DNA of 64,000 nucleotides, taken from Bacteroidales bacterium (GTDB taxonomy: Bacteria; Bacteroidota; Bacteroidia; Bacteroidales; FEN-979). Numbering within the stretch: position 1 is the first letter of the stretch; every line of letters begins with the position of its first letter. Made by a program: the position numbers and the translations under genes. Of the stretch, positions 1 to 64,000 are shown piece by piece. The notes under the pieces were generated by a model. That model did not search any database and had not been told where the DNA came from. It worked only from the letters and a program-made list of their open reading frames with translations. The DNA lies in contig OY820914.1 of assembly GCA_963682005.1 (NCBI GenBank), positions 4,964,979-5,028,978 of the forward strand. The letters are read 5' to 3'.

Positions 1-93
1 TGGATGAGAGAGTATATTATTCCTGTAATTCCCGTAAAAAAAAGAATGTTAACAGGTGCCGGCCTAAGGTAAAAAAACGGTTCCGGTGAACAA

Positions 94-360
94 ATGACCC
101 CTGGGGCAACTAATACTAAGTGCAATCATACAAATATGTTACAAACCTTAAAACAAAACACAATGAAAAAGAACAGTATTGAAACCTGGTTAGATTCCGT
201 CAATGGATATTTTGAATGGACCAACAAAGAGAAGGAGATTTTTATCAAGGGTGTAAAAATCTTTAGCGGTTTGTCCCCGTTAAAAACGAAAGAAATAACA
301 GAGCAGATTTGTGCCTATATTGACGAAAACGCAATATTTGAGTATTCACCAAAATCTTAG
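94..360 (+). CDS. hypothetical protein (88 aa)
   Basis: ORF track only; no motif recognised. Confidence 0.3.
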   Translation: MTPGATNTKCNHTNMLQTLKQNTMKKNSIETWLDSVNGYFEWTNKEKEIFIKGVKIFSGLSPLKTKEITEQICAYIDENAIFEYSPKS

Positions 361-364
361 TACA

Positions 365-529
365 ATGAAAAAAAAGGAGCATGATCACAAAACGGCCAAC
401 GATTTTACTAAAATTGCAAAGGATTTGATAAAAGAACTAAATGGATTATCCTTTGTAGCTGCGAATCACGTATTAGACCTTGCGAAGGAATTGTTAACGG
501 GATCAACAATTAAAACAAGGCAAGATTAA
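365..529 (+). CDS. hypothetical small helical protein (54 aa, internal ATG of the 311..529 ORF)
   Basis: ATG at 365 just after the stop of the previous ORF; K/E-rich; no family recognised. Confidence 0.25.
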   Translation: MKKKEHDHKTANDFTKIAKDLIKELNGLSFVAANHVLDLAKELLTGSTIKTRQD

Positions 530-720
530 AAACCGCCAAATAATTGAAGAAGTAGGGAGTAGTCGGCAATAATAACAAAGGAAATAGACTTGCCGTCCTC
601 CCTAGTTTCCTTCATGGTTATTTTATAATTCCCATTACCGATGTCTTCCATTAATGCCACGGAGGTACGTGAGACAATTTTAGTGCCTTCATCTGAAGTT
701 AATGTAATAAATTCTTTCAT
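526..720 (-). CDS. hypothetical protein (64 aa)
   Basis: ORF track only. Confidence 0.3.
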   Translation of the reverse strand: MKEFITLTSDEGTKIVSRTSVALMEDIGNGNYKITMKETREDGKSISFVIIADYSLLLQLFGGF

Positions 721-879
721 GGCTGTGTGTTTTTAAGTTAATTACTTGATTTTCTTTAATATACCTACAAATGTATTAAAATTTTGTAAATATCAAATTA
801 GATTTCAGAAAATCTTACAAAGATTAACCATAAAAAACTAGAAACCCCTTGATACATCTAAATTTTAACGGTATTCCCT

Positions 880-908
880 CGCGCGCGCACGCGCACGCGC
901 GCGCATGT
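880..908. repeat. 29-nt perfectly alternating pyrimidine-purine tract (CGCGCGCGCACGCGCACGCGCGCGCATGT), Z-DNA-prone
   Basis: Read directly; a GC-only island in very AT-rich DNA, ~105 nt upstream of the ATG at 1012. Confidence 0.85.
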
Positions 909-1011
909 CCCTACTCCCCTTAGACTAAGAAGGCATTGAAAATTAATAAGGAAGTTAAAAAGATTTTTCATATTGTATTCATAAAGATATTTTATATTTG
1001 AGGAAAAAAAC

Positions 1012-1707
1012 ATGAAAAAATCTTTACTCATATTAGGATTCATATTACTTTGTGTTTTGGCTGAATCGCAAGATTTCATTTACTTTAAGGACAAATCTGT
1101 TATACCGGCTAAAGTATTAGAGGTAAAAGTTGACAGAATACTGTATAAGAGATTTGAAATGCCAAAGGGTCCGACATATGAGGTTTTAAAGAGTGATATT
1201 ATTAAGGTAAAATATTCAACGGGGATTGTTGATGTATATACAAAGTTAGAAATAACAGATTCATTGAAAAAGGCTATTGACAAGAAAAAAATTGATACAA
1301 CAAATTTTGCAACTATCTACATATTATTCAATGACAAACATGACGAGAGTCAATTGATGCCATTATATTTCAATGGTCATTATGTTATAACATTTCGGAA
1401 CCATATGAGATTGAAATATAAAATGTACTCTGAAGGTCAGTTAGTTATTCAAAGAAGGGGGAGAAATGCCTATAAAATGGGTCCAACATCAATATTTGAT
1501 ATAGAGTCCGGGAAATCATATGCCCTAAATATGATGGAACCAAATGCGGTTGCTCTCGATCCAAATACACGGTTTAAATTTGAAGTTATCAGTGATAGTT
1601 TAGAATTAGTTACTTTCCTTAAAGAAAAATTTTTTGGTTTTCAACCCTTTAAAGAATGGGACAAAGAAATGTTTGAAGAACAAAGTAATCCATTAATACA
1701 ATACTAA
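1012..1707 (+). CDS. secreted hypothetical protein (231 aa)
   Basis: N-terminal signal-like MKKSLLILGFILLCVLAESQ; no family recognised. Confidence 0.6.
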   Translation: MKKSLLILGFILLCVLAESQDFIYFKDKSVIPAKVLEVKVDRILYKRFEMPKGPTYEVLKSDIIKVKYSTGIVDVYTKLEITDSLKKAIDKKKIDTTNFATIYILFNDKHDESQLMPLYFNGHYVITFRNHMRLKYKMYSEGQLVIQRRGRNAYKMGPTSIFDIESGKSYALNMMEPNAVALDPNTRFKFEVISDSLELVTFLKEKFFGFQPFKEWDKEMFEEQSNPLIQY

Positions 1708-1721
1708 TAATAAAGAAAAAT

Positions 1722-2618
1722 ATGAGAACAAGAATTTTACTTATTCTTTTTGTTGTAATATCCTTTGGATCACGTTCCCAGGTCAATCAAGATAAAGATC
1801 TTATAATATCAGAAAATAACGACAGCATAAAATGTAAGATAATTACCACCGACAAAAAAAGTTTTACATGTAAAATAAATGGATACCTGTATTTTGGTTC
1901 CAAGAATAAATTGTCCATTGATCAAGAAAACAAATCCATAAAAGTTAAAGTTAAAAATCTTAAACTTTACGAAAATCCCGGATCCGATTTTACTACTAAG
2001 GATATATTTAATAAAATTGATTCCGTAATGAAACCAACCGTTAAATGGTCAGTAGATTATGAGAAAAATCTATATAACTATAAGAAATCTAATATATTAT
2101 ATAACAAAATATATTGGTACGGATTAGATTTTAGTCAAGTAAAAATTCAATTAGGAAAAGGCACAAGAACACAATTTTCACAGCCATTTTTTACAGACTG
2201 TAACGATTTTATCCTATCAACTAAGGAAATTCAAGAGTTTAGTAATGAGTTTAATTTTGTAATTGATACAGGTATTGTTATAAACAGAAATAATACAATG
2301 AATGTGTCAAAAATATACAATAAAGACAATAAAATACTGTCAATAGATTCAATTAGAACAATATTAAGGGATTTTCCTACCTCTAAACAGGGTATTGGGT
2401 TAATAGTGTTCCTTACAGCTATCAATAAAGAATTGGAAACGGTAACATATGTTGTTACTTTCTTTGATATAAGGTCAAAATCAGTTTTAGTTTGTTTATC
2501 AGAAACTTCAAAAACGTCCGGTATAGGAATGGCTAATCATTGGACAGCTCCAATTGCAGAATATCTTAATGACCTTTGGCATTATGATTCTTGGCGAGAA
2601 CTTTATTCAGGAAAATGA
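1722..2618 (+). CDS. secreted hypothetical protein (298 aa)
   Basis: N-terminal signal-like MRTRILLILFVVISFGSRSQ; 14 nt after the previous gene, so a likely operon. Confidence 0.6.
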   Translation: MRTRILLILFVVISFGSRSQVNQDKDLIISENNDSIKCKIITTDKKSFTCKINGYLYFGSKNKLSIDQENKSIKVKVKNLKLYENPGSDFTTKDIFNKIDSVMKPTVKWSVDYEKNLYNYKKSNILYNKIYWYGLDFSQVKIQLGKGTRTQFSQPFFTDCNDFILSTKEIQEFSNEFNFVIDTGIVINRNNTMNVSKIYNKDNKILSIDSIRTILRDFPTSKQGIGLIVFLTAINKELETVTYVVTFFDIRSKSVLVCLSETSKTSGIGMANHWTAPIAEYLNDLWHYDSWRELYSGK

Positions 2619-2734
2619 ATATTCTGACCTCAGTCAAACGATAAACACAATCAGAATCACTTTCACCTTCCCCCGGAAAAGAAAAACCCCGCTAAAACAC
2701 TTTTTAAAGTCCCCTCTACAGTCCCCCAATCAAA

Positions 2735-2765
2735 TAAAAACCCCGTAAGTCATTGACCTACGGGG
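2735..2765 (-). terminator. rho-independent terminator downstream of the displaced tRNA-Leu 3' fragment
   Basis: Stem CCCCGTA (2741-2747) / TACGGGG (2759-2765) followed on the minus strand by a T-run (plus-strand A-run 2736-2740). Confidence 0.5.
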
Positions 2766-2768
2766 AAT

Positions 2769-2831
2769 CATCGTACCCGGGGCGGGAATCGAACCCGCAC
2801 GCCCTCGACGGGCACAGGATTTTAAGTCCTG
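2769..2831 (-). repeat. displaced 3' portion of tRNA-Leu(UAA); element-distal att direct repeat
   Basis: 63 nt identical to 36831-36893 except 2808 (A vs T at 36870). Covers the anticodon stem through the 3' end; the tRNA 5' half is missing. Confidence 0.85.
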
Positions 2832-2896
2832 ACAACTTTCCAGAAATACCAATAGAATCAGCCTTTTCGTTCTTGCATTTTGATGCAAAACACGAC

Positions 2897-2922
2897 ATTT
2901 CCGCACCTCATTTCCGCACCTC
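2897..2922 (+). repeat. tandem 13-bp ATTTCCGCACCTC x2; candidate integrase arm-type sites (left end)
   Basis: Core TTCCGCACC also occurs twice at 36717-36741 near the other element end, in the same orientation. Confidence 0.5.
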
Positions 2923-3019
2923 GTCTACCCAAATTTTTTTAAAAATTATTCCTTAAAAGGATACCAATATTCTATTGCCCAAAAATTCACAAATATGTTA
3001 AACCTAAAATCGAAAAGTT

Positions 3020-3712
3020 ATGGAAACAAACAACACCAAGACTGTCTTCATTGAATACAGTTATGCCAAGAAAGGCCAGCATTTCATGACCGTGGTTCAA
3101 ACAGTAAACCACGAAAGAATAATAATCGGACGGATTTTCAGGGAATACAATCCTGAAATTAAAAAAACCTATTACGAAGCTTATGATTTTCAAGGTAACC
3201 GGATTTTCGGCGATGGCCTAGATATCAGCGAACTGAAAAATAAATTCAAGAAAAGCGGAAAGTTTCTATCTGATATGGTAATTGGAATCAGAAGAGCCAA
3301 CTTAAAAGTAAACCTCAAACCGCAAGTTAATCAGAAACCCGCCAGAGTCAATGATATAAAATCAATCCGGGATAAGAAGAATGGCAGAGATAAAGGAAAA
3401 ACAAAAGATCACGAAAAGGAAAAGGCAAGCGAAAAAACAAAACTGAATCAGATGGAAAAAGTACAGGACGAAAAAAATCATGTTCAATACAAGGATCTCG
3501 GCAATGTCATTGACAGAGAGCAGGAAAACAACAAGTCACATGAAGTACGTGAATCAACATCAAACCCGGAGAACACAAATCAAGCTGACCAGGAGGACGA
3601 GTCCCAGGAAACTGAAAAGTCTGACAGGGAAATGGAATTGGAAGAGATAAGAGCAGACAATGACGACAGGGAACAGGACATAGACGGACCAGACCAAGAT
3701 ATGGACCTCTAA
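3020..3712 (+). CDS. hypothetical protein with globular N-domain and long K/E/D-rich acidic tail (230 aa)
   Basis: ORF; the N-domain is paralogous to the next ORF (..IIGRIFREY...YYEAYDFQGN..). Confidence 0.55.
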   Translation: METNNTKTVFIEYSYAKKGQHFMTVVQTVNHERIIIGRIFREYNPEIKKTYYEAYDFQGNRIFGDGLDISELKNKFKKSGKFLSDMVIGIRRANLKVNLKPQVNQKPARVNDIKSIRDKKNGRDKGKTKDHEKEKASEKTKLNQMEKVQDEKNHVQYKDLGNVIDREQENNKSHEVRESTSNPENTNQADQEDESQETEKSDREMELEEIRADNDDREQDIDGPDQDMDL

Positions 3713-3722
3713 AAAAACTGAC

Positions 3723-4097
3723 ATGAAAAAGACAGTTGACGAAAGAACGCAGGTAAAGTTCAGCAATCCAGATCTTTCAACGAGCATTATCAAAGTATCA
3801 AGAGTACTACCTGATGGCTCCGAGGAATTCATTGGACAAGTTTATCCTGAAATTGGAAACGGGGAGGAGTCGATAATATACCGCTCTGTCGATAGGAACG
3901 GTGAAGAAACGTTGCCCCCTACTTCAGATTTTATCGAAATCGAAAAACAATATGAAAAAAACATCCAAAACGCTGTCGAAATATCTTACTTCCAAGATAT
4001 GGAATCAATTATAGATGAATATGAAAGGAGAGAAGACGAGATTAAAATCTTACGTCATGATAAACACAGAACTAAATTAAAATTACTTCACAGATAA
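3723..4097 (+). CDS. hypothetical protein, paralog of the N-domain of the 3020 ORF (124 aa)
   Basis: ..FIGQVYPEI...IYRSVDRNGE.. aligns with the upstream protein; 10-nt spacing. Confidence 0.5.
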   Translation: MKKTVDERTQVKFSNPDLSTSIIKVSRVLPDGSEEFIGQVYPEIGNGEESIIYRSVDRNGEETLPPTSDFIEIEKQYEKNIQNAVEISYFQDMESIIDEYERREDEIKILRHDKHRTKLKLLHR

Positions 4098-4123
4098 TTA
4101 TTCATTCATTAAAACCACAAATT

Positions 4124-5209
4124 ATGAAAACAAAAACCGTTACGTTACAGACCGGCAACATCTTCGATCCTGTATTGGAGGAAATGTTGCAGAAAAGAGA
4201 TGATGAAATCAAGGTCTTAGTTGAAAAGAATGCGAAAAACTTCGCTCAACGAAACCTCCCGGCTCTTAAAGGAGACAATCTTTTAAACTATATCGGCGAA
4301 CCAAAAGCCAGATATGAAAAGCTGGCGGCCGATGTATTCCATTATCTCCAACCCGAAGCGCATTTTCCAGAAGCAAAGGTAGATGCCGGCTACTTCAAAG
4401 AGAAGGTAAAAAACATAGATTTAGAGATGAATGATAAGGAGGCTAAGAACCAGCATGACGAGAATAACTTAAGAGATTTTGCAAGAAATAGTATCCCGTC
4501 ACGCATCACCTGGGCATTCGTAGCCACTCTTATCATTACCCTCGGTGAAATAACGTTCAATACCAAAGCCTTTCAGGTGACAGGGGAAAGTCTTCTTTTC
4601 GCCTTGATCCTGTCTGTCTGTATTTCTTTTGCAGTGTTTCTCTTTGCTCACATCACTCCAATGCTTTATAAAGGAGCGACAAATAAGCTTCAAAGGATAG
4701 GCATAGTATCCGGGGCGCTTGTTCTCGTAACCTGCTTATTTATCGCCTTAGCAATCTTTAGATCAAGCTACCTGGCTACCCATGATGTCCATATCAGCCC
4801 CACATATTTTGTGATAATAAATCTTTTCTTCTTCATTGTTTCCACCCTGGTTTCATTCTTTGTCCTGCCTTCCTGGCCAGAGATAAAAGAGAACGCTTTA
4901 CTACTGAAACTTCAGTATGTTGTAAAGAAACGGAAGAAGGAAATAGAAAAGTTAAAGTTAGAACGTGAGAAAATCATGTCAACAATCTTAGAGAGGACAA
5001 AAATCCGGATCAGAATAGCACATTACTCAAACTACGCCGCCGAAAGGATCAAAAAAATGTATTACGAATCAGTAGGCATGTTTAAAACCAACAACCTGAT
5101 TTTCCGTAATGACGGCACCCCTCCTGATTGTTTTTCTGACGACCCTCCCATCCCTGAAATTGACAACTTTTATTATTCGCTGATATCCACTAAAGACGAT
5201 CAACCATGA
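4124..5209 (+). CDS. multi-pass membrane protein with coiled-coil N- and C-terminal regions (361 aa)
   Basis: About 5 hydrophobic helices in the middle (ITWAFVATLIITLG.., LLFALILSVCISFAVFLFAHI.., IGIVSGALVLVTCLFIALAIF.., YFVIINLFFFIVSTLVSFFVL). Confidence 0.6.
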   Translation: MKTKTVTLQTGNIFDPVLEEMLQKRDDEIKVLVEKNAKNFAQRNLPALKGDNLLNYIGEPKARYEKLAADVFHYLQPEAHFPEAKVDAGYFKEKVKNIDLEMNDKEAKNQHDENNLRDFARNSIPSRITWAFVATLIITLGEITFNTKAFQVTGESLLFALILSVCISFAVFLFAHITPMLYKGATNKLQRIGIVSGALVLVTCLFIALAIFRSSYLATHDVHISPTYFVIINLFFFIVSTLVSFFVLPSWPEIKENALLLKLQYVVKKRKKEIEKLKLEREKIMSTILERTKIRIRIAHYSNYAAERIKKMYYESVGMFKTNNLIFRNDGTPPDCFSDDPPIPEIDNFYYSLISTKDDQP

Positions 5210-5928
5210 AAACAGCAATTTATTTAGGCTCAACCCTTCTCATAATACTTGCCGGTATAATTATTATGAGGAAATCGCCCGATCAGCATTTTACTTCTAC
5301 CGATATAACCGTTATGCGGGATATCACGGATACTCAAATCTCACAACCCAAACTGTCCGATGTTTCCACTCTTTTAGATCTCGATAATTCAAAATGGGAT
5401 GGCGCAAACTTCAAATTCGTCGATATAACTGACGTGAGCTACAATCATATTTATGAAACTAAGATTCTACCTGAAAATCAATGGCTGGGTAATGAGTTGG
5501 ATCGGGATGAGAAAGTGAAGAAGTTCTATACTGAAATCTCCCAAATCCTTACTAATGCTGACACAGAGAAGGTAGGGAAGGTCAATTCTTCGATATATAA
5601 ACCTATTGCCTCTGAATTAAACTGTCTCAGTCTAAGTGCTTCACAAAACAAATCATTATTGGTCTACAGTGATTTGGAAGAGAATACTGACAAATTTTCT
5701 TTTTATGATAAGAAAAAAATCATCCTGTTAAGAACGGAACCGGACAGCATCCGAAAATACTTTGAAGCCCTCTCTCCCTTAAAAAATCTGACAGGAATCA
5801 AAGTCTTTCTGATTTACCAACCAAAAAATAACGAAGCCGATGAACTGTATCAACTAATTGCCGGATTGTACAAAACTCTACTGGAAAGTAAAGGAGCAAA
5901 AGTTGAAATCACCGCAAACATTAACTAA
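5206..5928 (+). CDS. membrane-anchored hypothetical protein (240 aa)
   Basis: 4-nt overlap with the upstream gene; single N-terminal TM AIYLGSTLLIILAGIIIM. Confidence 0.55.
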   Translation: MKTAIYLGSTLLIILAGIIIMRKSPDQHFTSTDITVMRDITDTQISQPKLSDVSTLLDLDNSKWDGANFKFVDITDVSYNHIYETKILPENQWLGNELDRDEKVKKFYTEISQILTNADTEKVGKVNSSIYKPIASELNCLSLSASQNKSLLVYSDLEENTDKFSFYDKKKIILLRTEPDSIRKYFEALSPLKNLTGIKVFLIYQPKNNEADELYQLIAGLYKTLLESKGAKVEITANIN

Positions 5929-5956
5929 AAGATTCAAACCCATAAAATTTTTAAAA

Positions 5957-6106
5957 ATGAAAAAGCGTGTAATCTTTTGGAGAATCTTGAAATGGTTTTT
6001 AGTACTTGCCTTCAAGATATTTATCGTTCTGCTTTGGGGAACCTTGAGATTGATAGAAGTAATCCTACAAAACCTCAATCCCTATCTTAAAAAATTGATT
6101 ACCTAA
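5957..6106 (+). CDS. small membrane protein (49 aa)
   Basis: ATG at 5957 inside the 5858..6106 ORF; hydrophobic WRILKWFLVLAFKIFIVLLWG. Confidence 0.3.
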   Translation: MKKRVIFWRILKWFLVLAFKIFIVLLWGTLRLIEVILQNLNPYLKKLIT

Positions 6107-6123
6107 CCTTTAATTAAAACAAT

Positions 6124-7587
6124 ATGAAAGCAATTATCCAAATAATAACTTTAATCTTCGACCTTCTGAAAGGTATTTTTGACCTTCTATTTGAAGCGGG
6201 TGAATTTATCTTTCAAGCTTCAACTAAAAAAAAAGGATACCATTCCTCTTTTGCCTCCCAAGGGATCTTACTTTCCAGGTATAATAACGGATTCTGTTTG
6301 ACCGGCAGAAGAAACCTGAGCAAGAAAGATTGTTACCAAAATGCTTTAATAATCGGCGGAACCGGGACCGGTAAAACCAGTATTGTACTAATCCCTTCGC
6401 TATTTACCATGCAGGATAGCCTGGTGATTCATGATCCCTCTGGTGAACTCTATAACAAAAGTGCCGGCTATTTGAAACAAAGAGGCTTTGAAATCAAAGT
6501 TCTGAATTTTGCCAAACCTCAAAATTCATCTGGCTATAATCCTTTGATACGAGCACAGACTTCTTCCGACATTCAAAAAGTAGCCTCTTTGCTAATTGAT
6601 AATACATTAGGGAGTAAAGGGAAAGATCCCTTTTGGAACATCCAGGCAGTTTCGCTTCTAACCATGCTGATCACTATCTTAAAAAAACAACCCTTCGAAT
6701 ATCAAAATCTTTGCAATGTTCGCCAACTGCTCAACAGCCTTGGGGCCAATCCTGAATCAGTCGATACGCTATTCAGCGAATATGCCGATGATACTCTGTT
6801 TACAGAATACAAATCCTTTATTTCCTACGATGAAAAAGTAGTTAGCGGAGTAATCGCTACCTGCAAAGCAGCCCTTCAAATTTTCAATGATGAATATGTA
6901 GCCAAAGTGACCTCCTTCGACAATCTAGACCTGATGGAGTTCAGAAATAAGCCGACAGCTCTGTATATTCAAAATTCCATTGCCGACCAAAAATATTACA
7001 GTGTCCTGACTTCATTGTTCTTTGAGCAATTCTTTGCCTTTCTCTTAGGACGTTTTCCGGAGAAAAAGGAAAAAGACATTTTTCTCTTGATTGACGAAGC
7101 GGCTTCTTTAAACCTGCCCACTTTACCTTTGGCAGTTGCCAATGTTCGGAAACACCGTTCAGGCATTATGCTTTTGATTCAGGATTTTAATCAGTTGACA
7201 CATCATTACGGGAAATTTGATGCGGATGGCATTAAAGCGAATTGTTTTACCAAAATGTACTTCACCGGAGGATCTCTTGAAACTACCAAAGAACTTGAGC
7301 AAACCCTCGGGAAATATGAATATGAAGATAAGAAAAAAGGAATGGTGACCCGTTCATTAATGACCAATGACGAAATCCGAACTATGAAAATCAACAAAGC
7401 TTTACTCGTTTGCGGTCATCATCCACCGATCATAGCAAGATTGAAGCCTTATTATAAAAACAAGACTTATCTGCAATACAGCCAGCTCGAATCTCCGGAT
7501 ATTGAAACAGAGAAGCTTGCCTATGTCGTTCCATTATTACTCCTTGGATCTACCAAGAAATACCATGAAGAGAACCAGGAAGCATAA
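6124..7587 (+). CDS. type IV coupling protein (TraG/VirD4/MobC-type T4CP)
   Basis: N-terminal TM, Walker A GGTGTGKTS, Walker B-like IFLLIDEAASL; sits next to the relaxase. Confidence 0.85.
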   Translation: MKAIIQIITLIFDLLKGIFDLLFEAGEFIFQASTKKKGYHSSFASQGILLSRYNNGFCLTGRRNLSKKDCYQNALIIGGTGTGKTSIVLIPSLFTMQDSLVIHDPSGELYNKSAGYLKQRGFEIKVLNFAKPQNSSGYNPLIRAQTSSDIQKVASLLIDNTLGSKGKDPFWNIQAVSLLTMLITILKKQPFEYQNLCNVRQLLNSLGANPESVDTLFSEYADDTLFTEYKSFISYDEKVVSGVIATCKAALQIFNDEYVAKVTSFDNLDLMEFRNKPTALYIQNSIADQKYYSVLTSLFFEQFFAFLLGRFPEKKEKDIFLLIDEAASLNLPTLPLAVANVRKHRSGIMLLIQDFNQLTHHYGKFDADGIKANCFTKMYFTGGSLETTKELEQTLGKYEYEDKKKGMVTRSLMTNDEIRTMKINKALLVCGHHPPIIARLKPYYKNKTYLQYSQLESPDIETEKLAYVVPLLLLGSTKKYHEENQEA

Positions 7588-8074
7588 AGGGGCAATATGG
7601 GATTATCTCGAGACCTCCGGAGTACTTGAAAATGGCACAGATGAAGAGATAAAAGCGGCAAAAAAGGCATACAGAAAAGGATACTATCTAAGCTATAAAA
7701 GAAACCAACGTGCCAACAAGCCAGAGTTTATTATCAATTTTTCATCAGAGAATGGGGAGTATAGCAAGGTAAAGATGGCCGCAAAACATCATAAGATGAC
7801 CGTGACGGCCTTTATTCGATCATCAGTACTGGCATACCTGCAACAACGATTTCTCGTCCCTAATGCATTCCAAGTAGCCCATTTAGAGGAAACCCTCTCT
7901 CAATGTTTAAATGAAATACAAAAACTCGTCGGAGCTAAAGAAAAGTACTATTGGTCAAGAGAAGAAAAGTTTGAAGCAATTGAAAAAAGGATTGAAAAAC
8001 TTGAATATGACATAGATCAAGTATTTCGAAACCCTCCATTACTCCATCATGATAATCAAAATCAAATCCTTTAA
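7565..8074 (+). CDS. relaxosome accessory protein (RHH / MobA-MobC-like)
   Basis: Start taken at MKRTRKHKG. Contains a MTVTAFIRSSVLAYL ribbon-helix-helix-like segment. Overlaps the T4CP and relaxase genes. Confidence 0.55.
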   Translation: MKRTRKHKGAIWDYLETSGVLENGTDEEIKAAKKAYRKGYYLSYKRNQRANKPEFIINFSSENGEYSKVKMAAKHHKMTVTAFIRSSVLAYLQQRFLVPNAFQVAHLEETLSQCLNEIQKLVGAKEKYYWSREEKFEAIEKRIEKLEYDIDQVFRNPPLLHHDNQNQIL

Positions 8075-8891
8075 AAAGCCCGACTTCAAGAGACTGCTTG
8101 AATACATGCTCAATGATGAAAATCGCCTTTTTAACAGTAAAGACAAAAGTTTTTTTATCAGTCACAACTTAAAGGGAAGAAAGATTGATGGGCTGGTAAA
8201 GCAGTACTTGGAGAATGAAAAATTCCGTAAACGCAAAAGGAAAGACAGCGTAATTCTTACTCACGAAATTATTTCCTTTCATAAAGACGATTCAGATAAC
8301 ATTAACATCGAAAAACTGGAAGAAATCGCCAGGGAGTATATCAAACAAAGAAATAGCAGGGGAATATATGTAGCTGTCCCTCACTTTGATAAAGAACATT
8401 ACCATATTCATATCTGCGCTTCAGGCGTGGAATACCGGTTTGGGAAATCTCTGAGAATGTCCAAGGCAGGATTCCAGAAACTAAAAAAGGATATCCAAAA
8501 TTTTCAGATCGAACGGTTTCCGGAAATTTCCAAATCCTTGGTAGCTCATGATAAAAAAGGGAAGTCTCGACAAACGGAAAAGGAATACCAGCAAAAACTT
8601 AGAACCGGCAGGACTACTAAAAAAGAAAATGTCAGAGAAGCGATTGAGTCCTGTATAAAAACATCAAAATCAAAAAAAGAATTTTACACGAAGCTTAAAG
8701 AGTCTGGCTTTGAGATTTATAAAAGAAGCGGAAAGATCACCGGCGTTGTCTTGGACAAAATGAAGTTTCGCTTTGCTCGTCTCGGATTTACGGATGAAAG
8801 GTTTGAAGATCTGAATCAAGGCGATACACGAAGGAAAGACTTAAGTGAACTTAGAACGAAACGGGGAAAAACTATTATTCGCAACCGATAA
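8049..8891 (+). CDS. mobilization relaxase (MobA/VirD2 family)
   Basis: Histidine triad HFDKEHYHIHI; size and position typical of Bacteroidota mob relaxases. Confidence 0.8.
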   Translation: MIIKIKSFKKPDFKRLLEYMLNDENRLFNSKDKSFFISHNLKGRKIDGLVKQYLENEKFRKRKRKDSVILTHEIISFHKDDSDNINIEKLEEIAREYIKQRNSRGIYVAVPHFDKEHYHIHICASGVEYRFGKSLRMSKAGFQKLKKDIQNFQIERFPEISKSLVAHDKKGKSRQTEKEYQQKLRTGRTTKKENVREAIESCIKTSKSKKEFYTKLKESGFEIYKRSGKITGVVLDKMKFRFARLGFTDERFEDLNQGDTRRKDLSELRTKRGKTIIRNR

Positions 8892-8905
8892 CCTCTATTA
8901 ATCAC

Positions 8906-9889
8906 ATGCATCATATTAAAAATCAAGCTCCGCTTGATGTATACACAATTGTAACAAACAGAATAATTGAATTGCTTGAAAAAGGCGTCATTCCTTGGCA
9001 AAAACCCTGGACCGAAGCCGGAATACCCAAGAATTTGATTACCGGAAAGAATTACCGGGGAATCAATGTCTGGCTATTAAATTCCTTAAACTACGCACAA
9101 AACAGTTTTTTAACATTTAAGCAGGTGCAGGATTTAGGAGCTTCAATAAAAAAAGGTGAAAAAGCCAATTTGGTAGTTTTTTGGAAATGGCTTGAAAAAG
9201 AAAATAAAGAAACAAAGGAAGTTGAAAGAATACCTTTACTAAGGTATTACAATGTTTTCAACATTGATCAGTGTACCGGAATACCCAAAGAGAAATTACC
9301 CCAAGTTATTGAAAGTAAAATTGACCCAATTGAAGCATGCGAAAAGATTATCACAGAAATGCCTAAGCGACCTGATATTCGACATGTTGAACAAAGAGCA
9401 TATTACAATAGATTGGAAGACTACGTAAATTTACCTAGAACAGAAACCTTTAAAACCAGTGAAGCATATTATGCTACACTTTTTCATGAGCTAGTCCACA
9501 GCAGTGGACATCCCGATAGATTAAACAGAAGGGAACTGACGGATAGCAAAGGTTTTAACTCACAGGATTACGCCGTTGAAGAATTAACCGCTGAAATGGG
9601 AGCATCTTACCTCAAATCTTATGCAGGAATCCCTATCGAACAACTTGATAACAATGCAGCTTATATCCATACCTGGCTAGAAAGATTAAAAAATGACAAA
9701 CGGTTTATAGTTCATTCCAGCGCCCAGGCACAGAAGGCAACTGATTTTATCCTAAATATCAGGAATGAAGAAAAGGAATTGGATATTCCTGAGCAAGTTG
9801 AAGATCTTGATAAAAACACTGTAAGGGAAGGGGAATTGAAAGAAACAAGAGGAAAGGAAAAAGAAAAATCTTTCGGGATTCAAAAATAA
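8906..9889 (+). CDS. ardC: ArdC-like antirestriction protein (ssDNA-binding N-domain + zincin)
   Basis: N-terminal IPWQKPW / NYRGINVWLL pattern and C-terminal HELVHSSGH metalloprotease motif. Confidence 0.8.
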   Translation: MHHIKNQAPLDVYTIVTNRIIELLEKGVIPWQKPWTEAGIPKNLITGKNYRGINVWLLNSLNYAQNSFLTFKQVQDLGASIKKGEKANLVVFWKWLEKENKETKEVERIPLLRYYNVFNIDQCTGIPKEKLPQVIESKIDPIEACEKIITEMPKRPDIRHVEQRAYYNRLEDYVNLPRTETFKTSEAYYATLFHELVHSSGHPDRLNRRELTDSKGFNSQDYAVEELTAEMGASYLKSYAGIPIEQLDNNAAYIHTWLERLKNDKRFIVHSSAQAQKATDFILNIRNEEKELDIPEQVEDLDKNTVREGELKETRGKEKEKSFGIQK

Positions 9890-9926
9890 AGATCTAGCTA
9901 ACACAGAGAATTTTTAAAGACTTCTT

Positions 9927-12518
9927 TTATCCAGATTTGCATTTAGTAATAAAATCATCAAGTAATTTAAGTTCCGCCTCAAGCTTAGAATTTTTTGGTA
10001 CCGCTGGGTTTATCCCAGCTGCCATATCATGAAGCCAGTTTGAAGACTCAGTCATTCCATCATTTACGTCTTTAATTAAGGTTGGGTTTATATCAAGACT
10101 GTCTAATCTTTGAGTTTGCACACTTTTATTAAATCTTTGAACAACTCCTTTTAATAAACGCTCTTCAACAGCTCGTTCCCAAGCTTCTCTAAGGTATTCA
10201 TACCACCCTTTAACTTCTTTTCTGTATAGATCACGGTCGCCAGTCTCAAGCTTCTTTATTCTAACCAAATCGTTTCTTAAATAACCAACTCTGCTTTTTA
10301 CATTCAAAGCAAACCAAGGGAGTTCTTTTTTTGTTACGCCAATCCGGTCACCATTCTTGCTCATTGATAACGAAATTTGCTCAACGGATTGAGCTTTGGC
10401 ATAATTTTGTAATTCTAATAGAAAAACGATATCGTGGGTTAGAACGATAACTTGGCGTTCCCTTGCCTCTTTTACGAGTCTTTTTGCAATAGTACTTCTT
10501 CTTTCGTGATCAAGAGATGTGACAGGATCATCAAAAACAATTCCAGAATTATTTCTGTCCAATTTTGATTCTGTCAGGAAATCTGCCAAGGCACTAACAG
10601 TCTGTTCTCCTTCACTCAAAATATCGCTTGGATCATATCCTCGCGCAAATTCCAACTTAAGCCCTTTGACAGTAGTGGCATCCCGGCCATGAGACTCAAC
10701 TTTGAGTCCAAAATTGCAATCAAGTTCTTCCGTCTCTTTGTTAAAAATTTCGACATACCGTGATATTACCAGTTCACCCATAATTTCTGTCTTCTTTCTG
10801 GTAGTATTACCTCTTGCTGTTGCTAGATTTATGGGTACTACAGCATTTTCCCAACGCAACCATGCAATATGTTTTTTTATTTTAGAAAGTATTCTTGACG
10901 CCTGTAGTTTTTGTTCGAGACAAGTTATCTCCCCATTTAGAGACTTTATTTCAGGGGTAGGATCAACTAGCCCAGCTTCAGTTTTCTTTTTTAATTCAAT
11001 AAGTTTGTCTATCGGCTTTAAGTTTATCCCTGGATCAGAATAGCTAACTTTTTGCTCCTTCCCGACCATATCTATCCAGTTCAAAAGTTGAGTATTTAGA
11101 TCATGAAATCCTTTTATAATCTTTTCTAAATCTGTCGCAATATCTTTTTTAAGAATTTTTATGGCAATTTCAGTCTCTGAAAAGGCTGGCCAAGTCTTAT
11201 TTATTCGTTGCAGGTCTTCCACTGATGCTCTAAGTTCCTGCCTTGCTTTCGCCAGTTCGGTCTCTGCCGTACTCTTTAAAAAATCCCAGTAATTACTAAA
11301 TAATGTTTTTTCCTTCTCTTTAAGAGATTGCCTGCAAAGAAGACAATGTTCAGGCTTAACCCCAGAATTAGAAGCAGTTTCTTTTTCGTAGAGTTTTTGA
11401 GCTGCTATGATTAATGACTTCCATTCCGGACTGCCAATATTTTTAAAAGAAGCAAAATCAAAATTTTTAACGCTTAACTTATCGGCTATTTTAATTTTAT
11501 CTTGAATCTCCTTTACCAAATTATTGATCGTTTTGGCTTTTATTCCGCTCAGACATAAGCTTTTGGTAATGAGAGTCTTTTTAAATGTATCAAGATCGTT
11601 ACATTCATCAGTCAATTCCTTTTTTTGTTTTGGTACATCCTGCTTTAGTTTTTTTGCAACTAACCTTTTTTTCTCTTCAAGTACTGTTTTGTCGACCGGT
11701 GTAAATTTTAGAGCATTATCAATTTCCTTATCTGTAGTTTTATGAGACAACGAATCTAAGAATTCGGTGACAACAGATGTGCCTGTATAGAGACCTTCTA
11801 CCGGATTATCCTGCTGCCTTGCTTCTATTTCCTCAGTCAGTTTTGCCTCGATATTTACTATGCTCTTGAATACCTCATCAAAGATTTTTATCCTTGAAGG
11901 GACAAATTCAACTTTATTCTCACTATTTAGGTGGATCAAAGCACTTTCGTGATCGAAAACAGAAAAAGATTTAAGAGCCTCATGGGTCTGGCCTAGAATA
12001 TAGTTAATAATATGTGAACCTGAGTCATCGGATACATGAAAATCAGCTGTCGCCTTTTTCGCCCGATCAGAAGTGTTTCTTGCGTTTGGTAACAATTTTC
12101 TAGGTTTTCTTGAAAGACAAGCATTACTTAGAAGTCTTCCTATGCCTGATTTGCCTGTTCCATTGTCTCCGTAAATTATTGTCAAATTTTTACCAAACTC
12201 AAGAAAACAACCCTCGTCGACAGCATTTACATCTTTTAAGTTTTCAATTTTATCAAGTGAAATTTTTGCCTTTTGAGTATCGGCCCCATTTAAATCAAGA
12301 GTAGGAAAAACAATCTTAACTCTACCTGGTCCAACTTTTATCACGCCAGAATCTTCCAAGAGATACTTATAACATTTCAAAATATCTTCATCATCAAGAA
12401 TCTCTTTTGTCATGTGCAATTGCCACAAGTACTGTTCCCAATAAGGCTTGCTTTCCAGCCACATTTTAAGACTATCAACTTTTAGCCTTTTCATTTTTTT
12501 TCCAATTTCTTCACTCAT
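9927..12518 (-). CDS. AAA_13 / RloC-PrrC-like ABC-type ATPase with coiled-coil CxxC zinc hook and a C-terminal putative nuclease region
   Basis: Walker A GDNGTGKSG, CLLC hook (11334-11345) inside a long coiled coil, D-loop/H-loop VFDDPVTSLD..LTHD. C-terminal LREAWE...NWLHD resembles the PrrC R-x3-E...H arrangement. Start taken at the ATG at 12518. Confidence 0.6.
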   Translation of the reverse strand: MSEEIGKKMKRLKVDSLKMWLESKPYWEQYLWQLHMTKEILDDEDILKCYKYLLEDSGVIKVGPGRVKIVFPTLDLNGADTQKAKISLDKIENLKDVNAVDEGCFLEFGKNLTIIYGDNGTGKSGIGRLLSNACLSRKPRKLLPNARNTSDRAKKATADFHVSDDSGSHIINYILGQTHEALKSFSVFDHESALIHLNSENKVEFVPSRIKIFDEVFKSIVNIEAKLTEEIEARQQDNPVEGLYTGTSVVTEFLDSLSHKTTDKEIDNALKFTPVDKTVLEEKKRLVAKKLKQDVPKQKKELTDECNDLDTFKKTLITKSLCLSGIKAKTINNLVKEIQDKIKIADKLSVKNFDFASFKNIGSPEWKSLIIAAQKLYEKETASNSGVKPEHCLLCRQSLKEKEKTLFSNYWDFLKSTAETELAKARQELRASVEDLQRINKTWPAFSETEIAIKILKKDIATDLEKIIKGFHDLNTQLLNWIDMVGKEQKVSYSDPGINLKPIDKLIELKKKTEAGLVDPTPEIKSLNGEITCLEQKLQASRILSKIKKHIAWLRWENAVVPINLATARGNTTRKKTEIMGELVISRYVEIFNKETEELDCNFGLKVESHGRDATTVKGLKLEFARGYDPSDILSEGEQTVSALADFLTESKLDRNNSGIVFDDPVTSLDHERRSTIAKRLVKEARERQVIVLTHDIVFLLELQNYAKAQSVEQISLSMSKNGDRIGVTKKELPWFALNVKSRVGYLRNDLVRIKKLETGDRDLYRKEVKGWYEYLREAWERAVEERLLKGVVQRFNKSVQTQRLDSLDINPTLIKDVNDGMTESSNWLHDMAAGINPAVPKNSKLEAELKLLDDFITKCKSG

Positions 12519-12538
12519 AAAACTAACTTTAGAATAGA

Positions 12539-14239
12539 CTATGCCACGGCCCAAGTAGTTACGTTTTGATGAACAAGTTGTTGCCACTGTAATTCACCCT
12601 GTGAGGTTTGATTTGATTGCCATTGGTTTTCAAGCCAAGTCTTTAACAGACTTGAATTAGAAAAGTTATTTTCAACACCTACCTGTACAAACTCAATGAA
12701 TTTCTCCAAGGACAAAGGGATAATCCGAGTAGCACCACCATAAAGGTCAGTATAATTTTTATTAAGATTATAAAAGAAAGCCAACGTTCCTTGTGAAATA
12801 TTAGGAGCAATAAAAATACAATATGTATCTCTATTTACTAGGCGTTTAAAGTTTCCATAATGCCTCGGAACAGAATCTCCTTCCATTTTAAATTGAGTTT
12901 CTCCAGAGGAAAGGGTAACTTCACCCATGATAGCAAAATCATCAAATTCAATTTCTAAATCAGGTTTATTGCCCGGTGCAGTATTCAAAGGCATTCCATC
13001 CAAATCCATAATAAAATTACCATCTATGCGTCTAGCGTAATTTAGCATTACAAACGAGCGCCAAGTATTCCATTCAAGGAATAAAGATGGATCAGGAGCA
13101 TCCTTATCAATAATACTCTGGAATACATCAAGTATATCCTGAAATTCTTTGCGACTGCGTAATTCGATCTTTTTTTCCTCTATATTCTTCTTCTGGGTGG
13201 TTATCTTAAGATCATCAAAAATGTTCTTTAATTCTTCAATCCCCAAATCCAATTCTCCAGGTCCAAATTTCTTCAATCCTTCAATTTTGTGAATTAACAT
13301 AGTCTTGTCATCTGAAAGGAGGGGAATAGAATAAGGATTAAACATATATTCCTTGAATTCGCTCAAGGTTTTATATTCTGTAGGTTCTCTATTAATATTA
13401 GAAAGGATAAATTGAACCTCTTCAGTTTTATACGGTGAAATAATCAACCTTAAAGTTTTTTTCTCAAATGTAACTAATTCAGTGGCACGCACATATCTAA
13501 TAATTGCGTCAGCATAATCTTTCATATTTGACTTCTTCGTTCTGATAAATTCCTTCAAGGACGAATCTTCACTTTCCCTTGTAGCTGTATCACCTCGCTC
13601 AATTTCATTACCATAGATTTCTAGAATTTCTCTTTCAAAAACCTCATGTACATACATTTTTCTACTTCCAGGATACGATCTGCTACCTTCCCTAAAAGCT
13701 ATAATTTTTTTAATGATCACGTCATATTTGGAAATATTTACCAATTGCAAAAAGAAAATAGCTAATTCAGTCTTTGAAAGACTACCGAGATCGAGTATCA
13801 ACCTAATCAATTCCAGGTAAGGTTTAACAAAAAAGTTAGTGGTTCTTGATTGTAAATGATATGGAGATGGAAGCTGAAACTTTAACAATTGACGAGTGAA
13901 CGTTTCATCTATACGTTTCTCCGTTAGCAATAATTTTCCAGCAGAGGTGAGATTTATTACCGGTTTCAAGTCAATAAAACCTAACGCTTGTGGGGCTCTC
14001 GTAATTCTATCTCGAGCTGCAAAAGCAGGATCAGATGGGTAATTCTCACCTTCATAAAAAGAAGAGTGAAATAACTGATCAAAAAATTCAGCCTGTAATT
14101 CCTGATTTCCAGACCATACCTTGCCTTCAAAACTTGAACACAACAATCCAATCTCTGGAATGATTTTACTTATTGTCCTTGGAGAAGTAAAACCGAAAAT
14201 AGTTTTTGATTTACTTAGATTAGCCATATTTATTCCCAA
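12539..14239 (-). CDS. AlwI/PleI/MlyI/N.BstNBI-family type IIS restriction endonuclease
   Basis: SPRTISKIIPEIGLL..FEGKVW..RDRITRAPQALGFI at the N-terminus and PDLEIEFDDFAIMGEVTLSSGETQFKMEGDSVPRHY..RIIPLSLEKF at the C-terminus match my memory of this family. Confidence 0.8.
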   Translation of the reverse strand: MGINMANLSKSKTIFGFTSPRTISKIIPEIGLLCSSFEGKVWSGNQELQAEFFDQLFHSSFYEGENYPSDPAFAARDRITRAPQALGFIDLKPVINLTSAGKLLLTEKRIDETFTRQLLKFQLPSPYHLQSRTTNFFVKPYLELIRLILDLGSLSKTELAIFFLQLVNISKYDVIIKKIIAFREGSRSYPGSRKMYVHEVFEREILEIYGNEIERGDTATRESEDSSLKEFIRTKKSNMKDYADAIIRYVRATELVTFEKKTLRLIISPYKTEEVQFILSNINREPTEYKTLSEFKEYMFNPYSIPLLSDDKTMLIHKIEGLKKFGPGELDLGIEELKNIFDDLKITTQKKNIEEKKIELRSRKEFQDILDVFQSIIDKDAPDPSLFLEWNTWRSFVMLNYARRIDGNFIMDLDGMPLNTAPGNKPDLEIEFDDFAIMGEVTLSSGETQFKMEGDSVPRHYGNFKRLVNRDTYCIFIAPNISQGTLAFFYNLNKNYTDLYGGATRIIPLSLEKFIEFVQVGVENNFSNSSLLKTWLENQWQSNQTSQGELQWQQLVHQNVTTWAVA

Positions 14240-15042
14240 AATTTATTTTCATCAACGGATGCAGATTTAGGTTGCAGAATATCCTTACCAGTTAATTTGT
14301 ATTCTACTATTCGTTTTTTTGAAATTTCAAGTGCTTTTTCCGATATATCACATCCAACAAAGGTGCATTTGTTTTTTAGGGCTGCTATCGCTGAGGAAGC
14401 ACTACCTAAGAATGGATCGCAAACAGTAAAATTCTTATCTCCACTTGCAAATATCATTGCTTGGAATACTTCAACTGGTTTTTGCGTTGGATACTTGCTC
14501 GCGTGTATTCTTTTGAACCTCCAAACGTCAGGAAAGGTCCTATTTCGTATATGACGGTTATTACCATTAGTAGCAAAGATAATATATTCATGCCGTCGTC
14601 TAAAGTAATGCCCCATCCCAATATTCACCTTATCCCAAGTAATTAAATTTTTTACATCAAAGTACTCTCTTACTAGATGACCAAGGCTAAGCATGGAAAA
14701 TGAATCAAACATGATATAGATGTGTCCTGTCGAGGGTTTAAGGACCCGTTTACATTGTGTTAAAAACAATCTATAGTTCTCAGCCGAATCTTCAAACTCA
14801 CCAAACCATTTTCCGTTCTCCTTGCCTTTGTCTGAATATTGACCAACTATTCTACCTTTACCAAGCATAAGTTTATTGTTCATTCCAGAATAAGCTGGAT
14901 CAGTGACAATAATGTCTACACTTTGATCTGGTAATTTGCTTAGAAACGAGATCGCATCATCTCTAAATATCTTAACAGAGTTATCAGAGGATGAATAATA
15001 TAAGGTTTTTTTTGGGCGTACTTTTGGGCTACTCTTAGTCAT
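14230..15042 (-). CDS. beta-class N6A/N4C DNA methyltransferase
   Basis: Motif IV-like TDPAYSG lies N-terminal to motif I CDPFLGSASS; 10-nt overlap with the endonuclease gene. Confidence 0.85.
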   Translation of the reverse strand: MTKSSPKVRPKKTLYYSSSDNSVKIFRDDAISFLSKLPDQSVDIIVTDPAYSGMNNKLMLGKGRIVGQYSDKGKENGKWFGEFEDSAENYRLFLTQCKRVLKPSTGHIYIMFDSFSMLSLGHLVREYFDVKNLITWDKVNIGMGHYFRRRHEYIIFATNGNNRHIRNRTFPDVWRFKRIHASKYPTQKPVEVFQAMIFASGDKNFTVCDPFLGSASSAIAALKNKCTFVGCDISEKALEISKKRIVEYKLTGKDILQPKSASVDENKFWE

Positions 15043-15400
15043 AAAAATTTCTAATTCAACAATATATCAATGCTCGTAATAAATTCATTTGTATTCATTG
15101 TACACGATTCAAGCGTATTTTCAAGCTCCTTCGAACAAAGGTAAAAAAAAGGACTTCTGCAACGGCCTTTTATCTTATTTAAGGACCAACAAAGGATCGT
15201 TAACGAAATCAAAACTGAGTTAGATTTACAAGAAGAAACAACAATTCAAATAGAAGCGAAGAGGAACAAGATTGCCAAAATTATTGAAAAAGCAATAAAA
15301 GCGTTAGCCATCCATAGGAGATTAATGATGATTTTTGGGCTTGTTATTTTACATATTATGTATATTTACATGAGTTATTCATACCCAAATTTATTATCCC

Positions 15401-16288
15401 ATGAAAAAGCCAGCTTCTGAACCTAAATCAAAAGCTCAAAATCTAAGCTTTAACGTTTTGAATATTCGTCTTCATTCAAACTCAAGAACGGGCCCCAATG
15501 CTTATTTTGAAATTTTTGAAAAAATTGCTGATTCAAGAACAGTTGTGCAAGTTTCGATTGATAGATTTATAATCTTAAGGACAAAGTTTGTCACAGAAAT
15601 TTCAGGACAAAAGATTATTTATGGTAAAATTGCCGGATTCACAAAAATTTCAGAAACCAATTGGCTAAATATTAATAATTTAGAGGTGGAATCAGTCGTA
15701 ATTCCCGCTGATCATTTTCCTAATATTCGTGAAACAGACTATATATTCATTCCGGCTGCACATAGAATTGCTATTGTTAAATCTCCCCAATTCGGACTCT
15801 ACAATGCAATTAAATTCTTGAACGAATCATTACTAAAAGTAATTGGTAGTGATGAACAAATAGACGTTATTATTGAGCAAAGTTCTGATATTTTCAAGGA
15901 AATTATGGAGGCTCCAATTATCAGGAGTCTTGACATTGAAATATCCTATAGTAATGCTGATATTAAACATGGTGAATATTATAAATGGCTTGATGATGAA
16001 TTAAGGGAAGCCGAAGTCGGAAATATTAAGCTCTCAATCCGGCCAGATCAAAATAATGAAATAAAAATTGATAACAGCCAACTTATCAAGGGCGCATTAA
16101 GCGTTGCGCAAAGTAATGGTTCTGTGTCAGCTACTATTATTACACCTGAGAGAAAGAGAAAAAAAATAATTACAAAGTTTCACCCTGAGATATTTCGGAG
16201 AAAGATAGATCATCCCGATGAAAAAAATCCAAGTATTTTTGCAATGATAATGGAACGGTTTAGAAATAAGTCACATGAAGGAAACTGA
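15401..16288 (+). CDS. hypothetical soluble protein (295 aa), first gene of an unassigned two-gene cassette
   Basis: ORF; no catalytic motif recognised. N-terminal FNVLNIRLHSNS..YFEIFEKI pattern only vaguely reminiscent of a DUF family. Confidence 0.6.
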   Translation: MKKPASEPKSKAQNLSFNVLNIRLHSNSRTGPNAYFEIFEKIADSRTVVQVSIDRFIILRTKFVTEISGQKIIYGKIAGFTKISETNWLNINNLEVESVVIPADHFPNIRETDYIFIPAAHRIAIVKSPQFGLYNAIKFLNESLLKVIGSDEQIDVIIEQSSDIFKEIMEAPIIRSLDIEISYSNADIKHGEYYKWLDDELREAEVGNIKLSIRPDQNNEIKIDNSQLIKGALSVAQSNGSVSATIITPERKRKKIITKFHPEIFRRKIDHPDEKNPSIFAMIMERFRNKSHEGN

Positions 16289-16922
16289 CCCTGTAAAAGC
16301 TAGACATAAAAAGGGCATTATTGGAATCATCCAGTCATATGGATTAAGCAATATTATATGGAGCTTCCCCTCAATTACTAGCTTATTGCTCTCGATTTTG
16401 GTTGTGGGTTTTCTATATTTTAATCAACAGTATAATAGTCATGATATATTAATAAAATTGTCAGACTTATCACTTTTAATATATCCAAGTCTGCTGGGTT
16501 TCAGTTTAGGTGGCTATGCTTTAATTATTGGATTTGGTAATACTTCCTTACTAAAATCAATGACTCGAACCAAAACAGATAAAGATTTCACAATCTTTCA
16601 AAGGATGAACGGGATATTTGCTTTCGGACTACTATTACAAGTGCTCGAACTAATATTCGCCTTTATTATTAAATTTACGAACATTCTCGAAGGATCCAAC
16701 AGAATTTCTTTTTTCCTCACACATCCCAATATTAGCCAGATATTAAATTTAGGTGGCAACTTTCTGCTTTTATGGTGGGCTTGTTGGAGTCTAATTATGA
16801 TCCCTTTCATTGTGTCAAATGTTTTCTTATTCGGACAAATGCACCATCTATACTTGACGAAACAAAGAATGATAGAGGACAGACAAAAGGAGGCTGAGAA
16901 ACAAAAAGAGCCGAAGGCCTAG
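16275..16922 (+). CDS. 4-5 TM membrane protein (215 aa), second gene of the cassette
   Basis: 14-nt overlap with the upstream ORF; hydrophobic segments SLLLSILVVGFLYF, LGFSLGGYALIIGFG, IFAFGLLLQVLELIFAFII, LLLWWACWSLIMIPFIVSNVFLF. Confidence 0.6.
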   Translation: MKETDPVKARHKKGIIGIIQSYGLSNIIWSFPSITSLLLSILVVGFLYFNQQYNSHDILIKLSDLSLLIYPSLLGFSLGGYALIIGFGNTSLLKSMTRTKTDKDFTIFQRMNGIFAFGLLLQVLELIFAFIIKFTNILEGSNRISFFLTHPNISQILNLGGNFLLLWWACWSLIMIPFIVSNVFLFGQMHHLYLTKQRMIEDRQKEAEKQKEPKA

Positions 16923-16936
16923 CTTCTGCTCACTAC

Positions 16937-16961
16937 AGCCAACAATAACTTGTGGCTTTTT
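16937..16961 (+). terminator. weak rho-independent terminator after the membrane-protein gene
   Basis: AGCCA(A)CA ... TGTGGCT stem followed by TTTTT. Confidence 0.4.
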
Positions 16962-17053
16962 CATTCTTTTCGCTACGCTTCATTCAATAAATAATCACAA
17001 TCCACAAGCTGACAATAATATAGTAGGGTAGTAATTCCGAATTTAGGGGGTAC

Positions 17054-17165
17054 GGGGGACAACGTCCCTCGCAAGATTGCGTGTGGCGGTTTACGAAGTT
17101 TACCGTCCACACGCAATCTTGCTATTGAGCCGGCGAGCTTGAATTTAGCTGTGCCGAAGGCTCAA
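17054..17165. other. compact triple-hairpin structured element between convergent genes
   Basis: Hairpins at 17054-17070, 17071-17122 and 17125-17165. The middle one is 20 bp with one bulged T at 17106. No T-run follows. Confidence 0.6.
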
Positions 17166-17192
17166 CAATGGGTGACTATATACGAGATGGGA

Positions 17193-17498
17193 TTAGTTCT
17201 CACCCAGGAAACCCGAAAGATACTTTCTACATCGTGTACTAAGTTCATCAGCGATTATACTTAGAGTGTCTCCCATGAAACCATCTTCTTCTGCTCTTGC
17301 TAATGTACCCCTTGCTCCTTCATATAAACGTTTAGTTAAGTCTATAATGTCTCTAAGGTATGAGGTACTTAATATTCTCGCACCATCCTTTTCGGGGTTA
17401 ATAAATTTAGCCTTTTTATCAGCCATTTCATTTATAAAACCAAAATAGATGTCATCTATTTTTTCAAGTTCTTCAGATAAAAATTGAGAAAGTTCCAT
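17193..17498 (-). CDS. hypothetical protein (101 aa)
   Basis: ORF only; helical, acidic. Confidence 0.45.
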   Translation of the reverse strand: MELSQFLSEELEKIDDIYFGFINEMADKKAKFINPEKDGARILSTSYLRDIIDLTKRLYEGARGTLARAEEDGFMGDTLSIIADELSTRCRKYLSGFLGEN

Positions 17499-17902
17499 AA
17501 TCCTGTGTTTTGATGAATAACAAATATACGGAGTTCAACAGGTCGAAAAAGAAAAGAAGTTGGGAAAATATAAATTTGTTATTGTATAATGGCTTCCCCC
17601 TTAGTGACTATAATAGAAAAACCTCTTCTATAAAAGAAATTTTAAAAAGAACCAAAAACAAAGTATTTGTAATTGTATTGTGTCGATGTTAATTGGGAGA
17701 TAACCTCTTTAAAGCCTGTGTGTGAGGCGTTATCCTCAATTAATATCGAAATTATTGTCACTTTTTTGTTGACTTATATGAAAAAACTCATTAAAGACAT
17801 TGATAATAAAGTAAATAACCATAGAATTGAACTCCTCTTTTGATGATCAGAATAGTTTAACCTTTTTATGTTACCCACTCAAAATTACAAAGTGACTTTA
17901 TA

Positions 17903-17930
17903 AAAGCCCAATGCAAATGCATTAGGCTTT
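17903..17930 (-). terminator. terminator downstream of the radC-like gene
   Basis: AAAGCCCAATGCA / TGCATTAGGCTTT stem (1 mismatch) followed on the minus strand by TTTTAT. Confidence 0.55.
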
Positions 17931-17939
17931 TATTGTTAG

Positions 17940-18428
17940 CTAAAGTAACCCTTCGTCAGCAAAAGTAAAATAAGCACCGCTTGATGCGATGATTAAATGA
18001 TCGAGAACTTTTATATCCAAAAGACTCCCAGCTTCTTTCATTCTCTTTGTCAATGTTATATCCGATTCACTAGGTTGAATATTCTGTGAGGGATGATTAT
18101 GACAAAGTATCAAATTACTTGCATTTGTCTGAAGCGCAAGCATAAAAACGATTTTTACATCGACAACGGTTCCACTTGTACCTCCTGAACTTAGTCTAAA
18201 CCAGCCCAGGATGTTGTTAGCCCTATTGAGAAGGAGCAAATAAAACTCTTCCTTAAGCTCAATGGTGTTTATATCAAAAAGGGGATAGAGAGCATTAAAT
18301 GCATCTCTGGAATTCAAAATCTTCGTTTTGTTGCTCGATTTTGTTTTATAACTCACAAAAATTTCGGCAAGCCCGGGACTTTTTTCACTTGTGCTTGCCT
18401 CAATGACATTTTTCATATTCCTGTTCAT
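17940..18428 (-). CDS. radC: RadC-like JAB/MPN domain protein
   Basis: JAMM motif HNHPSQNIQPSESD; start taken at MNRNMKN (the upstream ORF extension has no ATG). Confidence 0.8.
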   Translation of the reverse strand: MNRNMKNVIEASTSEKSPGLAEIFVSYKTKSSNKTKILNSRDAFNALYPLFDINTIELKEEFYLLLLNRANNILGWFRLSSGGTSGTVVDVKIVFMLALQTNASNLILCHNHPSQNIQPSESDITLTKRMKEAGSLLDIKVLDHLIIASSGAYFTFADEGLL

Positions 18429-18557
18429 ACTTTCTTTTTTAAAATGATTACTTTTTTCTATTCGGTTTTCAAAAACCAGTTCTGTCGAGGAGTATAGCGA
18501 CTGATAATTAAAAATCAAGATTGACAAAAAAACATGGAAATGTGGAATAAAATCAGA

Positions 18558-18573
18558 GTATTGTGCGACATGG
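18558..18573 (-). repeat. left copy of the TGTCGCAYAAT motif (inverted relative to the two right copies)
   Basis: GTATTGTGCGACATGG; its reverse complement CCATGTCGCACAATAC matches 19842-19854 and 19932-19945. Confidence 0.6.
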
Positions 18574-18812
18574 GGGTATTGACATTGTGGATAACTTGGT
18601 ATATACTCTTCTCATTACAATTTAATAACAGAGTCGTTGTCCCTTTAATGGGACTCTCCTTAACCGGAGCGGAACGAAACAACGGTGTCTGTGTTTAAAA
18701 GCATTCTTACTGGCATTTTAAAGTATTCGTGTTAAGATTGCTTTTGGAGGTTTTATTTAGAAACTTCCAAAAGCCATTTTATACCATTTACCGGTAAATA
18801 ATGTGCTTACAC

Positions 18813-18842
18813 AAGACCCGCAGGTTCGTTCCGGCGGGTCTT
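18813..18842 (+). promoter_or_regulatory. 9-bp perfect hairpin ending 7 nt before the recombinase ATG
   Basis: AAGACCCGC (18813-18821) / GCGGGTCTT (18834-18842) with a 12-nt loop. Confidence 0.45.
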
Positions 18843-18849
18843 ATGTATT

Positions 18850-19728
18850 ATGAAAGAAAAAATAAAAAAGTATTTAGAGTGGAAGGGGACTTATGCCCCA
18901 CGTGCCAGTGAAAATTATAAGATCTGGTTGGATAGATTTATTGAAATATGCGGTGACAAGCCCATACAAAAATATCAGATCGGGGACTACGTGAAATATC
19001 AGAGTTGGATAGAATCTCATTTTAGCTCATATTGCGTGCAATATTCGACTGTCATTATCAAAAACTTCTTCAAATTCTACCGTGATCAGAATATTAAATG
19101 TATGTCGCCATCGTTTATAAAAATTCCTCGTGCTCACAGGAATTCACACCGGGCTATTAATGAGGAAGAGTATAGAAAAACAATATCAGGAATACCAAGT
19201 AATAACTTTCGCTCATTGCGGGACCTTTTAATAATCCGTTTTCTTTGGGATACCGGTGTGCGTGTCTCGGAACTTTGCGATCTAAACATCTCTCAGATAA
19301 ATGAGAACAGTAGCTCTTGTGCTATCTATACTAAAAAGAACGGAAACCCGCGTATTATTGTTTGGTCCGAAGAAACACACAGGTATCTGATAAAATACCT
19401 TTCCATTCGCCTTGAATTGGACAAGGTACATCATTCCTCCGCTCTTTTTCCCGGCTTAGGTATAGATCATTGTTGGAAAGGAAGGATAACATCCCGAAGT
19501 GTACAGAGAATTATAAAAATAAATGTCAGTAACGCAGGCATAAAAGAAAAAATCACCCCTCACAGTTTTCGTCATGGATGGGCACATATGCGAAGGGACC
19601 AAAACGCACCCCTGGCCTTCATTCAGAGGGGACTAGGGCACGTCAGCCCAACATCGACCTTTATTTATGAGCAGTATAACGATAATGAATTTGTAAAAAA
19701 TGCCAATGTCTATTTTAGCCCAGCTTAG
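18850..19728 (+). CDS. small tyrosine recombinase (XerC/D-like, 292 aa)
   Basis: DTGVRVSEL (Arg), HSFRHGWA (HxxR), LGHVSPTSTFIY (His/Tyr). Confidence 0.85.
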   Translation: MKEKIKKYLEWKGTYAPRASENYKIWLDRFIEICGDKPIQKYQIGDYVKYQSWIESHFSSYCVQYSTVIIKNFFKFYRDQNIKCMSPSFIKIPRAHRNSHRAINEEEYRKTISGIPSNNFRSLRDLLIIRFLWDTGVRVSELCDLNISQINENSSSCAIYTKKNGNPRIIVWSEETHRYLIKYLSIRLELDKVHHSSALFPGLGIDHCWKGRITSRSVQRIIKINVSNAGIKEKITPHSFRHGWAHMRRDQNAPLAFIQRGLGHVSPTSTFIYEQYNDNEFVKNANVYFSPA

Positions 19729-19841
19729 TGGTTTTCCACTTGCAACCGTAAATTGTCTATGCTACGCTTTTATGAGTGTTTTTTCGTTCGTTAACAACAA
19801 AGCAGAAAGTGGTGAGCAGCTTCACTTTATAGAAAACACCT

Positions 19842-19854
19842 CATGTCGCATAAT
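19842..19854 (+). repeat. right copy 1 of the TGTCGCAYAAT motif
   Basis: CATGTCGCATAAT, 114 nt after the recombinase stop. Confidence 0.6.
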
Positions 19855-19931
19855 GTTTGTTGGAAAGACAGGGAAGGGTATGTTAAAACGGCCTTAATTC
19901 ACAAGATTTTATCTTGTGCTTGAAGTATTTA

Positions 19932-19945
19932 GTGTCGCACAATAT
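19932..19945 (+). repeat. right copy 2 of the TGTCGCAYAAT motif
   Basis: GTGTCGCACAATAT. Confidence 0.6.
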
Positions 19946-20034
19946 ATCCTGTAAGGAACTCACAATTTTACCTTGTAAAACAAGGATATTTTCTCAATCA
20001 ACAAACAACATTTTCTTAATCTAAGCAACTTGTA

Positions 20035-20227
20035 CACAGTGGTCTGTGGAATTGCCAGGTCATTTTGAATTGATATTCAATCTACCGGCAAAATCAGTCT
20101 TGCCCTAGACAAGGGCCTTTCAACCTCTCTCGAAACGGAACGAACAGGACTGAAAAGAGAATTTCTGAATGGTACAAACATAGAAGTACCAGGGATTCCA
20201 TAGACCGCTGCGTGTAGGTTTACGCAG
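20035..20227 (+). other. candidate structured RNA / leader upstream of the 67-aa ORF and rep-like gene
   Basis: Long-range helix 20035-20052 / 20195-20214 (15 of 16 positions pair, 2 of them G-U on the plus strand) encloses hairpins at 20065-20080 and 20170-20191. An alternative hairpin at 20208-20227 overlaps the right arm. Confidence 0.3.
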
Positions 20228-20264
20228 TAAAAGGTCAATATTATTAATAATTAAGAAAAATAAC

Positions 20265-20468
20265 ATGAGACTATTTGATATATGCACCAGAAAGTTTTAT
20301 GAAAAAGAAGGTGAGAAAAAAGTGAAGTGGTATCGGGCAGGCATAATGAAAGAAACGGATCAGGGAACGAGATTCCTTCGTCTTTTTCACCAGCCGGAAA
20401 CCGACTTTTTCGTTTATGAAAAGGTGGAGCCGGAGAAAAAAGAGGAAGATAGGGTAATAAAATATTAA
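20265..20468 (+). CDS. hypothetical protein (67 aa)
   Basis: ORF only; 18 nt upstream of the rep-like gene start. Confidence 0.35.
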   Translation: MRLFDICTRKFYEKEGEKKVKWYRAGIMKETDQGTRFLRLFHQPETDFFVYEKVEPEKKEEDRVIKY

Positions 20469-20486
20469 AAGTCATTTTTGAATTTT

Positions 20487-20553
20487 ATGAGTCAACCACG
20501 CACCACGCCTGTTCCCAATATCATTTTTGATAGACACATGAAGGATCTTAATC
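20487..20553 (+). pseudogene. 5' fragment of the rep-like winged-helix gene, cut by IS66 insertion
   Basis: MSQPRTTPVPNIIFDRHMKDLN| joins in frame to |LAELKVLLVVIRQTLGW at 22833 once the IS and one TSD copy are removed. Confidence 0.8.
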
Positions 20554-20621
20554 GTAAGCCTTCGGCCACGAGCATCTTGTGTAGTTGATCGATCCTGACC
20601 AACTTGCTGCCAAAAACTTTT

Positions 20622-20903
20622 ATGACTCTTCATGATAAGCGTTCACAGATGATCACGATGGTTGATCTGTGGCAGCAAAGTGGTCTTAGCCAGGCAGAAT
20701 TTTCCCGGGCACAGAATGTCAAACTAGCGACCTTACGTTATTGGATCCATAAGCACCGACATGGCGATACAACCGGCTCAGGGTTTATACAACTGACCGG
20801 GATAACATCACCGGGCATCAGTATTCGTTATCCCAACGGTGTTGAACTGCTTCTACCCGTTCAGGCGCCGGCCGGGTATATAAAAATGCTGATCAGCCTT
20901 TAG
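20622..20903 (+). CDS. tnpA: IS66 accessory protein TnpA (orf1)
   Basis: HTH-like LSQAEFSRAQNVKLATLRYWI; first gene of the IS66 triad. Confidence 0.75.
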   Translation: MTLHDKRSQMITMVDLWQQSGLSQAEFSRAQNVKLATLRYWIHKHRHGDTTGSGFIQLTGITSPGISIRYPNGVELLLPVQAPAGYIKMLISL

Positions 20904-20908
20904 GTCGG

Positions 20909-21277
20909 ATGTTTTCCCTTGGCGCTGCCCGATATTACCTGTACCGGGAACCAACCGATATCCGCAGGAGTTTTGACGGTCTGTGCGGTCTGGTCACAGA
21001 ACGGTTGGGTCAGAATCCCATGAGCGGGGATGTGTTCATCTTCATCAACAAGCCACGTAACCGGATGAAATTGCTCAAATGGGAACCGGGAGGGTTCGTG
21101 CTGTTCTATAAGCGACTTGAACGAGGCACCTTTGAAATTCCCAGTACATCTTTTCAAGGGCTTTCCCATCAGATCGGCTATGGGGAACTGACCATGATGG
21201 TCACTGGTATATCAATGAAATATACAAAAAAAAGAAGGCGTTTTTTGTCACAAAATGATGTTGATAAATATCGCTGA
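20909..21277 (+). CDS. tnpB: IS66 accessory protein TnpB (orf2)
   Basis: YLYREPTDIRRSFDGLCGLV..DVFIFINKPRNRMKLLKWE matches the IS66 Orf2 signature. Confidence 0.85.
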   Translation: MFSLGAARYYLYREPTDIRRSFDGLCGLVTERLGQNPMSGDVFIFINKPRNRMKLLKWEPGGFVLFYKRLERGTFEIPSTSFQGLSHQIGYGELTMMVTGISMKYTKKRRRFLSQNDVDKYR

Positions 21278-21318
21278 AATAGTGATTTAGCAAGAGTTTT
21301 TCATGATAAATTTGAATC

Positions 21319-22779
21319 ATGGAAAGCACAGAAATGGTCACCATCAGTAAAGCAGATTTTGAGGCTCTCAAATCAGAAAATGCCTGGCTCAAACATCAGC
21401 TTTCCGAACTGAAACGTCTGATCTACGGAGCCAAAAGTGAGCGTTTCATTGCCGTCAATCCGGATCAGGCTACCTTGTTCGATCTCCCAGCAGAACAACC
21501 ATCAGAAACGCCCACAGAAGAAATCACCTATACACGCAACAAACCACAACAGGAGAAAAAGCAGCCACTTCGTCTGGAACTGCCTGCTCACCTGGAACGT
21601 CGGGAAGAAATAATCGAGCCGGAAAACCTTCCTGCCAATGCAAAGAAGATTGGTGAAACTGTTACCGAAATTTTGGAATATGAACCGGCCAGCGCTTATG
21701 TTCGTCGCATTGTCCGTCGCAAGTACATTGTGGAGCAGACCGATGAAGAGACCCGCATCGTCATTGCACCGTTACCTACCTTGCCAATACCCAAAGGCAA
21801 TGCCGGAGCCAGCATGATCGCCCATCTTCTGGTGAGCAAATTTGTCGATCATCTTCCGTTCTACCGCCAGGTCCAGATGTTCAAACGCCAGAGGCTCGAA
21901 ATCGCCGAATCGACCATTAACGGTTGGTTCAATGGAGGGTGTGATTTGATAGAGCCGCTATACCAGGCACTGAAGTCAAGAATGTTGGCATCTGATTATC
22001 TCATGGCCGATGAAACCCCGATCCCAGTGCAGACCAAGGACAAGCCCGGGGCCACACACAAAGGTTTTCACTGGGTCTATTACGATCCCGGCAACAAATT
22101 GGTGCTGTTCGATTACCGGAAAACCCGGGGGAAAGAAGGACCCGATGAACTGCTGAAGAACTACGCCGGGTATCTGCAAACCGATGGCTATACTGCCTAC
22201 AACCACCTTGAAAACACAAACAACATCACTCTTCTGGCCTGTATGGCGCATGCCCGGCGCAAGTTCGAGCATGCACAGGAGAATAATCCCACGCTAGCCG
22301 CCCAGGCATTGAAAATGTTCCAGGCCTTGTATGACATTGAACAGGACATCCGGGAAAAAGAACTGGGACCCGACGTCACCCAAATACTGCGTCAGGAAAA
22401 ATCAAAACCTACTCTCGATCGGATGGAAGCCTGGCTTAAGGAACAGATTATTGTCGTACCCCCAAAAAGCGCTATCGGAGTGGCCATTGCATACACGCTC
22501 AATCTCTGGCCTCGGCTGACCCGGTATATCGATGACGGACGCTTCCACATCGACAATAACCTAATCGAAAACAGCATCCGGCCGGTGGCGCTTGGACGCA
22601 AGAACTACCTCTTTGCCGGTTCCCATGAAGCCGCCCAACAAGCAGCTGTGATCTACTCCATCCTGGCTACATGCAAGCTACACCAGGTGGAACCCTTCGC
22701 CTATCTCACCAAAATCTTGTCCATCATCCCCGACTTCCCGGCCAATCAACTGCACACACTTCTGCCAGGGCAAAAATAG
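21319..22779 (+). CDS. tnpC: IS66-family DDE transposase TnpC
   Basis: N-terminal leucine-zipper-like region and YLMADETPIPV, YLQTDGYTAY, NNLIENSIRPVALGRKNYLFAGS motifs. Confidence 0.9.
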   Translation: MESTEMVTISKADFEALKSENAWLKHQLSELKRLIYGAKSERFIAVNPDQATLFDLPAEQPSETPTEEITYTRNKPQQEKKQPLRLELPAHLERREEIIEPENLPANAKKIGETVTEILEYEPASAYVRRIVRRKYIVEQTDEETRIVIAPLPTLPIPKGNAGASMIAHLLVSKFVDHLPFYRQVQMFKRQRLEIAESTINGWFNGGCDLIEPLYQALKSRMLASDYLMADETPIPVQTKDKPGATHKGFHWVYYDPGNKLVLFDYRKTRGKEGPDELLKNYAGYLQTDGYTAYNHLENTNNITLLACMAHARRKFEHAQENNPTLAAQALKMFQALYDIEQDIREKELGPDVTQILRQEKSKPTLDRMEAWLKEQIIVVPPKSAIGVAIAYTLNLWPRLTRYIDDGRFHIDNNLIENSIRPVALGRKNYLFAGSHEAAQQAAVIYSILATCKLHQVEPFAYLTKILSIIPDFPANQLHTLLPGQK

Positions 22780-22832
22780 CAATCATATCTCGTTGGAAAA
22801 AGATGCTCGTGGCCGAAGGGTTACTCTTAATC

Positions 22833-23230
22833 TAGCAGAGCTTAAGGTTCTTCTCGTTGTCATCCGACAAACTCTTGGCTGGGCTGACAGGCGTGGAATG
22901 TATGGAAGAAAAGAAACTGATTGGATTTCTGGTAGCCAACTAAGAGAAAAAACCGGAAGCTCTGAACGAGCTATCACTTCGGCGATAGAAACACTGGTAA
23001 TGAAAAGATTAATCGAAGTTCATGATGATAGGGGACACAAACTTTTATATTCAAAGAATAGACAAGGGAAGATCCGCCTGTATTACAGTCTGCACCCTTC
23101 TGTTTTTAATACTGTGGATAACTCCCTGAAAAGCCCTCTAACTTCTGCAAATTTTGCGGAGGACTTCCGCAAAAATTACGGAACACTTCTGCAAAAAATG
23201 CGGATAACAAAAGAAACTCTACAAAACTAA
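22833..23230 (+). pseudogene. 3' fragment of the rep-like winged-helix gene
   Basis: Continues the 20487 reading frame. The ATG of the tracked 22793 ORF lies just upstream of, and its first codons run through, the IS66 right IR, so it is chimeric. Confidence 0.8.
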
Positions 23231-23240
23231 CTCTTACAAA
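22941..23240 (+). repeat. direct repeat copy 1 (rep 3' end) flanking the Rhs cassette
   Basis: Aligns with 30531-30829; the last ~110 nt are nearly identical and the upstream part is more diverged. Confidence 0.8.
23143..23204 (+). repeat. three 18-bp imperfect palindromes TTCYGCAAAWWWTRCGGA at exact 22-bp spacing (iteron/operator-like)
   Basis: Starts at 23143, 23165 and 23187; the same triplet is conserved in copy 2 at ~30731-30794. Confidence 0.6.
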
Positions 23241-23334
23241 GAGGAAGGAGATTAAGTTTATTCAAGACATTAAATCCTATTACTAATCCCAAAAGAGGTT
23301 CTTTCCAACGTTCTGAATTCATATTTTTATTGTT

Positions 23335-23577
23335 TTACGAACTTAGAAATTTAATAGCGACAATAATCATTATTGCTCCAAATGCGATACCAAAACTTGA
23401 AATAGTTCTAAGCATAGGATTTTTTATAGAACGACTTGTGATCAATAATGATGATTCCTCTTTAATTTTCTTATCAATTTTCCAATGCAAGTAAGCAGAC
23501 AACGAAACTATTATTAAACCTATTGCTAATCCTAAGAGAGGTTGTATATGATAAGCTATGTATCCAATCATTTTCAT
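23335..23577 (-). CDS. small 2-TM membrane protein, candidate immunity protein (80 aa)
   Basis: Paralog of the 87-aa ORF (IQPLLGLAIGLIIVSL vs WQPLSGLIIGLLLVTL); downstream of the rhs toxin. Confidence 0.55.
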   Translation of the reverse strand: MKMIGYIAYHIQPLLGLAIGLIIVSLSAYLHWKIDKKIKEESSLLITSRSIKNPMLRTISSFGIAFGAIMIIVAIKFLSS

Positions 23578-23583
23578 AAATTC

Positions 23584-23847
23584 TTATAGAACTCCTAAAT
23601 AAAGAAGTGCTAAAACAATCCATAACCCACCTATCATAGGAATGAAACTAATTAAAACATTATACAAACCATTTGCGGACTTTTCACTCATAAATTGATT
23701 TCTGAAAATATGCTTTGAAATCCATTCAACTGGTTTTTTTCTCCAACGTGTATAAAGAAAGCAAAACAGAGTTACTAATAGTAGCCCAATTATTAGACCT
23801 GATAATGGTTGCCAATATTTTATTACATATAACATAAAATTATTCAT
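23584..23847 (-). CDS. small 2-TM membrane protein, candidate immunity protein (87 aa)
   Basis: See the paralog above; 6-nt spacing. Confidence 0.55.
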   Translation of the reverse strand: MNNFMLYVIKYWQPLSGLIIGLLLVTLFCFLYTRWRKKPVEWISKHIFRNQFMSEKSANGLYNVLISFIPMIGGLWIVLALLYLGVL

Positions 23848-23874
23848 GATATTTATTTTATAATATTTTATTTA

Positions 23875-24399
23875 TCATTGCCCTAGTATTTTAGTTCTAT
23901 ACGTACCTTCAAGTATCAGCCTGGCAAGATCATCCTCAACTTTTATGTTTGGGTTTATTCTCAATATCTCTTTCATAATAGCTTGTAGATCTTTAGAATT
24001 GAAGTGACCATAAGGTATAAGATACCTCACAAAAATACCCTTGGGTTCTTTGTAGTCAAATCCAAGATAGTTAGTATATGGAGTTTTCTTTTGTTTAACC
24101 GATACAAAGTCTAATATCTCTCCTGATTTTGCACCATTGAAATAACTAATTATAGTACTATCTTTAAACTCAATACGATCATAAAGAATAGTCCAAACAT
24201 CTAACATTAATTTAACCACCCATAGAACTAAAAGAACTATCCAAAATTCTTGATTCTTTAAAGTAGTCATTATTCTGAAATTATGCATTAGCAGAAGAAG
24301 ACAAATCGACATTACAATTGCCCAGGGCAATGTACTTTTGAATACTATTTTTTTATCTACTCTAAATATTTTATCTGGCAATGTTTTTTGTGTTTTCAT
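23875..24399 (-). CDS. 2-TM membrane protein with cytosolic domain, candidate cognate immunity protein (174 aa)
   Basis: Starts 9 nt after the rhs stop; hydrophobic helices WAIVMSICLLLLM and FWIVLLVLWVVKLML. Confidence 0.55.
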   Translation of the reverse strand: MKTQKTLPDKIFRVDKKIVFKSTLPWAIVMSICLLLLMHNFRIMTTLKNQEFWIVLLVLWVVKLMLDVWTILYDRIEFKDSTIISYFNGAKSGEILDFVSVKQKKTPYTNYLGFDYKEPKGIFVRYLIPYGHFNSKDLQAIMKEILRINPNIKVEDDLARLILEGTYRTKILGQ

Positions 24400-24408
24400 A
24401 TTTAATGT

Positions 24409-27400
24409 TTATTTCTTCTTGTTAGTTCCAGAACTAATAATACTCATTGGTGCTTCTACCGTCCAGCCAATTTTGCTTAATCCATATTGTTGGGCAGCGT
24501 ATGTACCAAGGTTTAATGTACTGCCAGCAAAGCTACCAACCCATGAACCAAATCCCGAACCCAATATTGAACCAGCAACTTTTACTGGATTTACACTATG
24601 ATCCCCAGTAGCTACTTGTGTAGATAAATTAGTTGCACCAGCTATTCCCATAGCGAATTTTATGCTTATATCTGGTCCTGTCATTGCTCCACCAGCATAA
24701 CTAAGACCTACAATTTTAGCATAATCACCAAACGAAGTTTGTTTATTTTGCATTTGATCTTCCAATATCTGACTACCAACATTGAATGTTGTATTTATTG
24801 TTCCTCTAACTACGGCTTGTGAATTAAATAATGTGTTAGCTACTGTACTTGCAACACTGCTCCCTGCAATCATAGCTCCACCTACTGCAGTTGCTCCACC
24901 AACCACTCCAATGGCTGCTCCCGTGGCATATGGGTGATCCATAGCCATCTGCCAACCACCTCCCATATATTGGGCCGCTTGTCCAACTTCTCCTGAAAAA
25001 TTATTCCATGATTGTGTACCAGACAAGTATTCTCCAAACCATTTTCCACTCGGATCACTTAGTATAATCGGATTGTTTCTGGCATAACTATAACTATTTA
25101 ACTGTTGTGGATCATTTAAAAATTTATCTGGATTCCAGAACACCGGATCCTCTGAAATAAACCTCCCAGCCGTGCTTTGATGATAACGGGCGTTTAGATA
25201 GTTTAAGGAAGTGTCTGGGTCATAATGTTGACCGATGTATTGTTTCTGATTCGTGTGGCTCCCAGAGGAGATTCTTTGTGAACCAAAGGGGTAGTAATCG
25301 AGTAATTCTACTTGTCCTCCATTTGAATCTGAAACGACATTGGTTGAACCAAGATGGTCTGGGTGGATATAGTATGGAGTAACGACAGAATTAGCTGTTT
25401 CAATGGTTGACACTAATTGATTACCCGCATATATGTTCTTGGTCTTTTTGGATCCTCCATAGTTGTAATACTGATTTGGATATTCTGTTGTCAGAGTGCC
25501 ATTACTAGATAATACCCTATTACCTTGTTCGTCGTAAAGGTACTCTCGAGTAAATGTTCCGTTAGTGGTTTCAGTCAGTTGATTTTTGTAATTCCAGGTG
25601 TTGGTGAGGGTACCGTCGTCAGTATTGTTACCATTGTGATCGTAGGTGTTTGTGACACTGTTAATTGAAGTGGCAGCGTGGGGGTTAGCGTAGTTGGTGC
25701 CACTGTTTCCTGCGTAAGTATAACTTCCCACTGGACCTGAAGTGATATTTCCAATTGCGTTGTAGGTAAAATTTTGAGTGTAAGGAGTCTGACCAAATGG
25801 CACATCGGTGATAGTGGCAGAAGTCAGACGATTTAGATCGTCATAGGTATAATCGGCTGTCTTGGATCCGCTTGTGCTTGAATCATCCACGATTTCAGTA
25901 ATGTTGCCATCAGCATCATACTCGTATGTGGTCTTTTGAAGACTTGTTGGTACTTGGTTGGTCGTTGATTTGTCAGTTACTCTGTATAAATTATTTGGGT
26001 CGTATGTATTCGTAGTCGTTACTCTATTGGCATAATTTATTTCTGTTGGTTGGTCAGTCGGCGCATAATCAAAATTCGAAATAACATCGGTGAAAGATCC
26101 TCCGCTTTCTTTATATTCTATTTTTTCCAGTAACCCAGCCGAATTGTAAACATAAAGAACTTGAGCATTGTCGGGATAAGTAATTACTAGCATATTACTC
26201 TGGCGATCATGAGTGTATGAAGTGGTGTAAATATTTTTGGTGACAGTTTTTTCCTCACTTGCGACATTCCCATCTGCGTCATATGTGTAATCCGTTTCCA
26301 CTCCACTTAGCATAACCGCGGAACATAGTTTTCCTATACCGTCTGAACATGAATCATAAGTATAGATAATATCTGTGCCAGTTGTTCCTGTAGAATCTTC
26401 AGTTAGTTTTCTGTTTACATCATCATAGGTATAGTCCACCGTATCGCCGTTAGGATTTATGCTTTCCGTCAAATTACCTGAATCATCATAGGTATATGCC
26501 CATGTTCCATAAGTTGCATCATTTTGCGCATGAAGATCTTCAGCCGTTAAACGATGTCCCAAATTATCATAGGTAAAATTCCGGACATTGCCAAGCGCGT
26601 CAGTTGTATTTATTAGATTGCCATTTAGATTCCAAGTGTAGTACGTGGAGTAAGTATAAGAGCCAGTTCTTTCGTCAACTCTCACCAAATTTTTATACGC
26701 ATCGTAGTAATAATTTTTGACTTTTCCACGTGGGTCACTCACGTCAATTTCCCATGGAGTGTAAGAATAAGCGGTAACACCTGACGCGTTGGTCAATGTA
26801 TGAATACGCTGCACGGGATCATAGGCGTATGTCGTATATAATGCTGTGGTTGTAGTTGGAGAAGTCTTGGATGATCCACTCCCTGTATATGGTAAAGATT
26901 CTTTTTGTACCAAACCAAGATTATTGTAAACAGTGTCTTTGACATTAAAGTTGCCAGAAGTTTCTGCCTCTTTTCTCTCTTGAATTAAACGTCCAAGCCC
27001 ATCAAAATATTGATAAGTATTAGCTGTGGTTGAAGAATTAAGATAGTTAACTTTTTGTACAGAGACTGCATTTGAAGTATCTGTATAGACATAAGCAGTT
27101 TTAGCGTCCAAAGTTGAAGGTGATGTTAGATCAGGAATTTTTTCGGTTAGCACTCGTCCAAGCCCATCGTAAGTTGTCTCTTTCGTTAACCCATTTGGAT
27201 CAGTAGTATCTATCACTTTGCCAGTTGAATAGTCATAGGTATATTCTGTGCTATTTGAAAGGGGATCGGTTATTGTGGTTGGGTAAAGGTGATATGTATC
27301 GTAAGAATAGGATGTTGTTTTTCCTCGTTCGTCAGTGGAAGTAATGGGAATACCATAGGTTGTATAGTATGATTTTTGAGTATTAACATTACGTGTCACA

Positions 27401-30400
27401 GAAGCCATTTTTTCAATTTCAGTTGGATTCCCTGCGCCGGTGGTACCAAATGTAAGTTCGTCATAATACGTTCTTGTATCCTGAATTGTTGTCGCGTTTT
27501 GGTCTTGGATAATATCATCGGAGAGTAAACCGATAACATTTTCACCGTCAGAGGCGTAAGAGAAAGACTCCGTTAACATATCATTCCCTGTGTCGGCAAA
27601 TGATCCATCACTACTTCCCGTTACTTCTCCCCAATCAATTTTTTGAGTTAAATTGCCATTAGTATCGTCATAGGTATATTCTTGTGCCGTGTCTTTGTGG
27701 TTATTAGTGCCATCGTAGGTAAGTGTAGTGGTGCGAGTAAGTTTTACAAAATCATGTCCTGTACCAATGTTGTATGAATCCCATTTATTTATTATGTCAG
27801 CATACAAATTATCAGCACCGTCATATTGTTCGACACGATATGGTTTTCCAATTTTTGCGTACGAATCGCTGTATTCACCTAGCGAAGAATTTGTACCATC
27901 TCCTTGATGAAAATATGTTTTTTTTACGTTTCCAACATCATCTGTCACAGAAGTTGAAGCAAAACCTGCAAACTTGCGAGTAAGATAATCATCAAAATAA
28001 TATTTACCTCCTTGGTAAGAATAATTATTAGTTTCCGAATTTCCTAAACCATCATTATTGGTGATCTGAGAAACAACATCTATGGACATAGGTAAATTTG
28101 GATTTAGGAGGTTACTCGATCCATCTTTGAATAACTGTGTTGCTTTGTAAGTTATTTGAGTATTACCACCTTCGGGATATGTAATTTGAGTCAAGTTATT
28201 CACTCTGGAATTTGTCGTATTATTCAAATACACGTAATGTAATCCATCACTGCCTGCTCTAACCAGGTCCACTAAATTATCTCCATTAACATCAATTAAC
28301 TGGAGGCCATGATTTTGATAGTTACTTTGGATAAAAAACTCTTTGTTTCCAGATGAATCTACCTTGTCCGGCATCGTCCAAGTGGAAGAAACATCTGTCC
28401 ATCCAGAACCATTGTTTAAGTAAATTTTAGGAGCATTGATGGAACATGGGACAGCAGTAGGATAAGCAAAATCATTGGCACACACGAAATCAGGTAATCC
28501 ATCGCCATTGATATCTGTCATTCTTACGCCATAATCTCTGTTTGGGGGACCAACCACAAATTGCATCGGAACAGATGCCGACCAAGTAGAATCATAAGTC
28601 CAACCAGAACCGTTGTTTAAATACACATAATGCAATTCGTCATTGCCAGCTCGTACAAGATCAGCTAAATTATCTCCATTGACATCGATTAACTGGAGAC
28701 CATAAACTTGATAATTGCTGATTACAAAATATTCTTTGTTCCCAGATGAATCTATCTTGTCCGGCATCGTCCAAGTGGAAGAAACATCTGTCCATCCAGA
28801 ACCATTGTTTAAGTAAATTTTGGGATCGTTAATATGACATTGAGAAGGAGCACCACCAGTTGGAATATTATTCGCACAAACGAAATCAGGTAGTCCATCC
28901 CCGTTGATGTCTGCCGTTCTAACTCCCTGATCTCTGAAATTGCTACCTGTAAGCAGGAATTGCATTGGAACAGCCGAAGACCATGTGGAATTATAAGTCC
29001 AACCAGAACCGTTGTTTAAATACACATAATGCAATCCATCATTACCGGCTCGTACGAGGTCAGTCAAATTATCTCCATTGACATCGATTAATTCAAGACC
29101 TTGGTTTTGATAGGAACTATTTATAAAATATTCCTTATTCCCCGATGAATCAACTTTGTCCGGCATCGTCCAGGTAGAAGAAACATCCGTCCAGCCAGAG
29201 CCAGTATTTAAATAAATTTTGGGAGCATTGATGGAACATGGGACAGCAGCAGGATAAGCAAAATTATTGGCACATATGAAATCAGGCAGTCCATCTCCGT
29301 TGATGTCTGCCGTTCTTGTACCATAATCCTTGGTGGGAATACCAAGTAAAAACTGCAACGGAACAGCCAAGGACCAGGTGGAGTCATAAGTCCAGTTTGC
29401 CGTTGACGTTTTATAATCAAAATCTGTAGCGGGAAGAACAGTAACATTGTTTGACCCATCCTGACCTGATTCAATTATCGTCTCCAAAAGAGAACCGGTG
29501 CCATTGTCGGCTGTGGTATAAGTAAAATCATATTTTTCTGCCCAGACACTATTTATTTTGGTATTGATTTCACTAATTACATAATTTGATTTAACCGAAA
29601 ACCCAGTAGAATAGGAAATTGGACCGCCTGTTCGACTAGCGGTCGTAAAATTAACTTCAAAAATTCCATCAGTAGTTCCATTCCCGGTATAAACTATTTG
29701 TAATGGATATATCTGACCTGCGTCTTTGTAGTAGGTATAAGAAATATAATTATCGTTAGTATCTCTCACCTCTTCCAGCATCCATTTATAAATATGAGAC
29801 GAATTATTTGGATCATCTTGCCTGGCTTGGGCATTGGCTCCAAAAATATATTGAGTGCCGTCTTTACTTGTAACTACCCAACCACTTCCTGATTTTTCGT
29901 ATTTAATAAAATCACCCAATTCATCCTTGGCTCTGTAATTTGTGGAATCAAGGGCAATTAATTCTCCTGAAAGAGATGAAGAATAATAGTCTTCGGAGAA
30001 AAGCTCTTGGCTTCCTGTTTTATTAATTCTCTCTATACTCGGAATATCTATTGACCAACCAGATCCGATAACTGAATCCAAAACAGAATTGGAACTATTG
30101 TACATTAAAGTTACATCGGGAGTCATTTTATTTCTTCCTGGTGGCACGTTAATGGAATATTTATAAATCATGGCACCAGTAGAATTATCAACATCAGTGG
30201 TAAGACGAGCTTTTTTAGTAGTATTACTATTTAAAATTGGATTTTCTTCAAAATCTTCAGTCAAGGTTTCTAGGTTTTGTTCAATTTGAGGTCCTGATTG
30301 AATATTTGTTTCACCATTATTAACAACTTGGTTGCCTTGATCTATGGTTTCTTCTTCCGCAAATACTTTGACTATAGGATAAATTATAATAAAAAAAGCC

Positions 30401-30471
30401 ACTAAAATAGATAGTGACTGAACCAATGCGCGAACCAAAAAACTTTTTGGTGGCAAAATATTGTTTTTCAT
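24409..30471 (-). CDS. SpvB/TcdB-N + FG-GAP x3 + RHS/YD-repeat polymorphic toxin with glycine-zipper C-terminal domain (2020 aa)
   Basis: N-terminal signal-anchor. GSGWSIDIPSIER (SpvB-like). DINGDGLPDF/VNGDNLxDLV FG-GAP units. Many YD repeats (YTYDxxGN). RHS core end YARNNPIILSDPSGKW, then a 209-aa Gly/Ala-rich tail (24412-25038). Confidence 0.9.
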   Translation of the reverse strand: MKNNILPPKSFLVRALVQSLSILVAFFIIIYPIVKVFAEEETIDQGNQVVNNGETNIQSGPQIEQNLETLTEDFEENPILNSNTTKKARLTTDVDNSTGAMIYKYSINVPPGRNKMTPDVTLMYNSSNSVLDSVIGSGWSIDIPSIERINKTGSQELFSEDYYSSSLSGELIALDSTNYRAKDELGDFIKYEKSGSGWVVTSKDGTQYIFGANAQARQDDPNNSSHIYKWMLEEVRDTNDNYISYTYYKDAGQIYPLQIVYTGNGTTDGIFEVNFTTASRTGGPISYSTGFSVKSNYVISEINTKINSVWAEKYDFTYTTADNGTGSLLETIIESGQDGSNNVTVLPATDFDYKTSTANWTYDSTWSLAVPLQFLLGIPTKDYGTRTADINGDGLPDFICANNFAYPAAVPCSINAPKIYLNTGSGWTDVSSTWTMPDKVDSSGNKEYFINSSYQNQGLELIDVNGDNLTDLVRAGNDGLHYVYLNNGSGWTYNSTWSSAVPMQFLLTGSNFRDQGVRTADINGDGLPDFVCANNIPTGGAPSQCHINDPKIYLNNGSGWTDVSSTWTMPDKIDSSGNKEYFVISNYQVYGLQLIDVNGDNLADLVRAGNDELHYVYLNNGSGWTYDSTWSASVPMQFVVGPPNRDYGVRMTDINGDGLPDFVCANDFAYPTAVPCSINAPKIYLNNGSGWTDVSSTWTMPDKVDSSGNKEFFIQSNYQNHGLQLIDVNGDNLVDLVRAGSDGLHYVYLNNTTNSRVNNLTQITYPEGGNTQITYKATQLFKDGSSNLLNPNLPMSIDVVSQITNNDGLGNSETNNYSYQGGKYYFDDYLTRKFAGFASTSVTDDVGNVKKTYFHQGDGTNSSLGEYSDSYAKIGKPYRVEQYDGADNLYADIINKWDSYNIGTGHDFVKLTRTTTLTYDGTNNHKDTAQEYTYDDTNGNLTQKIDWGEVTGSSDGSFADTGNDMLTESFSYASDGENVIGLLSDDIIQDQNATTIQDTRTYYDELTFGTTGAGNPTEIEKMASVTRNVNTQKSYYTTYGIPITSTDERGKTTSYSYDTYHLYPTTITDPLSNSTEYTYDYSTGKVIDTTDPNGLTKETTYDGLGRVLTEKIPDLTSPSTLDAKTAYVYTDTSNAVSVQKVNYLNSSTTANTYQYFDGLGRLIQERKEAETSGNFNVKDTVYNNLGLVQKESLPYTGSGSSKTSPTTTTALYTTYAYDPVQRIHTLTNASGVTAYSYTPWEIDVSDPRGKVKNYYYDAYKNLVRVDERTGSYTYSTYYTWNLNGNLINTTDALGNVRNFTYDNLGHRLTAEDLHAQNDATYGTWAYTYDDSGNLTESINPNGDTVDYTYDDVNRKLTEDSTGTTGTDIIYTYDSCSDGIGKLCSAVMLSGVETDYTYDADGNVASEEKTVTKNIYTTSYTHDRQSNMLVITYPDNAQVLYVYNSAGLLEKIEYKESGGSFTDVISNFDYAPTDQPTEINYANRVTTTNTYDPNNLYRVTDKSTTNQVPTSLQKTTYEYDADGNITEIVDDSSTSGSKTADYTYDDLNRLTSATITDVPFGQTPYTQNFTYNAIGNITSGPVGSYTYAGNSGTNYANPHAATSINSVTNTYDHNGNNTDDGTLTNTWNYKNQLTETTNGTFTREYLYDEQGNRVLSSNGTLTTEYPNQYYNYGGSKKTKNIYAGNQLVSTIETANSVVTPYYIHPDHLGSTNVVSDSNGGQVELLDYYPFGSQRISSGSHTNQKQYIGQHYDPDTSLNYLNARYHQSTAGRFISEDPVFWNPDKFLNDPQQLNSYSYARNNPIILSDPSGKWFGEYLSGTQSWNNFSGEVGQAAQYMGGGWQMAMDHPYATGAAIGVVGGATAVGGAMIAGSSVASTVANTLFNSQAVVRGTINTTFNVGSQILEDQMQNKQTSFGDYAKIVGLSYAGGAMTGPDISIKFAMGIAGATNLSTQVATGDHSVNPVKVAGSILGSGFGSWVGSFAGSTLNLGTYAAQQYGLSKIGWTVEAPMSIISSGTNKKK

Positions 30472-30530
30472 AATATTAGAAGTATATCACTCCAAATAAT
30501 TTTTAAAAGTAAAAAGGTGGAAAAGTCAAT

Positions 30531-30819
30531 TAGGAGAAAAGACTGGAAGCTCTAAACGTGCATCACTTCTGCAATAAAGACACTGGTAATGAAAAAATTA
30601 ATCGAAGTTAATGATGACAGGGGACACAGACTTTCATATTCCAGGGATCGACAGGGGAAATCCAGGCTCTATTTCAGCCTTACCCCTACTGTCCTAAACC
30701 CTGTGGATAACCCGCTCAAAAGCCCCTTAACTTCCGCAAATTTTGCGGAGGACTACCGCAAAAATTACGGAACACTTCTGCAAAAAATGCGGATAACAAA
30801 AGAAACTCTACAAAATTAA
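30531..30819 (+). pseudogene. truncated, frameshifted second copy of the rep-like gene 3' end (direct repeat copy 2, 30531-30829)
   Basis: 76-aa ORF 30589-30819 is homologous to the C-terminus of the 22833-23230 product. Upstream homology continues to ~30531 with a 1-nt indel. Confidence 0.75.
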
Positions 30820-30979
30820 CTCTTACAAATATAAGCATTAGGCTTATCATCCACCTGACAAATTGACATAATATAAAAACCGGTATAACATTTGAATATT
30901 AGGAGTCCTCTCCTTACCCCAAAGTGCGATGGGTCGATAGGATAGAATATAAATGTTTTATTAACGAATATTAAATACC

Positions 30980-31234
30980 ATGGAAAAAAATCTAAAAAAG
31001 GATGTGACTATAATTGTCAATGGCGAACAAAAAGTGGTCCCAAAAGATGAGATAACCTATGAAGAGGTCGCAACTTTAGCGTTCCCTGATTTCGCAAATC
31101 ATCCAGAGCGAACATACGCCATTACTTATGAACGAGGACAAGGAAATAAACCTCAGGGAATTTTGTCACCTGGGGATAGTGTTAAAGTTAAAGATGGGAT
31201 GATATTTCATGTTAGAATCACTGGCCAGTCATAA
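30980..31234 (+). CDS. ubiquitin-like beta-grasp protein ('multiubiquitin'-type single domain, 84 aa)
   Basis: VTIIVNGEQKVV..ITYEEVATLAF...YAITYERGQGNKPQGILSPGDSVKVKDGMIFHVRITGQS matches the remembered family pattern. Confidence 0.65.
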   Translation: MEKNLKKDVTIIVNGEQKVVPKDEITYEEVATLAFPDFANHPERTYAITYERGQGNKPQGILSPGDSVKVKDGMIFHVRITGQS

Positions 31235-32375
31235 TCCTGACATTGAAAGATTACGGCAAAAAGGATATGCAATATCTTTTGATAGTAACTATTTAGTTAT
31301 CCGTGATATCTCATACTTAGATAATAATAAGAATCTACAACAAGGTGCTATTGTTTCTAAGGTTGTCTTTATTGATAACGAGCATGTCAAACAAGAAGAT
31401 CATCAAATTTTCTTTTGTGGCTCTCATCCCCACCAAGCGGACGGAAATCCAATAAAAAATTTTGGTGGAGGTGAGGTTAACTTGCAATTATCATCACCCG
31501 ATCTAGTTGTTCAAAGATCATTTTCTAATAAACCTGCTGCGGGGTACGAGGATTTCTTTGATAAAATTGAGACATATGTCACAATAATTTCCGGACCGGC
31601 TATGCAACTCTTTGGAGAAGAGGCAAACCCTTTTACCTTCCGCTCAATTCTAGGAACAACTGAGTCAGTTTTTAAATGTCATGACACATTGACTTCTAGA
31701 GCAGAGATAGGTGATTTAGCGCTAAAATTCAAAGACGATGTAATTGCCATAATCGGACTTGGGGGAACAGGTTCATATCTCCTCGATTTTTTAGTTAAAA
31801 CACCTGTTAAAGAAATTCGGGCATTTGATTGCGATAAGTACCATGTACATAATGCTTTTCGTAGTCCCGGAAAACTGGAGATATCAGAACTAGGTAAACC
31901 TAAGACTAACGTCTATCAATCCAGGTATGAAAATTTCAGAAATGGCCTCAGTTTTTATAATAAATATATTCAGTCTGATTCTATGTCGGATTTAGAAGGG
32001 GTAACATTTGCTTTTGTATGTGTAGATAAGGGAACTGCACGCAAAGAGATTTTTGACCTTCTTTTTAAAATGAATATTTCTTTCATTGATGTAGGTATGG
32101 GTCTTGACAGAATGCAAGGAATTCTTTCGGGAATTTTGCGTACTACATATTTCTCAAATGAAACAGCCCAAGAACTAATCAAGAAAAACTATGTCCCGCT
32201 AACTGATATTAATGATGAGGAATATCGTAATAATATTCAGATTTCTGAACTTAATGCTTTAAATGCTTGTATAGCAGTAATCAAGTATAAGAAAATTCGT
32301 GGTTTCTATGTAGAAGATGATTCTTTCCACCAAATGCTTTTTACCATTGATACGCTATCTCACCTTGGAGAATGA
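31209..32375 (+). CDS. ThiF/E1-like adenylyltransferase with an extra ~170-aa N-terminal domain (388 aa)
   Basis: Rossmann IAIIGLGGTGSYLLDFL, FDCDKYHVHNAFRSPG, FVCVDKGTARKEI. 26-nt overlap with the Ubl gene. Confidence 0.75.
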   Translation: MLESLASHNPDIERLRQKGYAISFDSNYLVIRDISYLDNNKNLQQGAIVSKVVFIDNEHVKQEDHQIFFCGSHPHQADGNPIKNFGGGEVNLQLSSPDLVVQRSFSNKPAAGYEDFFDKIETYVTIISGPAMQLFGEEANPFTFRSILGTTESVFKCHDTLTSRAEIGDLALKFKDDVIAIIGLGGTGSYLLDFLVKTPVKEIRAFDCDKYHVHNAFRSPGKLEISELGKPKTNVYQSRYENFRNGLSFYNKYIQSDSMSDLEGVTFAFVCVDKGTARKEIFDLLFKMNISFIDVGMGLDRMQGILSGILRTTYFSNETAQELIKKNYVPLTDINDEEYRNNIQISELNALNACIAVIKYKKIRGFYVEDDSFHQMLFTIDTLSHLGE

Positions 32376-32809
32376 TAAAAAAAATTAAATTAATAAAAGT
32401 TCAATATATCCCAGGTCAACTCGAAGAAGGAACTTTATATCTTTCAGAAGAATATAAGGTTGCAGTTCATTTGTGTCCGTGTGGTTGTGGTAACAAAGTT
32501 GTAACTCCTCTTGGTCCAACTGATTGGTCATTCAAAGAGGTTGATGGTCAACCTTCACTTTATCCTTCAATTGGAAACTGGCAAATACCATGTAGATCCC
32601 ATTATTTTATCATTAACGGGATTATTGAATGGTCATATCAATGGACTAAAGAAGAAATTGAAACAGGAAGAAAAATCGAAGACTTGCAGAGAACACAGTA
32701 CTACAATGATCTGCCTCATTTCCAAAAAAAACAACACTTAATTATTAGAATTTTTAACCGATTAATGAGAATTTTTAAGAACCGAACTAACCAGAGAAAA
32801 AAAGGATGA
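32372..32809 (+). CDS. Cys-rich small protein (DUF6527-like), third gene of the Ubl operon (145 aa)
   Basis: HLCPCGCGNKV ... IPCRSHY Cys/His cluster; 4-nt overlap with the E1 gene. Confidence 0.55.
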   Translation: MIKKIKLIKVQYIPGQLEEGTLYLSEEYKVAVHLCPCGCGNKVVTPLGPTDWSFKEVDGQPSLYPSIGNWQIPCRSHYFIINGIIEWSYQWTKEEIETGRKIEDLQRTQYYNDLPHFQKKQHLIIRIFNRLMRIFKNRTNQRKKG

Positions 32810-32823
32810 TAATATTAATATTT

Positions 32824-34413
32824 TTATTTTATGTTGAACTCTTCATTAAAACTCTTCTTCCTGAGTTCAGGATTTAATTTCGCAGCTTTATTATAGTACT
32901 TTTTCGCAATTTTTCTATCTTTTAATCTTTTCTCATAAAAATACGAATACGCCCAATAAACATACCATGTATCTGGTTCAATCTCCTGGGCTTTATCATA
33001 ATGTTGCTTTGCTTTTTCGAAATCGTTTTCTGCACCTAACATGGCAGCATAATTAATATTAAATTTCGCACTATTTGGATTGATTTCCAATGCTTTCTCA
33101 TAATGTATTTTTGCTTCTTTAAAATTTTTCAACTTTGTCCATAGAAAAGACGCATAACACTCATGAAACTCTGGATTGTTAGGACTCATTTCCACGGCTT
33201 TCTCATAGTGCATCTTTGCTTCTTCATTTTTTTCTAAATCTCTTTCTAATAATTTTCCAAAATAATAATGTATTATATCTCTTGGGTTCAGATTAATCGT
33301 TTTTAAGTAGTACGTTTCAGCATCTCTATACTTTTTAAGTTCTTCAAGAACAAGGGCTGCATAAAAATATCCCTTATAATAATCAGGCCTTACCTCAATA
33401 CACCTCTGATAATATGATAATGCAGTAACATAATCTTTTCGTTGAAACAATATTAAATTTCCATATTTAAGGTTTCCCCAGAAATTATTTGGGTTTAGTT
33501 CTAACCCGGTTCTGTATAGTTCTTCACTTTTATTGAAATCTTTTAGATTGTAATAGCAGTCCCCTGCTAGTATATGAATATTTTCATTGAAATATACTTC
33601 ATTTGCTATTTTATTTATATTCTCGATTGCTTTTTTATCATCACCTTCCAAATAGAACTTATTTGCTAAAAACCAAAAAATTACATTTTCGATTTCTAAC
33701 TTGACCTCTCCTTCCGAAAGTTCTACAAGTCTTAAAATTTCTAATTTTTTTGTTTTTCCAGGTGACTTAATAAATTCTTTTGATTCATTGTTAGGGTCGA
33801 GATAATGAAAATATACTTGGTGGGATAGGTCTCTAGGTTTAGAATCAATACCCCAAATAACCATATTAGTGTTTGGAATTTGCTTCCCAATATCCTCAGC
33901 CATTTTAGAAGTGTTGTCAAAAGTACTGTAGATTAAGTATTCTATTTCTAATCCATTCTTAACTAAATCAACATTCTCAAGCAATCTTCTTTTCAATTCA
34001 AAACCTGCAAGAGTTTCAACTGGATATTCTTCAGGGTTATAAAATGGTAGAATAAGAATACTATATTTTTTAGGATCAAATAATATCTTATTGAAAGATT
34101 GTTCTTTAATACTCTCAGGCTGCTTATCTCTTACAACAATCAGTTTATTAAGATTGACTGTTTTTTTGACATCTTCGATGTATTGTAGGATTATTTTAAT
34201 GGTTCTGTCATGATGACCAACTATTTTCGGATCGAAAAAATTCAACAAAGTACCTTGTGCGAGATATTTCTTTGTTTTTAGATAAATTTCATCTCTAAGG
34301 GCGTCAAAGGATTTGCTATTCTTGCTTAGGGTGGTTATTAATTCTTTTCTCGTACTGTCCATATAAGCCTGTCGAACTTGCTCACGTAAAGATTCTAAAG
34401 AAATTCCTTCCAT
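32824..34413 (-). CDS. TPR-repeat protein with unassigned ~250-aa N-terminal domain (529 aa)
   Basis: C-terminal half is repeated A..Y...L..NP.. TPR units; stop lies 15 nt from the stop of the Ubl operon (convergent). Confidence 0.7.
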   Translation of the reverse strand: MEGISLESLREQVRQAYMDSTRKELITTLSKNSKSFDALRDEIYLKTKKYLAQGTLLNFFDPKIVGHHDRTIKIILQYIEDVKKTVNLNKLIVVRDKQPESIKEQSFNKILFDPKKYSILILPFYNPEEYPVETLAGFELKRRLLENVDLVKNGLEIEYLIYSTFDNTSKMAEDIGKQIPNTNMVIWGIDSKPRDLSHQVYFHYLDPNNESKEFIKSPGKTKKLEILRLVELSEGEVKLEIENVIFWFLANKFYLEGDDKKAIENINKIANEVYFNENIHILAGDCYYNLKDFNKSEELYRTGLELNPNNFWGNLKYGNLILFQRKDYVTALSYYQRCIEVRPDYYKGYFYAALVLEELKKYRDAETYYLKTINLNPRDIIHYYFGKLLERDLEKNEEAKMHYEKAVEMSPNNPEFHECYASFLWTKLKNFKEAKIHYEKALEINPNSAKFNINYAAMLGAENDFEKAKQHYDKAQEIEPDTWYVYWAYSYFYEKRLKDRKIAKKYYNKAAKLNPELRKKSFNEEFNIK

Positions 34414-34943
34414 ATAGTGTAAGTCTTTATTTTATTACGCTAATCTATTTTTCAGAATCTTGGTCAAATTTGGCTAAACTCTTGGTCAATTTTGGCTGCG
34501 CTTCTGGCTCAATCCTTACCTTCCCTTATTGTTTCTTTGCGCTTCTAAGAGCAAATATAGCTCAAAATAAATTGTTCTTTGAAAAAAGCCCTATTTCCGG
34601 TAAAAGCGGAAATAAGGCCAAGCCCTCAAGTAATGATTGCAGTCACTACCGAGGTAAAAGTAGTATACACCTTTGGGATACAATGTCAAGCTAACCTTCC
34701 AGGTTTCCCAATCCTTTTACTCCCTTATTCAGCTTTCATTCCTTGGGATTTCTAAAAATAATTAGAAACCTAATTCTAATGTTATGAACTTAGAACTTAA
34801 TGCGGAAAGGCGAATACAGGAGTGGTACTTGCAAAATTCACCTGATTATTTAAAAAATAAGCCGTCAAGCTATCCTGAAAAGGATTGCGAGCCTTTACCC
34901 AAGAAACCTCTTGGACCAAAACCAATCCTAAAAGCTATATTTT

Positions 34944-35258
34944 ATGTTCACGGAGAGATTATACCTTGAAGAGATACAAAAATTACTTCATTATCGTGAC
35001 CGAAGATCGATAAGACGATGGTGCAGGAATAACCACGTCCGGATTTTATCCGATAATGGCAGTAATAAGCAATTTGTATTAAGGGATGAATTTGAAAGAG
35101 AATTAAATAACCTCCATTCCAAAAGCCCAGTGGAAAAGAAATTCTACAAGAGAATGTTAAAAAGGAATCTCATAGACAAGGTGAAAAGAGCTGCGAAATA
35201 CAGGCCACAAGGGGAATACGAAAAAGATTTCTTGTCAATATTTACAAATCTATTATAA
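34944..35258 (+). CDS. excisionase-like HTH DNA-binding protein (104 aa)
   Basis: LYLEEIQKLLHYRDRRSIRRWCRNNHVRIL HTH-like segment; ends 8 nt upstream of the integrase gene. Confidence 0.5.
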   Translation: MFTERLYLEEIQKLLHYRDRRSIRRWCRNNHVRILSDNGSNKQFVLRDEFERELNNLHSKSPVEKKFYKRMLKRNLIDKVKRAAKYRPQGEYEKDFLSIFTNLL

Positions 35259-35265
35259 AGGGACT

Positions 35266-36699
35266 ATGATACCCACGATGGAATACAAACCCTTGATAAT
35301 CCCAGAATCAAAAAGATGGAAGGGGTTGAAGGTTTTCTGTTATGAATGCGGAACAAGCGTATCAGATATTTGTAAAAGTTCGGGTAACCCGATATCACAA
35401 TGCAAGCATGGAGATCAACATGTATTCAAAGTTGTTGTCCACGTGCCAGGAACTAAAAATCAGAGAAGAACAAAAAAATTAGAAACACGAGATGTAAACG
35501 AAGCGATAGCCCAGGCAATCGAATTTGAGAAAGAAGCCAAGAGCGAAGCCTACGAGAGTCCAAGGAAAAAGATTCAAAAGAAAGAAATAGAAAAGGAAGA
35601 CCTGGATGAAAGCAAGCCGTATCTCTTAATCCATGCGCTTGCCAGATATATAGGCTGGCTAAACAACGAAGGTGTACCGGCACATTTGATAAAGGTAAGG
35701 AGTAGGGAACATATAAAGGATGTAGAACGTGCCCTAAAAAGTCTCATTGAGTGCTTAAAAGATAATGACTACCATCTTCCGACTTTTACGATGGAAGACA
35801 TTAATAATAATATGGTGGGAAAGGTTTTCCTTTTTTTAGAAAAGAGAAGGTTTGCTTCCAGAACATTTAATAAGTACCTCAGTTATTACACCTCTTTCCT
35901 AAGCTGGTATGCCGAGGAATATGATTTCCCCATCCGAAATTATTTTGAAAAAGTCAAAAGGAAGAACTTGAATCCAAAGCCTCAAGCGATAACACTTCCA
36001 GAGTATCAAGCTCTATTGGAAATCATCAACCCCGAGAATGGCATTAAGGAATATAAAAATGGAGTAAAGGAGAAAAGGAATTTCTATCGACCCTGGCTTG
36101 TCGATGGTTTCCGTCTTGCTCTTGAAACAGGAAGACGAAGGGAAGAGATCATAAACTTAAAATGGAACTACATCGAGGAAAGTAATGGCATACCATATAT
36201 AAAGGTAGAGGACTTCAAAGTTAATCGGATTCAAAACCGGCTTTCTGAAGACGAAAAGAAGTTCAACTATATTCCTATCACAGAATCCTTAGCGAAGCTC
36301 CTTAAAGATTTAGGTCAGGACCAATACGCCAACACGGACAATTTTATCTTGGCTCCCGAGATTTCAATAAGTCGTAAAAGGGTGATGGCAGATACTTTGA
36401 GCCGGGGCTTCTCCCATTATTATAACCAGCTTAAAACGGGAAGGAGGCTCACTTTCAAATGTTTAAGAAAAACCTATATAACGAATCTTGAGATTTTCAT
36501 GGGTAGAGGACATACGAGGGATGTTACCGGACATACCAATGATCAAGTGATAGAAAGAAGCTACTTAGACAAGCGAGAGATAGCAAAAGCAGCTCATGGA
36601 TTTCAGGTATTCCCCGATGAACCCCAGCGTAACCAAGAATTAAAGGAGATCAGAGATGAAAGAGAAAAGAACAATGAACCAAAAAGCCTAGAGGTATAA
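35266..36699 (+). CDS. int: tyrosine integrase of the element (477 aa)
   Basis: ETGRRREEI, KCLRKTYIT, TGHTNDQVIERSY catalytic-type motifs; N-terminal Cys/His cluster CYECG..C..C.H; ends 137 nt from tRNA-Leu. Confidence 0.85.
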   Translation: MIPTMEYKPLIIPESKRWKGLKVFCYECGTSVSDICKSSGNPISQCKHGDQHVFKVVVHVPGTKNQRRTKKLETRDVNEAIAQAIEFEKEAKSEAYESPRKKIQKKEIEKEDLDESKPYLLIHALARYIGWLNNEGVPAHLIKVRSREHIKDVERALKSLIECLKDNDYHLPTFTMEDINNNMVGKVFLFLEKRRFASRTFNKYLSYYTSFLSWYAEEYDFPIRNYFEKVKRKNLNPKPQAITLPEYQALLEIINPENGIKEYKNGVKEKRNFYRPWLVDGFRLALETGRRREEIINLKWNYIEESNGIPYIKVEDFKVNRIQNRLSEDEKKFNYIPITESLAKLLKDLGQDQYANTDNFILAPEISISRKRVMADTLSRGFSHYYNQLKTGRRLTFKCLRKTYITNLEIFMGRGHTRDVTGHTNDQVIERSYLDKREIAKAAHGFQVFPDEPQRNQELKEIRDEREKNNEPKSLEV

Positions 36700-36716
36700 A
36701 ATGGAAGAATTTAAGA

Positions 36717-36741
36717 TTTTCCGCACCCAAATTCCGCACCT
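36717..36741 (+). repeat. two TTCCGCACC repeats; candidate arm-type sites (right end)
   Basis: TTTTCCGCACCC and ATTCCGCACCT; the same core as 2897-2922. Confidence 0.5.
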
Positions 36742-36792
36742 TGAACAAATTTTTCTTCTATCCTGCGGTTTCCTTGACTTCCTCTTGGATAT

Positions 36793-36833
36793 AAAAAAAT
36801 GCCGAAACGCTTATTTATCTAGCATTTCGGCAT
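36793..36833 (-). terminator. element-encoded terminator for the reconstituted tRNA-Leu
   Basis: ATGCCGAAA (36799-36807) / TTTCGGCAT (36825-36833) followed on the minus strand by T7. Confidence 0.6.
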
Positions 36834-36835
36834 CG

Positions 36836-36920
36836 TACCCGGGGCGGGAATCGAACCCGCACGCCCTCGTCGGGCACAGGATTTTAAGTCCTGCGTGTCT
36901 ACCAGTTCCACCACCCGGGC
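36836..36920 (-). tRNA. tRNA-Leu(UAA)
   Basis: Reverse complement GCCCGGGTGGTGGAACTGGTAGACACGCAGGACTTAAAATCCTGTGCCCGACGAGGGCGTGCGGGTTCGATTCCCGCCCCGGGTA. Long variable arm, anticodon loop CTTAAAA, close to E. coli leuZ. CCA not encoded. Confidence 0.95.
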
Positions 36921-36978
36921 AAAAAATGGTTTTGTTTTTTGTGTGTGTTTTCTGCGTGTGATCCGGTATTTACCAGAA

Positions 36979-37005
36979 TAAAAAACCCTCGGTAATTTGA
37001 GGGTT
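36979..37005 (-). terminator. terminator downstream of tRNA-Gly
   Basis: AACCCTC / GAGGGTT stem with an 8-nt loop, then a T-run on the minus strand. Confidence 0.6.
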
Positions 37006-37011
37006 CTTTTG

Positions 37012-37084
37012 AGCGAAAGACGGGATTCGGACCCGCGACCCTAACCTTGGCAAGGTTATGCTCTACCAGCTGAGCTACTTTCGC
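37012..37084 (-). tRNA. tRNA-Gly(GCC)
   Basis: Reverse complement GCGAAAGTAGCTCAGCTGGTAGAGCATAACCTTGCCAAGGTTAGGGTCGCGGGTCCGAATCCCGTCTTTCGCT; anticodon loop TTGCCAA. Confidence 0.95.
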
Positions 37085-37139
37085 GTGGTAATTTTGGGAT
37101 TGCAAATTTATAAAAATTTAAAAGGATATTCCAAAAAAA

Positions 37140-39812
37140 TTATTTTCCCAGTAATTTTTTTATTTCATTTAGTTTCATCAGGGCTTCTACAGGCGTTAAA
37201 GTATTTATATCCGTGTTCAGGATATCTTCCTTTATCTGCTCCAGCAGGGGATCATCAAGCTGGATGAAACTAAGCTGGAACTGATCGTCTGTAACCCCTT
37301 TTTGTGTTCCCGGATGTGAACTTCCTGTACGTCCGCGTTGCCCATGTTTGCGTGCAAACTTTGAAGGTCTTCCAAGTTCTTCCGACTTATGCGAAGCTTC
37401 AAGCTGCTGCAACATTTGTTCGGCATTCTCAATAACAGTGGAGGGCATCCCTGCCATTTTCGCGACATGGATCCCGAAGCTGTGCTCGCTTCCGCCTGGT
37501 ATGAGCTTCCGGAGGAATATGACCCTGTTATTGATTTCCTTGATCGTGATGTGGTAATTTTTTATCCGCTGGAACAGGTCGGTCATCTCATTCAACTCGT
37601 GATAATGTGTGGCAAACAACACCCGGGCCTTGAACATGGGATGCTCATGAATGAATTCGGCGATCGCCCATGCGATGGAGATCCCGTCATAAGTACTTGT
37701 ACCGCGTCCAATCTCATCGAGCAGGATCAGGCTCCTGGTTGAAATGTTGTTTAATATGCTTGCTGTCTCATTCATTTCAACCATGAAAGTCGATTCTCCG
37801 GATGAAATGTTATCGGAGGCGCCTACCCGTGTGAATATTTTATCCGTAATCCCCAGGGTGGCCGATTCAGCGGGAACAAAACACCCCATCTGAGCGATGA
37901 GCGTAATTAATGCTGTTTGCCTCAATAAAGCCGATTTCCCTGACATATTCGGTCCTGTAATGATCAGTATCTGTTGCGTGGCATCATCGAGATATACATC
38001 ATTAGCGATATACTGCTCCCCGGGTTTCATCTGTTGTTCGATGACCGGATGCCGGCCTCCCCGGATATCAAGGCAGTAAGAGTCATTCAGAACAGGTCGG
38101 ACATACTGGTGCTTTTTCGTGATGAGAGCGAAGGAGGTCAGTACATCAAGCCTGGCGACCATCGCCGCGTCCAGCTGGACAGGACCAATGAAATCCGAAA
38201 GAAAAAGGAGCAGGTCATTGTAACTCCTTAGTTCAATCTCAAGGATCTTCTCCTCTGCCCCAAGGATTTTCTCCTCATATGTCTTCAGCTCTTCGGTGAT
38301 ATACCGCTCGGCATTGACCAGTGTCTGTTTTCGTGTCCAGTCTCCGGGGACTTTATCTTTGTGTGCATTGGTAACTTCCAGATAATACCCGAATACATTG
38401 GTATAGCCAATCTTCAGCGAAGTAATGCCGGTATTCTCAATTTCACGCTGCTGTATCTTTACCAGGTAATCTTTCCCTGAATAGGCCATTTGCCGGAGTT
38501 CGTCAAGTTCAGGATTGACACCTTGCTTAATAATGTTCCCCTTATTGGCCAATGCTGGGGGATCAGGATTAACCTCATTTCCGATCCGCTCCCTGGCCAG
38601 GTTACAAAAGTTCAACTGTTCGCCGATCTTCTGCAATCCCTGGCTTCCGGACCTTTCACAAGCCTGTTTCAGTACTTCAATTGAATCCAGGCCTTTTTTC
38701 AGATGAATGATCTCACGGGGATTTACCTTTCCTACAGAAACTTTGGAAATCAGTCTTTCAAGGTCACCTATCAATTGAACCTGGTGACGGATCAGCTCCA
38801 TTTCCTCAGCATGTTCAAGGAAATACTCCACCATGTCAAGACGCTCCTCAATGGGTTGACGGTTCTTCAGAGGTAGAATGATCCACCTTCGGAGGAGCCG
38901 TGATCCCATCGGCGTGACAGTCTGATCCATGATACTTAGGAGCGTAGCGCCATTGCTGTTGGCAGACTGTATCAATTCCAGGTTCCGGATGGTGAACCGG
39001 TCAAGCCAGACATAATGATCCTCTTCGATCCTTGTCAGTTTGGAGATATGACGTACTTTATCATGCTGGGTTTCCGCAAGGTAGTGAATCGCTGCACCGG
39101 CCGCAATAACAGCCTGATCCAGTCCCTCCACCCCGAAACCTTTCAGGGATGTTGTTCCAAAATGCTGTAAAAGGACACTGTTTGCAAAATCACTTGAAAA
39201 TACCCAATCGTCAAATGTGTTGATGTAGAATTTCTGTCCGAAAAGTTCCGAAAATTTCTGACGTTTGTTTTTCTGGATAATGACCTCTGTTGGATGAAAA
39301 CTCTGGATCAGCTTGTCGATATATTCTGTTGTTCCCTGGGCAAGGTAAAATTCCCCGGTGGAGATATCGAGAAATGATAAGCCGGATATTTTTGGCTCAA
39401 GATGTATGCTTGCAAGAAAATTGTTTTCTTTTTGTTCCAGGATCTTATCGTTGTAAGAAACACCGGGAGTTACAAGTTCCGTGACTCCCCGTTTTACGAT
39501 GGTCTTGGTAAGTTTCGGATCTTCCAACTGGTCGCAGATAGCCACCCTGAGGCCCGACCTGACCAATTTAGGGAGGTAGGTATCAAGCGAATGATGAGGA
39601 AATCCGGCCAGTTCAATATACGTAGCGACACCATTGGCCCTCCGTGTAAGTACGATACCCAGAATGTTTGACGCCCTGATCGCATCATCCCCAAAGGTTT
39701 CATAAAAGTCACCCACCCTGAACAGCAGCAATGCATCAGGATATTTAGCCTTGATGGCATTGTACTGTTTCATTAAAGGAGTTTCTGCTGCCGGTGTTTT
39801 TTCTTTCCCCAC
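37140..39812 (-). CDS. mutS: DNA mismatch repair protein MutS
   Basis: [31 protein letters not shown]-terminus, Walker [20 protein letters not shown]. Probable GTG start. Confidence 0.95.
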
Positions 39813-39931
39813 GGAAGATTCTTTGGTGATTAATGATGTTAACCGTTCGACTGTACCTTTGATTTGCTAATTTTGCCACCCTTTCTGTACAGTTTTACAA
39901 AAGTAAAAATCTTTTGTTCTCCATTGCCATC

Positions 39932-40468
39932 ATGAGAAAACTTAAAACATCCGAATTGAACCGCCTGACAGTCGTGGAATTCAAAGCAGCATCGAAGTTA
40001 CCTGTTGTTGTTGTCCTCGATAACATCCGAAGCCAGAATAACGTAGGCTCAATCTTCAGGACAGCAGATGCATTCCGTTGTGAAGCCGTTTTTTTATGTG
40101 GTATAACGGCAGTTCCTCCCCACAGAGAGATCCACAAATCAGCACTCGGGGCTACTGAATCCGTTGACTGGTCCTATTTCCCTTCGACAGCGGAAGCCCT
40201 GGAAGAACTCCGGAAACAGCATTTCCTTGTGTATGCCCTTGAGCAAACCGACAGGAGTATTTCGCTGGAATCCTTCGATTTCCCATCCAAGGAAAAAGTA
40301 GCTTTTATCCTTGGTAATGAAGTTTCTGGGATTGACGACCAACTGCTTGACAAAGTTGACGGATGCCTGGAAATCCCCCAGTTCGGAACAAAGCATTCAC
40401 TGAACGTTTCAGTCGCTGCAGGTATACTGTTGTGGAATGTTTTCCAGCAAGCCAGATTATTTTCCTGA
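39932..40468 (+). CDS. SpoU/TrmH-family RNA 2'-O-methyltransferase
   Basis: NVGSIFRTADAF, LGNEVSGI, IPQFGTKHSLNVSVAAGILLW motifs; ATG at 39932. Confidence 0.8.
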   Translation: MRKLKTSELNRLTVVEFKAASKLPVVVVLDNIRSQNNVGSIFRTADAFRCEAVFLCGITAVPPHREIHKSALGATESVDWSYFPSTAEALEELRKQHFLVYALEQTDRSISLESFDFPSKEKVAFILGNEVSGIDDQLLDKVDGCLEIPQFGTKHSLNVSVAAGILLWNVFQQARLFS

Positions 40469-40703
40469 AAAATGCAACCAATCCGAAAATGACGCGTAAA
40501 ACTTGAAAATCATTGACTGGACGCAGAAAATTTCTTAAACAATAAAAGATTTTGTAATTTTACCGGCAAAATTTAGGATATATTCGCATAATATTTTATC
40601 AATCAGATTATTATAATTAGCGGTATATTTAAATACGGTCTTAATAACAAGGAAATGGTGAAAAAAACTTGGGTTTCCGTGTTGTTTTTTGTGTTTTAAT
40701 AAA

Positions 40704-40711
40704 TATATTTG
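40704..40711 (+). promoter_or_regulatory. Bacteroidota -7 box TATATTTG (TAnnTTTG)
   Basis: Consensus match 54 nt upstream of the ATG at 40765. Confidence 0.4.
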
Positions 40712-40764
40712 TAAAATCAGTAAACAAAATTATAATTCATAACACATAACTAAAATTCAGAAGT

Positions 40765-43350
40765 ATGGAAAAGTTGTATAAATTGTTGTCGAAGGCATTG
40801 ATAGTCATCCTTGTGACGCTCATACCCTTTGTTTCTTTCGCGCAGTCTAATCAAACGAAATCGTCCACTCCCGCCACCACGGATAAAAAGACTGAGCAAA
40901 CCAAAAAAGAAGAACCAAAAGGGAAGAAAAATCCAGCCCCATCACATTGTTACTGGTCAGTGACAGCATGGGGTGCCGCCAACCAGTTCAACGGTGACCT
41001 TTCCAAAAACCTGTTGTGGAATGATAAATGGACCATTGGCGCTGGCGCAATGCTCACCAGGCAATTCACAAGAGTTATTGGTGCAAGAGGCAGGATAGGA
41101 TGGGTCCCTATGGCAAGCTCTGTTGAGAATAAATTCATTGAAGGAAACTATGTCAGTGATGGTTTTAAATCATGGGTGATTGAAGCTGACCTGCATGCCA
41201 CCATCAATTTTGTCAACTGGATCATGGGATATAAGCCGGACCGCTTTTTCTCTTCATATCTTATTGCAGGTGTTGGTATGGACCATACACAAGGTGTTAA
41301 ATATAATCTTGATAATCCCGATGTGATTACAGGATACCTGGGTTACAAAACCCACAAAGGCAATGAAAATCTGGGATTCGGCAACAACAGCGGAATCGGT
41401 GGCTGGAACCTCGAGTTCAAAGGTGTTGCCGGTATCGGTTTTGATTTCAACCTGAACAAGCATTGGTCGATCAATCCTGAAATTTTATGGAGAATGCGGG
41501 ATGGTGATGTCCTCGACCTTACACACGGCGGTGCAAAAGCAGTGAAACCTGACATGTACAGTTCCGGTTCAATTGGTCTTACCTATAAGTTTGCCTATTG
41601 CGGCTGCAACCTTAAAGACATGGAAAAGAATTACAGCCTTGTAACTTATGAAGTAACGCCAAAAGTACTTGAGGAAAAAGGTGACTCTGTCATGGTTACC
41701 GTTAAAGGATCTGTTCCTCCGAAATATTTCTGCCCGAATGCAGTCATGTATTTTGAACCAAAAATCACCTATGCTGGCGGTTCATATACACTGAAACCAA
41801 TGAATATCCATGGAGAAAACGTCCAGGGCGACGGCACCATGATCAAATACAAAGAAGGCGGAACATTCACTTACGTCACTGTATTCCCGTACAAACCCGA
41901 AATGAATACATCTGAACTTGTTGTTGCCCCGATAATTTATGAAGCAAAAGACAAGAAAGTTCTTACCAAAGACGAGATCAAGAATGCCAAGAACATCCAG
42001 CTGCCTTCAAGGGATCTTGCACCTGGAATCATCTATACAGCAACAAGAGCTATCATGGATCAGGCTCCGTTACTGGCAGATCATGGATATCAGAAAGAAG
42101 TTATCCAGTCAAAATCAGGCATCATTTATTTCAAGATCAATTTATTCAACCTCGATCTTAAGTTTGGCCTGAACAAAACACCTGCTGCACAGGATCAACT
42201 TGGCCAGCTTGCTACTTTCTTACAACAAGGATGGAAGATAAAAGACATCACCATCAATGGCTATGCTTCACCCGACGGGGAAGAAACATTCAATGTCGGA
42301 CTTTCCGAAAACCGTGCAAAGACCGGGAATACATATATGATCGACCAGTTCCAAAAATGGGTCAAGGAAAAGGAAAAAGCCAACAAGGACAAGAAAGCTG
42401 TTAAAACAATGGTTGATGCTGCAGGAAAAGATGTCAATTTTGTGATCGATCATCATGGTCCGGACTGGAATGGATTCCTGAAGGAAGTACAGGGCAGTTC
42501 AGTAAAAGATAAAGACAAGATCCTGAATGTTATCAACTCATCCGGTGACAATAAAAAGAAAGAACAGGAAATCCGCAATATGATCCTGATCTACCCGGAA
42601 CTCGAAAAAGACCTCCTTCCTCCGTTAAGAAGGGCTGAGATCACTGCCAATGTTTATGAGCCAAGAAAAACCGATGCTGAACTGAGTCAACTTGCGATAT
42701 CAAATCCTGACCAGTTAAAGGTTGAAGAACTTCTTTATGCAGGCACACTGACGAATGACAATGATGCCAAACTGACAATCTATGATAATGCTGCAAAACT
42801 CTTCCCGAACAACTGGAAAGCACTTAACAATGCTGCTTATATCAACATCCTGAAAGGCAATAATGACAAAGCTGGCAACTACCTGCAGAAAGCTGCCGGA
42901 ATTGCCGCAAATAACGGCATTATTGAGCACAACATCGGTGTTGTCGCAGCCAGAACAGGCGATCTGAAGAAAGCCGAATCCCAGTTCAAGAAAGCACAGC
43001 AGCTTGGCGAAAAAGAAGACTATAACCTTGGCGTCCTTATGATAAAGAAGGGTGACTACCAAAAAGCCCAGACCAGCATGGCAAATGCAAAATGTACATA
43101 CAACCTTGGGTTAGCTCAGCTGGTAGGCGGAAATGTCACCGCAGCACAAACTACCCTGCAGTGTGCACCGCAAACTCCGGAAACTTTTTACCTGCTTGCA
43201 ATTTGCGGAGCCCGCACCAACAATGCTAAAAATCTTTATGATAACCTCACCAAAGCCGTGACCGATCCTAAACTGAAAGAACAGGCAAGGGGCGACAGGG
43301 AATTCTACAATTTCATGAATACACAGGATTTTAAAAATATCGTGAAATAA
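40765..43350 (+). CDS. OmpA-family outer-membrane protein with C-terminal TPR-like region (861 aa)
   Basis: Signal peptide, beta-barrel-like N-domain, OmpA-like INGYASPDGEETFNVGLSENRA. Confidence 0.7.
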   Translation: MEKLYKLLSKALIVILVTLIPFVSFAQSNQTKSSTPATTDKKTEQTKKEEPKGKKNPAPSHCYWSVTAWGAANQFNGDLSKNLLWNDKWTIGAGAMLTRQFTRVIGARGRIGWVPMASSVENKFIEGNYVSDGFKSWVIEADLHATINFVNWIMGYKPDRFFSSYLIAGVGMDHTQGVKYNLDNPDVITGYLGYKTHKGNENLGFGNNSGIGGWNLEFKGVAGIGFDFNLNKHWSINPEILWRMRDGDVLDLTHGGAKAVKPDMYSSGSIGLTYKFAYCGCNLKDMEKNYSLVTYEVTPKVLEEKGDSVMVTVKGSVPPKYFCPNAVMYFEPKITYAGGSYTLKPMNIHGENVQGDGTMIKYKEGGTFTYVTVFPYKPEMNTSELVVAPIIYEAKDKKVLTKDEIKNAKNIQLPSRDLAPGIIYTATRAIMDQAPLLADHGYQKEVIQSKSGIIYFKINLFNLDLKFGLNKTPAAQDQLGQLATFLQQGWKIKDITINGYASPDGEETFNVGLSENRAKTGNTYMIDQFQKWVKEKEKANKDKKAVKTMVDAAGKDVNFVIDHHGPDWNGFLKEVQGSSVKDKDKILNVINSSGDNKKKEQEIRNMILIYPELEKDLLPPLRRAEITANVYEPRKTDAELSQLAISNPDQLKVEELLYAGTLTNDNDAKLTIYDNAAKLFPNNWKALNNAAYINILKGNNDKAGNYLQKAAGIAANNGIIEHNIGVVAARTGDLKKAESQFKKAQQLGEKEDYNLGVLMIKKGDYQKAQTSMANAKCTYNLGLAQLVGGNVTAAQTTLQCAPQTPETFYLLAICGARTNNAKNLYDNLTKAVTDPKLKEQARGDREFYNFMNTQDFKNIVK

Positions 43351-43365
43351 TAAATTTGAACTTCA

Positions 43366-43401
43366 TAAAAAAACCCTGGCAGTTTGCCGGGGTTTTTTTT
43401 T
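43366..43401. terminator. bidirectional terminator between convergent genes
   Basis: CCCTGGCA / TGCCGGGG stem flanked by an A-run and T9. Confidence 0.7.
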
Positions 43402-43416
43402 CACTTTCAGACCAGT

Positions 43417-44049
43417 TCAAACCTCGATCCGGTGAATCCCTATATCATATTCTGCATTCACGACTGCGACCATCTTGTCATAATCATCACTATTATGAAC
43501 AAAATCAAGATGGTTTGAATCTACGATCACGATCCTCATTTGCTGCTGTTGCTTAAGGTAGTCAAGGTAACCAGTCTGAATCTTCTCCAGGTATGCAAAA
43601 TCGATATTCTGCTCATAGGAACGGCCTCTCTTTTGAATATTACGCTTCAGGTTTTCCAGGTTCACATAAAGATAGACGACCAGTTCGGGCCGCGGAATCT
43701 TTGATTCTATAATATTAAACAGTCGGGCATATAAGCTGAACTCATCCGGCTCCAGGTTTTTACTTGCAAAGATCAGCGACTTGTGCAGGAAGTAATCTGC
43801 AATGGTAAAATCTGTAAAAAGGTCCTGCTTCGACAAGGGATCTTTCAATTGCTGATATCGTTCGGCAAGGAATGACAGTTCCAGCGGAAATGCATATTTG
43901 GAAGGGTCTTTATAGAATTTCGGGAGGAAGGAGTTCTCTTCAAACTGCTCCAGGATAAGTTTTGCATTGAATTGGGCAGCAATTTTGGTGGCAAGCGACG
44001 TCTTGCCTGCGCCTATATTCCCTTCAATGGCTATATAATTATAATGCAT
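43417..44049 (-). CDS. deoxynucleoside kinase
   Basis: IAIEGNIGAGKTSLA P-loop, ERS-like FLAERY, size 210 aa. Confidence 0.8.
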   Translation of the reverse strand: MHYNYIAIEGNIGAGKTSLATKIAAQFNAKLILEQFEENSFLPKFYKDPSKYAFPLELSFLAERYQQLKDPLSKQDLFTDFTIADYFLHKSLIFASKNLEPDEFSLYARLFNIIESKIPRPELVVYLYVNLENLKRNIQKRGRSYEQNIDFAYLEKIQTGYLDYLKQQQQMRIVIVDSNHLDFVHNSDDYDKMVAVVNAEYDIGIHRIEV

Positions 44050-44131
44050 TTGCTAATTAGACTGATCAGGGAGTAAAGATAAAAAGTAAAAAATCGCTTC
44101 AAAGAAAAATAATCTCAGATTTTATCCCAAG

Positions 44132-44638
44132 TTATTGACCATTCCGGTTACCTGTTCTCCAAACGGCGGTTTTGTCAGAACATTCAAGCAGTAACGCTCC
44201 TACCGTTTTTTTCAGAACGGGATGAATGAAAAAACCGGCAATTTCAGCCAGGGGCTCCAAAACAAACTTTCGCTGGTGCATCAGCGGATGGGGAATTTTC
44301 AGTGATTCCGTTTCGATGATCTCATTGTTGAAGAAAAGGATATCGATGTCGATGGTCCGGGATTCATACTTATTCCCTGTTCTTTTTCTGCCAAGCCATT
44401 CCTCAACTGCATTCAATGTCTTTAATAACTCTTCAGGTGACTGTTCCGTCCGGATCTCAATAGCCTGGTTAAGGAAATTTTGTTCATCAGAAAAACCCCA
44501 TGGTTCGGTTTCATACACTGATGATTGCTGAAACACGTTCCCCGCATGAAGCGACACCAGTTCGATGGCCTTTGCAAGGTATTCCCAACTATTGCCACGA
44601 TTGCTGCCCAGCAGAATGTAAACCTGATTATATTCCAT
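44132..44638 (-). CDS. folK: 2-amino-4-hydroxy-6-hydroxymethyldihydropteridine diphosphokinase
   Basis: LGSNRGN, SSVYETEPWG, RTIDIDILFF, IPHPLMHQRKFVLEPL. Confidence 0.9.
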   Translation of the reverse strand: MEYNQVYILLGSNRGNSWEYLAKAIELVSLHAGNVFQQSSVYETEPWGFSDEQNFLNQAIEIRTEQSPEELLKTLNAVEEWLGRKRTGNKYESRTIDIDILFFNNEIIETESLKIPHPLMHQRKFVLEPLAEIAGFFIHPVLKKTVGALLLECSDKTAVWRTGNRNGQ

Positions 44639-44748
44639 GTGATTTGAATAAACAACAAAGATATTCAGAGTTTTAATGGGATTTCAGAACTCCAGGGCAA
44701 TTTATCAGTTCTGAAAAATAATTTAAACCATAGATCATTCATAATAAC

Positions 44749-44756
44749 TAATTTTG
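44749..44756 (+). promoter_or_regulatory. Bacteroidota -7 box TAATTTTG
   Basis: TAnnTTTG match 24 nt upstream of the ATG at 44780. Confidence 0.45.
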
Positions 44757-44779
44757 CATGAAAATAAATTCCATTTGTT

Positions 44780-46537
44780 ATGAAAGGTTTCTTTAAATTC
44801 ATGTTTGCGTCGATGCTCGGCACATTCCTGACCATTGTCATCCTTCTTTTCATCATGTTCATGGTAATTGTTTCCGTTGTTTCTTTCAACCTGAGCAAGG
44901 AAGTAACTGTATCAGACAATTCACTTTTGCATGTGACACTTGACAAACCCATCTTTGACAGGTCCCCCAAACTTCCTTTCTTTGTTGATGAATCTTCCCG
45001 GATGGGCCTGAATGACATAATAAAGAATATCAGGAAAGCCAAGAATGATCCATCGATCAAAGGAATATACCTTGACATTAGCTATATTCCTGCAGGACTT
45101 GCTACCCTTGAGGAGATACGTGACGTATTGACCGACTTTAAAACGTCAGGCAAACCGGTTGTTTGTTACAGTGAATATTATGCGCAATCAGCTTATTATT
45201 TAGCGTCGGTAGCGGATAAAATCTATATTCAGCCCGAAGGTGCCATCCTGTTCAAGGGAATTAATGCAGAGATGTTCTTCCTGAAAGGTGCACTGGACAA
45301 GCTCGGGATCAAAATGCAGGTGATCCGTCATGGCAAGTTCAAAGCAGCAACCGAACCATTCTTCCTCGACAGGATGAGCCCTGAGAACAGAATCCAGGTG
45401 ACCGCGCTGATTAAAAATGAATGGAATAAAGTGCTGGAAGATATTTCCGTTTCCAGAAAGATCTCAGTATCCAGGCTTAACGAAATTGCTGACAGTCTTA
45501 ATGCCCAGGATCCGCAGGCTGCATTAAAGAATGGCCTGGTTGACCATATTGCATACAAAGATCAGTTTCTTTCAGATGTCAAGAAAATGATGAACCTGGC
45601 CGAGGATCAGGAAATAAGCATGGTGAGCCTGGAAAAATATTCAAGTGTCGTAACCAAACAGAAGACCAAAGCACTGGCTGCCGATCGAATTGCCATTATC
45701 TATGCCTCAGGGAATATTGTAGACGGGAATGGCAATGATCAATCCGTAGGTTCTGAGAAATTTGCTAAAGCCATTCGGAAGGCCAGGAAAGACAGCAAGA
45801 TCAAAGCAATTGTCCTGCGGGTAAATTCCCCCGGAGGAAGCGCCCTCGCCTCGGATGTGATCTGGAGGGAGGTGTCATTGACCGCAAAAGAGAAACCAGT
45901 CGTTGCTTCTTTCGGAGATGTAGCGGCATCGGGGGGGTATTACATTTCATGTCCTTCCACGAAAATCATTGCAGAACCAACGACTATTACAGGATCAATA
46001 GGGGTATTCGGGGTTATTCCCGACATGAAAGGATTTTTTAATTCGAAACTTGGGATAACCTTCGATAATGCAAAAACGAATGCCAATTCCGATTACATTT
46101 CAATCACAGGGCCACTTTCAACATACCAGTCAATGAAACTGCAGGCTGAAATTGAGAAGATCTATTCTTCCTTTGTCTCCAAAGTCGCTGAAGGCAGGCA
46201 TTTATCAAAAGAAAAAGTCGACAGTATTGGCCAGGGGCGTGTCTGGAATGCAAAAGATGCAAAATCTATCGGACTTATCGATGATTTCGGAGGTCTTGAC
46301 AAAGCAGTAGAGATCGCTGCGGAACTCGCAAAAATCAAGGACTACAGGATCATCAACCTTCCCGAACAGAAAGATCCTTTTGAAGAATTCATCGATCAGG
46401 TCACAGGCAATGAAAGTTTTTCAAAAGTCCTTGAAAAGGAACTCGGTGAAGATTACCGTTATATAAGGTTATTACAGGAGCTTCGTGAAATGAAAGGCGT
46501 TCAGGCAAGAATGCCGTTTGAATTAATCCTTAATTAG
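44780..46537 (+). CDS. sppA: signal peptide peptidase SppA (67K type)
   Basis: N-terminal TM, duplicated ClpP-like domains, VNSPGGSALASD, AASGGYYIS. Confidence 0.9.
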   Translation: MKGFFKFMFASMLGTFLTIVILLFIMFMVIVSVVSFNLSKEVTVSDNSLLHVTLDKPIFDRSPKLPFFVDESSRMGLNDIIKNIRKAKNDPSIKGIYLDISYIPAGLATLEEIRDVLTDFKTSGKPVVCYSEYYAQSAYYLASVADKIYIQPEGAILFKGINAEMFFLKGALDKLGIKMQVIRHGKFKAATEPFFLDRMSPENRIQVTALIKNEWNKVLEDISVSRKISVSRLNEIADSLNAQDPQAALKNGLVDHIAYKDQFLSDVKKMMNLAEDQEISMVSLEKYSSVVTKQKTKALAADRIAIIYASGNIVDGNGNDQSVGSEKFAKAIRKARKDSKIKAIVLRVNSPGGSALASDVIWREVSLTAKEKPVVASFGDVAASGGYYISCPSTKIIAEPTTITGSIGVFGVIPDMKGFFNSKLGITFDNAKTNANSDYISITGPLSTYQSMKLQAEIEKIYSSFVSKVAEGRHLSKEKVDSIGQGRVWNAKDAKSIGLIDDFGGLDKAVEIAAELAKIKDYRIINLPEQKDPFEEFIDQVTGNESFSKVLEKELGEDYRYIRLLQELREMKGVQARMPFELILN

Positions 46538-46542
46538 GAAAA

Positions 46543-46583
46543 TAAAAAATGGCCTATCCGGGAACCCGAATAGGCCATTTTTG
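46543..46583. terminator. bidirectional terminator
   Basis: AATGGCCTAT (46548-46557) / ATAGGCCATT (46570-46579) flanked by A- and T-runs. Confidence 0.7.
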
Positions 46584-46631
46584 TAAGTTTCTTGGATTTA
46601 TTATCTCGCTCAGTATCTCAGCATCTAATTC

Positions 46632-47645
46632 CTACCGGATGGGGTATCTCTTGAAGATCTCTTCTGACTTCATCAGGATATCAACGTACTGCGCTCTTTT
46701 GTAAACAAAAGGATCTTTAAGCTGCTTTTTAGACAGTTTCCCCCGGAATTCATCAATAGTCTTATAGTTTTTGCTTTCCATCCATTGATCCAGATCATTC
46801 AGCATTTTCCCGATCTGGTCAGGTCCATGTTTATAAATGGTACTTACAACCTGTACACAATCGGCTCCGGCCAACAACATTTTCACCACATCTTCCCCTG
46901 TAAATATGCCGGTATTTGTACAAATGGATCCGCGGATCTCTCCATAGAGCAAACCGGCGAAACGCAATGCCAGCCTGTTATCCTCTTCGTTGCTCAGGTG
47001 ATATGGAAAATGATGTTCCTCCTTGTCAATATCAATATCAGGCTGGAAAAGGCGGTTAAATAATACGAATCCGTCTACTCCTTCATAATACATCACCTGG
47101 ATCAGGTTCAGTACATTTGTATAGAAGGGGCTCAGTTTGACACTTACAGGTATCTTCAGATTTTTCTTCACATGGTTGATCACGTCGAGCTGCTCATTGA
47201 TGATGCTTTTCTCTTCCTTCTTGAAATCGCCCGGCACTGCATAAAAATTAAGCTCAATGGCATTGACACCGGTTTGCTCGATTGCTTTGGCATATTCAAG
47301 CCAGGTTTCTTCAAAAATACAATTCAGACTGGCGATCACGGGGATATGAACGCTTTCAACAATTTTTCTCAGCCTCATCAAATGTTCCGTCGGACCTGCA
47401 TGTTCAATATCCGGGAAAAGGCTTATCATTTCAGCATGTCGTTCATTATACTGATTCAGTTCTTCTGATAACTGAAGCCGTTCCAATTCGATCTGCTCCT
47501 CAAAAAGTGTTTTGTAAACAATAGCCGCAGCGCCTGAATCCTCAAGCTTCTTTATTACATCCTGTTCCTTAACAAGATTACTTGCACCGACGATAATGGG
47601 GTTCTTCAGATTGAGTCCCATGTACTTTGTTGAAAGATCTGCCAT
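46632..47645 (-). CDS. dihydroorotate dehydrogenase-like protein (class 1 DHOD/PreA fold)
   Basis: YMGLNLKNPIIVGASNL, TIM-barrel flavoprotein pattern; sits next to PFOR. Confidence 0.65.
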   Translation of the reverse strand: MADLSTKYMGLNLKNPIIVGASNLVKEQDVIKKLEDSGAAAIVYKTLFEEQIELERLQLSEELNQYNERHAEMISLFPDIEHAGPTEHLMRLRKIVESVHIPVIASLNCIFEETWLEYAKAIEQTGVNAIELNFYAVPGDFKKEEKSIINEQLDVINHVKKNLKIPVSVKLSPFYTNVLNLIQVMYYEGVDGFVLFNRLFQPDIDIDKEEHHFPYHLSNEEDNRLALRFAGLLYGEIRGSICTNTGIFTGEDVVKMLLAGADCVQVVSTIYKHGPDQIGKMLNDLDQWMESKNYKTIDEFRGKLSKKQLKDPFVYKRAQYVDILMKSEEIFKRYPIR

Positions 47646-47696
47646 GTTGTTTTACTTTTTATGATATTACTTGGGTTAACAAAGTTATTCTTTTTT

Positions 47697-47768
47697 GATG
47701 CTGGATCCTGGATGCCGGATGCCGGATATTTTATCAATATTTTTATCTAGCATCCAGCATCCGGTATC
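47697..47768. repeat. oligomer-repeat hairpin: (CTGGATS)n arm, AT loop, (CATCCRG)n arm
   Basis: GATGCTGGATCCTGGATGCCGGATGCCGGATA ... TAGCATCCAGCATCCGGTATC; lies between the PFOR stop and the DHOD-like start. Confidence 0.8.
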
Positions 47769-47773
47769 TGAAA

Positions 47774-50700
47774 TCATTTCGAAAAATCCATCTCTGACAT
47801 CCGTTTGTAATTTTTCCATCTGTTGATAGCATTTACCTCCGCTGCTTTAAAAAGGATCTCAGCCTCCGCCGGGAACATTTTCTGCAGGGAAGTATAACGG
47901 ATCTCGCTGTTCAGGAATTCCTGGAATTTTGTCCAGTCGGGTTCTTTTGAATCGAGGAGGAACGGGTTCTTTCCTTCATGCATCAGCAGCGGATTGTAGC
48001 GGTATAATTGCCAGTAACCAGCCTGCACGGCACGATCCATTTCATCCTGGGTTTTACCCATTCCAAGCCTGATACCATGGTTAATACATGGAGCATAAGC
48101 GATGATCAGGGATGGACCATGATATGCTTCAGCTTCTTTCATTGCACGGAACAGCTGGCTGTTATTGGCTCCCATTGCAACCTGTGCGACATACACGTAT
48201 CCGTATGTCATGGCCATGGCACCAAGATCTTTCTTTCCAACTTTTTTCCCTGAAGCAGCAAATTTTGCTACTGCTCCTGCCGGAGTTGATTTAGAGGACT
48301 GTCCTCCTGTATTGGAATAAACTTCTGTATCAAGAACGAGAAGGTTGATATCTTCACCAGATGCAAGGACATGGTCAAGACCGCCATAGCCAATATCGTA
48401 GGCCCAACCGTCTCCGCCAATCACCCATACCGATTTCTTTACAAAATATTGCTTCAATAGGAGGAGTTCCTTTGCCAGGTCATTCTTTTCCTTTTCAAGC
48501 AAGGGGATCATCTTATCGGTTGCGAGCTTTGATTTCTCAGCATCATCCACTCCTTCGATCCATTCCTTGAAGGCGTCCAGGACTGCACTTGACATCAGGT
48601 TTTCCTTGATGGCTACCCGCATTTTCTGAACCATTCTTTTCCGAAGAACGTTAACGCCGGTGACCATTCCAAAGCCATATTCGGCATTGTCTTCAAAAAG
48701 TGAATTCGCCCAGGCCGGTCCTTGTCCATGCTCATTTGTGGTATACGGACTGTAAGGAGCTGTTCCTCCATAAATCGAAGAGCAACCGGTTGCATTGGCG
48801 ATCATCATCCGTTCACCAAATAATTGAGTAATGAGTTTGATATAAGGTGTTTCACCACAACCTCCGCAGGCACCCGAAAACTCAAACAAAGGCTTTACGA
48901 ACTGTGAATTTTTAAAAGTCTTTGAACGCGGGGCAACATCTGGTTTATATGTCACTTTATTGATAACGTAATCCCAATTTTTTGTTTCAACCATCTGTGT
49001 ACCCAGCGGTTTCATTTCAAGCGCTTTCACTTTTGCAGGGCAAACATCCACACAGTTTCCACAACCGGTGCAGTCAAGCACGCTTACCTGGATCCTGAAT
49101 TCAAGACCGGTAAGTTCTTTGCCGATTGCTTTCAGGGTAATCATATCTCCGGCAGCACTGGCTTTTTCTTTCTCATTAAGCAGGAATGGTCTGATCACTG
49201 CGTGAGGACAAACATAAGCACATTGATTGCACTGGATACAATTGCCCGGGATCCATTCTGGCACATTGACAGCAATTCCTCTCTTTTCAAGGACAGTAGT
49301 TCCGGCAGGAAATGTTCCATCTTCTCTACCCAGGAAGGCACTTACAGGGATGTCATCTCCTTTCATGTGGTTGACCTGGTCGAAGATCTGTTTGACAAAA
49401 TCCGATTTTGACGGATCATCAGCCTGAGGCTTTAGCTTGATCTTCGCCCATTCAGCTGGCACATCAATCTTTTCGGCCTCTCCTCCTCGGTCAATGGCCT
49501 GGTAATTCATCGTGACGATATCCTCGCCTTTACGGCCGTAAGTCTTATATACGGCATGTTTCATTTCCTTAACCGCGAGGTCAAATGGAATCACCTCTGA
49601 AACTTTAAAGAATGTTGATTGCATAATGCTGTTGGTCCTGTTCCCAAGGCCTATCTCTTCTGCAATCTTGGTCGCATCAATGATGTAGAAGTTGATCTTG
49701 TGCTCTGCCATGTACTTTTTCATGTGATCTGGCAGCCTCTTAACGGTTTCTTCCGCATTCCATATGCTGTTCAACAGGAAGGTTCCTCCATCTTTAAGCC
49801 CCTTCAACATATCATATTTCTCAAGGTAAGCCGGCACGTGACATGCAACAAAGTCAGGCGTATTGACAAGGTACGGAGAACGGATCGGCATATCTCCAAA
49901 ACGGAGGTGCGACACTGTAATCCCTCCTGATTTCTTTGAATCGTATGCAAAATAAGCCTGTGCATATTTATCGGTAGATTCGCCTATGATCTTGATCGAA
50001 TTCTTGTTTGCCCCAACCGTACCGTCAGATCCGATGCCATAGAATTTCCCCGAGAACGTTCCTTTTGGGTCGGTAACTATTTCCGGGATCAGCGGGAGTG
50101 AATGGAAAGTTACATCATCGATGATGCCAACCGTGAAATGATCTTTCGGCTCCTTCGCCTTCAGGTTGTTATAAACAGAAAGGATCTGTGCCGGAGTGGT
50201 ATCCTTTGAGCTAAGGCCGTATCTTCCGGCCAGGATCATTGGCCTTGAAGACCTGTCGTAGAAAATATCGCGGATATCGAGATAGAGGGGATCATTTGCT
50301 CCCGGCTCTTTTGTCCTGTCAAGAACAGCAATCCTTTTTACAGTGGCAGGAAGGACATTAAAGAAATATTTTGCGGAGAAAGGTCTGTAGAGGTGTACCG
50401 AGATCAAACCAACTTTTTCACCTTTTTCCTTGAGGTAATCGATCACTTCTTTGGTAGTATCAGTGATGGACCCCATGGCAACAATGATATTTTCAGCATC
50501 CGGTTCACCATAATATGTAAAGGGATGGTACTCTCTTCCCGTCAGTTTGGTGATTTCATTCATATATGCTTCAACAATATCAGGGATCGGTTCGTAAAAC
50601 CGGTTCACTGCTTCCTTTGCCTGGAAAAAGATATCGGGGTTCTGGGCTGTTCCGCGGGTCACGGGATGCTCAGGATTGAGCGCCCTGTCGCGGAATTCCT

Positions 50701-51307
50701 GCAAAGCCTTATAATCGATCAGCTTCTCCATATCCTCATTTTTAAAAGCTTCGATCTTTTGTATTTCATGAGAGGAACGGAACCCGTCGAAGAAATGCAG
50801 GAATGGAACTCTTGATTTTATTGCGCTGAGGTGAGCAATGCCTGCAAGGTCCATAATTTCCTGGATGCTTCCACTGGCCAGCATAGCGAAGCCGGTCTGA
50901 CGGGTTGCATAAACATCAGAATGGTCTCCGAAGATCGAAAGAGCATGCGCAGCGACAGTCCTGGCACTAACATGGAATACGGCAGGCAGAAGTTCACCGG
51001 CCATTTTGTACATATTGGGGATCATCAGCAAAAGACCCTGGGAAGCCGTAAACGTCGTTGTGAGCACACCCGCTTGCAGTGAACCATGAACAGCACCTGC
51101 GGCACCGGCTTCTGATTGCATCTCAACAACTTTCACTTCATCACCGAAAATATTTTTCCTGCCATGGGCAGCCCATTCATCAACATTTTCGGCCATATTT
51201 GAGGAAGGAGTGATCGGGTAAATAGCAGCTACTTCACTGAACATATAAGCCATATGTGAAGCTGCCTGGTTACCGTCGCATGTAAGAAAATTTACATTTT
51301 TTTTCAT
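47774..51307 (-). CDS. nifJ: pyruvate:ferredoxin (flavodoxin) oxidoreductase
   Basis: 1177 aa; two 4Fe-4S motifs CIQCNQCAYVCP and CTGCGNCVDVCP; TPP-domain GGDGWAYDIG. Confidence 0.95.
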   Translation of the reverse strand: MKKNVNFLTCDGNQAASHMAYMFSEVAAIYPITPSSNMAENVDEWAAHGRKNIFGDEVKVVEMQSEAGAAGAVHGSLQAGVLTTTFTASQGLLLMIPNMYKMAGELLPAVFHVSARTVAAHALSIFGDHSDVYATRQTGFAMLASGSIQEIMDLAGIAHLSAIKSRVPFLHFFDGFRSSHEIQKIEAFKNEDMEKLIDYKALQEFRDRALNPEHPVTRGTAQNPDIFFQAKEAVNRFYEPIPDIVEAYMNEITKLTGREYHPFTYYGEPDAENIIVAMGSITDTTKEVIDYLKEKGEKVGLISVHLYRPFSAKYFFNVLPATVKRIAVLDRTKEPGANDPLYLDIRDIFYDRSSRPMILAGRYGLSSKDTTPAQILSVYNNLKAKEPKDHFTVGIIDDVTFHSLPLIPEIVTDPKGTFSGKFYGIGSDGTVGANKNSIKIIGESTDKYAQAYFAYDSKKSGGITVSHLRFGDMPIRSPYLVNTPDFVACHVPAYLEKYDMLKGLKDGGTFLLNSIWNAEETVKRLPDHMKKYMAEHKINFYIIDATKIAEEIGLGNRTNSIMQSTFFKVSEVIPFDLAVKEMKHAVYKTYGRKGEDIVTMNYQAIDRGGEAEKIDVPAEWAKIKLKPQADDPSKSDFVKQIFDQVNHMKGDDIPVSAFLGREDGTFPAGTTVLEKRGIAVNVPEWIPGNCIQCNQCAYVCPHAVIRPFLLNEKEKASAAGDMITLKAIGKELTGLEFRIQVSVLDCTGCGNCVDVCPAKVKALEMKPLGTQMVETKNWDYVINKVTYKPDVAPRSKTFKNSQFVKPLFEFSGACGGCGETPYIKLITQLFGERMMIANATGCSSIYGGTAPYSPYTTNEHGQGPAWANSLFEDNAEYGFGMVTGVNVLRKRMVQKMRVAIKENLMSSAVLDAFKEWIEGVDDAEKSKLATDKMIPLLEKEKNDLAKELLLLKQYFVKKSVWVIGGDGWAYDIGYGGLDHVLASGEDINLLVLDTEVYSNTGGQSSKSTPAGAVAKFAASGKKVGKKDLGAMAMTYGYVYVAQVAMGANNSQLFRAMKEAEAYHGPSLIIAYAPCINHGIRLGMGKTQDEMDRAVQAGYWQLYRYNPLLMHEGKNPFLLDSKEPDWTKFQEFLNSEIRYTSLQKMFPAEAEILFKAAEVNAINRWKNYKRMSEMDFSK

Positions 51308-51600
51308 GTGTTATTATTTTAATTTTTAAGGACATATGTCTGCCGGTTGGCAGGCACGGAATATCCCAATGCAAATTATTCAGTTTGAGTGAAAAATTTA
51401 CACTGGATATTTCATAATATACTGATAGTTAAATACCTAAATATCTTTTTGTGAATCGGTTAACAAGCCGCAAAGGTACGATTTCTTTTCATAGCAGAAT
51501 AATTTTTTGCCATTAATTTATCTCGGAAGAGGCCTTGTTATCCAACTGACAAGGACAAGGGACTGGCATTCTTTAACGAACGGTGCTTCCTGTGAATTCA

Positions 51601-51608
51601 TACCTTTG
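51601..51608 (+). promoter_or_regulatory. Bacteroidota -7 box TACCTTTG
   Basis: TAnnTTTG(CA) 15 nt upstream of the mutS2 ATG. Confidence 0.5.
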
Positions 51609-51622
51609 CAAAAATATTCAAT

Positions 51623-53944
51623 ATGGTTTTTCCACCCAATTTTGAACAAAAACTCGGCTTTGACTCCATCCGCCACATCCTGACCGAAAATTGTCTTTGT
51701 CAGCTAGGCAGACAGTATATAAGCGAAATCAGTTTTTCCTCCGATAAAGAGTCCATTTCCTCATCGCTTTTGTTTACCGAGGAATTCCGCAAGGTTTTGT
51801 TGTTTGACGAAGGATTTCCATCGCAGGATTACTATGATATGGTGCAGGAGATCCTGCATATCCGTATTGAGGGAACCTATATGGAACCGGAACGTCTTTC
51901 GGAGCTGAAGCTTTCGCTAGCATCCATCTTTCAGATCATCTCATTCTTCAGGACAAGGTCTGCAGATAAGTATCCTGCATTATTTGCAAAAACTGAAAAC
52001 ATCATCATCGACCCTGCAATCCTGAAGAAGATCGAGAAGATCATTGATGACCGTTCCAATATAAGGGATGACGCATCTCCTGTCCTGAAAAAGATCAGGA
52101 AAGAAAAGGCATCCAAACTGGCCTCTGTGGAAAAAAAGATCGCACAGAGCCTCAAGGCTGCAAGCAAAGCCGGATGGACTCCGGACGATGCAGGAGTCAC
52201 CGTAAGGAACGGAAGGCTTGTGATTCCGTTGTTGGCAAAATTCAAGCGTCAGTTAAGTGGCTTTATTCATGACGAATCCTCAACGGGACAAACCGTATAT
52301 ATGGAACCAGCCGACGTCCTGGAAACGAACAATGAGATAAGAGAACTTGAATATGCAGAAAGACGGGAGATCATCCGGATTCTCATTGAGTTTGCAGACT
52401 TCCTGCGGCCTTTCTGCGATGATCTTCTGCATGCGTACCAGTTTCTTGGATTCATTGATTTTGTGCGTGCAAAAGCATTGTTCGCCATCAGTATTAATGG
52501 CTGCTACCCTTCAAAACTCCTGGATGCACCTTATATCTCCTGGAATGATGCCATCCATCCGTTATTGTACCTCTCCCATTCAAAACAGAACAAGCAGGTT
52601 GTTCCGATGACCTTGTCGCTGAACAGTGGAAACAGGATTCTTGTCATTTCCGGACCGAATGCCGGGGGGAAATCTGTTTGCCTGAAAACGGCGGGGTTGC
52701 TCCAGTATATGCTGCAGTGCGGACTACTCCCGTCCGCCAGGGAAGATTCCGAGTTCGGCATTTTTCATCATCTATTCGTAGATATCGGTGATGAACAGTC
52801 GCTGGAGAATGACCTCAGCACTTACACATCAAAGCTTTTGAACATGAAGTATTTCCTTGAAAACATGGATGCCCGGTCTTTATTCCTTATCGATGAATTC
52901 GGAACTGGTACTGATCCCGGCTTAGGCGGAGCCATGGCTGAAGCTGCACTTATCCGGTTTAATGAAATGAGAGGGTTTGGTGTTGTCACAACACATTATT
53001 CGAACCTGAAGCTCTTAGGAGGAAATGTTGAAGGGATCATAAATGGTGCGATGCTTTTCGATACCCGGAAGATGAAACCCCTCTACCAGCTTAAAACCGG
53101 AAAACCGGGAAGTTCATTTGCCTTTGAGATCGCAAACCAGATAGGCTTTCCGAAAGATGTTCTGAAAAAAGCTTCGGAGCTGACAGGCACCAGGCAGTTG
53201 GATTTTGACCGGCAGATCCAGGAAGTCGAGGTGGAAAAAAATGAATTGGCAAAAAAAACAATGGAAATGAAAGTGGCGGATGAATTCCTCGATGAGATTA
53301 TTAAAAAATACCAGAAGCAGACCGAAGAGCTGGAACGATCCAGGAAGGAGATCCTTGTGAAAGCCCGCGAAGATGCCATGAAATTATTCAATGACACCAA
53401 CCGTCTGATTGAAAAGACCATCAAGGAGATCAGGGAAAGTCAGGCAGATAAAGAAAAGACAAAAAAGCTCAGGGAAGAATTGAATGCTGAGAAGGAAAAG
53501 TTGCAGTTGATGACCGGAGGTCAGAAGTCAGAGGTCAGAAGTCAGCAGTCAACAAACTTAATCCCTTCGACTTCCGACCCCCGACCTCTGATCTCTGAGG
53601 CTAACAGCCAGCATCCAGCATCCGACATCCAGCATCCGGTATCCCGTCCTCCGACTCCCTACCAGGGTTATATAGACGACCTTCACCGTAAGCTGGCCGC
53701 ATTTGAAATGACCCTCGACCTGAGAGGCAACCGTGTGGATGAAGCATTATCCTTATTACAAAGGTATATTGATGATGCGATCATCCTTAACATTTCTGAG
53801 GTCCGGATACTTCATGGCAAGGGTAACGGAGTGCTCCGGCAGGTGACAAAAGATTATCTCAGGTCAGTAAAAGAAGTAAAAAGCCATCACGACGAGGCAC
53901 TGGAACGCGGCGGTCCGGGTGTGACCGTGGTTTCTTTTAAGTAG
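51623..53944 (+). CDS. mutS2: endonuclease MutS2 (Smr domain)
   Basis: Walker A GPNAGGKS, DEFGTGTDP, coiled-coil, C-terminal Smr LDLRGNRVDEAL..ILHGKGNGVLR. Confidence 0.93.
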   Translation: MVFPPNFEQKLGFDSIRHILTENCLCQLGRQYISEISFSSDKESISSSLLFTEEFRKVLLFDEGFPSQDYYDMVQEILHIRIEGTYMEPERLSELKLSLASIFQIISFFRTRSADKYPALFAKTENIIIDPAILKKIEKIIDDRSNIRDDASPVLKKIRKEKASKLASVEKKIAQSLKAASKAGWTPDDAGVTVRNGRLVIPLLAKFKRQLSGFIHDESSTGQTVYMEPADVLETNNEIRELEYAERREIIRILIEFADFLRPFCDDLLHAYQFLGFIDFVRAKALFAISINGCYPSKLLDAPYISWNDAIHPLLYLSHSKQNKQVVPMTLSLNSGNRILVISGPNAGGKSVCLKTAGLLQYMLQCGLLPSAREDSEFGIFHHLFVDIGDEQSLENDLSTYTSKLLNMKYFLENMDARSLFLIDEFGTGTDPGLGGAMAEAALIRFNEMRGFGVVTTHYSNLKLLGGNVEGIINGAMLFDTRKMKPLYQLKTGKPGSSFAFEIANQIGFPKDVLKKASELTGTRQLDFDRQIQEVEVEKNELAKKTMEMKVADEFLDEIIKKYQKQTEELERSRKEILVKAREDAMKLFNDTNRLIEKTIKEIRESQADKEKTKKLREELNAEKEKLQLMTGGQKSEVRSQQSTNLIPSTSDPRPLISEANSQHPASDIQHPVSRPPTPYQGYIDDLHRKLAAFEMTLDLRGNRVDEALSLLQRYIDDAIILNISEVRILHGKGNGVLRQVTKDYLRSVKEVKSHHDEALERGGPGVTVVSFK
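53517..53645 (+). repeat. oligomer-repeat element embedded in frame in mutS2
   Basis: GGTCAGAAGTCAGAGGTCAGAAGTCAG arm, GACTTCCGACCCCCGACCTCTGATC arm, then CAGCATCCAGCATCCGACATCCAGCATCCGGTATC. Encodes GGQKSEVRSQQS...HPASDIQHPVS. Confidence 0.8.
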
Positions 53945-53950
53945 TCCTTT

Positions 53951-54112
53951 AGCTATTGGGTTTTGGCCTTTGGCTTCTTTCATTGGAATCTTGATAACTG
54001 GAAATTTTCATTCCATCACTATCTACATTCAAGGAAACCAACACTAAAATCTACCAGGCTAAAAGCTAACAGCCAAAAGCCAATAGCCAAAAGCCAATAG
54101 CCAATAGCCAAT
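53951..54112. repeat. oligomer-repeat inverted arms (TTGGSYTT / AGCCAAW) with an ~80-nt spacer
   Basis: AGCTATTGGGTTTTGGCCTTTGGCTTC (53951-53977) vs GGCTAAAAGCTAACAGCCAAAAGCCAATAGCCAAAAGCCAATAGCCAATAGCCAAT (54057-54112). Confidence 0.8.
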
Positions 54113-54140
54113 TTAGTTTGTATTTTAATAATTTGAATTG

Positions 54141-54148
54141 TACCTTTG
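54141..54148 (+). promoter_or_regulatory. Bacteroidota -7 box TACCTTTG
   Basis: TAnnTTTG(CA) 23 nt upstream of the ATG at 54171. Confidence 0.5.
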
Positions 54149-54170
54149 CACGTTTTTGAAAAATTGATTT

Positions 54171-55718
54171 ATGAGTTTACGACAAAAATCGAATGAACTG
54201 AAAAGAAGGATGCAGGAAGCCTTCAAAGGTGGTGGCGAACAAGCGACCGAGAAGCAGAAAGCATCGGGTAAAATGACGGCCAGGGAAAGGATCCTTGCGC
54301 TCCTTGATCCCAACACTTTTCATGAGTATGATCTTTTTGTCAAGCATGCAGGCGTTGATTTTGAGATGGATAAGAAATACCTTCCGGGGGATGGTGTAAT
54401 TACAGGGACCGGTTCAATAAACGGATGGCCTGTTTGCATTTTCGCCCAGGATTTCACTGTCGCAGGTGGTTCTTTAGGGTATATGCATGCGAAGAAAATT
54501 TCGAAGATCATGGACCATGCCATGAAAATGAAGGTTCCTTTGATCGGTATCAATGATTCAGGTGGCGCCCGTATCCAGGAAGGGGTTAATTCACTGGCCG
54601 GATATGGAGAAATATTTTATAGAAACACCCAGGCTTCCGGTGTGATCCCGCAAATTTCGGTGATCCTTGGCCCCTGTGCAGGCGGGGCAGTGTATTCCCC
54701 TGCTTTGACGGATTTTGTATTTGTGGTGGACAAAATATCCAAGATGTTCATTACAGGCCCTGAAGTGATAAAGACAGTTCTCGGCGAAGAGATATCCATG
54801 GAAGACCTTGGAGGTGCGCGCGTACATGCCGAAATTACCGGGAATGCCCACTTCTTTGCTGAAAGCGAGGCTGAATGTTTTGAGCAGATCAAACAGCTTG
54901 TCAGTTTCATTCCATGGAACAATGAGAAGAAAGCCGAAACGTTCCCGAAAAAGGCACCAAAGTCGAGAAATTTCAAGATCGATCAGATCTTCCCTACAAA
55001 TCATATGGAGTCTTATGATGTCAGGGGAGTCATTAAAGCCATCGTGGATGATTCGGAATTCTTTGAAGTGCATGAACACTGGGCACAAAATATTATCATA
55101 GGTTTTGCAAGGCTTGACGGGCAAACCGTAGGTTTTGTTGCAAATCAGCCCATGGTGCTTGCTGGCGTACTGGATGTGGACTCCTCCGACAAGGCCGCCC
55201 GTTTTATCCGTTACTGCGACGCCTTCAATATTCCGCTTGTTACCCTCGTTGACCTTCCGGGATACCTCCCTGGCGTGGACCAGGAGCATGCCGGTGTTAT
55301 CCGTCATGGTGCTAAAGTACTTTATGCCTATTCAGAGGCCACCGTTCCAAAACTGACGGTTATCCTGAGAAAAGCTTATGGCGGAGGATACATTGCCATG
55401 TGCTCGCATCATCTGAGGGCTGATTTTGTCTTTGCCTGGCCAACTGCTGAAATTGCAGTCATGGGACCCGAAGGCGCAGCGAACATTATTTTCAGGAATG
55501 AGATCAAATCCTCTGAAAATCCTGAAGAGACCCGTAAGAAACTTATCGAGGACTACCGTACAAAATTTGCGAACCCTTATGTTGCTGCCGCATACGGTTA
55601 CGTCGATGCTGTTATAGAACCGAATGAAACCAGGAATTTTCTGATCCATTCCCTCAATATTGCCACCCATAAACGCGAACCAGTCCCATTCAAAAAACAC
55701 GGTATTCCCCCATTCTGA
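54171..55718 (+). CDS. acyl-CoA carboxyltransferase (methylmalonyl-CoA decarboxylase alpha / propionyl-CoA carboxylase beta type)
   Basis: KMTARERILALLDPNTFHEYD, GGARIQEG, typical 515-aa carboxyl transferase. Confidence 0.9.
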   Translation: MSLRQKSNELKRRMQEAFKGGGEQATEKQKASGKMTARERILALLDPNTFHEYDLFVKHAGVDFEMDKKYLPGDGVITGTGSINGWPVCIFAQDFTVAGGSLGYMHAKKISKIMDHAMKMKVPLIGINDSGGARIQEGVNSLAGYGEIFYRNTQASGVIPQISVILGPCAGGAVYSPALTDFVFVVDKISKMFITGPEVIKTVLGEEISMEDLGGARVHAEITGNAHFFAESEAECFEQIKQLVSFIPWNNEKKAETFPKKAPKSRNFKIDQIFPTNHMESYDVRGVIKAIVDDSEFFEVHEHWAQNIIIGFARLDGQTVGFVANQPMVLAGVLDVDSSDKAARFIRYCDAFNIPLVTLVDLPGYLPGVDQEHAGVIRHGAKVLYAYSEATVPKLTVILRKAYGGGYIAMCSHHLRADFVFAWPTAEIAVMGPEGAANIIFRNEIKSSENPEETRKKLIEDYRTKFANPYVAAAYGYVDAVIEPNETRNFLIHSLNIATHKREPVPFKKHGIPPF

Positions 55719-55782
55719 TCAGAAACAGCCTGAATAAACATCCGAAAATTATTAACCAGGAAGATCCATAAATACAATTTCC

Positions 55783-56109
55783 ATGGAGAATGAAGAACCC
55801 AAGCCTGAATTGCACATATTCAACTTTGAAAATGTTGAATACAAGACGCGGTACACGAAAAAATTTGAAAACAGAAAACCCTATACTATCCCGGATCCCA
55901 AAAAGATCTATGCTTTTATCCCTGGCCAGATCCTGAAAGTTTTCGTCAAAGAGGGACATAAGGTTAAGAAAGGCGACCCATTACTCATTCTTCAGGCGAT
56001 GAAAATGAACAATATCCTGTTAGCACCCATTAATGGTGTCATAAAAACAATCTATGTAAAAGTCGGGGAAACCGTTCCAAAATCTCAAATGCTTGTGGAA
56101 CTGAAGTAG
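55783..56109 (+). CDS. biotin carboxyl carrier (biotinyl-lipoyl domain) protein
   Basis: Biotinylation motif LQAMKMNN. Confidence 0.85.
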   Translation: MENEEPKPELHIFNFENVEYKTRYTKKFENRKPYTIPDPKKIYAFIPGQILKVFVKEGHKVKKGDPLLILQAMKMNNILLAPINGVIKTIYVKVGETVPKSQMLVELK

Positions 56110-56137
56110 AAAATATTTCAGGATTCAATTAATATGT

Positions 56138-56145
56138 ATATCTTT
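56138..56145 (+). promoter_or_regulatory. Bacteroidota -7 box TATCTTTG
   Basis: TAnnTTTG(CA) upstream of rpsT. Confidence 0.45.
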
Positions 56146-56211
56146 GCACACTTTTTTGAAATTCCTGCATTAAAATAAAACATATAACACAGTTAAGAAA
56201 AAATCAGAGAA

Positions 56212-56475
56212 ATGGCAAACCATAAATCATCAGAAAAACGCATCCGTTCTACCAAAACAAAACAAAAACTGAATAAATATCAGGGAAAAACCGTTCGTAA
56301 TGCGATTAAAACGATACGGGCAACAGACGACAAGGCAGAATTTGTAAAGAATCTCCCTGCAGTCATTTCCAAAGTTGACAAATTAGCCAAGAAGAGCGTT
56401 ATTCATAAGAACAAAGCGTCAAACCTCAAGTCAAAGCTGATGAAAAAAGCCAATGCTGAAAAGGCTCAGGCTTAA
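56212..56475 (+). CDS. rpsT: 30S ribosomal protein S20
   Basis: [25 protein letters not shown]-terminus, 87 aa, basic. Confidence 0.93.
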
Positions 56476-56626
56476 TCTTTAGTTAAAGGTATTTCATTTT
56501 CAGGCACCACTGGTCCTGCAGCAGTTCATAAGAATGCTGTATGTCCGGTGGTGTTCTTTTTTGTAATTTTGTTTCGGCTCCAATCTTTGTACTGCGGGTC
56601 CCTGGCTAAAAGTTTATGAATGTAGG

Positions 56627-56668
56627 TTTTTTACTTTTGATTTTTCACTTTTGACTTTTGACTTTTTC
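56627..56668. repeat. tandem CTTTTGA-type oligomer array
   Basis: TTTTTACTTTTGATTTTTCACTTTTGACTTTTGACTTTTTC directly upstream of the ATG at 56670. Confidence 0.7.
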
Positions 56669-56669
56669 A

Positions 56670-57551
56670 ATGACTGAATCCCGGGAAATATCCGAACACT
56701 TCATCGACACGGAAAAATTATTCCGGGATAAAAATCCCAGGCTGCACAGGCTAATCCCGGGCTTTCTGTTTCGTATGCTCCGAAGGCTCATTCATGAGGA
56801 TTTTATTAATACGATGATCTATAAGCACCGGGATAAAACAGGGTTGGCTTTTGTATCATCAGTTATTGAGGATTTTGGAGTTAAAATAGAGGTCTTCCGT
56901 TCATCATCACAAAAATTTTCAGCCGGTAATCCTCATCATAGTGTGACAAATGATCTTTTCCCTTCATCGGGAAGATACATTATTGCAGCCAACCATCCTC
57001 TCGGAGGACTCGACGGACTGGCTCTTATCGAAACAGCTGGCAAGATCAGGCCCGATATCATCTTTCCGGTCAATGACCTTCTTATGTATGTTCCCGGACT
57101 CAAACCTTTGTTCATTCCCATAAACAAGCACGGGAGAAACACTGAAAACGTACAGATCATTGATGAAACATTTGCCGGGGAAAAGCTGATCCTTTTCTTT
57201 CCTGCAGGACTTGTATCCCGCAAGCAAGGGAAAAATATCAAAGATCTTGAATGGAAGAAAACCTTCATCACCAGGGCAAAAAAATATCAGAGGGACATTA
57301 TTCCGGTCTATATCTCCGGACAGAATTCCGGGTTCTTTTACAACCTCTCAAACTGGAGAAGAAGATTGAGAATAAAAGCAAATATCGAAATGCTTTTCCT
57401 TCCTGATGAAATGGTTAAACAAAAAGATAAAACGATCACCATTGTTTTTGGCGATCCGATCCCGTATACCCTGTTCGACAAAACAAAAACGGATCAACAA
57501 TGGGCTGAAGTGATTAAAAAGAAGGTATATAAAATGGGAAAACTTGTATGA
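56670..57551 (+). CDS. lysophospholipid/1-acyl-glycerol-3-phosphate acyltransferase-family protein (GlsA/OlsA-like)
   Basis: HX4D motif NHPLGGLDG; ATG at 56670 preferred over the tracked non-ATG start. Confidence 0.7.
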   Translation: MTESREISEHFIDTEKLFRDKNPRLHRLIPGFLFRMLRRLIHEDFINTMIYKHRDKTGLAFVSSVIEDFGVKIEVFRSSSQKFSAGNPHHSVTNDLFPSSGRYIIAANHPLGGLDGLALIETAGKIRPDIIFPVNDLLMYVPGLKPLFIPINKHGRNTENVQIIDETFAGEKLILFFPAGLVSRKQGKNIKDLEWKKTFITRAKKYQRDIIPVYISGQNSGFFYNLSNWRRRLRIKANIEMLFLPDEMVKQKDKTITIVFGDPIPYTLFDKTKTDQQWAEVIKKKVYKMGKLV

Positions 57552-57574
57552 GGATTTTATTGTAATTTTGGGCT

Positions 57575-57668
57575 CATTGATGAGGTGATGAGGTGATGAG
57601 GTGAAAGATAATTGGCTATGTGACTTGATCACTCCATCACTTCATCACTTCATCACTCCATCACTTGA
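57575..57668. repeat. oligomer-repeat hairpin (GATGAGGT)x3 / (TCACTYCA)n
   Basis: TCATTGATGAGGTGATGAGGTGATGAGGTGA ... TCACTCCATCACTTCATCACTTCATCACTCCATCACTTGA. Confidence 0.85.
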
Positions 57669-57708
57669 AAATCATCAAGCAAAATATGAATAGTGCGTTT
57701 TGAGAAGT

Positions 57709-58680
57709 ATGGAGACCATTATACCACCGGTAGACACGAGATTGCTGGAAAATGAGCTTGGCGATCATAAGTTCGTCCGTAATACGAATAATGGGAACAA
57801 TAAGATCTATATGTTCACCGCACACGAATCTCCGAACCTCATGCGGGAAGTCGGCCGGTTACGGGAGATCACGTTCCGGGATGCCGGTGGCGGAACAGGC
57901 AAGGCTGTGGATATTGACGAATTTGACCTTGCTTCCAAGCCATTCCATCAACTTATAGTCTGGAATCCGAAGGAAAAAGAAATTGTCGGAGGATACCGCT
58001 TTATCCTGGGGAAAGATATTCCCTGCGACCAGAAAGGCTGTCTTAACAGCGCAACAGCCGAACTTTTCAGTTTCTCTGAAAAATTCGTTCGCGATTACCT
58101 GCTGAATTCAATAGAACTTGGACGATCCTTTGTCCAGCCCGAATACCAGCCAACCGTCAACCTGAAAAAAGGGCTCTATTCACTCGATAACCTTTGGGAT
58201 GGCCTCGGAGCAATGATCATCGATTATTCTGAAGTAAAGTATTTTTTCGGAAAAATGACCATGTTCCCGGATTATAATAAAACCGCCCGGGATATCATCC
58301 TGTTTTTCCTTGCAAAATACTTTCCTGACCGCGAAAATCTCCTCACCCCGATATACCCGATATTAGCAGAAACCGACAGAGAAGTACTTTCAGGTATTTT
58401 TTCCGGCCTGACTTATGAAGAGAATTATAAGATCCTGATCCACGAGATCAGAAAGCACAATGAGCACATTCCTCCGCTTGTAAATGCGTACATGAATTTA
58501 TCACCGACGATGAGGACATTTGGCACCTCGTTAAACGCCGAGTTTGGTAATGTGGAAGAAACCGGCATCATGATCAATATTGAAGACATCTACCAGCGAA
58601 AAAAAGAACGGCACCTCGCTTCCTATATTCGAAGGATCTCTTCACTGACCAACCTGAAACTAAGAAGAAAAAGAGGATGA
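57709..58680 (+). CDS. GNAT-family N-acyltransferase ('hemolysin'-like; GlsB/OlsB-like lipoamino-acid synthase)
   Basis: REVGRLREITFRDAGGGTGK..DIDEFD pattern typical of OlsB/GlsB-type proteins; next to the acyltransferase. Confidence 0.65.
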   Translation: METIIPPVDTRLLENELGDHKFVRNTNNGNNKIYMFTAHESPNLMREVGRLREITFRDAGGGTGKAVDIDEFDLASKPFHQLIVWNPKEKEIVGGYRFILGKDIPCDQKGCLNSATAELFSFSEKFVRDYLLNSIELGRSFVQPEYQPTVNLKKGLYSLDNLWDGLGAMIIDYSEVKYFFGKMTMFPDYNKTARDIILFFLAKYFPDRENLLTPIYPILAETDREVLSGIFSGLTYEENYKILIHEIRKHNEHIPPLVNAYMNLSPTMRTFGTSLNAEFGNVEETGIMINIEDIYQRKKERHLASYIRRISSLTNLKLRRKRG

Positions 58681-59279
58681 ACCTGATAAAAGCAGAATTT
58701 ATTACCAGCTCCGCAAACCTGAAATCTTGCCCGCCGATGAATACACCGGAATTTGCTTTCATCGGTCGCTCCAATGTTGGAAAATCATCCCTGATCAACT
58801 TCATCACCAACCGGAAAAAGCTGGCCAAAGTTTCTCAAACTCCTGGCAAGACCAGGCTCATCAATCATTTCCTTATCAATGATCAGTGGTACCTTGTCGA
58901 TCTGCCCGGCTATGGATTTGCAAGATTATCCAGATCTGAAAGAGAAAGCCTTGAAAAACTGATCTACAGCTATTTTTCCGAAAGGAAGAATATCGAACAC
59001 ACCTTTGTTCTTGTCGATTCAAGACTGGAACCACAGGTAAATGACATTTCATTCATGGCCTGGCTGGCTTCCAGGAAGATCGGGTTCACTATCGTTTTTA
59101 CGAAATCTGACAAGCTCTCCAAAGGGAAGCTTGCAAAAAACATGACCCATTATATGACTTATCTTACAGAATTCCGGCCATATGCAACAGAGATCATTCC
59201 ATCCTCTATCCTCGATCATTCAGGGAAAGAGGAGATACTGGAAGTCATTGCAAACTATCTTGATGAGCCATCTTCTTAA
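58677..59279 (+). CDS. engB: ribosome biogenesis GTPase YsxC/EngB
   Basis: GRSNVGKSSLIN, DLPGYG, TKSDK. Confidence 0.9.
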   Translation: MNLIKAEFITSSANLKSCPPMNTPEFAFIGRSNVGKSSLINFITNRKKLAKVSQTPGKTRLINHFLINDQWYLVDLPGYGFARLSRSERESLEKLIYSYFSERKNIEHTFVLVDSRLEPQVNDISFMAWLASRKIGFTIVFTKSDKLSKGKLAKNMTHYMTYLTEFRPYATEIIPSSILDHSGKEEILEVIANYLDEPSS

Positions 59280-59301
59280 CGAATAAATCCTATTCCTGAT
59301 T

Positions 59302-60354
59302 ATGAAAATTGTTTCAATAGTCGGTGCACGCCCCCAGTTCATCAAAGCCGCCACCGTCTCCCGTTTCTTTCGGTCAAACCCTGACATCCGGGATATCCTG
59401 GTTCATACAGGGCAACACTATGATAAAAACATGTCTGATGTTTTTTTTTCAGAGCTTGATATTCCGGAACCGGATTATAATCTTGGTGTCGGTTCCGGTA
59501 GTCATGCGGATCAGACAGGCAAAATGATGGTAAAGATCGAGGATCTCCTTCTAAAGGAAAAACCGGACTGGACTCTTGTTTACGGCGATACGAATTCGAC
59601 CATTGCCGGAAGCCTGACGGCTGTAAAACTTCATATACCCGTTGCCCACATAGAATCAGGCCTGCGCAGCTTCAACCGCAGGATGCCCGAGGAGATCAAC
59701 CGGATCATCACCGACAGGATCTCCGACCTGCTCTTTGCTCCTACCCTGACGGCCATGAAGAACCTTGAAACTGATGGTTTGAAAAACATTTCAGTATTCA
59801 CCGGCGATGTTATGTATGATTCCATTCTATTCTACCAGAAGCTGATCGCTGAACATGAAGAAAAATACAGGACACCGGGCATTCCGGCACAGTACCTGCT
59901 GGCCACGGTCCATCGTGCAGAAAACACCGATAACCCCGGAAATATAAGCCAGATCTTTGAAGCCTTCTCGGGAGCGGGATATCCTGTTGTATTCCCTGTT
60001 CATCCGCGAACAAGGAAGATCCTTAAAACTATGCGGGCATTCCCGAAAAATGTAATCGTGATCGATCCTGTGGGGTACCTCGAAATGTTGAAGCTTATCA
60101 TGGATTCAACGAAAGTGCTCACCGATTCAGGCGGACTCCAGAAAGAGGCGTATTTCCTGGGAAAGCAATGCATTACCTTGCGCACTGAAACGGAATGGAT
60201 TGAAACTGTCCATGATGGATGGAATACCATTACAGGTACCGACAAGGAACAAATCCTGGCTGCGATCCGGTCTCCCCTTCCTTCTGCACCGCGCAAAAAT
60301 GAATTCGGGGATGGAAAAGCAACTGAAATTATCGTGAACAACCTTTTAAAATAA
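59302..60354 (+). CDS. wecB: UDP-N-acetylglucosamine 2-epimerase (non-hydrolysing)
   Basis: GARPQFIK, HTGQHYD, GDTNST, EEINR, SDSGGLQKEA. Confidence 0.9.
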   Translation: MKIVSIVGARPQFIKAATVSRFFRSNPDIRDILVHTGQHYDKNMSDVFFSELDIPEPDYNLGVGSGSHADQTGKMMVKIEDLLLKEKPDWTLVYGDTNSTIAGSLTAVKLHIPVAHIESGLRSFNRRMPEEINRIITDRISDLLFAPTLTAMKNLETDGLKNISVFTGDVMYDSILFYQKLIAEHEEKYRTPGIPAQYLLATVHRAENTDNPGNISQIFEAFSGAGYPVVFPVHPRTRKILKTMRAFPKNVIVIDPVGYLEMLKLIMDSTKVLTDSGGLQKEAYFLGKQCITLRTETEWIETVHDGWNTITGTDKEQILAAIRSPLPSAPRKNEFGDGKATEIIVNNLLK

Positions 60355-60465
60355 CCACCAGGATGCCAATACGCAAAAAAATTTGCGAATCAATTTCTTA
60401 GCATCTTTGCAGTGGAAAAGAGGATATCAAAAATCTAAACATACTTTCTTTGAATCACCTGTTTA

Positions 60466-60999
60466 ATGGATCATTCGAAAAAAAAAATCCCCATTAAAAG
60501 TTGGTATCCCGTTTATACCACCCCTCGGGCTGAAAAGAAAGTTCATGCCCGGTTGCAGGAGAAAGGGATCGAATCCTATTTGCCCCTGCAACGGGTTTTG
60601 AAGCAATGGACCGATCGCAAAAAATGGGTGGAAGAACCTTTTTTCCGTTCATATGTATTCGTCCATATCAATATTCTGGACCAGGCCAGCATCCTCCAGG
60701 TCCCGGGCGTCGTGCGTTTCATCTATTTCTCAGGAAAACCTGCAGCCATCAGGGACGACCAGGTAAGATTGCTGAAAATACTGACAACATCCAATGAACA
60801 TTTTATCGCTACACAAGAGGCATTCGGGGTTGGGGAATCTGTTGAAATCACAGGCGGTCCTTTTGCAGGTTTTACCGGCGAACTCATTGCATGTAAAGGA
60901 CAACGGTTGCTGATCATCAGGCTTACCGAGATCAATTATAACCTCCTGCTTGAGATCGACCCTGCATTGGTGAAAAAGAAAACTACTGGTGAGAGATAA
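60466..60999 (+). CDS. UpxY-family (NusG-like) transcription antiterminator
   Basis: WYPVYTTPRAEKKV..LQEKGIESYLPL, KOW-like GESVEITGGPFAGFTGEL; heads a polysaccharide locus. Confidence 0.85.
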   Translation: MDHSKKKIPIKSWYPVYTTPRAEKKVHARLQEKGIESYLPLQRVLKQWTDRKKWVEEPFFRSYVFVHINILDQASILQVPGVVRFIYFSGKPAAIRDDQVRLLKILTTSNEHFIATQEAFGVGESVEITGGPFAGFTGELIACKGQRLLIIRLTEINYNLLLEIDPALVKKKTTGER

Positions 61000-61022
61000 G
61001 AAGTGAGATATGAAGGGTCTAA

Positions 61023-61090
61023 TGACCCTGTGACCCTGTGACCCTGTGACCTTGTGACTTGGTGACCAGGTGACTTTGTGACCTTGTGGC
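61023..61090. repeat. tandem 8-mer array TGACCYTG x ~8.5
   Basis: TGACCCTG x3, TGACCTTG, TGACTTGG, TGACCAGG, TGACTTTG, TGACCTTG. Flanked by GTGAGATATG / CATCATCTCAC. Confidence 0.9.
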
Positions 61091-61158
61091 CCAATCACCA
61101 TCATCTCACAAATTTTTCCTAAATTGCGCCACGATTTTAAGCTTCATTTACCATTAAT

Positions 61159-61188
61159 TGTTCACTATTCACTTTTCACTATTCACTG
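61159..61188. repeat. tandem TTCACTATTCACT x2
   Basis: Ends 6 nt upstream of the ATG at 61194. Confidence 0.75.
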
Positions 61189-61193
61189 ATAAC

Positions 61194-62489
61194 ATGAGTA
61201 TTTACGAAAAATTATTAAAGAAAGAAACCAAATTATCCGTGATCGGATTAGGTTATGTCGGGTTACCGATTGCATTGGAATTCGCACGGAAGATCTCCGT
61301 TGTTGGGTTTGATATTAAAGAAGACCGCGTTCAGCTGATGCGGAAAAAGATTGACCCCAGTGAAGAACTGCCAACGGAGGCCTTTGAAGGCTGTGACATT
61401 GTTTATACAAGCAATCCGGCTGATTTGAAGGATTGTACCTTTCACATTGTGGCTGTTCCGACTCCGGTTGATAAGCACAACCTTCCTGACCTGAGTCCTT
61501 TGATCGCGGCAACCCGGACTGTCGGAAAGATCCTGAAGAAGGGCGACTATGTCGTTTATGAGTCAACGGTTTATCCCGGAGCTACAGAAGAAGATTGTGT
61601 TCCGGTGCTTGAAGAATTATCAGGATTGAAGTTCAATGCCGATTTTAAAGTCGGATTCTCACCGGAAAGGATCAATCCTGGTGACAGGGAACATACCCTG
61701 ACTACCGTAGTAAAGATTGTTTCCGGCTCCGATGCAGAGTCGCTCGAACAGGTAGCCAAAACATATGAACTTGTTGTTAAAGCCGGGGTTCACAGGGCAC
61801 CGACGATCAAGGTGGCTGAAGCCGCTAAAATCATCGAGAATTCGCAGCGTGATATCAATATTGCCTTCATGAACGAGCTTTCCCTTATTTTTGGAAGAAT
61901 GGGGATCAATATTTATGATGTAATCGATGCTGCAGCCACGAAATGGAACTTTCTGAAATTCTATCCCGGTTTGGTTGGAGGCCATTGCATTGGTGTCGAT
62001 CCATATTACCTGACCTATAAAGCGGAAGAATACCGGTATCACGCAAGGGTGATCAATGCAGGTCGTTATGTAAATGATTCAATGGGGTTTTATGTGGCGA
62101 AACAAACGGTAAAAAAGCTGATATTTGCAGAAAAGAACGTACTGAAGGCCAAGGTGCTGGTCATGGGTGCAACCTTTAAGGAAAATGTAAGCGATATCCG
62201 TAATTCGCGGGTTGCAGATCTCATTAATGAGCTGAAATCTTATGGCATTCAAGTCGATATAGTTGACCCCTACGCCGATAGCAAGGAACTGATGCATGAA
62301 TACGGATTCGGACTGACAACCAAACTCCGCAATGATTATGATGCCGTTGTCGTTGCTGTAAGTCATAAGCCATACCTTGACCTGGATGAAACCTATTTCA
62401 CATCAATAACCAAAGATAAAGGCATCCTGATCGATGTCAAAGGACTTTACAGGAAGAAGGTGAAAAGTATGATCTATTGGAGCCTTTAG
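61194..62489 (+). CDS. nucleotide-sugar dehydrogenase (UDP-ManNAc / UDP-GlcNAc 6-dehydrogenase type)
   Basis: VIGLGYVGLP Rossmann, catalytic GGHCIGVDPYY. Confidence 0.85.
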   Translation: MSIYEKLLKKETKLSVIGLGYVGLPIALEFARKISVVGFDIKEDRVQLMRKKIDPSEELPTEAFEGCDIVYTSNPADLKDCTFHIVAVPTPVDKHNLPDLSPLIAATRTVGKILKKGDYVVYESTVYPGATEEDCVPVLEELSGLKFNADFKVGFSPERINPGDREHTLTTVVKIVSGSDAESLEQVAKTYELVVKAGVHRAPTIKVAEAAKIIENSQRDINIAFMNELSLIFGRMGINIYDVIDAAATKWNFLKFYPGLVGGHCIGVDPYYLTYKAEEYRYHARVINAGRYVNDSMGFYVAKQTVKKLIFAEKNVLKAKVLVMGATFKENVSDIRNSRVADLINELKSYGIQVDIVDPYADSKELMHEYGFGLTTKLRNDYDAVVVAVSHKPYLDLDETYFTSITKDKGILIDVKGLYRKKVKSMIYWSL

Positions 62490-62490
62490 G

Positions 62491-62584
62491 AGGTGGTGAA
62501 CTGGTGAACTGGTGAGTTGGTGAGTGATTAAAGGTCAAAGGTCAGATTATCATAATTCATAATTCAAACTCATAATTCATAATT
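62491..62584. repeat. three adjacent oligomer arrays: (GGTGARYT)x4, (AAGGTCA)x2, (CATAATT)n
   Basis: GGTGGTGAACTGGTGAACTGGTGAGTTGGTGAGTG; AAGGTCAAAGGTCA; CATAATTCATAATTCAAACTCATAATTCATAATT. Confidence 0.85.
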
Positions 62585-62586
62585 AA

Positions 62587-63579
62587 ATGAATTTATTGAA
62601 TAAAAGCGTCCTTATAACAGGAGCAGATGGTTTCATCGGATCTCACCTGACTGAAGCACTGGTAAATAAGGGATGCCGTGTCAGAGCGCTGTCATATTAC
62701 AACTCCTTCAATTACCAGGGTTGGCTGGAAGATATACCATGCAGGACTGATGTGGAAATCTTGTCGGGGGATGTCCGTGATCCTGAATATTGCAGGAAGA
62801 TCACGAAGGATATTGACATTGTATTCCACCTGGCAGCACTGATCGCTATCCCCTATTCATACCATGCTCCCAACTCATATATTGATACGAATGTCAAGGG
62901 AACCCTCCACATATGCCAGGCTGCCATGGACAATGGAGTTGCCCGTGTCATTTCCACATCCACCAGCGAGGTATACGGAACCGCGAAATATGTTCCGATT
63001 GATGAGAACCACCCGTTGCAGCCTCAATCGCCATACAGTGCCAGCAAGATCGGCGCAGATGCGATTGCCATGAGCTTTTTCAATGCATTCAGCCTGCCCG
63101 TCACGATTGTCAGGCCGTTCAATACCTTTGGCCCGCGCCAGTCGGCCAGGGCCGTGATACCAAACATCATTTCACAGATCGCGGCCGGCAAAAATTCCAT
63201 CGATCTCGGGGACACATCCCCGACACGTGATTTTTCCTTCGTAAAAGATACCTGTAAAGGTTTTATCCTTGCAGCCGAATCAGACAAAACCAACGGTGAG
63301 ATCCTGAACATCGGCACAGGCACAGAATTCAGCATTGAAGAAACATTCAACCTGATCCGGAAACTGATGAGTTCCGACGTGTCGCTCCATGTTGATGAGC
63401 AAAGACTGAGACCCCGGAAATCAGAGGTATTCCGGCTTTTATGCAACAATGAGAAAAGTCGGAAACTCATCGGCTTTAACCCTGACTACACCTTTGAACA
63501 AGGACTTATCAAAACCATTGCCTGGTTTGAGAACCCGGAGAATCTTAAGAAATATAAAACCAATATTTATAATCTTTAG
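62587..63579 (+). CDS. NAD-dependent sugar-nucleotide epimerase/dehydratase (extended SDR)
   Basis: GADGFIGSH, YxxxK as YSASK. Confidence 0.85.
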   Translation: MNLLNKSVLITGADGFIGSHLTEALVNKGCRVRALSYYNSFNYQGWLEDIPCRTDVEILSGDVRDPEYCRKITKDIDIVFHLAALIAIPYSYHAPNSYIDTNVKGTLHICQAAMDNGVARVISTSTSEVYGTAKYVPIDENHPLQPQSPYSASKIGADAIAMSFFNAFSLPVTIVRPFNTFGPRQSARAVIPNIISQIAAGKNSIDLGDTSPTRDFSFVKDTCKGFILAAESDKTNGEILNIGTGTEFSIEETFNLIRKLMSSDVSLHVDEQRLRPRKSEVFRLLCNNEKSRKLIGFNPDYTFEQGLIKTIAWFENPENLKKYKTNIYNL

Positions 63580-63581
63580 TG

Positions 63582-64000: not shown

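Follow-up and report, generated by a model that had tools for sequence, protein, structure and literature searches.

The window, a 64-kb stretch of DNA, carries a gene for a small Xer-like tyrosine recombinase together with its probable cognate site, and two previously undescribed structured RNAs wrap the gene. The gene and site most likely lie in the replication and maintenance region of an integrated, ICE-like conjugative element of Bacteroidota, and the chance that they serve to resolve multimers of this element, without any flipping of the recombinase gene itself, is put at about even. The locus can also be read as a self-inverting recombinase cassette, a tempting interpretation that is disfavoured by its sequence organisation and appears to be wrong.

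The recombinase gene (18850-19728, + strand) encodes 292 aa, of which residues 112-279 match PF00589 (E=1.9e-25, 90.1 bits against a cut-off of 27.1). The residues R138, K162, H238, R241, H264 and Y273 are invariant across 32 homologues, and their spacing of 24/76/3/23/9 is the same as that of R148, K172, H244, R247, H270 and Y279 in XerD. An R-K-H-R-[H/W]-Y hexad forms the catalytic set of tyrosine recombinases (PMC5357621). The N-terminal SAM-like core-binding domain PF13495 scores 23.2 bits, slightly below its cut-off of 27, and many of the homologues carry a precomputed PF13495 match. XerA, XerD and XerC are the best named relatives, with all equivalog scores short of the curated cut-offs (XerA 151.8 against 220, XerD 120 against 329.6, XerC 105 against 335, XerS 74.5 against 267), and the integron-integrase models give no integron signature (56.7 against 265 and 26.4 against 435). 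More than 300 homologues with 57-94% identity were found, mostly in Bacteroidota MAGs. Plasmid and phage databases gave relatives only at 28% identity or less and none of the homologues was found on a sequenced plasmid or phage, so the analogy with plasmid resolution that is drawn below has no direct relative behind it. Judged by its sequence, the protein is an active-looking, Xer-like simple tyrosine recombinase.

The gene belongs to a module with the order radC, recombinase, site, c1 and RepO-like initiator, which in relatives continues with Dam and ArdC. The conserved divergent neighbour radC (17940-18428, - strand), called as a 162-aa gene in the identical contig L035, has a RadC-like JAB domain (PF04002, E=3e-36). 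Downstream, c1 (20265-20468, + strand) is the first gene past the second structured RNA and encodes a conserved protein of 63-70 aa with no Pfam, NCBIfam or PHROG match; its AF2 model is all-beta (pLDDT 86) and found no match in the PDB with an E below 1. The RepO-like gene c2 (22793-23230, + strand) encodes a replication-initiator-O-like winged-helix protein (PF04492; PHROG 'replication initiation O-like'). In other loci c2 directly follows c1; here, an IS66-family element recognised from profile matches to orf1, TnpB_IS66 and DDE_Tnp_IS66 (20604-22779, + strand), with a GC content of 0.43-0.51 against about 0.36 in its flanks, is inserted between them. The island also carries T4CP, relaxase and ArdC genes, and a separate 477-aa integrase beside tRNA-Leu. 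There is no GC-skew inflection at 19.9 kb of the kind sought for a chromosome-terminus site, and the island is low in GC. An oriT or nic site made up of hairpin and motif was also considered and rejected, given the 6-bp spacing of the dyad described below, its distance of 11 kb from the relaxase and its presence in relaxase-free phage-like contexts.

The promoters predicted around the recombinase gene are of sigma-70 type and unusually conserved. The promoter-like element of the recombinase, P1 (18579-18607, + strand), reads TTGACA-17-TATACT, an 11/12 match to the consensus, and this pattern is found in 64/69 unique loci at a median of 270 nt ahead of the ATG. A DnaA-box-like sequence, TGTGGATAA, lies within the P1 spacer at 18586-18594, and 16 loci have such a sequence in or beside P1. 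On the opposite strand, a consensus scan identifies TTGATT-16-TATACT (18491-18518, - strand) as a putative promoter of radC. Alignment of the downstream regions reveals a further promoter-like element, P2 (19740-19768, + strand; TTGCAA-N14-TGCTACGCT, with an extended -10), ahead of the site and the c1 operon. DnaA-box-like sequences are found at P2 as well. P2 keeps its place 90-260 nt ahead of the site in loci where insertions part it from the recombinase gene, too. Since most insertions are found in the stretch from the stop codon to P2, which remains with the site, the idea of an insertion hot spot at the site was dropped. A Frpo-like single-strand promoter was likewise rejected: P1 has no conserved complementary partner, and a partial match at 18776-18811 is missing from most loci.

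Exact matches to TGTCGCAYAAT number three in the 64-kb window, at 18560-18570 (-; copy A), 19844-19854 (+; site B) and 19933-19943 (+; site C). Shuffled windows hold a mean of 0.10 copies, with three or more in 0/100 shuffles, and the repeat is real rather than a chance repetition. Copy A lies 279 nt upstream of the recombinase gene, and sites B and C 115 and 204 nt downstream of it; the three copies announced in the original prediction are present, within 1-3 nt of the coordinates given there. Conservation of the motif beside homologous recombinases had been set in advance as the test on which that prediction could fail, and it is conserved: in genome and metagenome loci, 75 distinct sites lie downstream of such genes and 19 inverted copies lie upstream.

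Comparison of about 115 related loci shows the downstream copy to be the strong arm of a 26-bp dyad, TGTCGCA[C/A]AA-N6-TTnnnCGAnn. Among 75 unique sites, dyad symmetry amounts to 4.84/10 when the spacer is 6 bp and to 1.7-3.4 with other spacer lengths, and 41% of the sites have at least 6/10 symmetric matches at the 6-bp spacer, compared with at most 4% at any other. This 10-6-10 layout corresponds to that of dif-type sites, in which two inverted arms of about 11 bp enclose a centre of 6-8 bp, and CGCA(T/C)AA is common to the motif and the XerC arm of dif. The right arm retains T17, T18 and C22-G23-A24, mirroring A9, A10 and T3-C4-G5 of the left. While the left arm is invariant, the right is degenerate with no compensating changes, which argues for a constraint on the DNA and not on an RNA hairpin; the occurrence of the same arm at the non-transcribed inter-promoter position of copy A argues in the same direction. 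Distant relatives have near-perfect palindromes, for example TGTCGCAAAA-GATACA-TTGTGCGACA in L098/L099. The likeness to a Xer/dif-type arm suggested earlier is thus upheld by the shared core, the dyad, and adjacency to the recombinase over 30-100% identity.

Site C (19933-19958, + strand) reads TGTCGCACAA-TATATC-CTGTAAGGAA and is the copy conserved throughout the family, with c1 starting about 310-330 nt further on. Conservation across loci places it in a unit (Unit C, 19900-19958, + strand) that begins with a hairpin at 19900-19918. In 91% of sites, against 60% in shuffles, a hairpin whose stem has 5 bp or more ends 14-19 nt ahead of the site. Past the site, a sequence scan identified a terminator-like hairpin with a T-run (19971-19995, + strand), preceded by a conserved AAYAAGGAT box; equivalents of the hairpin and T-run are present in most loci. 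Unit B (19806-19870, + strand), recognised by motif match and locus comparison, has the same build, a hairpin at 19806-19828 being followed by site B at 19844-19870 (+ strand; TGTCGCATAA-TGTTTGT-TGGAAAGACA), with an outer dyad TGTC/GACA and a 7-bp spacer. It is kept in L036, L038 and L044, and several lineages have tandem site pairs. The site lies within a probable transcript, between a covarying hairpin and a terminator-like one, and for this reason a role at the RNA level or one coupled to transcription is conceivable.

Across the loci, the site is seen to follow the recombinase rather than c1/c2. It accompanies recombinases of 30-43% identity in phage- or prophage-like contexts that are devoid of c1/c2 (L097-L102, L113, L199) and is still there in L050, where c1/c2 have been replaced. 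The sole locus found with c1-c2 and no recombinase, L225, has a mutation in an otherwise invariant core base of the site. Six close relatives keep the recombinase gene with no site detected within 2-4 kb. No recombinase column follows the CACAAT and AAAAG subtypes of the site in six independent contrasts. A seemingly inverted site in L012 proved to sit in the canonical position, merely with the better arm on the right. A scan of viral contigs with 15-mers gave 105 matches, about the chance level by our own estimate; one of them, L199, is a genuine family member.

This distribution bears on a reading that is quite unlikely, namely that the motif is not a recombination site and instead acts as an operator or iteron for the RepO-like c2 or for c1, or as an element of the P2 leader RNA. 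The site does hold a fixed distance from P2 and c1 while its distance from the recombinase gene ranges from 86 to 2754 nt, it is flanked by the structure-conserved hairpin, the AAGGA box and the terminator-like hairpin, and among close relatives most loci devoid of c1/c2 are devoid of the site too. Dyad iterons are the binding targets of lambda-O-type initiators, and TAGTGTCGCACAATATATATGAG occurs as three iteron-like copies in one phage (contigs L130 and L161), where no recombinase gene is close by. However, the site persists with the recombinase in the loci named above where c1/c2 are missing, and the 10-6-10 arrangement of a strong and a weak arm, with CGCAYAA as a dif-like core, is one typical of sites for tyrosine recombinases. 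Moreover, complementarity between the arms, which an RNA hairpin would need, is not kept, and copy A falls outside any predicted transcript.

The original prediction further proposed that the segment of 1.3-1.4 kb between the motif copies inverts or behaves as a discrete cassette, which is not supported by the fixed synteny, the half-site nature of copy A and the differing overlap regions. In the form in which A and B or C are partner sites of an invertase and the P1-recombinase-P2 segment flips, redirecting its promoters toward radC or toward c1/rep, the proposal is highly improbable. Copy A is inverted relative to B and C, the strong arms all point toward the gene, 19 loci share this geometry, and a flipped P2 would be expected to read into radC. 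However, in the assembled loci c1 lies downstream on the + strand in 73/73, the RepO-like gene downstream on + in 56/56 and radC upstream on - in 39/39; the inverted arrangement was found in none of them (c1 0/73, c2 0/56, radC 0/39), the five closest relatives (L035-L038, L042) included. Finding 0/19 has p ~0.014 if the flipped state makes up at least 20% of copies. The inverted junctions are predicted as CAGAGTATTGTGCGACACTAAATACTTCAAG and GTCAATACCCCCATGTCGCACAATATATCCTGTAAGG for A x C and as CAGAGTATTRTGCGACATGAGGTGTTTTCTATAAAG for A x B. The locus does not have the two complete inverted sites with matching overlap regions that characterise an inversion switch: copy A has no second arm, most family members have no copy A, and the putative overlap regions are TACTCT in A, TGTTTG(T) in B and TATATC in C. 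Heterology in the overlap region blocks productive strand exchange by tyrosine recombinases.

Copy A (TGTCGCACAAT, 18560-18570, - strand), an exact motif match, is a lone strong-arm half-site in the space between the two divergent promoters, 8 nt ahead of the P1 -35. A second arm shows 1/10 symmetric matches in the window, and none is conserved in other loci. Equivalents in the same position and orientation occur in 19 loci (12/64 unique loci by a strict pattern). The simplest reading is that copy A is an autoregulatory half-site at which the recombinase would bind against the -35 of P1. In L036/L037, relatives at 94-95%, a 1470-bp indel abuts the outer edge of the half-site with a 3-bp shared junction, and the far end of the L036 insert has no site-like sequence. 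An apparent junction in L002 is not a site-specific breakpoint, since the alignment of the duplicated 170-bp promoter region runs through the motif, at 78% identity.

In the proposed mechanism, TGTCGCAYAAT would be the high-affinity arm of the cognate core site of the recombinase, composed of strong arm, 6-bp overlap region and weak arm and lying 120-210 bp beyond the stop codon. Two copies of the element would then recombine through their single full sites, and multimers of the replicating circle formed on excision would be resolved. Multimers of large plasmids and of phage P1 are resolved in this manner, via a recombinase encoded beside its own site. Here, likewise, the recombinase gene adjoins one full site internal to the element, site C at 204 nt past the stop codon, and the element includes the RepO-like gene, DnaA-box-like sequences and relaxase/T4CP genes, with a putative circular replicating form. 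Site B would be a variant or accessory copy: since its overlap region differs from that of C, exchange between the two should be impossible.

Some loci carry hints of integrative or cassette-like behaviour as against resolution (L012, L067, L036/L037). Such behaviour is what would be expected if the site were an attachment site at which the recombinase integrates and excises the element or exchanges cassettes at the dyad, in the way of a phage integrase at attP, with the copy in the window as an unused or alternative attP. This role is unlikely, and less likely than multimer resolution. In distant relatives gene and site lie in phage- or prophage-like DNA beside lysis or early genes; host iscU/nifS genes are found within about 1-2 kb in L097/L099; and synteny in L012 stops directly after the site, to be followed by host L27/L9 ribosomal protein genes. 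The last two are candidate junctions, although an assembly chimera may account for L012. Two direct full sites enclose a 960-bp segment of two genes in L067 but differ in their spacers, and relatives at 94-95% diverge unusually strongly in the DNA just past the site C overlap region. The 3-bp junction at half-site A in L036/L037 would fit as well, but for the site-free far end of the insert. Against an attachment role stands the intact site between conserved element genes in the window and about 50 loci, from which it follows that the site is not used for integration there; moreover, a large integrase of the island's own is encoded at its tRNA-Leu end.

Two structured RNAs wrap the recombinase gene. 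Rfam 15 has no match to either at gathering thresholds, and with E<=10 the matches are limited to chance ones with microRNAs and IRESs; a literature search for a recombinase of this kind, RNA-associated or ICE-borne, gave nothing specific. The first, RNA1 (18613-18849, + strand; about 240 nt), was identified by alignment covariation and folding and is a leader whose covarying pseudoknot lies at the start codon of the recombinase gene. Its three-way junction (18633-18686) is closed by the stem GTCGTTG/CAACGGT and comprises hairpins at 18640-18653 and 18656-18669. A single-stranded seed, GGAACGAA (18671-18678), pairs with UUCGUUCC (18825-18832) in the loop of a hairpin (18814-18841) that ends 8 nt ahead of the ATG. 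In a 23-locus alignment this seed-loop helix is 100% paired with compensatory changes in 5/8 pairs, and the pairing is present, with many seed variants, in 72/91 loci. The minimum free energy of RNA1 is -83 kcal/mol (z=-7.9). The second, RNA2 (20037-20210, + strand), has an 18-bp outer stem (20037-20054/20193-20210) with conserved G.U pairs, enclosing a three-way junction whose closing stem is formed by 20094-20102 and 20145-20153, and it carries the seed GGAACGAA at 20137-20144. RNAalifold finds compensatory changes in 18/26 of its pairs over 41 loci, and its seed agrees, locus for locus, with that of RNA1 and with the complement of the loop.

Pairing of the 8-nt strand of the three-way junction with the loop of the start-codon hairpin would place expression of the recombinase under RNA control, and the pseudoknot may act on translation or termination. 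More tentatively, and on balance improbably, the paralogous RNA1 and RNA2 could form an RNA circuit that sets recombinase output, their identical, co-varying seeds competing for the same loop. RNA2 would be part of the leader of the c1/RepO operon, a leader that starts at P2 and is transcribed through the recombination site; recombinase translation would in this way be tied, in trans, to how actively the replication operon is transcribed, and hence to the copy number or dimer state of the element. Such a circuit would, if true, represent a riboregulator of a new class, acting on a tyrosine recombinase. A part for the RNAs in site choice, as played by bridge RNAs, is not supported: the longest matches of the variable part of the site to RNA1 and RNA2 equal those in permuted controls.

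These results define a widespread, uncharacterised family of small Xer-like recombinases in uncultivated Bacteroidota and in CPR-associated mobile elements, and remove the reading as a self-inverting cassette. As the 26-bp target can be read straight from the sequence, recombinase and site make a ready-made pair for experiments, possibly of use in tool development. The seed-loop pairing offers a clean, testable case of predicted RNA control over a recombinase, and the seed common to RNA1 and RNA2 suggests cross-talk between replication and recombination on conjugative elements.

Comparison with known systems brings out both shared and distinct features. As in FimB/FimE, the Rci shufflon and the invertible promoters of Bacteroides, short inverted motifs flank a promoter-bearing segment; unlike in these switches, one partner is a half-site, the spacers differ and no alternative orientation occurs in more than 100 loci. 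Acinetobacter pdif modules are cassettes bounded by recombinase sites. Variable DNA also abuts the sites here (the L036/L037 indel, the L067 segment) and tandem pairs occur, as with pdif and integrons. In contrast to integrons, there is no IntI signature, no attC-like folded site and no array, most insertions lack bounding sites, and the site is co-directional with and downstream of the gene where attI lies beside a divergent intI. Like the IS110 bridge (seek) RNA, a structured non-coding RNA lies beside a recombinase and behind a strong sigma-70-type promoter, but the recombinase is of another class, and complementarity or identity of the site to RNA1 or RNA2 does not exceed permuted controls. 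An analogy for the RNAs may be found in the IncI-alpha and IncB plasmids, where translation of repZ/repA is controlled by a pseudoknot with the Inc antisense RNA. In both cases a hairpin loop pairs with a distant single strand near a start codon, and a second RNA of the same element could compete for that loop. However, the gene controlled here would be a recombinase, and the second RNA is a leader paralogue on the sense strand, 1.3 kb downstream, and not an antisense RNA; its role is a prediction.

The locus can further be compared with two groups of recombinases encoded beside their own sites. Cre/loxP of P1, ResD/rfsF of F and further large-plasmid systems are element-encoded systems of multimer resolution with the recombinase beside the site. 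Single-recombinase Xer modules include XerS/difSL of streptococci and lactococci, XerA/dif of archaea and XerH/difH. In contrast to these Xer modules, the present protein scores below every curated Xer cut-off, it lies on a mobile island and not at a chromosome terminus, members of its family also occur in phage-like DNA, and the extra hairpin, AAGGA box and RNA leaders are additions to Xer systems as described. The similarities are nevertheless extensive, as one small Xer-clade recombinase is encoded beside its own dyad site, with arms of about 10-11 bp, a short centre (6 bp here and in XerA/dif), one better-conserved arm and a CGCAYAA core resembling dif (PMC5357621). Compared with the Cre and ResD systems, identity to plasmid and phage proteins is at most 28%, the host element is ICE-like with a second integrase, and resolution is a prediction here. 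As in Cre/loxP and ResD/rfsF, however, the gene adjoins a single internal site. Further common features are the location among the replication and maintenance functions of a presumably circularising element and the proposed reaction, which would be a deletion between direct repeats in a dimer (PMC5357621).

The 11-mer TGTCGCAYAAT has exactly three matches in the 64-kb window, which bracket the 292-aa open reading frame of a small tyrosine recombinase (18850-19728, plus strand). All are exact: copy A (18560-18570, minus strand) lies upstream of the gene and copies B (19844-19854) and C (19933-19943), both on the plus strand, lie downstream, in agreement within a few bases with the coordinates and distances of the original prediction. 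Chance matches averaged 0.10, and three were reached in 0 of 100 dinucleotide-preserving shuffles. The recombinase carries a Phage_integrase catalytic domain (E=1.9e-25) and a sub-threshold N-terminal SAM-like match. Public metagenomes hold more than 300 homologous proteins (57-94% identity), and the genome loci with homologues are nearly all Bacteroidota MAGs, together with one Minisyncoccia contig. Residues R138, K162, H238, R241, H264 and Y273 are invariant among 32 homologues, with the same spacing as the XerD catalytic residues. They make up the R-K-H-R-H-Y catalytic hexad (PMC5357621). The closest named relatives are XerA, XerD and XerC, the protein misses all curated NCBIfam cut-offs by a wide margin, and nothing closer than 28% identity was found on sequenced plasmids and phages, all of which points to a Xer-like simple tyrosine recombinase of an uncharacterised family.

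Most loci keep a downstream copy, reading TGTCGCACAAT or TGTCGCAAAAG, and 75 distinct sequences of it were collected. When bases 1-10 were scored against the reverse complement of another 10-mer, with the spacer varied from 2 to 13 bp, symmetry gave a single sharp peak at a 6-bp spacer (4.84 of 10 matches versus 1.7-3.4 at the others), where 41% of sites had at least 6 of 10 symmetric matches compared with at most 4% at other spacers. The right arm retains T17, T18 and C22-G23-A24, the mirror of A9, A10 and T3-C4-G5, and the dyad is near-perfect in distant relatives (30-43% identity), reading TGTCGCAAAA-GATACA-TTGTGCGACA in loci L098 and L099. The downstream site has the classical anatomy of a simple tyrosine-recombinase core site, the dif type in particular, in which arms of 11 bp surround a 6-bp centre (PMC5357621). 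As seen originally, the motif arm resembles dif: CGCAYAA is common to it and the XerC arm of the E. coli site.

The left arm hardly varies and the right arm is degenerate without compensation, which indicates that the constraint lies in protein-DNA recognition, with a strong and a weak half-site, and not in an RNA hairpin. A role of the motif outside recombination, as operator or RNA, ranks third among the explanations and seems distinctly improbable. Short hairpins or palindromes, varying in sequence by lineage with pairing kept, stand 14-19 nt upstream of the 75 sites, with stems of at least 5 bp at 91% of sites versus 60% of shuffles; those preceding sites B and C are at 19806-19828 and 19900-19918. 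An AAYAAGGAT box comes after the site. The repeat is judged real and functional: it forms the strong arm in a dif-like core site that would belong to a new Xer-like recombinase family. On a phage contig, three iteron-like TAGTGTCGCACAATATATATGAG copies occupy a divergent intergenic region (L130 6224-6332 and L161 22-130), and no recombinase of the 292-aa protein's family lies near them.

This recombinase family is located on conjugative elements of Bacteroidota and on related elements of phage-like type. In the window, the left 36 kb (1-36920) form an island of low GC that looks like an integrated conjugative (ICE-like) element, with a type IV coupling protein (6124-7587), a MobA/VirD2 relaxase (8049-8891), ArdC (8906-9889), radC, the small recombinase, an IS66 insertion and a RepO-like gene. 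The island's right end has an integrase of 477 aa (35266-36699) beside tRNA-Leu (36835-36920), followed by tRNA-Gly (37011-37084); GC climbs there from about 0.35 to about 0.44 and mutS is next. With this integrase at the tRNA-Leu end, the small recombinase is an internal, second recombinase. The genes at 9927-16288, 24409-30471 and 31209-32809 resemble a cargo for defence and competition: an AAA_13/SMC-like ATPase, a restriction-modification pair (AlwI-type endonuclease and N6/N4 methylase), DUF4747, a 2020-aa RHS/YD-repeat protein (RHS toxin) with small ORFs downstream, and a DUF6791-ThiF protein with its DUF6527 partner.

Gene order was fixed wherever it was compared, at 34 genome loci, at 80 from metagenomes and in several exact-protein look-ups: radC (minus strand), recombinase, about 0.5 kb of non-coding DNA, a small gene termed c1 (63-70 aa) and c2, encoding a replication-initiator-O-like winged-helix protein, often followed by two small genes, a Dam-type methylase and ArdC. 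Upstream radC was on the minus strand in 39/39 loci, and downstream c1 and c2 on the plus strand in 73/73 and 56/56. The window has a three-ORF IS66-family element (20604-22779, GC up to 0.51) between c1, its 67-aa gene, and the RepO-like gene, two genes that adjoin each other at all other loci. The IS66 insertion is also where a Logan contig of identical sequence breaks off.

The distances of the site to c1 and to the promoter-like element P2 (TTGCAA-N14-TGCTACGCT, 19740-19768, plus strand) are constant and insertions of 0.5-2.7 kb can part it from the recombinase gene, a pattern that by itself would favour c1 or c2 as its partner. However, the hairpin-spacer-site unit adjoins the recombinase gene where c1 and c2 are missing, in phage- or prophage-like surroundings (L097-L102, L113 and the viral L199), and at L050 it remains by the recombinase with a Fic gene in place of c1-c2. 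The only locus found with P2, site, RNA2 (a structured RNA before c1), c1 and c2 but no recombinase (L225 3500-4010) has an otherwise invariant core base substituted, GTCGCA to GACGCA. Together these argue against c1 or c2 and for the recombinase, to which we infer, with good support, that the site belongs; a residue-subtype search found no recombinase residue that follows the two site subtypes, so the assignment stays inferential.

The recombinase and site would most likely serve site-specific resolution of element multimers, a role to which we give an even chance. It is ranked first because the site is intact and internal in the window and about 50 loci, and because a separate integrase belongs to the island. 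Large plasmids encode their own recombinase beside its site (PMC5357621), consistent with this role, and the replication-type neighbours also fit it: the RepO-like gene, and a DnaA-box-like TTATCCACA in or beside P1 (the recombinase promoter-like element) and P2, found at many loci and at 18586-18594 in the window. The main rival, ranked second, is an integrative (att-type) or cassette-exchange role, and we regard att-type function as unlikely given the same intact, internal sites and separate integrase. It is kept alive by several loci. L036 and L037 (94-95% relatives) have an extra 1470 bp, coding for a 332-aa ORF of unknown function, that directly abuts copy A on its outer side with a 3-bp junction in common; the far end has no site-like sequence. 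In L067 (2940-3935) two direct full sites with unlike spacers enclose a cassette-like stretch of 960 bp that holds two genes (93 and 123 aa). In the Minisyncoccia/CPR contig L012 (2651-3200) the module ends directly after the site and ribosomal L27/L9 genes follow, either an integration junction or an assembly chimera. The DNA directly past the site C overlap, moreover, is unusually divergent between near-identical relatives. The L036 and L037 inserts span 4288-5757 and 1205-2709, and the more distant L042 has the same neighbour. At locus L002 (2370-2460) the inter-promoter region of radC and the recombinase is present as two diverged copies, which flank a tRNA-Ser-like sequence and a gene for 352 aa; the recombinase gene of L002 is frameshifted.

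Self-inversion of the recombinase segment, or its behaviour as a discrete cassette, had also been proposed, and both lack support on the same grounds: no locus, the five closest relatives included, has the segment in the opposite orientation, copy A has no second arm and the overlaps differ. Copy A occupies the equivalent place in 19 loci (12/64 unique loci by strict pattern), always in minus orientation and 8 nt ahead of the recombinase promoter -35. In the window its second arm is 1/10 symmetric, and the AT-rich DNA around it shows no relation from locus to locus. The putative overlap regions are TACTCT (A), TGTTTG(T) (B) and TATATC (C). Overlap-region heterology stops productive exchange by Cre, FLP, lambda Int and Xer, and would explain the stable coexistence of B and C, direct repeats 89 bp apart with similar tandem pairs in L007, L048, L101, L105 and L110. 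Lying between divergent radC and recombinase promoter-like elements, copy A is predicted to be untranscribed by either; a single strong arm placed at about -54 to -44 relative to the recombinase's own promoter, it would most simply be an autoregulatory site.

P1 (TTGACA-N17-TATACT, 18579-18607, plus strand) is a near-consensus sigma-70-type element, notable since Bacteroidota housekeeping promoters have an unlike consensus. P1-type elements occur in 64/69 unique loci, a median of 270 nt ahead of the recombinase gene, and sigma-70-like elements of the P1 and P2 types (the latter TTGCAT plus an extended -10) are kept across L001-L116. A near-palindrome, ATTA(A/C)AAnTTTAAT (18614-18626), at the predicted leader start is kept in almost all loci and could be an operator. 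The 240-nt recombinase leader, RNA1 (18613-18849), is structured around a three-way junction and folds far better than shuffles (z=-7.9). A single-stranded 8-nt part of the junction, the seed GGAACGAA (18671-18678), forms a long-range helix with UUCGUUCC (18825-18832), the loop of a hairpin ending 8 nt before the ATG. This pairing is detectable in 72/91 loci; over 23 loci the helix is paired in 100% of cells, with compensatory double changes in 5/8 pairs (GAAGCAAA/UUUGCUUC and GAGACGAA/UUCGUCUC, for example). The minimum-energy fold contains an alternative extended pairing that would open the start-codon hairpin.

Downstream of P2 come the hairpin-site unit or units, the AAYAAGGAT box, a terminator-like hairpin and RNA2 (20037-20210, upstream of the 67-aa gene), in which an outer stem of 18 bp, containing conserved G.U pairs, surrounds a three-way junction paralogous to that of RNA1. 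Compensatory changes affect 18/26 RNA2 pairs (41 loci), and Rfam gave no family match for either RNA. RNA2 has the leader's seed at 20137-20144; both seeds and the loop, whose sequence occurs once in the window, change in step, locus by locus. The RNA2 seed of L225 is intact despite the absence of its sole known target. A bridge-RNA-like role was unsupported, neither RNA having complementarity to the variable part of the site. Of the whole locus, the RNA architecture around the recombinase is both the newest feature and the one best open to testing, and the recombination module itself appears to be a variant of a known recombinase-site type from a new family.

Follow-up and report, generated by a model that had tools for sequence, protein, structure and literature searches.

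A Rhs toxin cassette between two copies of the 3' end of a Rep-like gene in a Bacteroidota island: probable cargo accretion at an origin-like element

The locus lies inside a mobilisable island of about 34 kb at a tRNA-Leu gene in an uncultured Bacteroidota genome and was analysed in a window of 64,000 nt, which is the whole stretch of DNA studied here. Its features are listed in Table 1. The island carries genes for a coupling protein (T4CP), a relaxase, ArdC, an R-M system, and two tyrosine recombinases, along with four ORFs at 3020-5928 that had no Pfam match and may include mating-pore genes. The backbone of the island family consists of RadC, a XerD-like recombinase, a 67-aa ORF, and a 154-aa winged-helix Rep-like gene. 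The variable region of this island holds a Rhs cassette, then a relic of a second Rep-like gene (copy 2), and then a multiubiquitin/E1/BubE operon with a TPR gene. Family homology resumes at the excisionase and integrase genes, which form the right edge of the variable region: blastn to the related locus L037 matches from position 34986, and synteny of the two genes is seen in L037, L049, L052, L053, L057, and L059.

Table 1. Features of the island and of the locus around the two rep 3' ends (window coordinates)
Feature	Position	Strand	Basis
attL, 63-nt copy of the tRNA-Leu 3' part, island left end	2769-2831	+	98% identical to 36831-36893
Conserved ~110-nt element with internal palindrome, left backbone edge; oriT/regulatory candidate	17033-17153		90-93% identical in L017, L015, L025
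RadC-like JAB gene, backbone	17940-18527	-	PF04002; beside the recombinase in most related loci
292-aa XerA/XerD-like tyrosine recombinase, backbone	18850-19728	+	PF00589
67-aa ORF, backbone	20265-20468	+	directly before rep in almost every related locus
Rep-like gene 5' fragment, codons 1-22, separated by IS66	20487-20553	+	tblastn and reconstruction
IS66-family IS, 2271 bp: small ORF, TnpB (Orf2), DDE transposase TnpC	20554-22824	+	PF05717 4.8e-31, PF03050 7.3e-95
Rep-like gene 3' fragment, codons 23-154 and stop	22833-23230	+	PF04492, blastn repeat
Ori-like element 1	23113-23240	+	direct repeats; DNA-level conservation family-wide; box half-site covariation
Three small ORFs (80, 87, 174 aa), putative Rhs immunity genes	23335-24399	-	hydropathy: two TM segments each
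2020-aa Rhs/SpvB/FG-GAP/YD-repeat predicted toxin	24409-30471	-	Pfam; motif and C-terminal sequence
Repeat copy 2, remnant of another Rep-like gene from codon ~57 to stop	30524-30829	+	blastn, alignment
Ori-like element 2 inside copy 2, complete: DnaA-box-like sequence; boxes; tail	30702-30710; 30730-30793; 30793-30829	+	nhmmer
Second cargo: multiubiquitin, DUF6791+ThiF (E1-like), DUF6527/BubE operon	30980-32809	+	PF14452, PF20590+PF00899, PF20137
TPR-repeat protein, variable region	32824-34413	-	Pfam TPR families
104-aa excisionase-like ORF and 477-aa tyrosine integrase	34944-36699	+	PF00589
tRNA-Leu(taa), integration target; attR at 36831-36893	36835-36920	-	ARAGORN, Rfam, repeat

Related islands are integrated at the same tRNA, and 136 nt separate the end of the 477-aa integrase gene from tRNA-Leu. 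An Rfam search of the window returned two tRNAs only. Tandem accretion at att sites was considered for the repeated units described below. The att core has only two copies in the window, about 34 kb apart, and both are at the island ends, with no internal copy between the units. This rules out classical accretion at att sites.

At the left edge of the backbone, the conserved element at 17033-17153 matches itself in inverted orientation. The 292-aa recombinase scored far below the equivalog cut-offs of the NCBIfam XerA, XerD, and XerC models, and the integron-integrase models gave 56.7 and 26.4 bits against cut-offs of 265 and 435. The Rep-like gene is split by an IS66 element with 31-nt terminal inverted repeats (GTAAGCC.../...GGTTAC; 90% complementary) and an 8-bp target duplication, TCTTAATC, at 20546-20553 and 22825-22832. 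Joining 20487-20553 to 22833-23230 restores an intact 154-aa protein that is 90% identical to P0001. Since IS66 splits the full-length rep, the island is left without an intact rep. The name "rep" is itself weakly founded, as its basis is a borderline match to PF04492 (Phage_rep_O), with 29.1 bits on the 145-aa Rep-like fragment against a cut-off of 28.7, and a generic MarR-like fold. The Rep-like protein scored 23 with TIGR01610 (phage_O_Nterm), for which the cut-off is 45.5, and a fold search with its predicted structure matched generic MarR-type winged helices only (TM 0.38). The Rep profile had no sequence match in the PDB, and Rep homologs were absent from 72,556 PLSDB plasmids.

The initial annotation had described direct repeats of about 300 bp of the rep 3' end, with a second copy that is truncated and carries a 1-nt indel. 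Both points were borne out. By blastn, copy 1 (22934-23240) and copy 2 (30524-30829) align over 308 columns with 85.4% identity (E 3.7e-96). The ungapped core of the repeat is 268 nt long (22973-23240 and 30562-30829) and 85% identical. Copy 2 measures 306 nt, starting at about codon 57, and has a 1-nt deletion that shifts the reading frame. Over their final 100 nt, the two copies show 3 differences, and they diverge after a shared end, ...AACTCTTACAAA. The copies have a 60-nt identical stretch in common, so that RecA-type loss of the cassette between them could still occur.

Between the copies lie 7283 nt (23241-30523) with four ORFs, which agrees with the earlier description of this 7.3 kb as holding the rhs gene and three membrane-protein genes only. 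The predicted toxin has a signal/TM segment, SpvB, FG-GAP, and DUF6443 domains, and RHS repeats (PF05593, 1.3e-23). The Rhs core ends at about aa 1805 with NPIILSDPSGKW, a PxxxxDPxG-type motif, and the C-terminal domain that follows is about 210 aa long, Gly-rich, and hydrophobic, without a Pfam or NCBIfam match. Homologs of the 174-aa ORF (70-80% identical) always come after large Rhs genes. The 87- and 80-aa ORFs are absent from the loci that hold these homologs, and a look-up of the 80-aa ORF found no record. The donor context of the cassette was not found; the homologs of the 174-aa ORF lie in chromosomal Rhs loci without rep or ori. Also, the cassette flanks and the DNA past the tail of copy 2 gave no blastn match in about 90 loci.

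The last ~130 nt of the Rep-like gene double as a DNA element that is kept near-nucleotide-exact across the island family. In copy 1, this element begins with a DnaA-box-like sequence, TGTGGATAA (23113-23121), continues with three palindromic boxes at 22-bp spacing (23141-23204), and ends with an AT-rich tail of 37 nt (23204-23240). The nhmmer ori profile gave 115 bits for copy 1 and 108 bits for copy 2. Mean conservation at third codon positions in the family alignment was 0.50 in the rep body, 0.72 in the boxes, and 0.89 in the tail. Across 48 sequences, conservation was 0.94 over the 10 nt past the rep stop codon and then 0.48, which is the background level. A 34-nt segment of the tail has only 0-3 mismatches across the family, even where the Rep proteins are ~51-60% identical, and it occurs exactly twice in the window against an expectation by chance of zero. 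The tail pattern was absent from viral contigs, and an exact 41-nt scan of species-representative genomes gave no match. In the closest relatives, homology stops where it does in the window, at the end of the tail. In several lineages, weak similarity runs 10-20 nt past the tail, and the boundary is, therefore, not a single phosphodiester.

The half-sites of the boxes covary symmetrically, as is expected for the sites of a dimeric binding protein. Small palindromes were seen within the boxes only, and the tail has no conserved hairpin, stem, or inverted arms. A structured attC/oriT-like site was, therefore, rejected, since the tail lacks a conserved stem. As judged from its sequence, the tail region is probably an origin of replication, or at least a set of Rep-binding sites. 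These findings also bear on the near identity of the last ~110 nt and the endpoint shared by the two copies, both of which the initial annotation had pointed out. The two features are real, but they do not mark this event: because the same segment is conserved family-wide, even at ~51% Rep identity, a near-identical tail is not a sign of recent exchange.

The coding sequences of the two copies were also compared. Over codons 57-121, they are 79% identical, with a pS of 0.48, a pN of 0.13, and a dN/dS of 0.19. Copy 1 is closer to the rep of L009, which comes from another metagenome (85%), than it is to copy 2, and copy 2 is as close to the reps of L002 and L009 (82%) as it is to copy 1. These identities indicate that copy 2 stems from another rep lineage of the family and is not a duplicate of the copy 1 gene. 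One explanation of the repeats is an in-situ duplication of the rep 3' end, for example during insertion of the cassette, with divergence afterwards. This would agree with the direct orientation and with the same box type in both copies, but it is very improbable and is largely refuted by the lineage of copy 2. The 21% divergence is mostly synonymous, and a dN/dS of 0.19 at this divergence implies that copy 2 evolved for a long time as a working gene before its truncation. In addition, L001 and L025 show the same pattern, with copies at 80-87% identity and not near identity.

Another explanation is that the arrangement is an assembly artefact in which reads from two different strains or elements were merged across the conserved tail. 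Short-read contigs do break inside the tail, a segment that is hard to assemble. However, both right-hand junctions recur in further assemblies of this strain. L031, a separate long-read contig, matches the window over 15.5 kb with 0 mismatches; it takes in 4.8 kb of the Rhs gene together with copy 2, the Bub operon, the integrase gene, and mutS. Exact Rhs and integrase proteins are recorded on one 5.27 Mb contig. L090 joins the cassette to the tail of copy 1 and stops at 23197, and L032 begins at 30786; these ends are the 31-mer graph breaks expected at a true repeat. An artefact is hardly credible and was rejected, since L031 spans copy 2 without a mismatch. Look-ups of exact window proteins led to assemblies of this strain only. 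The same-strain assemblies all match the window, and no allele without the cassette, deletion junction, or circle junction was found among them.

Next, the locus can be set beside related islands. In the closest relatives, the cargo region starts directly after the tail and extends up to the excisionase and integrase genes. The cargo found past the rep end in relatives includes a UvrD-like helicase, a Dam methylase, AbiEii/Fic, and OMP/Kelch genes. One syntenic relative, the P0002 contig, has nothing between rep and the TPR/xis/integrase block, which is a comparison at the family level only. The contig was not counted as an empty allele of this island: its record is without DNA, and its TPR gene, known from short contigs which share its Rep protein, shows only 35% identity. 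Extra copies or relics of rep and its tail, in the same orientation, bracket other cargo in 4 of the 32 loci with at least 3 kb downstream (L001, L017, L025, and L027). The tail end is the right limit of the secondary copies in L001, L025, and L027, and the eroded relic in L017 stops short of it. The left limits of these copies vary, and their identity to the primary copy is 80-87%. The repeated units differ greatly in length, from 57 nt up to a full module of the 67-aa ORF and rep; L001 retains a complete second module, and L025 has three units with one relic internally deleted. Only about 12% of elements carry more than one unit.

The cargo polymorphism that the initial annotation had anticipated at this point was found in related elements, and in place of a single rep copy with invariant cargo throughout, there are extra copies and cargo that differs among relatives. 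These results support the spot just past the rep 3' end as the cargo junction of the island family. The proposal that a module was captured at the rep 3' end holds, therefore, for the position, but the two copies are not one gene duplicated.

The rep genes themselves also carry signs of exchange. L017 matches the window at 90-100% identity between RadC and rep codon ~60, and at 57-72% beyond this point. The median synonymous divergence of the two rep halves was equal across 378 pairs. Discordant halves were seen in L001 A/B (0.25 vs 0.71, p 9e-5) and also in L018/L024, L009/L017, and L017/window, all of them pairs chosen after the fact. A histogram of max-chi-square breakpoints was confounded by the stronger conservation of the N-terminal half and was replaced by this synonymous-site test. 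By these comparisons, the rep genes of the family are mosaic.

We think that the locus was probably formed by cargo accretion, through recombination between related elements at the rep/ori module and later deletion. A related element would recombine homologously with the resident island inside the rep/ori module, either as a cointegrate or by Campbell-type insertion of a circle with a rep fragment and the Rhs cassette. The incoming cargo, most simply the Rhs cassette, would land after the tail of copy 1, and the resident cargo would end up after the tail of copy 2. Deletion would then trim the redundant backbone to the relic seen as copy 2. We infer that the repeats are scars of such accretion.

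A simpler form of capture is also conceivable, in which a small circle with a rep 3' fragment, the ori, and the Rhs cassette entered by a single homologous crossover and no large deletion followed. It predicts the structure seen here, with a complete first copy, a second copy truncated at the 5' end, and cargo between them; the 60-nt identical stretch suits a crossover, and copy 2 is foreign. We consider this capture unlikely, and no sign of such a circle was seen. The varied left limits and the internally deleted relic in L025 are better explained by decay through deletion, and the complete second module in L001 is what accretion of whole elements would leave.

At the tail, a homologous and a site-specific crossover would give an identical product.

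Site-specific capture at the tail could involve the XerD-like recombinase, a relaxase nick site, or a replication-linked process, and would give tail-ended cargo units like those of integrons or rAID-1. The tyrosine recombinase is always encoded about 1 kb upstream, and conservation drops to background about 10 nt past the stop codon in the 48 sequences. The tail end is kept in three of the four secondary copies, all in direct orientation, and three units are present in L025. A precedent for recombinase-linked, repeat-delimited arrays in Bacteroidales is provided by rAID-1 (10.1101/471110). However, the units range from 57 nt to the full module without a fixed minimal site, and the tail has neither inverted arms nor a conserved hairpin. 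The recombinase is far below the integron-integrase cut-offs, breakpoints also fall inside the rep body, few elements (~12%) have more than one unit, and weak similarity extends 10-20 nt past the tail in several lineages. This mode of capture is, in our view, quite unlikely. We would give equally little chance to the rep 3' end being a dedicated capture site of a widespread island family, where cargo would enter and leave precisely at the tail by a site-specific or a replication- or transfer-linked route, possibly with the XerD-like recombinase. The arrays would in that case form a new integron-like platform for toxins and defence systems, and the unit of exchange would be a self-contained specificity module of the recognition helix with its cognate boxes, the tail, and the cargo.

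The locus shows the shuffling of toxin and defence cargo in an undescribed but common family of Bacteroidota islands. Exchange takes place next to a short DNA element whose conservation far exceeds that of the protein it overlaps, and the 34-nt tail provides a sequence handle for finding the islands and their cargo in metagenomes. The locus is also a testable case of an origin-like site inside the gene of its own putative binding protein. If the junction is enzymatically targeted, it would represent a new cargo-capture system; if it is not, it would be a clear and ordinary case of accretion by recombination between relatives.

The lambda origin has O-binding palindromic repeats inside the O gene, followed by an AT-rich stretch. 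The Rep-like gene resembles O in its borderline N-terminal winged-helix match and in having palindromic sites, to which binding is predicted, at ~22-bp spacing inside its own gene with an AT-rich stretch next to them. In contrast to O, the Rep-like protein has only 154 aa and lacks the C-terminal half, its sites are at the 3' end of the gene, and it has borderline or sub-cut-off scores and a MarR-like fold. The cassette itself is like orphan Rhs loci in that a genuine Rhs toxin gene is followed by immunity-like genes, with direct repeats on both sides. Classical Rhs arrays have repeats made of Rhs core pieces, through which toxin tips are exchanged, whereas here the repeats come from an island gene unrelated to Rhs and enclose the whole Rhs operon.

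In Bacteroidales, rAID-1 loci are recombinase-linked, repeat-delimited arrays with cargo for interbacterial conflict (10.1101/471110). The island shares with integrons and rAID-1 a tyrosine recombinase gene beside repeat-separated cargo of this kind. Unlike in those systems, the repeats consist of gene remnants that vary in length and lack a hairpin, and no array exceeds three units. By its NCBIfam scores, the recombinase does not qualify as an IntI-type integron integrase, attC-like imperfect palindromes do not delimit the cassettes, and a whole toxin gene is part of the cargo, not immunity genes alone.

Tandem accretion of ICEs, IMEs, and CIMEs through site-specific integration, as in ICESt1 and ICESt3, places elements or their remnants in direct orientation, and the redundant parts decay (PMC5704250). 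Related remnants in direct orientation and their later decay are likewise seen here. ICESt1 and ICESt3 join at att sites, whereas the internal joint in this island is the rep/ori segment.

In SXT/R391 elements, cargo occupies fixed hotspots of a conserved backbone, and homologous recombination between relatives makes them mosaics. Our island is similar in its conserved backbone, its fixed cargo hotspot, and its mosaics attributable to homologous recombination. Hotspots in variable regions and the formation of hybrids are among the subjects of published work on SXT/R391 ICEs (PMC4147863). The island differs from them in belonging to another phylum and having an unrelated backbone, and no Bet/Exo-type genes were seen in it. 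In contrast to SXT/R391, the hotspot here adjoins a Rep-like gene with a conserved DNA 3' end, and relics lie between the cargo modules.

The Rhs cassette is bracketed by two copies of the 3' end of a Rep-like gene (see table), which align with 85.4% identity over 308 columns (blastn, E 3.7e-96) and have an ungapped core in a repeat search of the window. Only 3 mismatches fall in their final 100 nt, a 60-nt stretch is identical, and both end in ...AACTCTTACAAA and then diverge. Copy 2 starts at about rep codon 57 and has lost 1 base, causing a frameshift. The initial annotation had described homologous repeats, the second truncated and with a 1-nt indel, around 7.3 kb of an rhs gene and three membrane-protein genes. 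This was confirmed. The 7283 nt between the copies encode, on the minus strand, a 2020-aa Rhs/SpvB/FG-GAP/DUF6443 protein and three small ORFs. Contigs from other assemblies of the same strain also confirm the structure of the window. One of them (L031) is identical to it over 15.5 kb, a stretch that runs from 4.8 kb of the Rhs gene through copy 2 and the downstream operon to the integrase and mutS. Of two short-read contigs, L090 ends at 23197 and L032 begins at 30786, which is where a true repeat has its last unique 31-mers. Within the Rhs gene, three tandem-like repeats of ~300 nt (70-82% identical, ~395 nt spacing) are probably FG-GAP/VCBS-type units and a likely reason for assembly breaks there.

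Features of the window and of related loci (L and P handles; P contigs are named by the Rep homolog they encode); positions are those of the window unless a locus is named
Feature	Position	Content
tRNA-Leu(taa) 3' part, 63-nt copy	2769-2831	matches tRNA gene 36835-36920; repeat partner 36831-36893
Island, 1st in order		coupling protein (T4CP), relaxase, ArdC
Island, 2nd		AlwI-type R-M system, DUF4747 protein
Island, 3rd		RadC, 292-aa XerA/XerD-like recombinase, 67-aa ORF
Island, 4th		Rep-like gene, then repeat-bracketed Rhs cassette
Island, 5th		multiubiquitin/E1-like/BubE operon, TPR gene
Island, 6th		excisionase-like ORF, 477-aa integrase
Left backbone element	17033-17153	~110 nt, non-coding, internal palindrome
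Recombinase gene to 67-aa ORF	19840-19960	non-coding, TGTCGCA(T/C)AAT boxes
IS66 element	20554-22824	small ORF, TnpB, TnpC; 31-nt inverted repeats; perfect 8-bp duplication TCTTAATC
Copy 1 / copy 2	22934-23240 / 30524-30829	ungapped core 22973-23240 / 30562-30829
Repeats in Rhs gene	28220-29311
Operon after tail 2	30980-32809	multiubiquitin, DUF6791+ThiF E1-like and DUF6527/BubE proteins
L001 extra copies		complete 66-aa-ORF+rep module, twice, 8.3 kb apart
L025 extra copies		full copy, internally deleted relic with tail, start of third rep (locus ends before third tail)
L017 extra copy		eroded box/tail relic 2.5 kb after rep; two genes bracketed
L027 extra copy		57-nt tail relic
L017 bracketed cargo	L017 4017-6063	358-aa ORF; 327-aa ORF with RelA/SpoT-like motif
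L025 bracketed cargo	L025 10505-20203	UvrD-like helicase, nSTAND/FGE-sulfatase protein, phosphoribosyltransferase
Directly after tail, L025		UvrD-like helicase
Directly after tail, L027		small ORF, Dam methylase
Directly after tail, P0018 contigs		AbiEii/Fic/bAvd genes
Directly after tail, L001		OMP/Kelch genes
Directly after tail, P0002 contig		nothing before TPR gene, two small ORFs, 477-aa integrase

Both copies lie in a ~34 kb island that is bounded by the only two copies of the tRNA-Leu 3' repeat in the window and carries two tyrosine recombinases. An AAA_13 protein is also encoded there. The IS66 element, with a GC content of up to 0.51 compared to ~0.36 in its surroundings, is inserted after codon 22 of the Rep-like gene carrying copy 1, and its removal in silico with one copy of the duplication restored a 154-aa ORF. 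Since this gene is split by IS66 and copy 2 is frameshifted and 5'-truncated, both rep copies in the island are inactive. A short-read contig (L029) stops 28 nt inside IS66, which suggests several IS66 copies in the genome. The operon directly after tail 2 looks like a bacterial ubiquitin-like conjugation system, and a distant version is present in the cargo region of L040. Two non-coding stretches are conserved. One, 90-93% identical in L017, L015 and L025, lies where the conserved backbone block begins on the left and is a candidate oriT or regulatory site; the other has repeated boxes as well as a pair of short palindromes and may act as a recombinase site or as a promoter/operator.

The restored 154-aa Rep-like protein has 225 homologs of similar length (~154 aa) at no more than 90% identity, nearly all from Bacteroidota MAGs. 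Homologs were also seen in bins labelled Minisyncoccia and Armatimonas (L071, L076, L080, L083, L085-L087), which could mean that the gene has spread across phyla or that the bins are contaminated. The final ~110 nt of rep is conserved far above the rest of the gene in all relatives that were examined, and homology ends ~10 nt past the stop codon in the closest relatives. Even where Rep identity is as low as ~51-60%, the 34-nt tail ATAACAAAAGAAACTCTACAAAACTAACTCTTAC is unchanged or differs at 1-3 positions. Across 48 unique sequences, mean conservation at third codon positions was 0.50 in the rep body, 0.72 in the box region and 0.89 in the tail; mean column conservation was 0.94 in the 10 nt past the stop codon and 0.48 in the next 40 nt. 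Weak similarity (a TTATTA-like motif) often continues for 10-20 nt beyond the tail, so the boundary is sharp yet not a single bond. The near-identical last ~110 nt and the shared endpoint, both noted in the initial annotation, belong to a segment that is conserved family-wide and, thus, carry no information on any recent event involving the two window copies.

In the conserved segment, a DnaA-box-like TGTGGATAA is combined with three palindromic boxes at 22-bp spacing and an AT-rich tail with two AACTCT(T)ACAAA units. The consensus fold has small palindromes within boxes 1 and 3 only, with an unstructured tail. Box 3 has symmetrically covarying flanks, a pattern expected of half-sites to which a dimeric protein would bind. 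All five full-length sequences with the SERAIT..IE.L recognition-helix type have the CCGC...GCGG box set, despite four N-terminal types. This layout suggests an origin embedded in its initiator gene. It resembles lambda O/ori, where the origin lies inside the initiator gene, in having the ori-like sites inside the Rep-like gene. Since the PF04492 match of the Rep-like protein is barely above the cut-off, TIGR01610 falls below it, MarR-type winged-helix regulators are the sole matches of its predicted structure (pLDDT 73) and no homolog was found on PLSDB plasmids, we infer the origin rather than assign it.

Over codons 57-121, copy 2 is 79% identical to copy 1, with pS 0.48, pN 0.13 and dN/dS 0.19. 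Copy 1 is nearer to L009 (85%) than to copy 2, and L002 and L009 (82%) are as close to copy 2 as copy 1 is. This divergence and the closeness to L009 all but rule out in-situ duplication of the rep 3' end and place copy 2 in another lineage, where, judging from its substitutions, it would have evolved for long as a working gene before truncation. From RadC to rep codon ~60, L017 and the window share 90-100% identity, which then drops to 57-72% up to the conserved boxes. Median synonymous divergence of the two rep halves over 378 pairs is equal (0.75 and 0.76), and discordant halves were found for L001 A/B (0.25 vs 0.71, p 9e-5), L018/L024 (0.35 vs 0.73), L009/L017 (0.32 vs 0.73) and L017/window (0.36 vs 0.66). 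These pairs were selected following a max-chi-square scan, in which rate heterogeneity is a confounder; the evidence that rep genes are mosaic is moderate. No more than ~30 nt separate the L017 breakpoint from the left end of copy 2, which may be chance or may mean that a "specificity module" (recognition helix, boxes and tail) was exchanged.

Relatives share the order RadC, recombinase, 64-67-aa ORF, rep-tail, 1-11 kb of differing content, excisionase and integrase, the last two judged where the locus reaches that far. At least five related elements adjoin the same tRNA-Leu. The P0002 contig counts as a relative with shared synteny, not as an empty allele at strain level; it was read from genes alone, and the TPR gene on short contigs with its Rep protein is only 35% identical to that of the window. 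Many more distant members have a conserved ~90-aa ORF ~25 nt past the tail, starting M..(K/T)YPYTL.Q (L007, L008, L013, L022, L027, L036 and L037), which is absent after both window tails. L033 and the P0018 contigs, from one host, have the circularly permuted order 66-aa ORF, rep, cargo, RadC, recombinase and adjoin the ribosomal L27 gene; the examined parts of these contigs contained no 477-aa integrase, relaxase or T4CP. This arrangement suggests a minimal ~8 kb element integrating via the small recombinase, whose gene and the 66-aa ORF would flank the site.

When the ori-like element was used as a search profile, extra copies turned up in 4 of the 32 other loci that extend 3 kb or more downstream; all lie downstream of the primary copy in direct orientation. 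Copies in one array are 80-87% identical. Their left limit differs in every case; on the right, the copies in L001, L025 and L027 reach the tail end, and the eroded L017 relic falls short of it. The cargo bracketed in L017 and L025 looks defence-like. A single rep copy throughout, with no cargo polymorphism, was named in the initial annotation as evidence against capture; the different cargo after the tail and these extra copies are the opposite pattern. Its proposal of capture by recombination at the rep 3' end thus stands in part, resting on the cargo polymorphism and recurring doubled copies and not on tail identity or endpoint.

Most likely, a related element and the resident island would have undergone homologous recombination inside the rep/ori module, placing incoming cargo behind tail 1 and resident cargo behind tail 2. 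Deletion would then have cut the redundant second backbone down to the 306-nt relic, and IS66 would have inserted after these steps. A less likely route, in which a small circle with a rep fragment and the cassette was inserted, would lead to this product in a single step. We consider a site-specific mechanism acting at the tail unlikely, although the extra copies often end there, because the relics vary in length, the tail is without recombinase-type site architecture, the recombinase matches integron integrases poorly and breakpoints fall within rep. Classical att-site accretion was excluded, since there is no internal att copy. The 60-nt identical stretch makes RecA-type loss of the cassette plausible; no evidence of such loss was found.

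NPIILSDPSGKW marks the end of the Rhs core; the ~210-aa Gly-rich hydrophobic stretch that comes next, the C-terminal toxin domain, had no family match. Two TM segments are predicted in each of the three small ORFs, of which the 87-aa and 80-aa ones resemble paralogs. The 174-aa ORF has homologs (70-80% identical) that always directly follow large SpvB/FG-GAP/RHS genes, supporting a genuine toxin-immunity pair that would be cargo here. Those homologs are in ordinary chromosomal settings, with no rep or ori nearby.

SXT/R391-type elements, with their hotspot cargo exchange and hybrid formation, are among the closest known phenomena to the window island. So is the tandem accretion of ICEs and IMEs (PMC5704250), and the integron-like rAID-1 arrays in Bacteroidales bear a looser likeness (10.1101/471110). 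In contrast to all of these, the probable recombination scaffold here is the 3' half of a Rep-like gene with an embedded ultra-conserved ori-like element, relics of which persist between cargo modules.

Follow-up and report, generated by a model that had tools for sequence, protein, structure and literature searches.

The RHS gene in the 64-kb window, the whole stretch of DNA that we analyzed from a 5.27-Mb Bacteroidales genome, ends in an uncatalogued tail, which raises the question of what this tail attacks and which gene would protect its producer. Our conclusion is that the membrane of rival bacteria is the probable target of the tail; because it is uncatalogued and probably membrane-attacking, the tail and its partner constitute a new toxin/immunity family within a well-known kind of bacterial weapon. 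The RHS polymorphic toxin gene (24409..30471, minus strand) is an uninterrupted ORF of 2020 aa with an ATG start, as had been predicted from the sequence. Over its full length, the product shares 41% identity with a relative of 2114 aa (P0009); its identity to the RHS genes of MAG loci from Paceibacteria and Saccharibacteria is 39-50%, and Patescibacteria (CPR) are the main source among the relatives with a named genome.

The domain matches of this protein fit the fused TcB-TcC-like architecture of the original prediction. An SpvB-like region of the TcB N-terminal type (approximately residues 95-372; 29356..30189, minus strand; Pfam SpvB, E 2.8e-13, two stretches) contains the motif GSGWSIDIPSIER (residues 136-148; 30028-30066, minus strand). 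Next come three FG-GAP modules in tandem, each ~131-133 aa long (28219..29313, minus strand; Pfam FG-GAP_3, E 8.6e-17, six stretches; FG-GAP, E 8.9e-12), and the predicted number of three was borne out at the DNA level, where positions 28220-29311 hold a tandem repeat of three 300-nt units spaced 393-399 nt (~395) apart. Since each module has both DINGDGLPDF (residues 389, 521, and 653) and DVNGDNL (residues 463, 596, and 727), six blade-like units can be counted, and the modules, with two Ca-binding-like blades each, are predicted to form a six-bladed beta-propeller. The YD/RHS repeat shell, or cocoon (25297..28218, minus strand), was matched by RHS_repeat (Pfam, E 1.3e-23, six stretches), DUF6443, and YD_repeat_2x (NCBIfam, E 1.4e-13), and leads into the Rhs-associated core (25039..25296, minus strand; TIGR03696, Rhs_assc_core, NCBIfam, residues 1726-1809, E 2e-16), which terminates in YARNNPIILSDPSGKW (residues 1796-1811). 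The core aspartates D1775 (FISEDP) and D1806 (DPSGKW) are both present, and, from what is known of TcC/Rhs proteins, we take them to be the predicted aspartyl autoprotease residues. The aspartate of DPxGxW is nearly invariant among 47 relatives, and the cleavage point is predicted at or near W1811. With a shell, a core, a variable tail, and a linked candidate immunity gene, the protein belongs, by its sequence, to the RHS/YD polymorphic toxins.

The tail comprises the 209 residues after DPSGKW (24412-25038) and is rich in Gly, Ala, and Ser, as predicted (G 16%, A 12%, and S 10.5%). Its predicted position outside the enzymatic toxin families was upheld: no match, enzymatic or other, was found in Pfam, NCBIfam, or PADLOC at E<0.1 or among PDB sequences, and phmmer, run exhaustively against 1.84 billion representatives, yielded 55 matches, all RHS-linked relatives and none of them an enzymatic match (E down to 6e-59). 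Pfam glycine-zipper and colicin pore-forming families did not match the tail at E<=0.1 or the 47 relatives at E<=1, and a plasmid tblastn search gave no match. The 209 residues had been regarded as a single domain, which did not hold; the alignments indicate that the tail is bipartite. Tail residues 1-62 alone were matched by most of the 55 phmmer protein clusters, and what comes after them falls into five or more unrelated C-terminal types, among them the nuclease tails Tox-REase-7 (E 2e-16) and DUF4258 (four members). Residues 1812-1873 (~62 aa; 24853..25038, minus strand) form this shared post-cleavage module, and residues 1874-2020 (~147 aa; 24412..24852, minus strand) form the specific C-terminal toxin module, a rare family of ~10 clusters among the 1.84 billion representatives.

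The shared module consists of an amphipathic helix, an AMDHPYATGA motif, and a glycine-zipper helix (GxxxGxxxG) that is charge-free across the family and is the sole tail stretch with a Kyte-Doolittle value of at least 1.6; the first zipper run, AAIGVVGGATAVGGAMIAGS (residues 1852-1871), belongs here. No PT-TG or other pre-toxin family was matched in 47 linker-bearing proteins (Pfam, E<=1). This module is probably a generic membrane-entry module, and because it also precedes nuclease toxins, the zipper at 1852-1871 provides no evidence on the activity of the payload. The first zipper run of the original prediction lies outside the specific payload.

In the specific module, GLSYAGGAMTG occupies residues 1922-1932 and GSILGSGFGSWVGSFAGS residues 1967-1984; the latter includes an extended glycine zipper of five glycines in i+4 register (G1967-x3-G-x3-G-x3-G-x3-G1983; 24523..24573, minus strand). 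Six positions, G1967-G1983 included, match (G/A/S)xxxGxxxG or GxxxGxxx(G/S/T) by a published definition (PMC12744356), and G/A/S is kept at the G1967-G1983 zipper positions in close relatives. The module is 10% charged (DEKR) and 45% G/A/S/T, compared with 18% charged residues in the body of the protein, and its polybasic C-terminus ends in KKK. AlphaFold2 predicted it as all-helical with a mean pLDDT of only 46, and a fold search gave nothing significant (best E 0.9). Such low confidence might be expected if the tail were a largely disordered, low-complexity sequence, with GxxxG a compositional by-product and the downstream membrane ORFs unrelated, and 31% of composition-preserving shuffles did contain a small-xxx-small chain as long as the one observed. 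However, the five-glycine chain was reached in only 1.4% of the shuffles, the tail can be aligned over its full length with distant relatives and has invariant positions, and from locus to locus the family of the downstream ORF goes with the tail type; we therefore disfavour a low-complexity tail and consider it very improbable. The family mean Kyte-Doolittle values of the specific module are 0.4-1.0, and the module appears amphipathic or moderately hydrophobic, not transmembrane-grade. The family-invariant columns are N, Y, and Q, with one E nearly invariant; since no H, C, D, K, or R is invariant, the module presents no catalytic-looking residue set. Searches of Pfam and PDB and with phmmer also detected no resemblance in sequence between the module and known pore formers or ionophores.

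The gene directly downstream (23875..24399, minus strand), which begins 9 nt past the toxin stop codon, is a candidate for the cognate immunity gene of the specific tail on HMM, hhalign, and locus comparison. Its 174-aa product has two N-terminal TM helices, followed by a ~100-aa domain. The genes directly after the same tail type in four other loci (L003, L022, L023, and L024) form one 2-3-TM family, and the partner HMM built from them singled out 23875-24399 from the 417 window ORFs (E 5e-8, against 0.29 for the runner-up); hhalign of this ORF with the partner family gave a probability of 83% (E 8e-6). The family occurs directly after the same tail type in five intact loci of other organisms and in 0 of 16 loci with other tail types, and across 24 loci it was seen only with the tail type of the window or a divergent G/A/S-rich relative (L016). 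Two loci have the same tail type without the partner gene, L021 and L018, the latter with an interrupted toxin gene. A dedicated, tightly linked partner that co-occurs with the specific module is the signature of a toxin-immunity pair. The structure model of the 174-aa protein has a TM hairpin with pLDDT 65-79 and a soluble part below 50, and like that of the tail it is of low confidence (pLDDT 48 and 46, respectively). When the immunity family was checked for a bPH domain behind the two TM helices, one of five members matched bPH_4 (E 0.006) and one bPH_8 (E 0.11), and no PDB or NCBIfam match supported such a domain.

These results bear on the membrane-inserting payload of the original prediction, which remains plausible with a conserved, membrane-embedded partner but loses the strongest zipper, which is not that of the payload, and has to accommodate an amphipathic payload. 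New indirect support comes from the partner, because this tail type is followed by a membrane protein, whereas most other tail types are followed by soluble proteins (where the other linker-bearing loci have a downstream ORF, it lacks a TM segment in 13 cases and is a 2-TM hairpin in 2). A membrane partner is no proof of ionophore action, because toxins on periplasmic or lipid-linked targets can also have membrane-located immunity proteins. The 147-aa module might work in the periplasm or at the membrane and yet form no pore; it could, for example, sequester or modify a membrane protein or a lipid-linked cell-wall precursor, and the membrane-anchored partner would then guard the target at that site. 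An immunity protein of this kind fits any envelope-located target, a module that is not transmembrane-grade in hydrophobicity would suit such a role, and the conserved polar N86, Y106, N137, Q141, and E195 could form a binding site. We nevertheless consider action without a pore unlikely, although worth keeping in mind: there is no similarity to enzymatic or lipid II-targeting families (Pfam, NCBIfam, PDB, and phmmer), the invariant columns have the composition given above, and the residue composition and extended zipper are closer to known depolarising toxins (PMC12744356 and PMC11630599).

How the toxin leaves its producer is a separate matter. Residues 1-38 (MKNN...YPIVKVFA|EEE; 30358..30471, minus strand) had been taken for a signal-anchor; instead, this segment is probably a cleavable Sec signal peptide rather than an uncleaved anchor, as suggested by a Kyte-Doolittle peak of 2.48 in residues 10-40 and by a VFA/ILA|E/S/Q-type site, preceded by Pro, that is common to the N-termini of the relatives. 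The original prediction was right that no PAAR, VgrG, or T6SS gene lies nearby: among the window ORFs scanned, all but a few host-chromosome ORFs, PAAR, VgrG, T6SS, T9SS, and TcA families were absent, and there was no Eag gene near the toxin. The toxin itself has an N-terminal signal sequence instead of a PAAR domain (Pfam), and its C-terminus is the toxin module without a Pfam or NCBIfam match instead of a T9SS sorting domain. A Sec signal in a diderm host such as Bacteroidales reaches the periplasm only; because neither an outer-membrane export route nor a TcA-like ORF was found in the window, deployment from the Bacteroidales host is in doubt.

The cassette is cargo of a ~34-kb tRNA-Leu integrative mobilisable element in the Bacteroidales chromosome. 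Its four genes are bracketed by 268-nt direct repeats (22973..23240 and 30562..30829, both plus strand; 85% identity between copies), the left one overlapping the 3' part of a Phage_rep_O-like ORF (22793-23230) and the right one ORF 30589-30819, and an IS66 element adjoins the cassette. In addition, the cassette carries two paralogous ORFs of 87 aa (23584..23847, minus strand) and 80 aa (23335..23577, minus strand), each a 2-TM hairpin (32% identity to each other, E 7e-8). In L014, which has a different tail type, the ORF right behind the tail shares 47% identity with the 87-aa ORF (E 2e-27) and 34% with the 80-aa ORF (E 2e-13); on these matches, both are assigned to a second tail type as orphan immunity genes. 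A cassette between repeats and beside an IS66 element, in a diderm host with no visible export route, could also represent a defunct or 'empty' RHS, a passive passenger of the mobile element, in which the whole 209-aa tail is an insertion or translocation device or an anchor that does not itself kill and the true toxic cargo has been lost. The strongest TM-like element does sit in the shared module, and the interrupted copy in L018 is among the relatives. This possibility seems improbable to us, since intact RHS proteins of 2000-2600 aa from several sources keep the 147-aa module as one unit, at 27-56% identity, and this module has its own tightly linked partner gene, and since the ORF of the window is intact and has an identical copy on an independent Logan contig.

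Returning to a membrane-active payload, we proposed the following mechanism. The toxin would be exported by Sec and fold into the cocoon, where self-cleavage at DPSGKW would leave residues 1812-2020 inside. On release, the shared 62-aa module would insert into the cytoplasmic membrane of the target; in relatives with nuclease tails, it would drive the crossing of this membrane. The cargo of the window toxin would be the helical, low-charge domain of ~147 aa, whose glycine zipper is extended and whose C-terminus is polybasic; it may oligomerise in the membrane and dissipate the membrane potential as an ionophore or small pore. In the membranes of the producer and its kin, the 174-aa two-TM protein would neutralise this domain. 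The membrane-depolarising activity is inferred from sequence and by analogy, and we hold it to be probable, if narrowly so, that the protein is a Sec-exported RHS polymorphic toxin of the 'TcdB/TcaC' architectural class with such a payload, encoded in a self-contained cassette.

The same layout was described as the Sec-dependent 'TcdB/TcaC' polymorphic-toxin route, Bacteroidetes included (Zhang et al. 2012; PMC3482391, Table 1). As in 'TcdB/TcaC-type' RHS toxins and the TcB-TcC cocoon, a signal peptide, SpvB, an integrin-like/FG-GAP beta-propeller, and a YD/RHS shell are combined, and the Rhs core with its DPxG cleavage motif leads into a C-terminal toxin that varies and has its immunity gene next to it; an N-terminal SpvB domain with a cocoon-closing beta-propeller is likewise the arrangement of a Tc BC component. 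The window family differs in a further module of ~62 aa, conserved behind the cleavage motif, and no TcA-like partner lies in the window. TcdB_toxin_midN did not match the window protein (Pfam, E<=0.1) and is on record in two relatives, P0005 and P0025. TccC3 and TccC5 are ADP-ribosyltransferases, whereas the payload here is non-enzymatic in appearance. Tse4 and Ssp6 are ion-selective pore toxins carried by the T6SS as stand-alone cargo; although we detected no homology to them and no T6SS genes in the window, they resemble the proposed payload as small, glycine-zipper-rich, depolarising antibacterial toxins with inner-membrane immunity proteins.

In Tde1, a glycine zipper makes the target membrane permeable, and the DNase cannot be delivered without it (Ali et al. 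2023; PMC10240207). Here too, a glycine-zipper segment adjoins the toxin domain, and the Tde1 zipper parallels the shared 62-aa module ahead of the Tox-REase-7 and DUF4258 tails; however, Tde1 is a T6SS effector with an N-terminal zipper, whereas the window module directly follows the Rhs cleavage site and is a sequence family of its own. The T7SS LXG toxins TelE, EsxX, and TspA (Alcock et al. 2025; PMC12744356) have an extended zipper near the C-terminus in otherwise uncatalogued domains, as does the tail of the window; EsxX depolarises and TelE destabilises the membrane, and EsxX is paired with the membrane immunity proteins ExiCD. Polytopic membrane immunity proteins and orphan immunity genes are likewise common to EsxX and the window, although the latter has no LXG domain, T7SS, detectable homology, or soluble cytoplasmic immunity pair. 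CDI ionophores of the CdiA-CT EC93 family combine an entry domain with a helical ionophore domain carrying GxxxGxxxG, and their two-helix immunity proteins are 72-100 aa long (Halvorsen et al. 2024; PMC11630599). Despite a different scaffold (an RHS cocoon here, the T5SS CdiA filament there) and no sequence similarity to the tail in the exhaustive phmmer search, both have a bipartite helical C-terminal region, in which an entry part precedes a membrane-active part with GxxxGxxxG, and small, hydrophobic, membrane-embedded immunity proteins. The cognate immunity protein of the window is larger than CdiI, with two to three TM helices and a soluble domain, whereas the orphan 80-87-aa two-helix hairpins match CdiI in both size and topology.

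The toxin gene (24409-30471, minus strand) is an ATG-initiated ORF of 2020 residues without interruption. Pfam searches identified SpvB (E 2.8e-13), FG-GAP_3 (E 8.6e-17, in six stretches), FG-GAP, RHS_repeat (E 1.3e-23) and DUF6443, and NCBIfam placed the Rhs-associated core at residues 1726-1809 (E 2e-16). The intact ORF and these matches bear out the 2020-aa SpvB/FG-GAP/RHS protein of the original prediction, and each motif quoted for it was found in its claimed place. The three predicted FG-GAP modules correspond to a tandem DNA repeat of 3 x ~395 nt (28220-29311), in which every unit encodes two calcium-binding-like blades (DINGDGLPDF and DVNGDNL), giving six blades in total; the TcB propeller also has six blades. 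At the core terminus (FISEDP...NSYSYARNNPIILSDPSGKW), D1775 and D1806 are both present, and from TccC3 and Rhs proteins we take them to be the predicted counterparts of the two catalytic autoprotease aspartates. RHS cocoon toxins are a well-known kind of toxin; to our knowledge, membrane-active payloads are rare among them.

The 209-residue tail that follows the DPSGKW motif (24412-25038) showed no match in Pfam, NCBIfam or PADLOC, none by tblastn against plasmids, and chance-level matches only in the PDB, whether searched as a single sequence or as a profile. None of these searches assigned the tail to a known enzymatic toxin family, in keeping with the payload originally proposed. An exhaustive phmmer search over 1.84 billion representative proteins (E<=1e-3) returned only 55 matches, the majority of which were confined to tail residues 1-62. 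Word-indexed searches returned three matches with the tail and three with its profile, the few profile matches arising because low-complexity words took up the candidate list. When the segments beyond tail residue 62 were clustered, at least five unrelated groups were obtained, and some of the 47 relatives scanned with Pfam carried nuclease domains behind the segment (Tox-REase-7, E 2e-16; DUF4258, in four members). Thus, the tail is bipartite, and residues 1812-1873 constitute a module shared by toxins with unrelated C-termini. In this module, an amphipathic helix and the AMDHPYATGA motif precede a GxxxGxxxG helix (G1851, G1855 and G1859) that is devoid of charge and is the sole transmembrane-grade stretch in the tail (Kyte-Doolittle 1.64). 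The first "zipper run" that had been cited in favor of a membrane-inserting payload is this very helix; it also precedes nuclease tails and is therefore not specific to the present payload, so that the original interpretation was supported only in part. Recognition of a conserved post-cleavage glycine-zipper module across nuclease-type and membrane-type cargos is apparently new, relative to the libraries and literature searched, and the module is a concrete candidate for the missing target-cell entry step of Sec-only RHS toxins.

The specific payload occupies the remaining 147 residues (1874-2020), and its family forms 10 clusters when grouped at 50% identity, every one of which is joined to an RHS core. 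Charged residues account for 10% of the payload versus 18% of the protein body, and G/A/S/T for 45%. The payload also contains a five-glycine i+4 zipper (G1967-G1983), which was reached in 1.4% of shuffles, and ends in a polybasic KKK, as do the payloads of most relatives; this end could serve as a membrane-surface anchor or topology determinant. In the family alignment and the relative loci L016 and L018, tails mostly end in KKK, KKGK or KKKRK, regardless of the preceding sequence. Invariant columns in the family alignment hold N, Y or Q, and E195 is nearly invariant; no invariant H, C, D, K or R was found. AlphaFold2 modeled the tail, from a 10-sequence alignment, as helices throughout (pLDDT 46), and a Foldseek comparison of this low-confidence model with the PDB gave nothing below E 0.9, the top matches being a meaningless assortment of membrane helical proteins. 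The payload family would appear to be new by the standard of the libraries and literature searched.

This tail type has a toxin-specific membrane partner. A candidate immunity gene (23875-24399) starts 9 nt past the toxin stop codon and encodes 174 residues with two N-terminal TM helices. In four relative loci (L003, a Saccharibacteria MAG locus, and L022, L023 and L024), the genes directly 3' of this tail type are all members of a single family, whose proteins measure 194-203 aa and have two to three TM helices. An HMM built from these four genes matched ORF 23875-24399 alone among the 417 ORFs of the window (E 5e-8; next best 0.29), and hhalign related the four-locus family to this ORF with a probability of 83% (E 8e-6). 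Pairwise BLASTP between the ORF and its L003 equivalent was not significant, and the kinship is visible at the profile level only. Among the 24 loci examined, the family was confined to the neighborhood of this tail type and of a single divergent tail rich in G/A/S (L016), and it was absent from the 16 loci with other tail types. The first downstream ORF in those 16 loci encodes 83-151 aa, with no TM helix in 13 and two in L014 and L019; the one remaining locus has no such ORF. AlphaFold2 modeled the 174-aa protein from its single sequence with a pLDDT of 48, a bPH fold was weakly hinted for its soluble part, and the immunity-family profile gave chance-level matches only in the PDB. This family of two-TM immunity candidates seems to be uncatalogued and, by the libraries and literature searched, new.

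Two relatives differ downstream of the tail. Among full-length relatives with this tail, the closest (P0005, tail 56% identical; L021, 11767-12424) lacks a downstream member of the immunity family, in place of which lies a convergent, opposite-strand ORF of 125 aa with multiple TM helices and a "TFTLN" motif reminiscent of that family. In the metagenome relative L018, the RHS frame stops within the shared linker at 5090-5110 (...NYLYNNSAT, stop), the tail resumes as a separate ORF from MDHPYATGA, and no immunity gene follows; the copy is probably decaying or mis-assembled.

The two remaining small ORFs of the cassette, of 87 and 80 aa (23584-23847 and 23335-23577, respectively), both encode 2-TM hairpins and are paralogues of each other. 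Their products share 47% and 34% identity (E 2e-27 and 2e-13), respectively, with that of the ORF that follows the tail of L014, which falls in a different cluster from the tail studied here. Both are predicted to be orphans that confer immunity to a second tail type, which is likewise low in charge. From the downstream-family match and the kinship to L014, the cassette can be read as a toxin gene, a putative cognate immunity gene and these two orphans, which point to a second membrane-linked toxin type. An independent Logan contig carries an identical 3' part of the toxin gene followed by three ORFs of 174, 87 and 78 aa.

The four-gene cassette is bracketed exactly by two 268-nt direct repeats (22973-23240 and 30562-30829; 85% identity, with the last ~110 nt nearly identical), both of which consist of 3' sequence from a Phage_rep_O-like winged-helix ORF. 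This arrangement suggests that recombination between related elements brought in the cassette. A complete IS66-family element (20604-22779, plus strand; GC 49%), comprising an orf1-like gene, TnpB_IS66 and a 486-aa transposase, abuts the left repeat and seems to truncate the Rep_O-like ORF; megablast against the plasmid collection yielded no match and no near-identical copy of it. The three immunity-type genes (23335-24399) have a GC content of 28.9%, far below that of the toxin gene (38.6%), the island (36-37%) and the chromosome (43.6%).

On a larger scale, two 63-nt direct repeats (2769-2831 and 36831-36893; 98% identity) that duplicate the 3' part of tRNA-Leu(taa) mark the ends of an integrative element of ~34 kb, and a tyrosine integrase gene (35266-36699) adjoins the tRNA; Rfam recognized two tRNAs only. 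The mobilisation genes (6124-9889, plus strand) encode a VirD4/TraG-type T4 coupling protein (best tblastn identity 28%), a MobA/VirD2 relaxase and an ArdC protein that includes a zincin peptidase domain. Since the visible part of the element contains no full T4SS, the element looks mobilisable rather than self-transmissible. Its cargo includes two integrases, RadC, the IS66 element and a defence cluster (9927-15042, minus strand), in which an 886-aa AAA_13 ATPase (PADLOC candidate system PDC-S06, E 4e-175) accompanies an AlwI-type restriction-modification pair made up of the endonuclease and an N6/N4 DNA methylase. RadC is separated from this pair by the gene of a 295-aa DUF4747 protein and, after it, an overlapping ORF of 215 aa that matched no family (15401-16922, plus strand); the two may constitute another two-gene defence or TA-like module. 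The island also carries an operon (30980-32809, plus strand), divergent from the RHS gene, that encodes Multi_ubiq (84 aa), a DUF6791-ThiF E1-like protein (388 aa) with weak PADLOC "E1-E2" matches, and DUF6527 (145 aa); this operon resembles a conjugation or defence system of the ubiquitin-like kind. The flanking chromosomal genes (PFOR, MutS2, SppA, mmdA and glycine-lipid-type acyltransferases) are consistent with Bacteroidales, and the MutS adjoining the island is 77-83% identical to that of Bacteroidales and Bacteroidetes MAGs.

With regard to delivery, no T6SS, T9SS or TcA gene was found among the scanned ORFs of the 64-kb window, where the predicted lack of a nearby T6SS gene held. The toxin was rejected as a T6SS effector, given that absence and the lack of a PAAR match in the protein, and as T9SS cargo, its C-terminus not being a T9SS sorting domain. 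A PT-TG pre-toxin domain was likewise rejected, no pre-toxin Pfam family being present among the 47 linker-bearing proteins at E<=1, as was a colicin-type pore domain, with no such Pfam family matched by the tail (E<=0.1) or among the 47 relatives (E<=1). The relatives carry the same kind of signal sequence as the toxin, and their upstream regions show no conserved partner gene; thus, the family appears, from sequence, to depend on Sec alone.

The toxin shares 41% identity over its full length with P0009, a relative of 2114 aa, and is 39-50% identical to the RHS genes of Paceibacteria and Saccharibacteria MAG loci. Among GTDB representative genomes, the linker motif has six carriers, five of which are Patescibacteria/CPR MAGs, so that the cassette may bear on attack or competition by ultra-small episymbionts. 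It may likewise preserve a trace of such weapons passing between them and Bacteroidales via mobile elements; the literature searched yielded almost nothing on RHS toxins of Patescibacteria. A possible, though rather doubtful, extension is that the 62-aa segment is an undescribed portable "membrane-entry" module, by which Sec-secreted RHS toxins, of a family associated largely with Patescibacteria (CPR), would deliver cytoplasmic nucleases and membrane ionophores without a dedicated injection machine. If so, the window would capture the move of one such cassette, together with its cognate and orphan immunity genes, onto a mobilisable element of a diderm Bacteroidales.

By analogy with known systems, we infer a mechanism in which the toxin would be exported by Sec, fold as a cocoon and cleave itself at DPSGKW. 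The released shared glycine-zipper module would then insert into the cytoplasmic membrane of the target, where the 147-aa helical domain would oligomerise via its zipper and dissipate the membrane potential, and the 174-aa protein would block this domain within the membrane. The kind of system is already known: polymorphic toxins that depend on Sec and share the overall layout of this toxin were described in 2012 as the "TcdB/TcaC" class (PMC3482391). The proposed mechanism resembles that of the CDI ionophores, which combine an entry domain with a helical ionophore domain bearing GxxxGxxxG and are countered by hairpin immunity proteins of 72-100 aa (PMC11630599). EsxX and TelE provide a second characterised analogue (PMC12744356), and in Tde1 a zipper carries a DNase across the membrane (PMC10240207).
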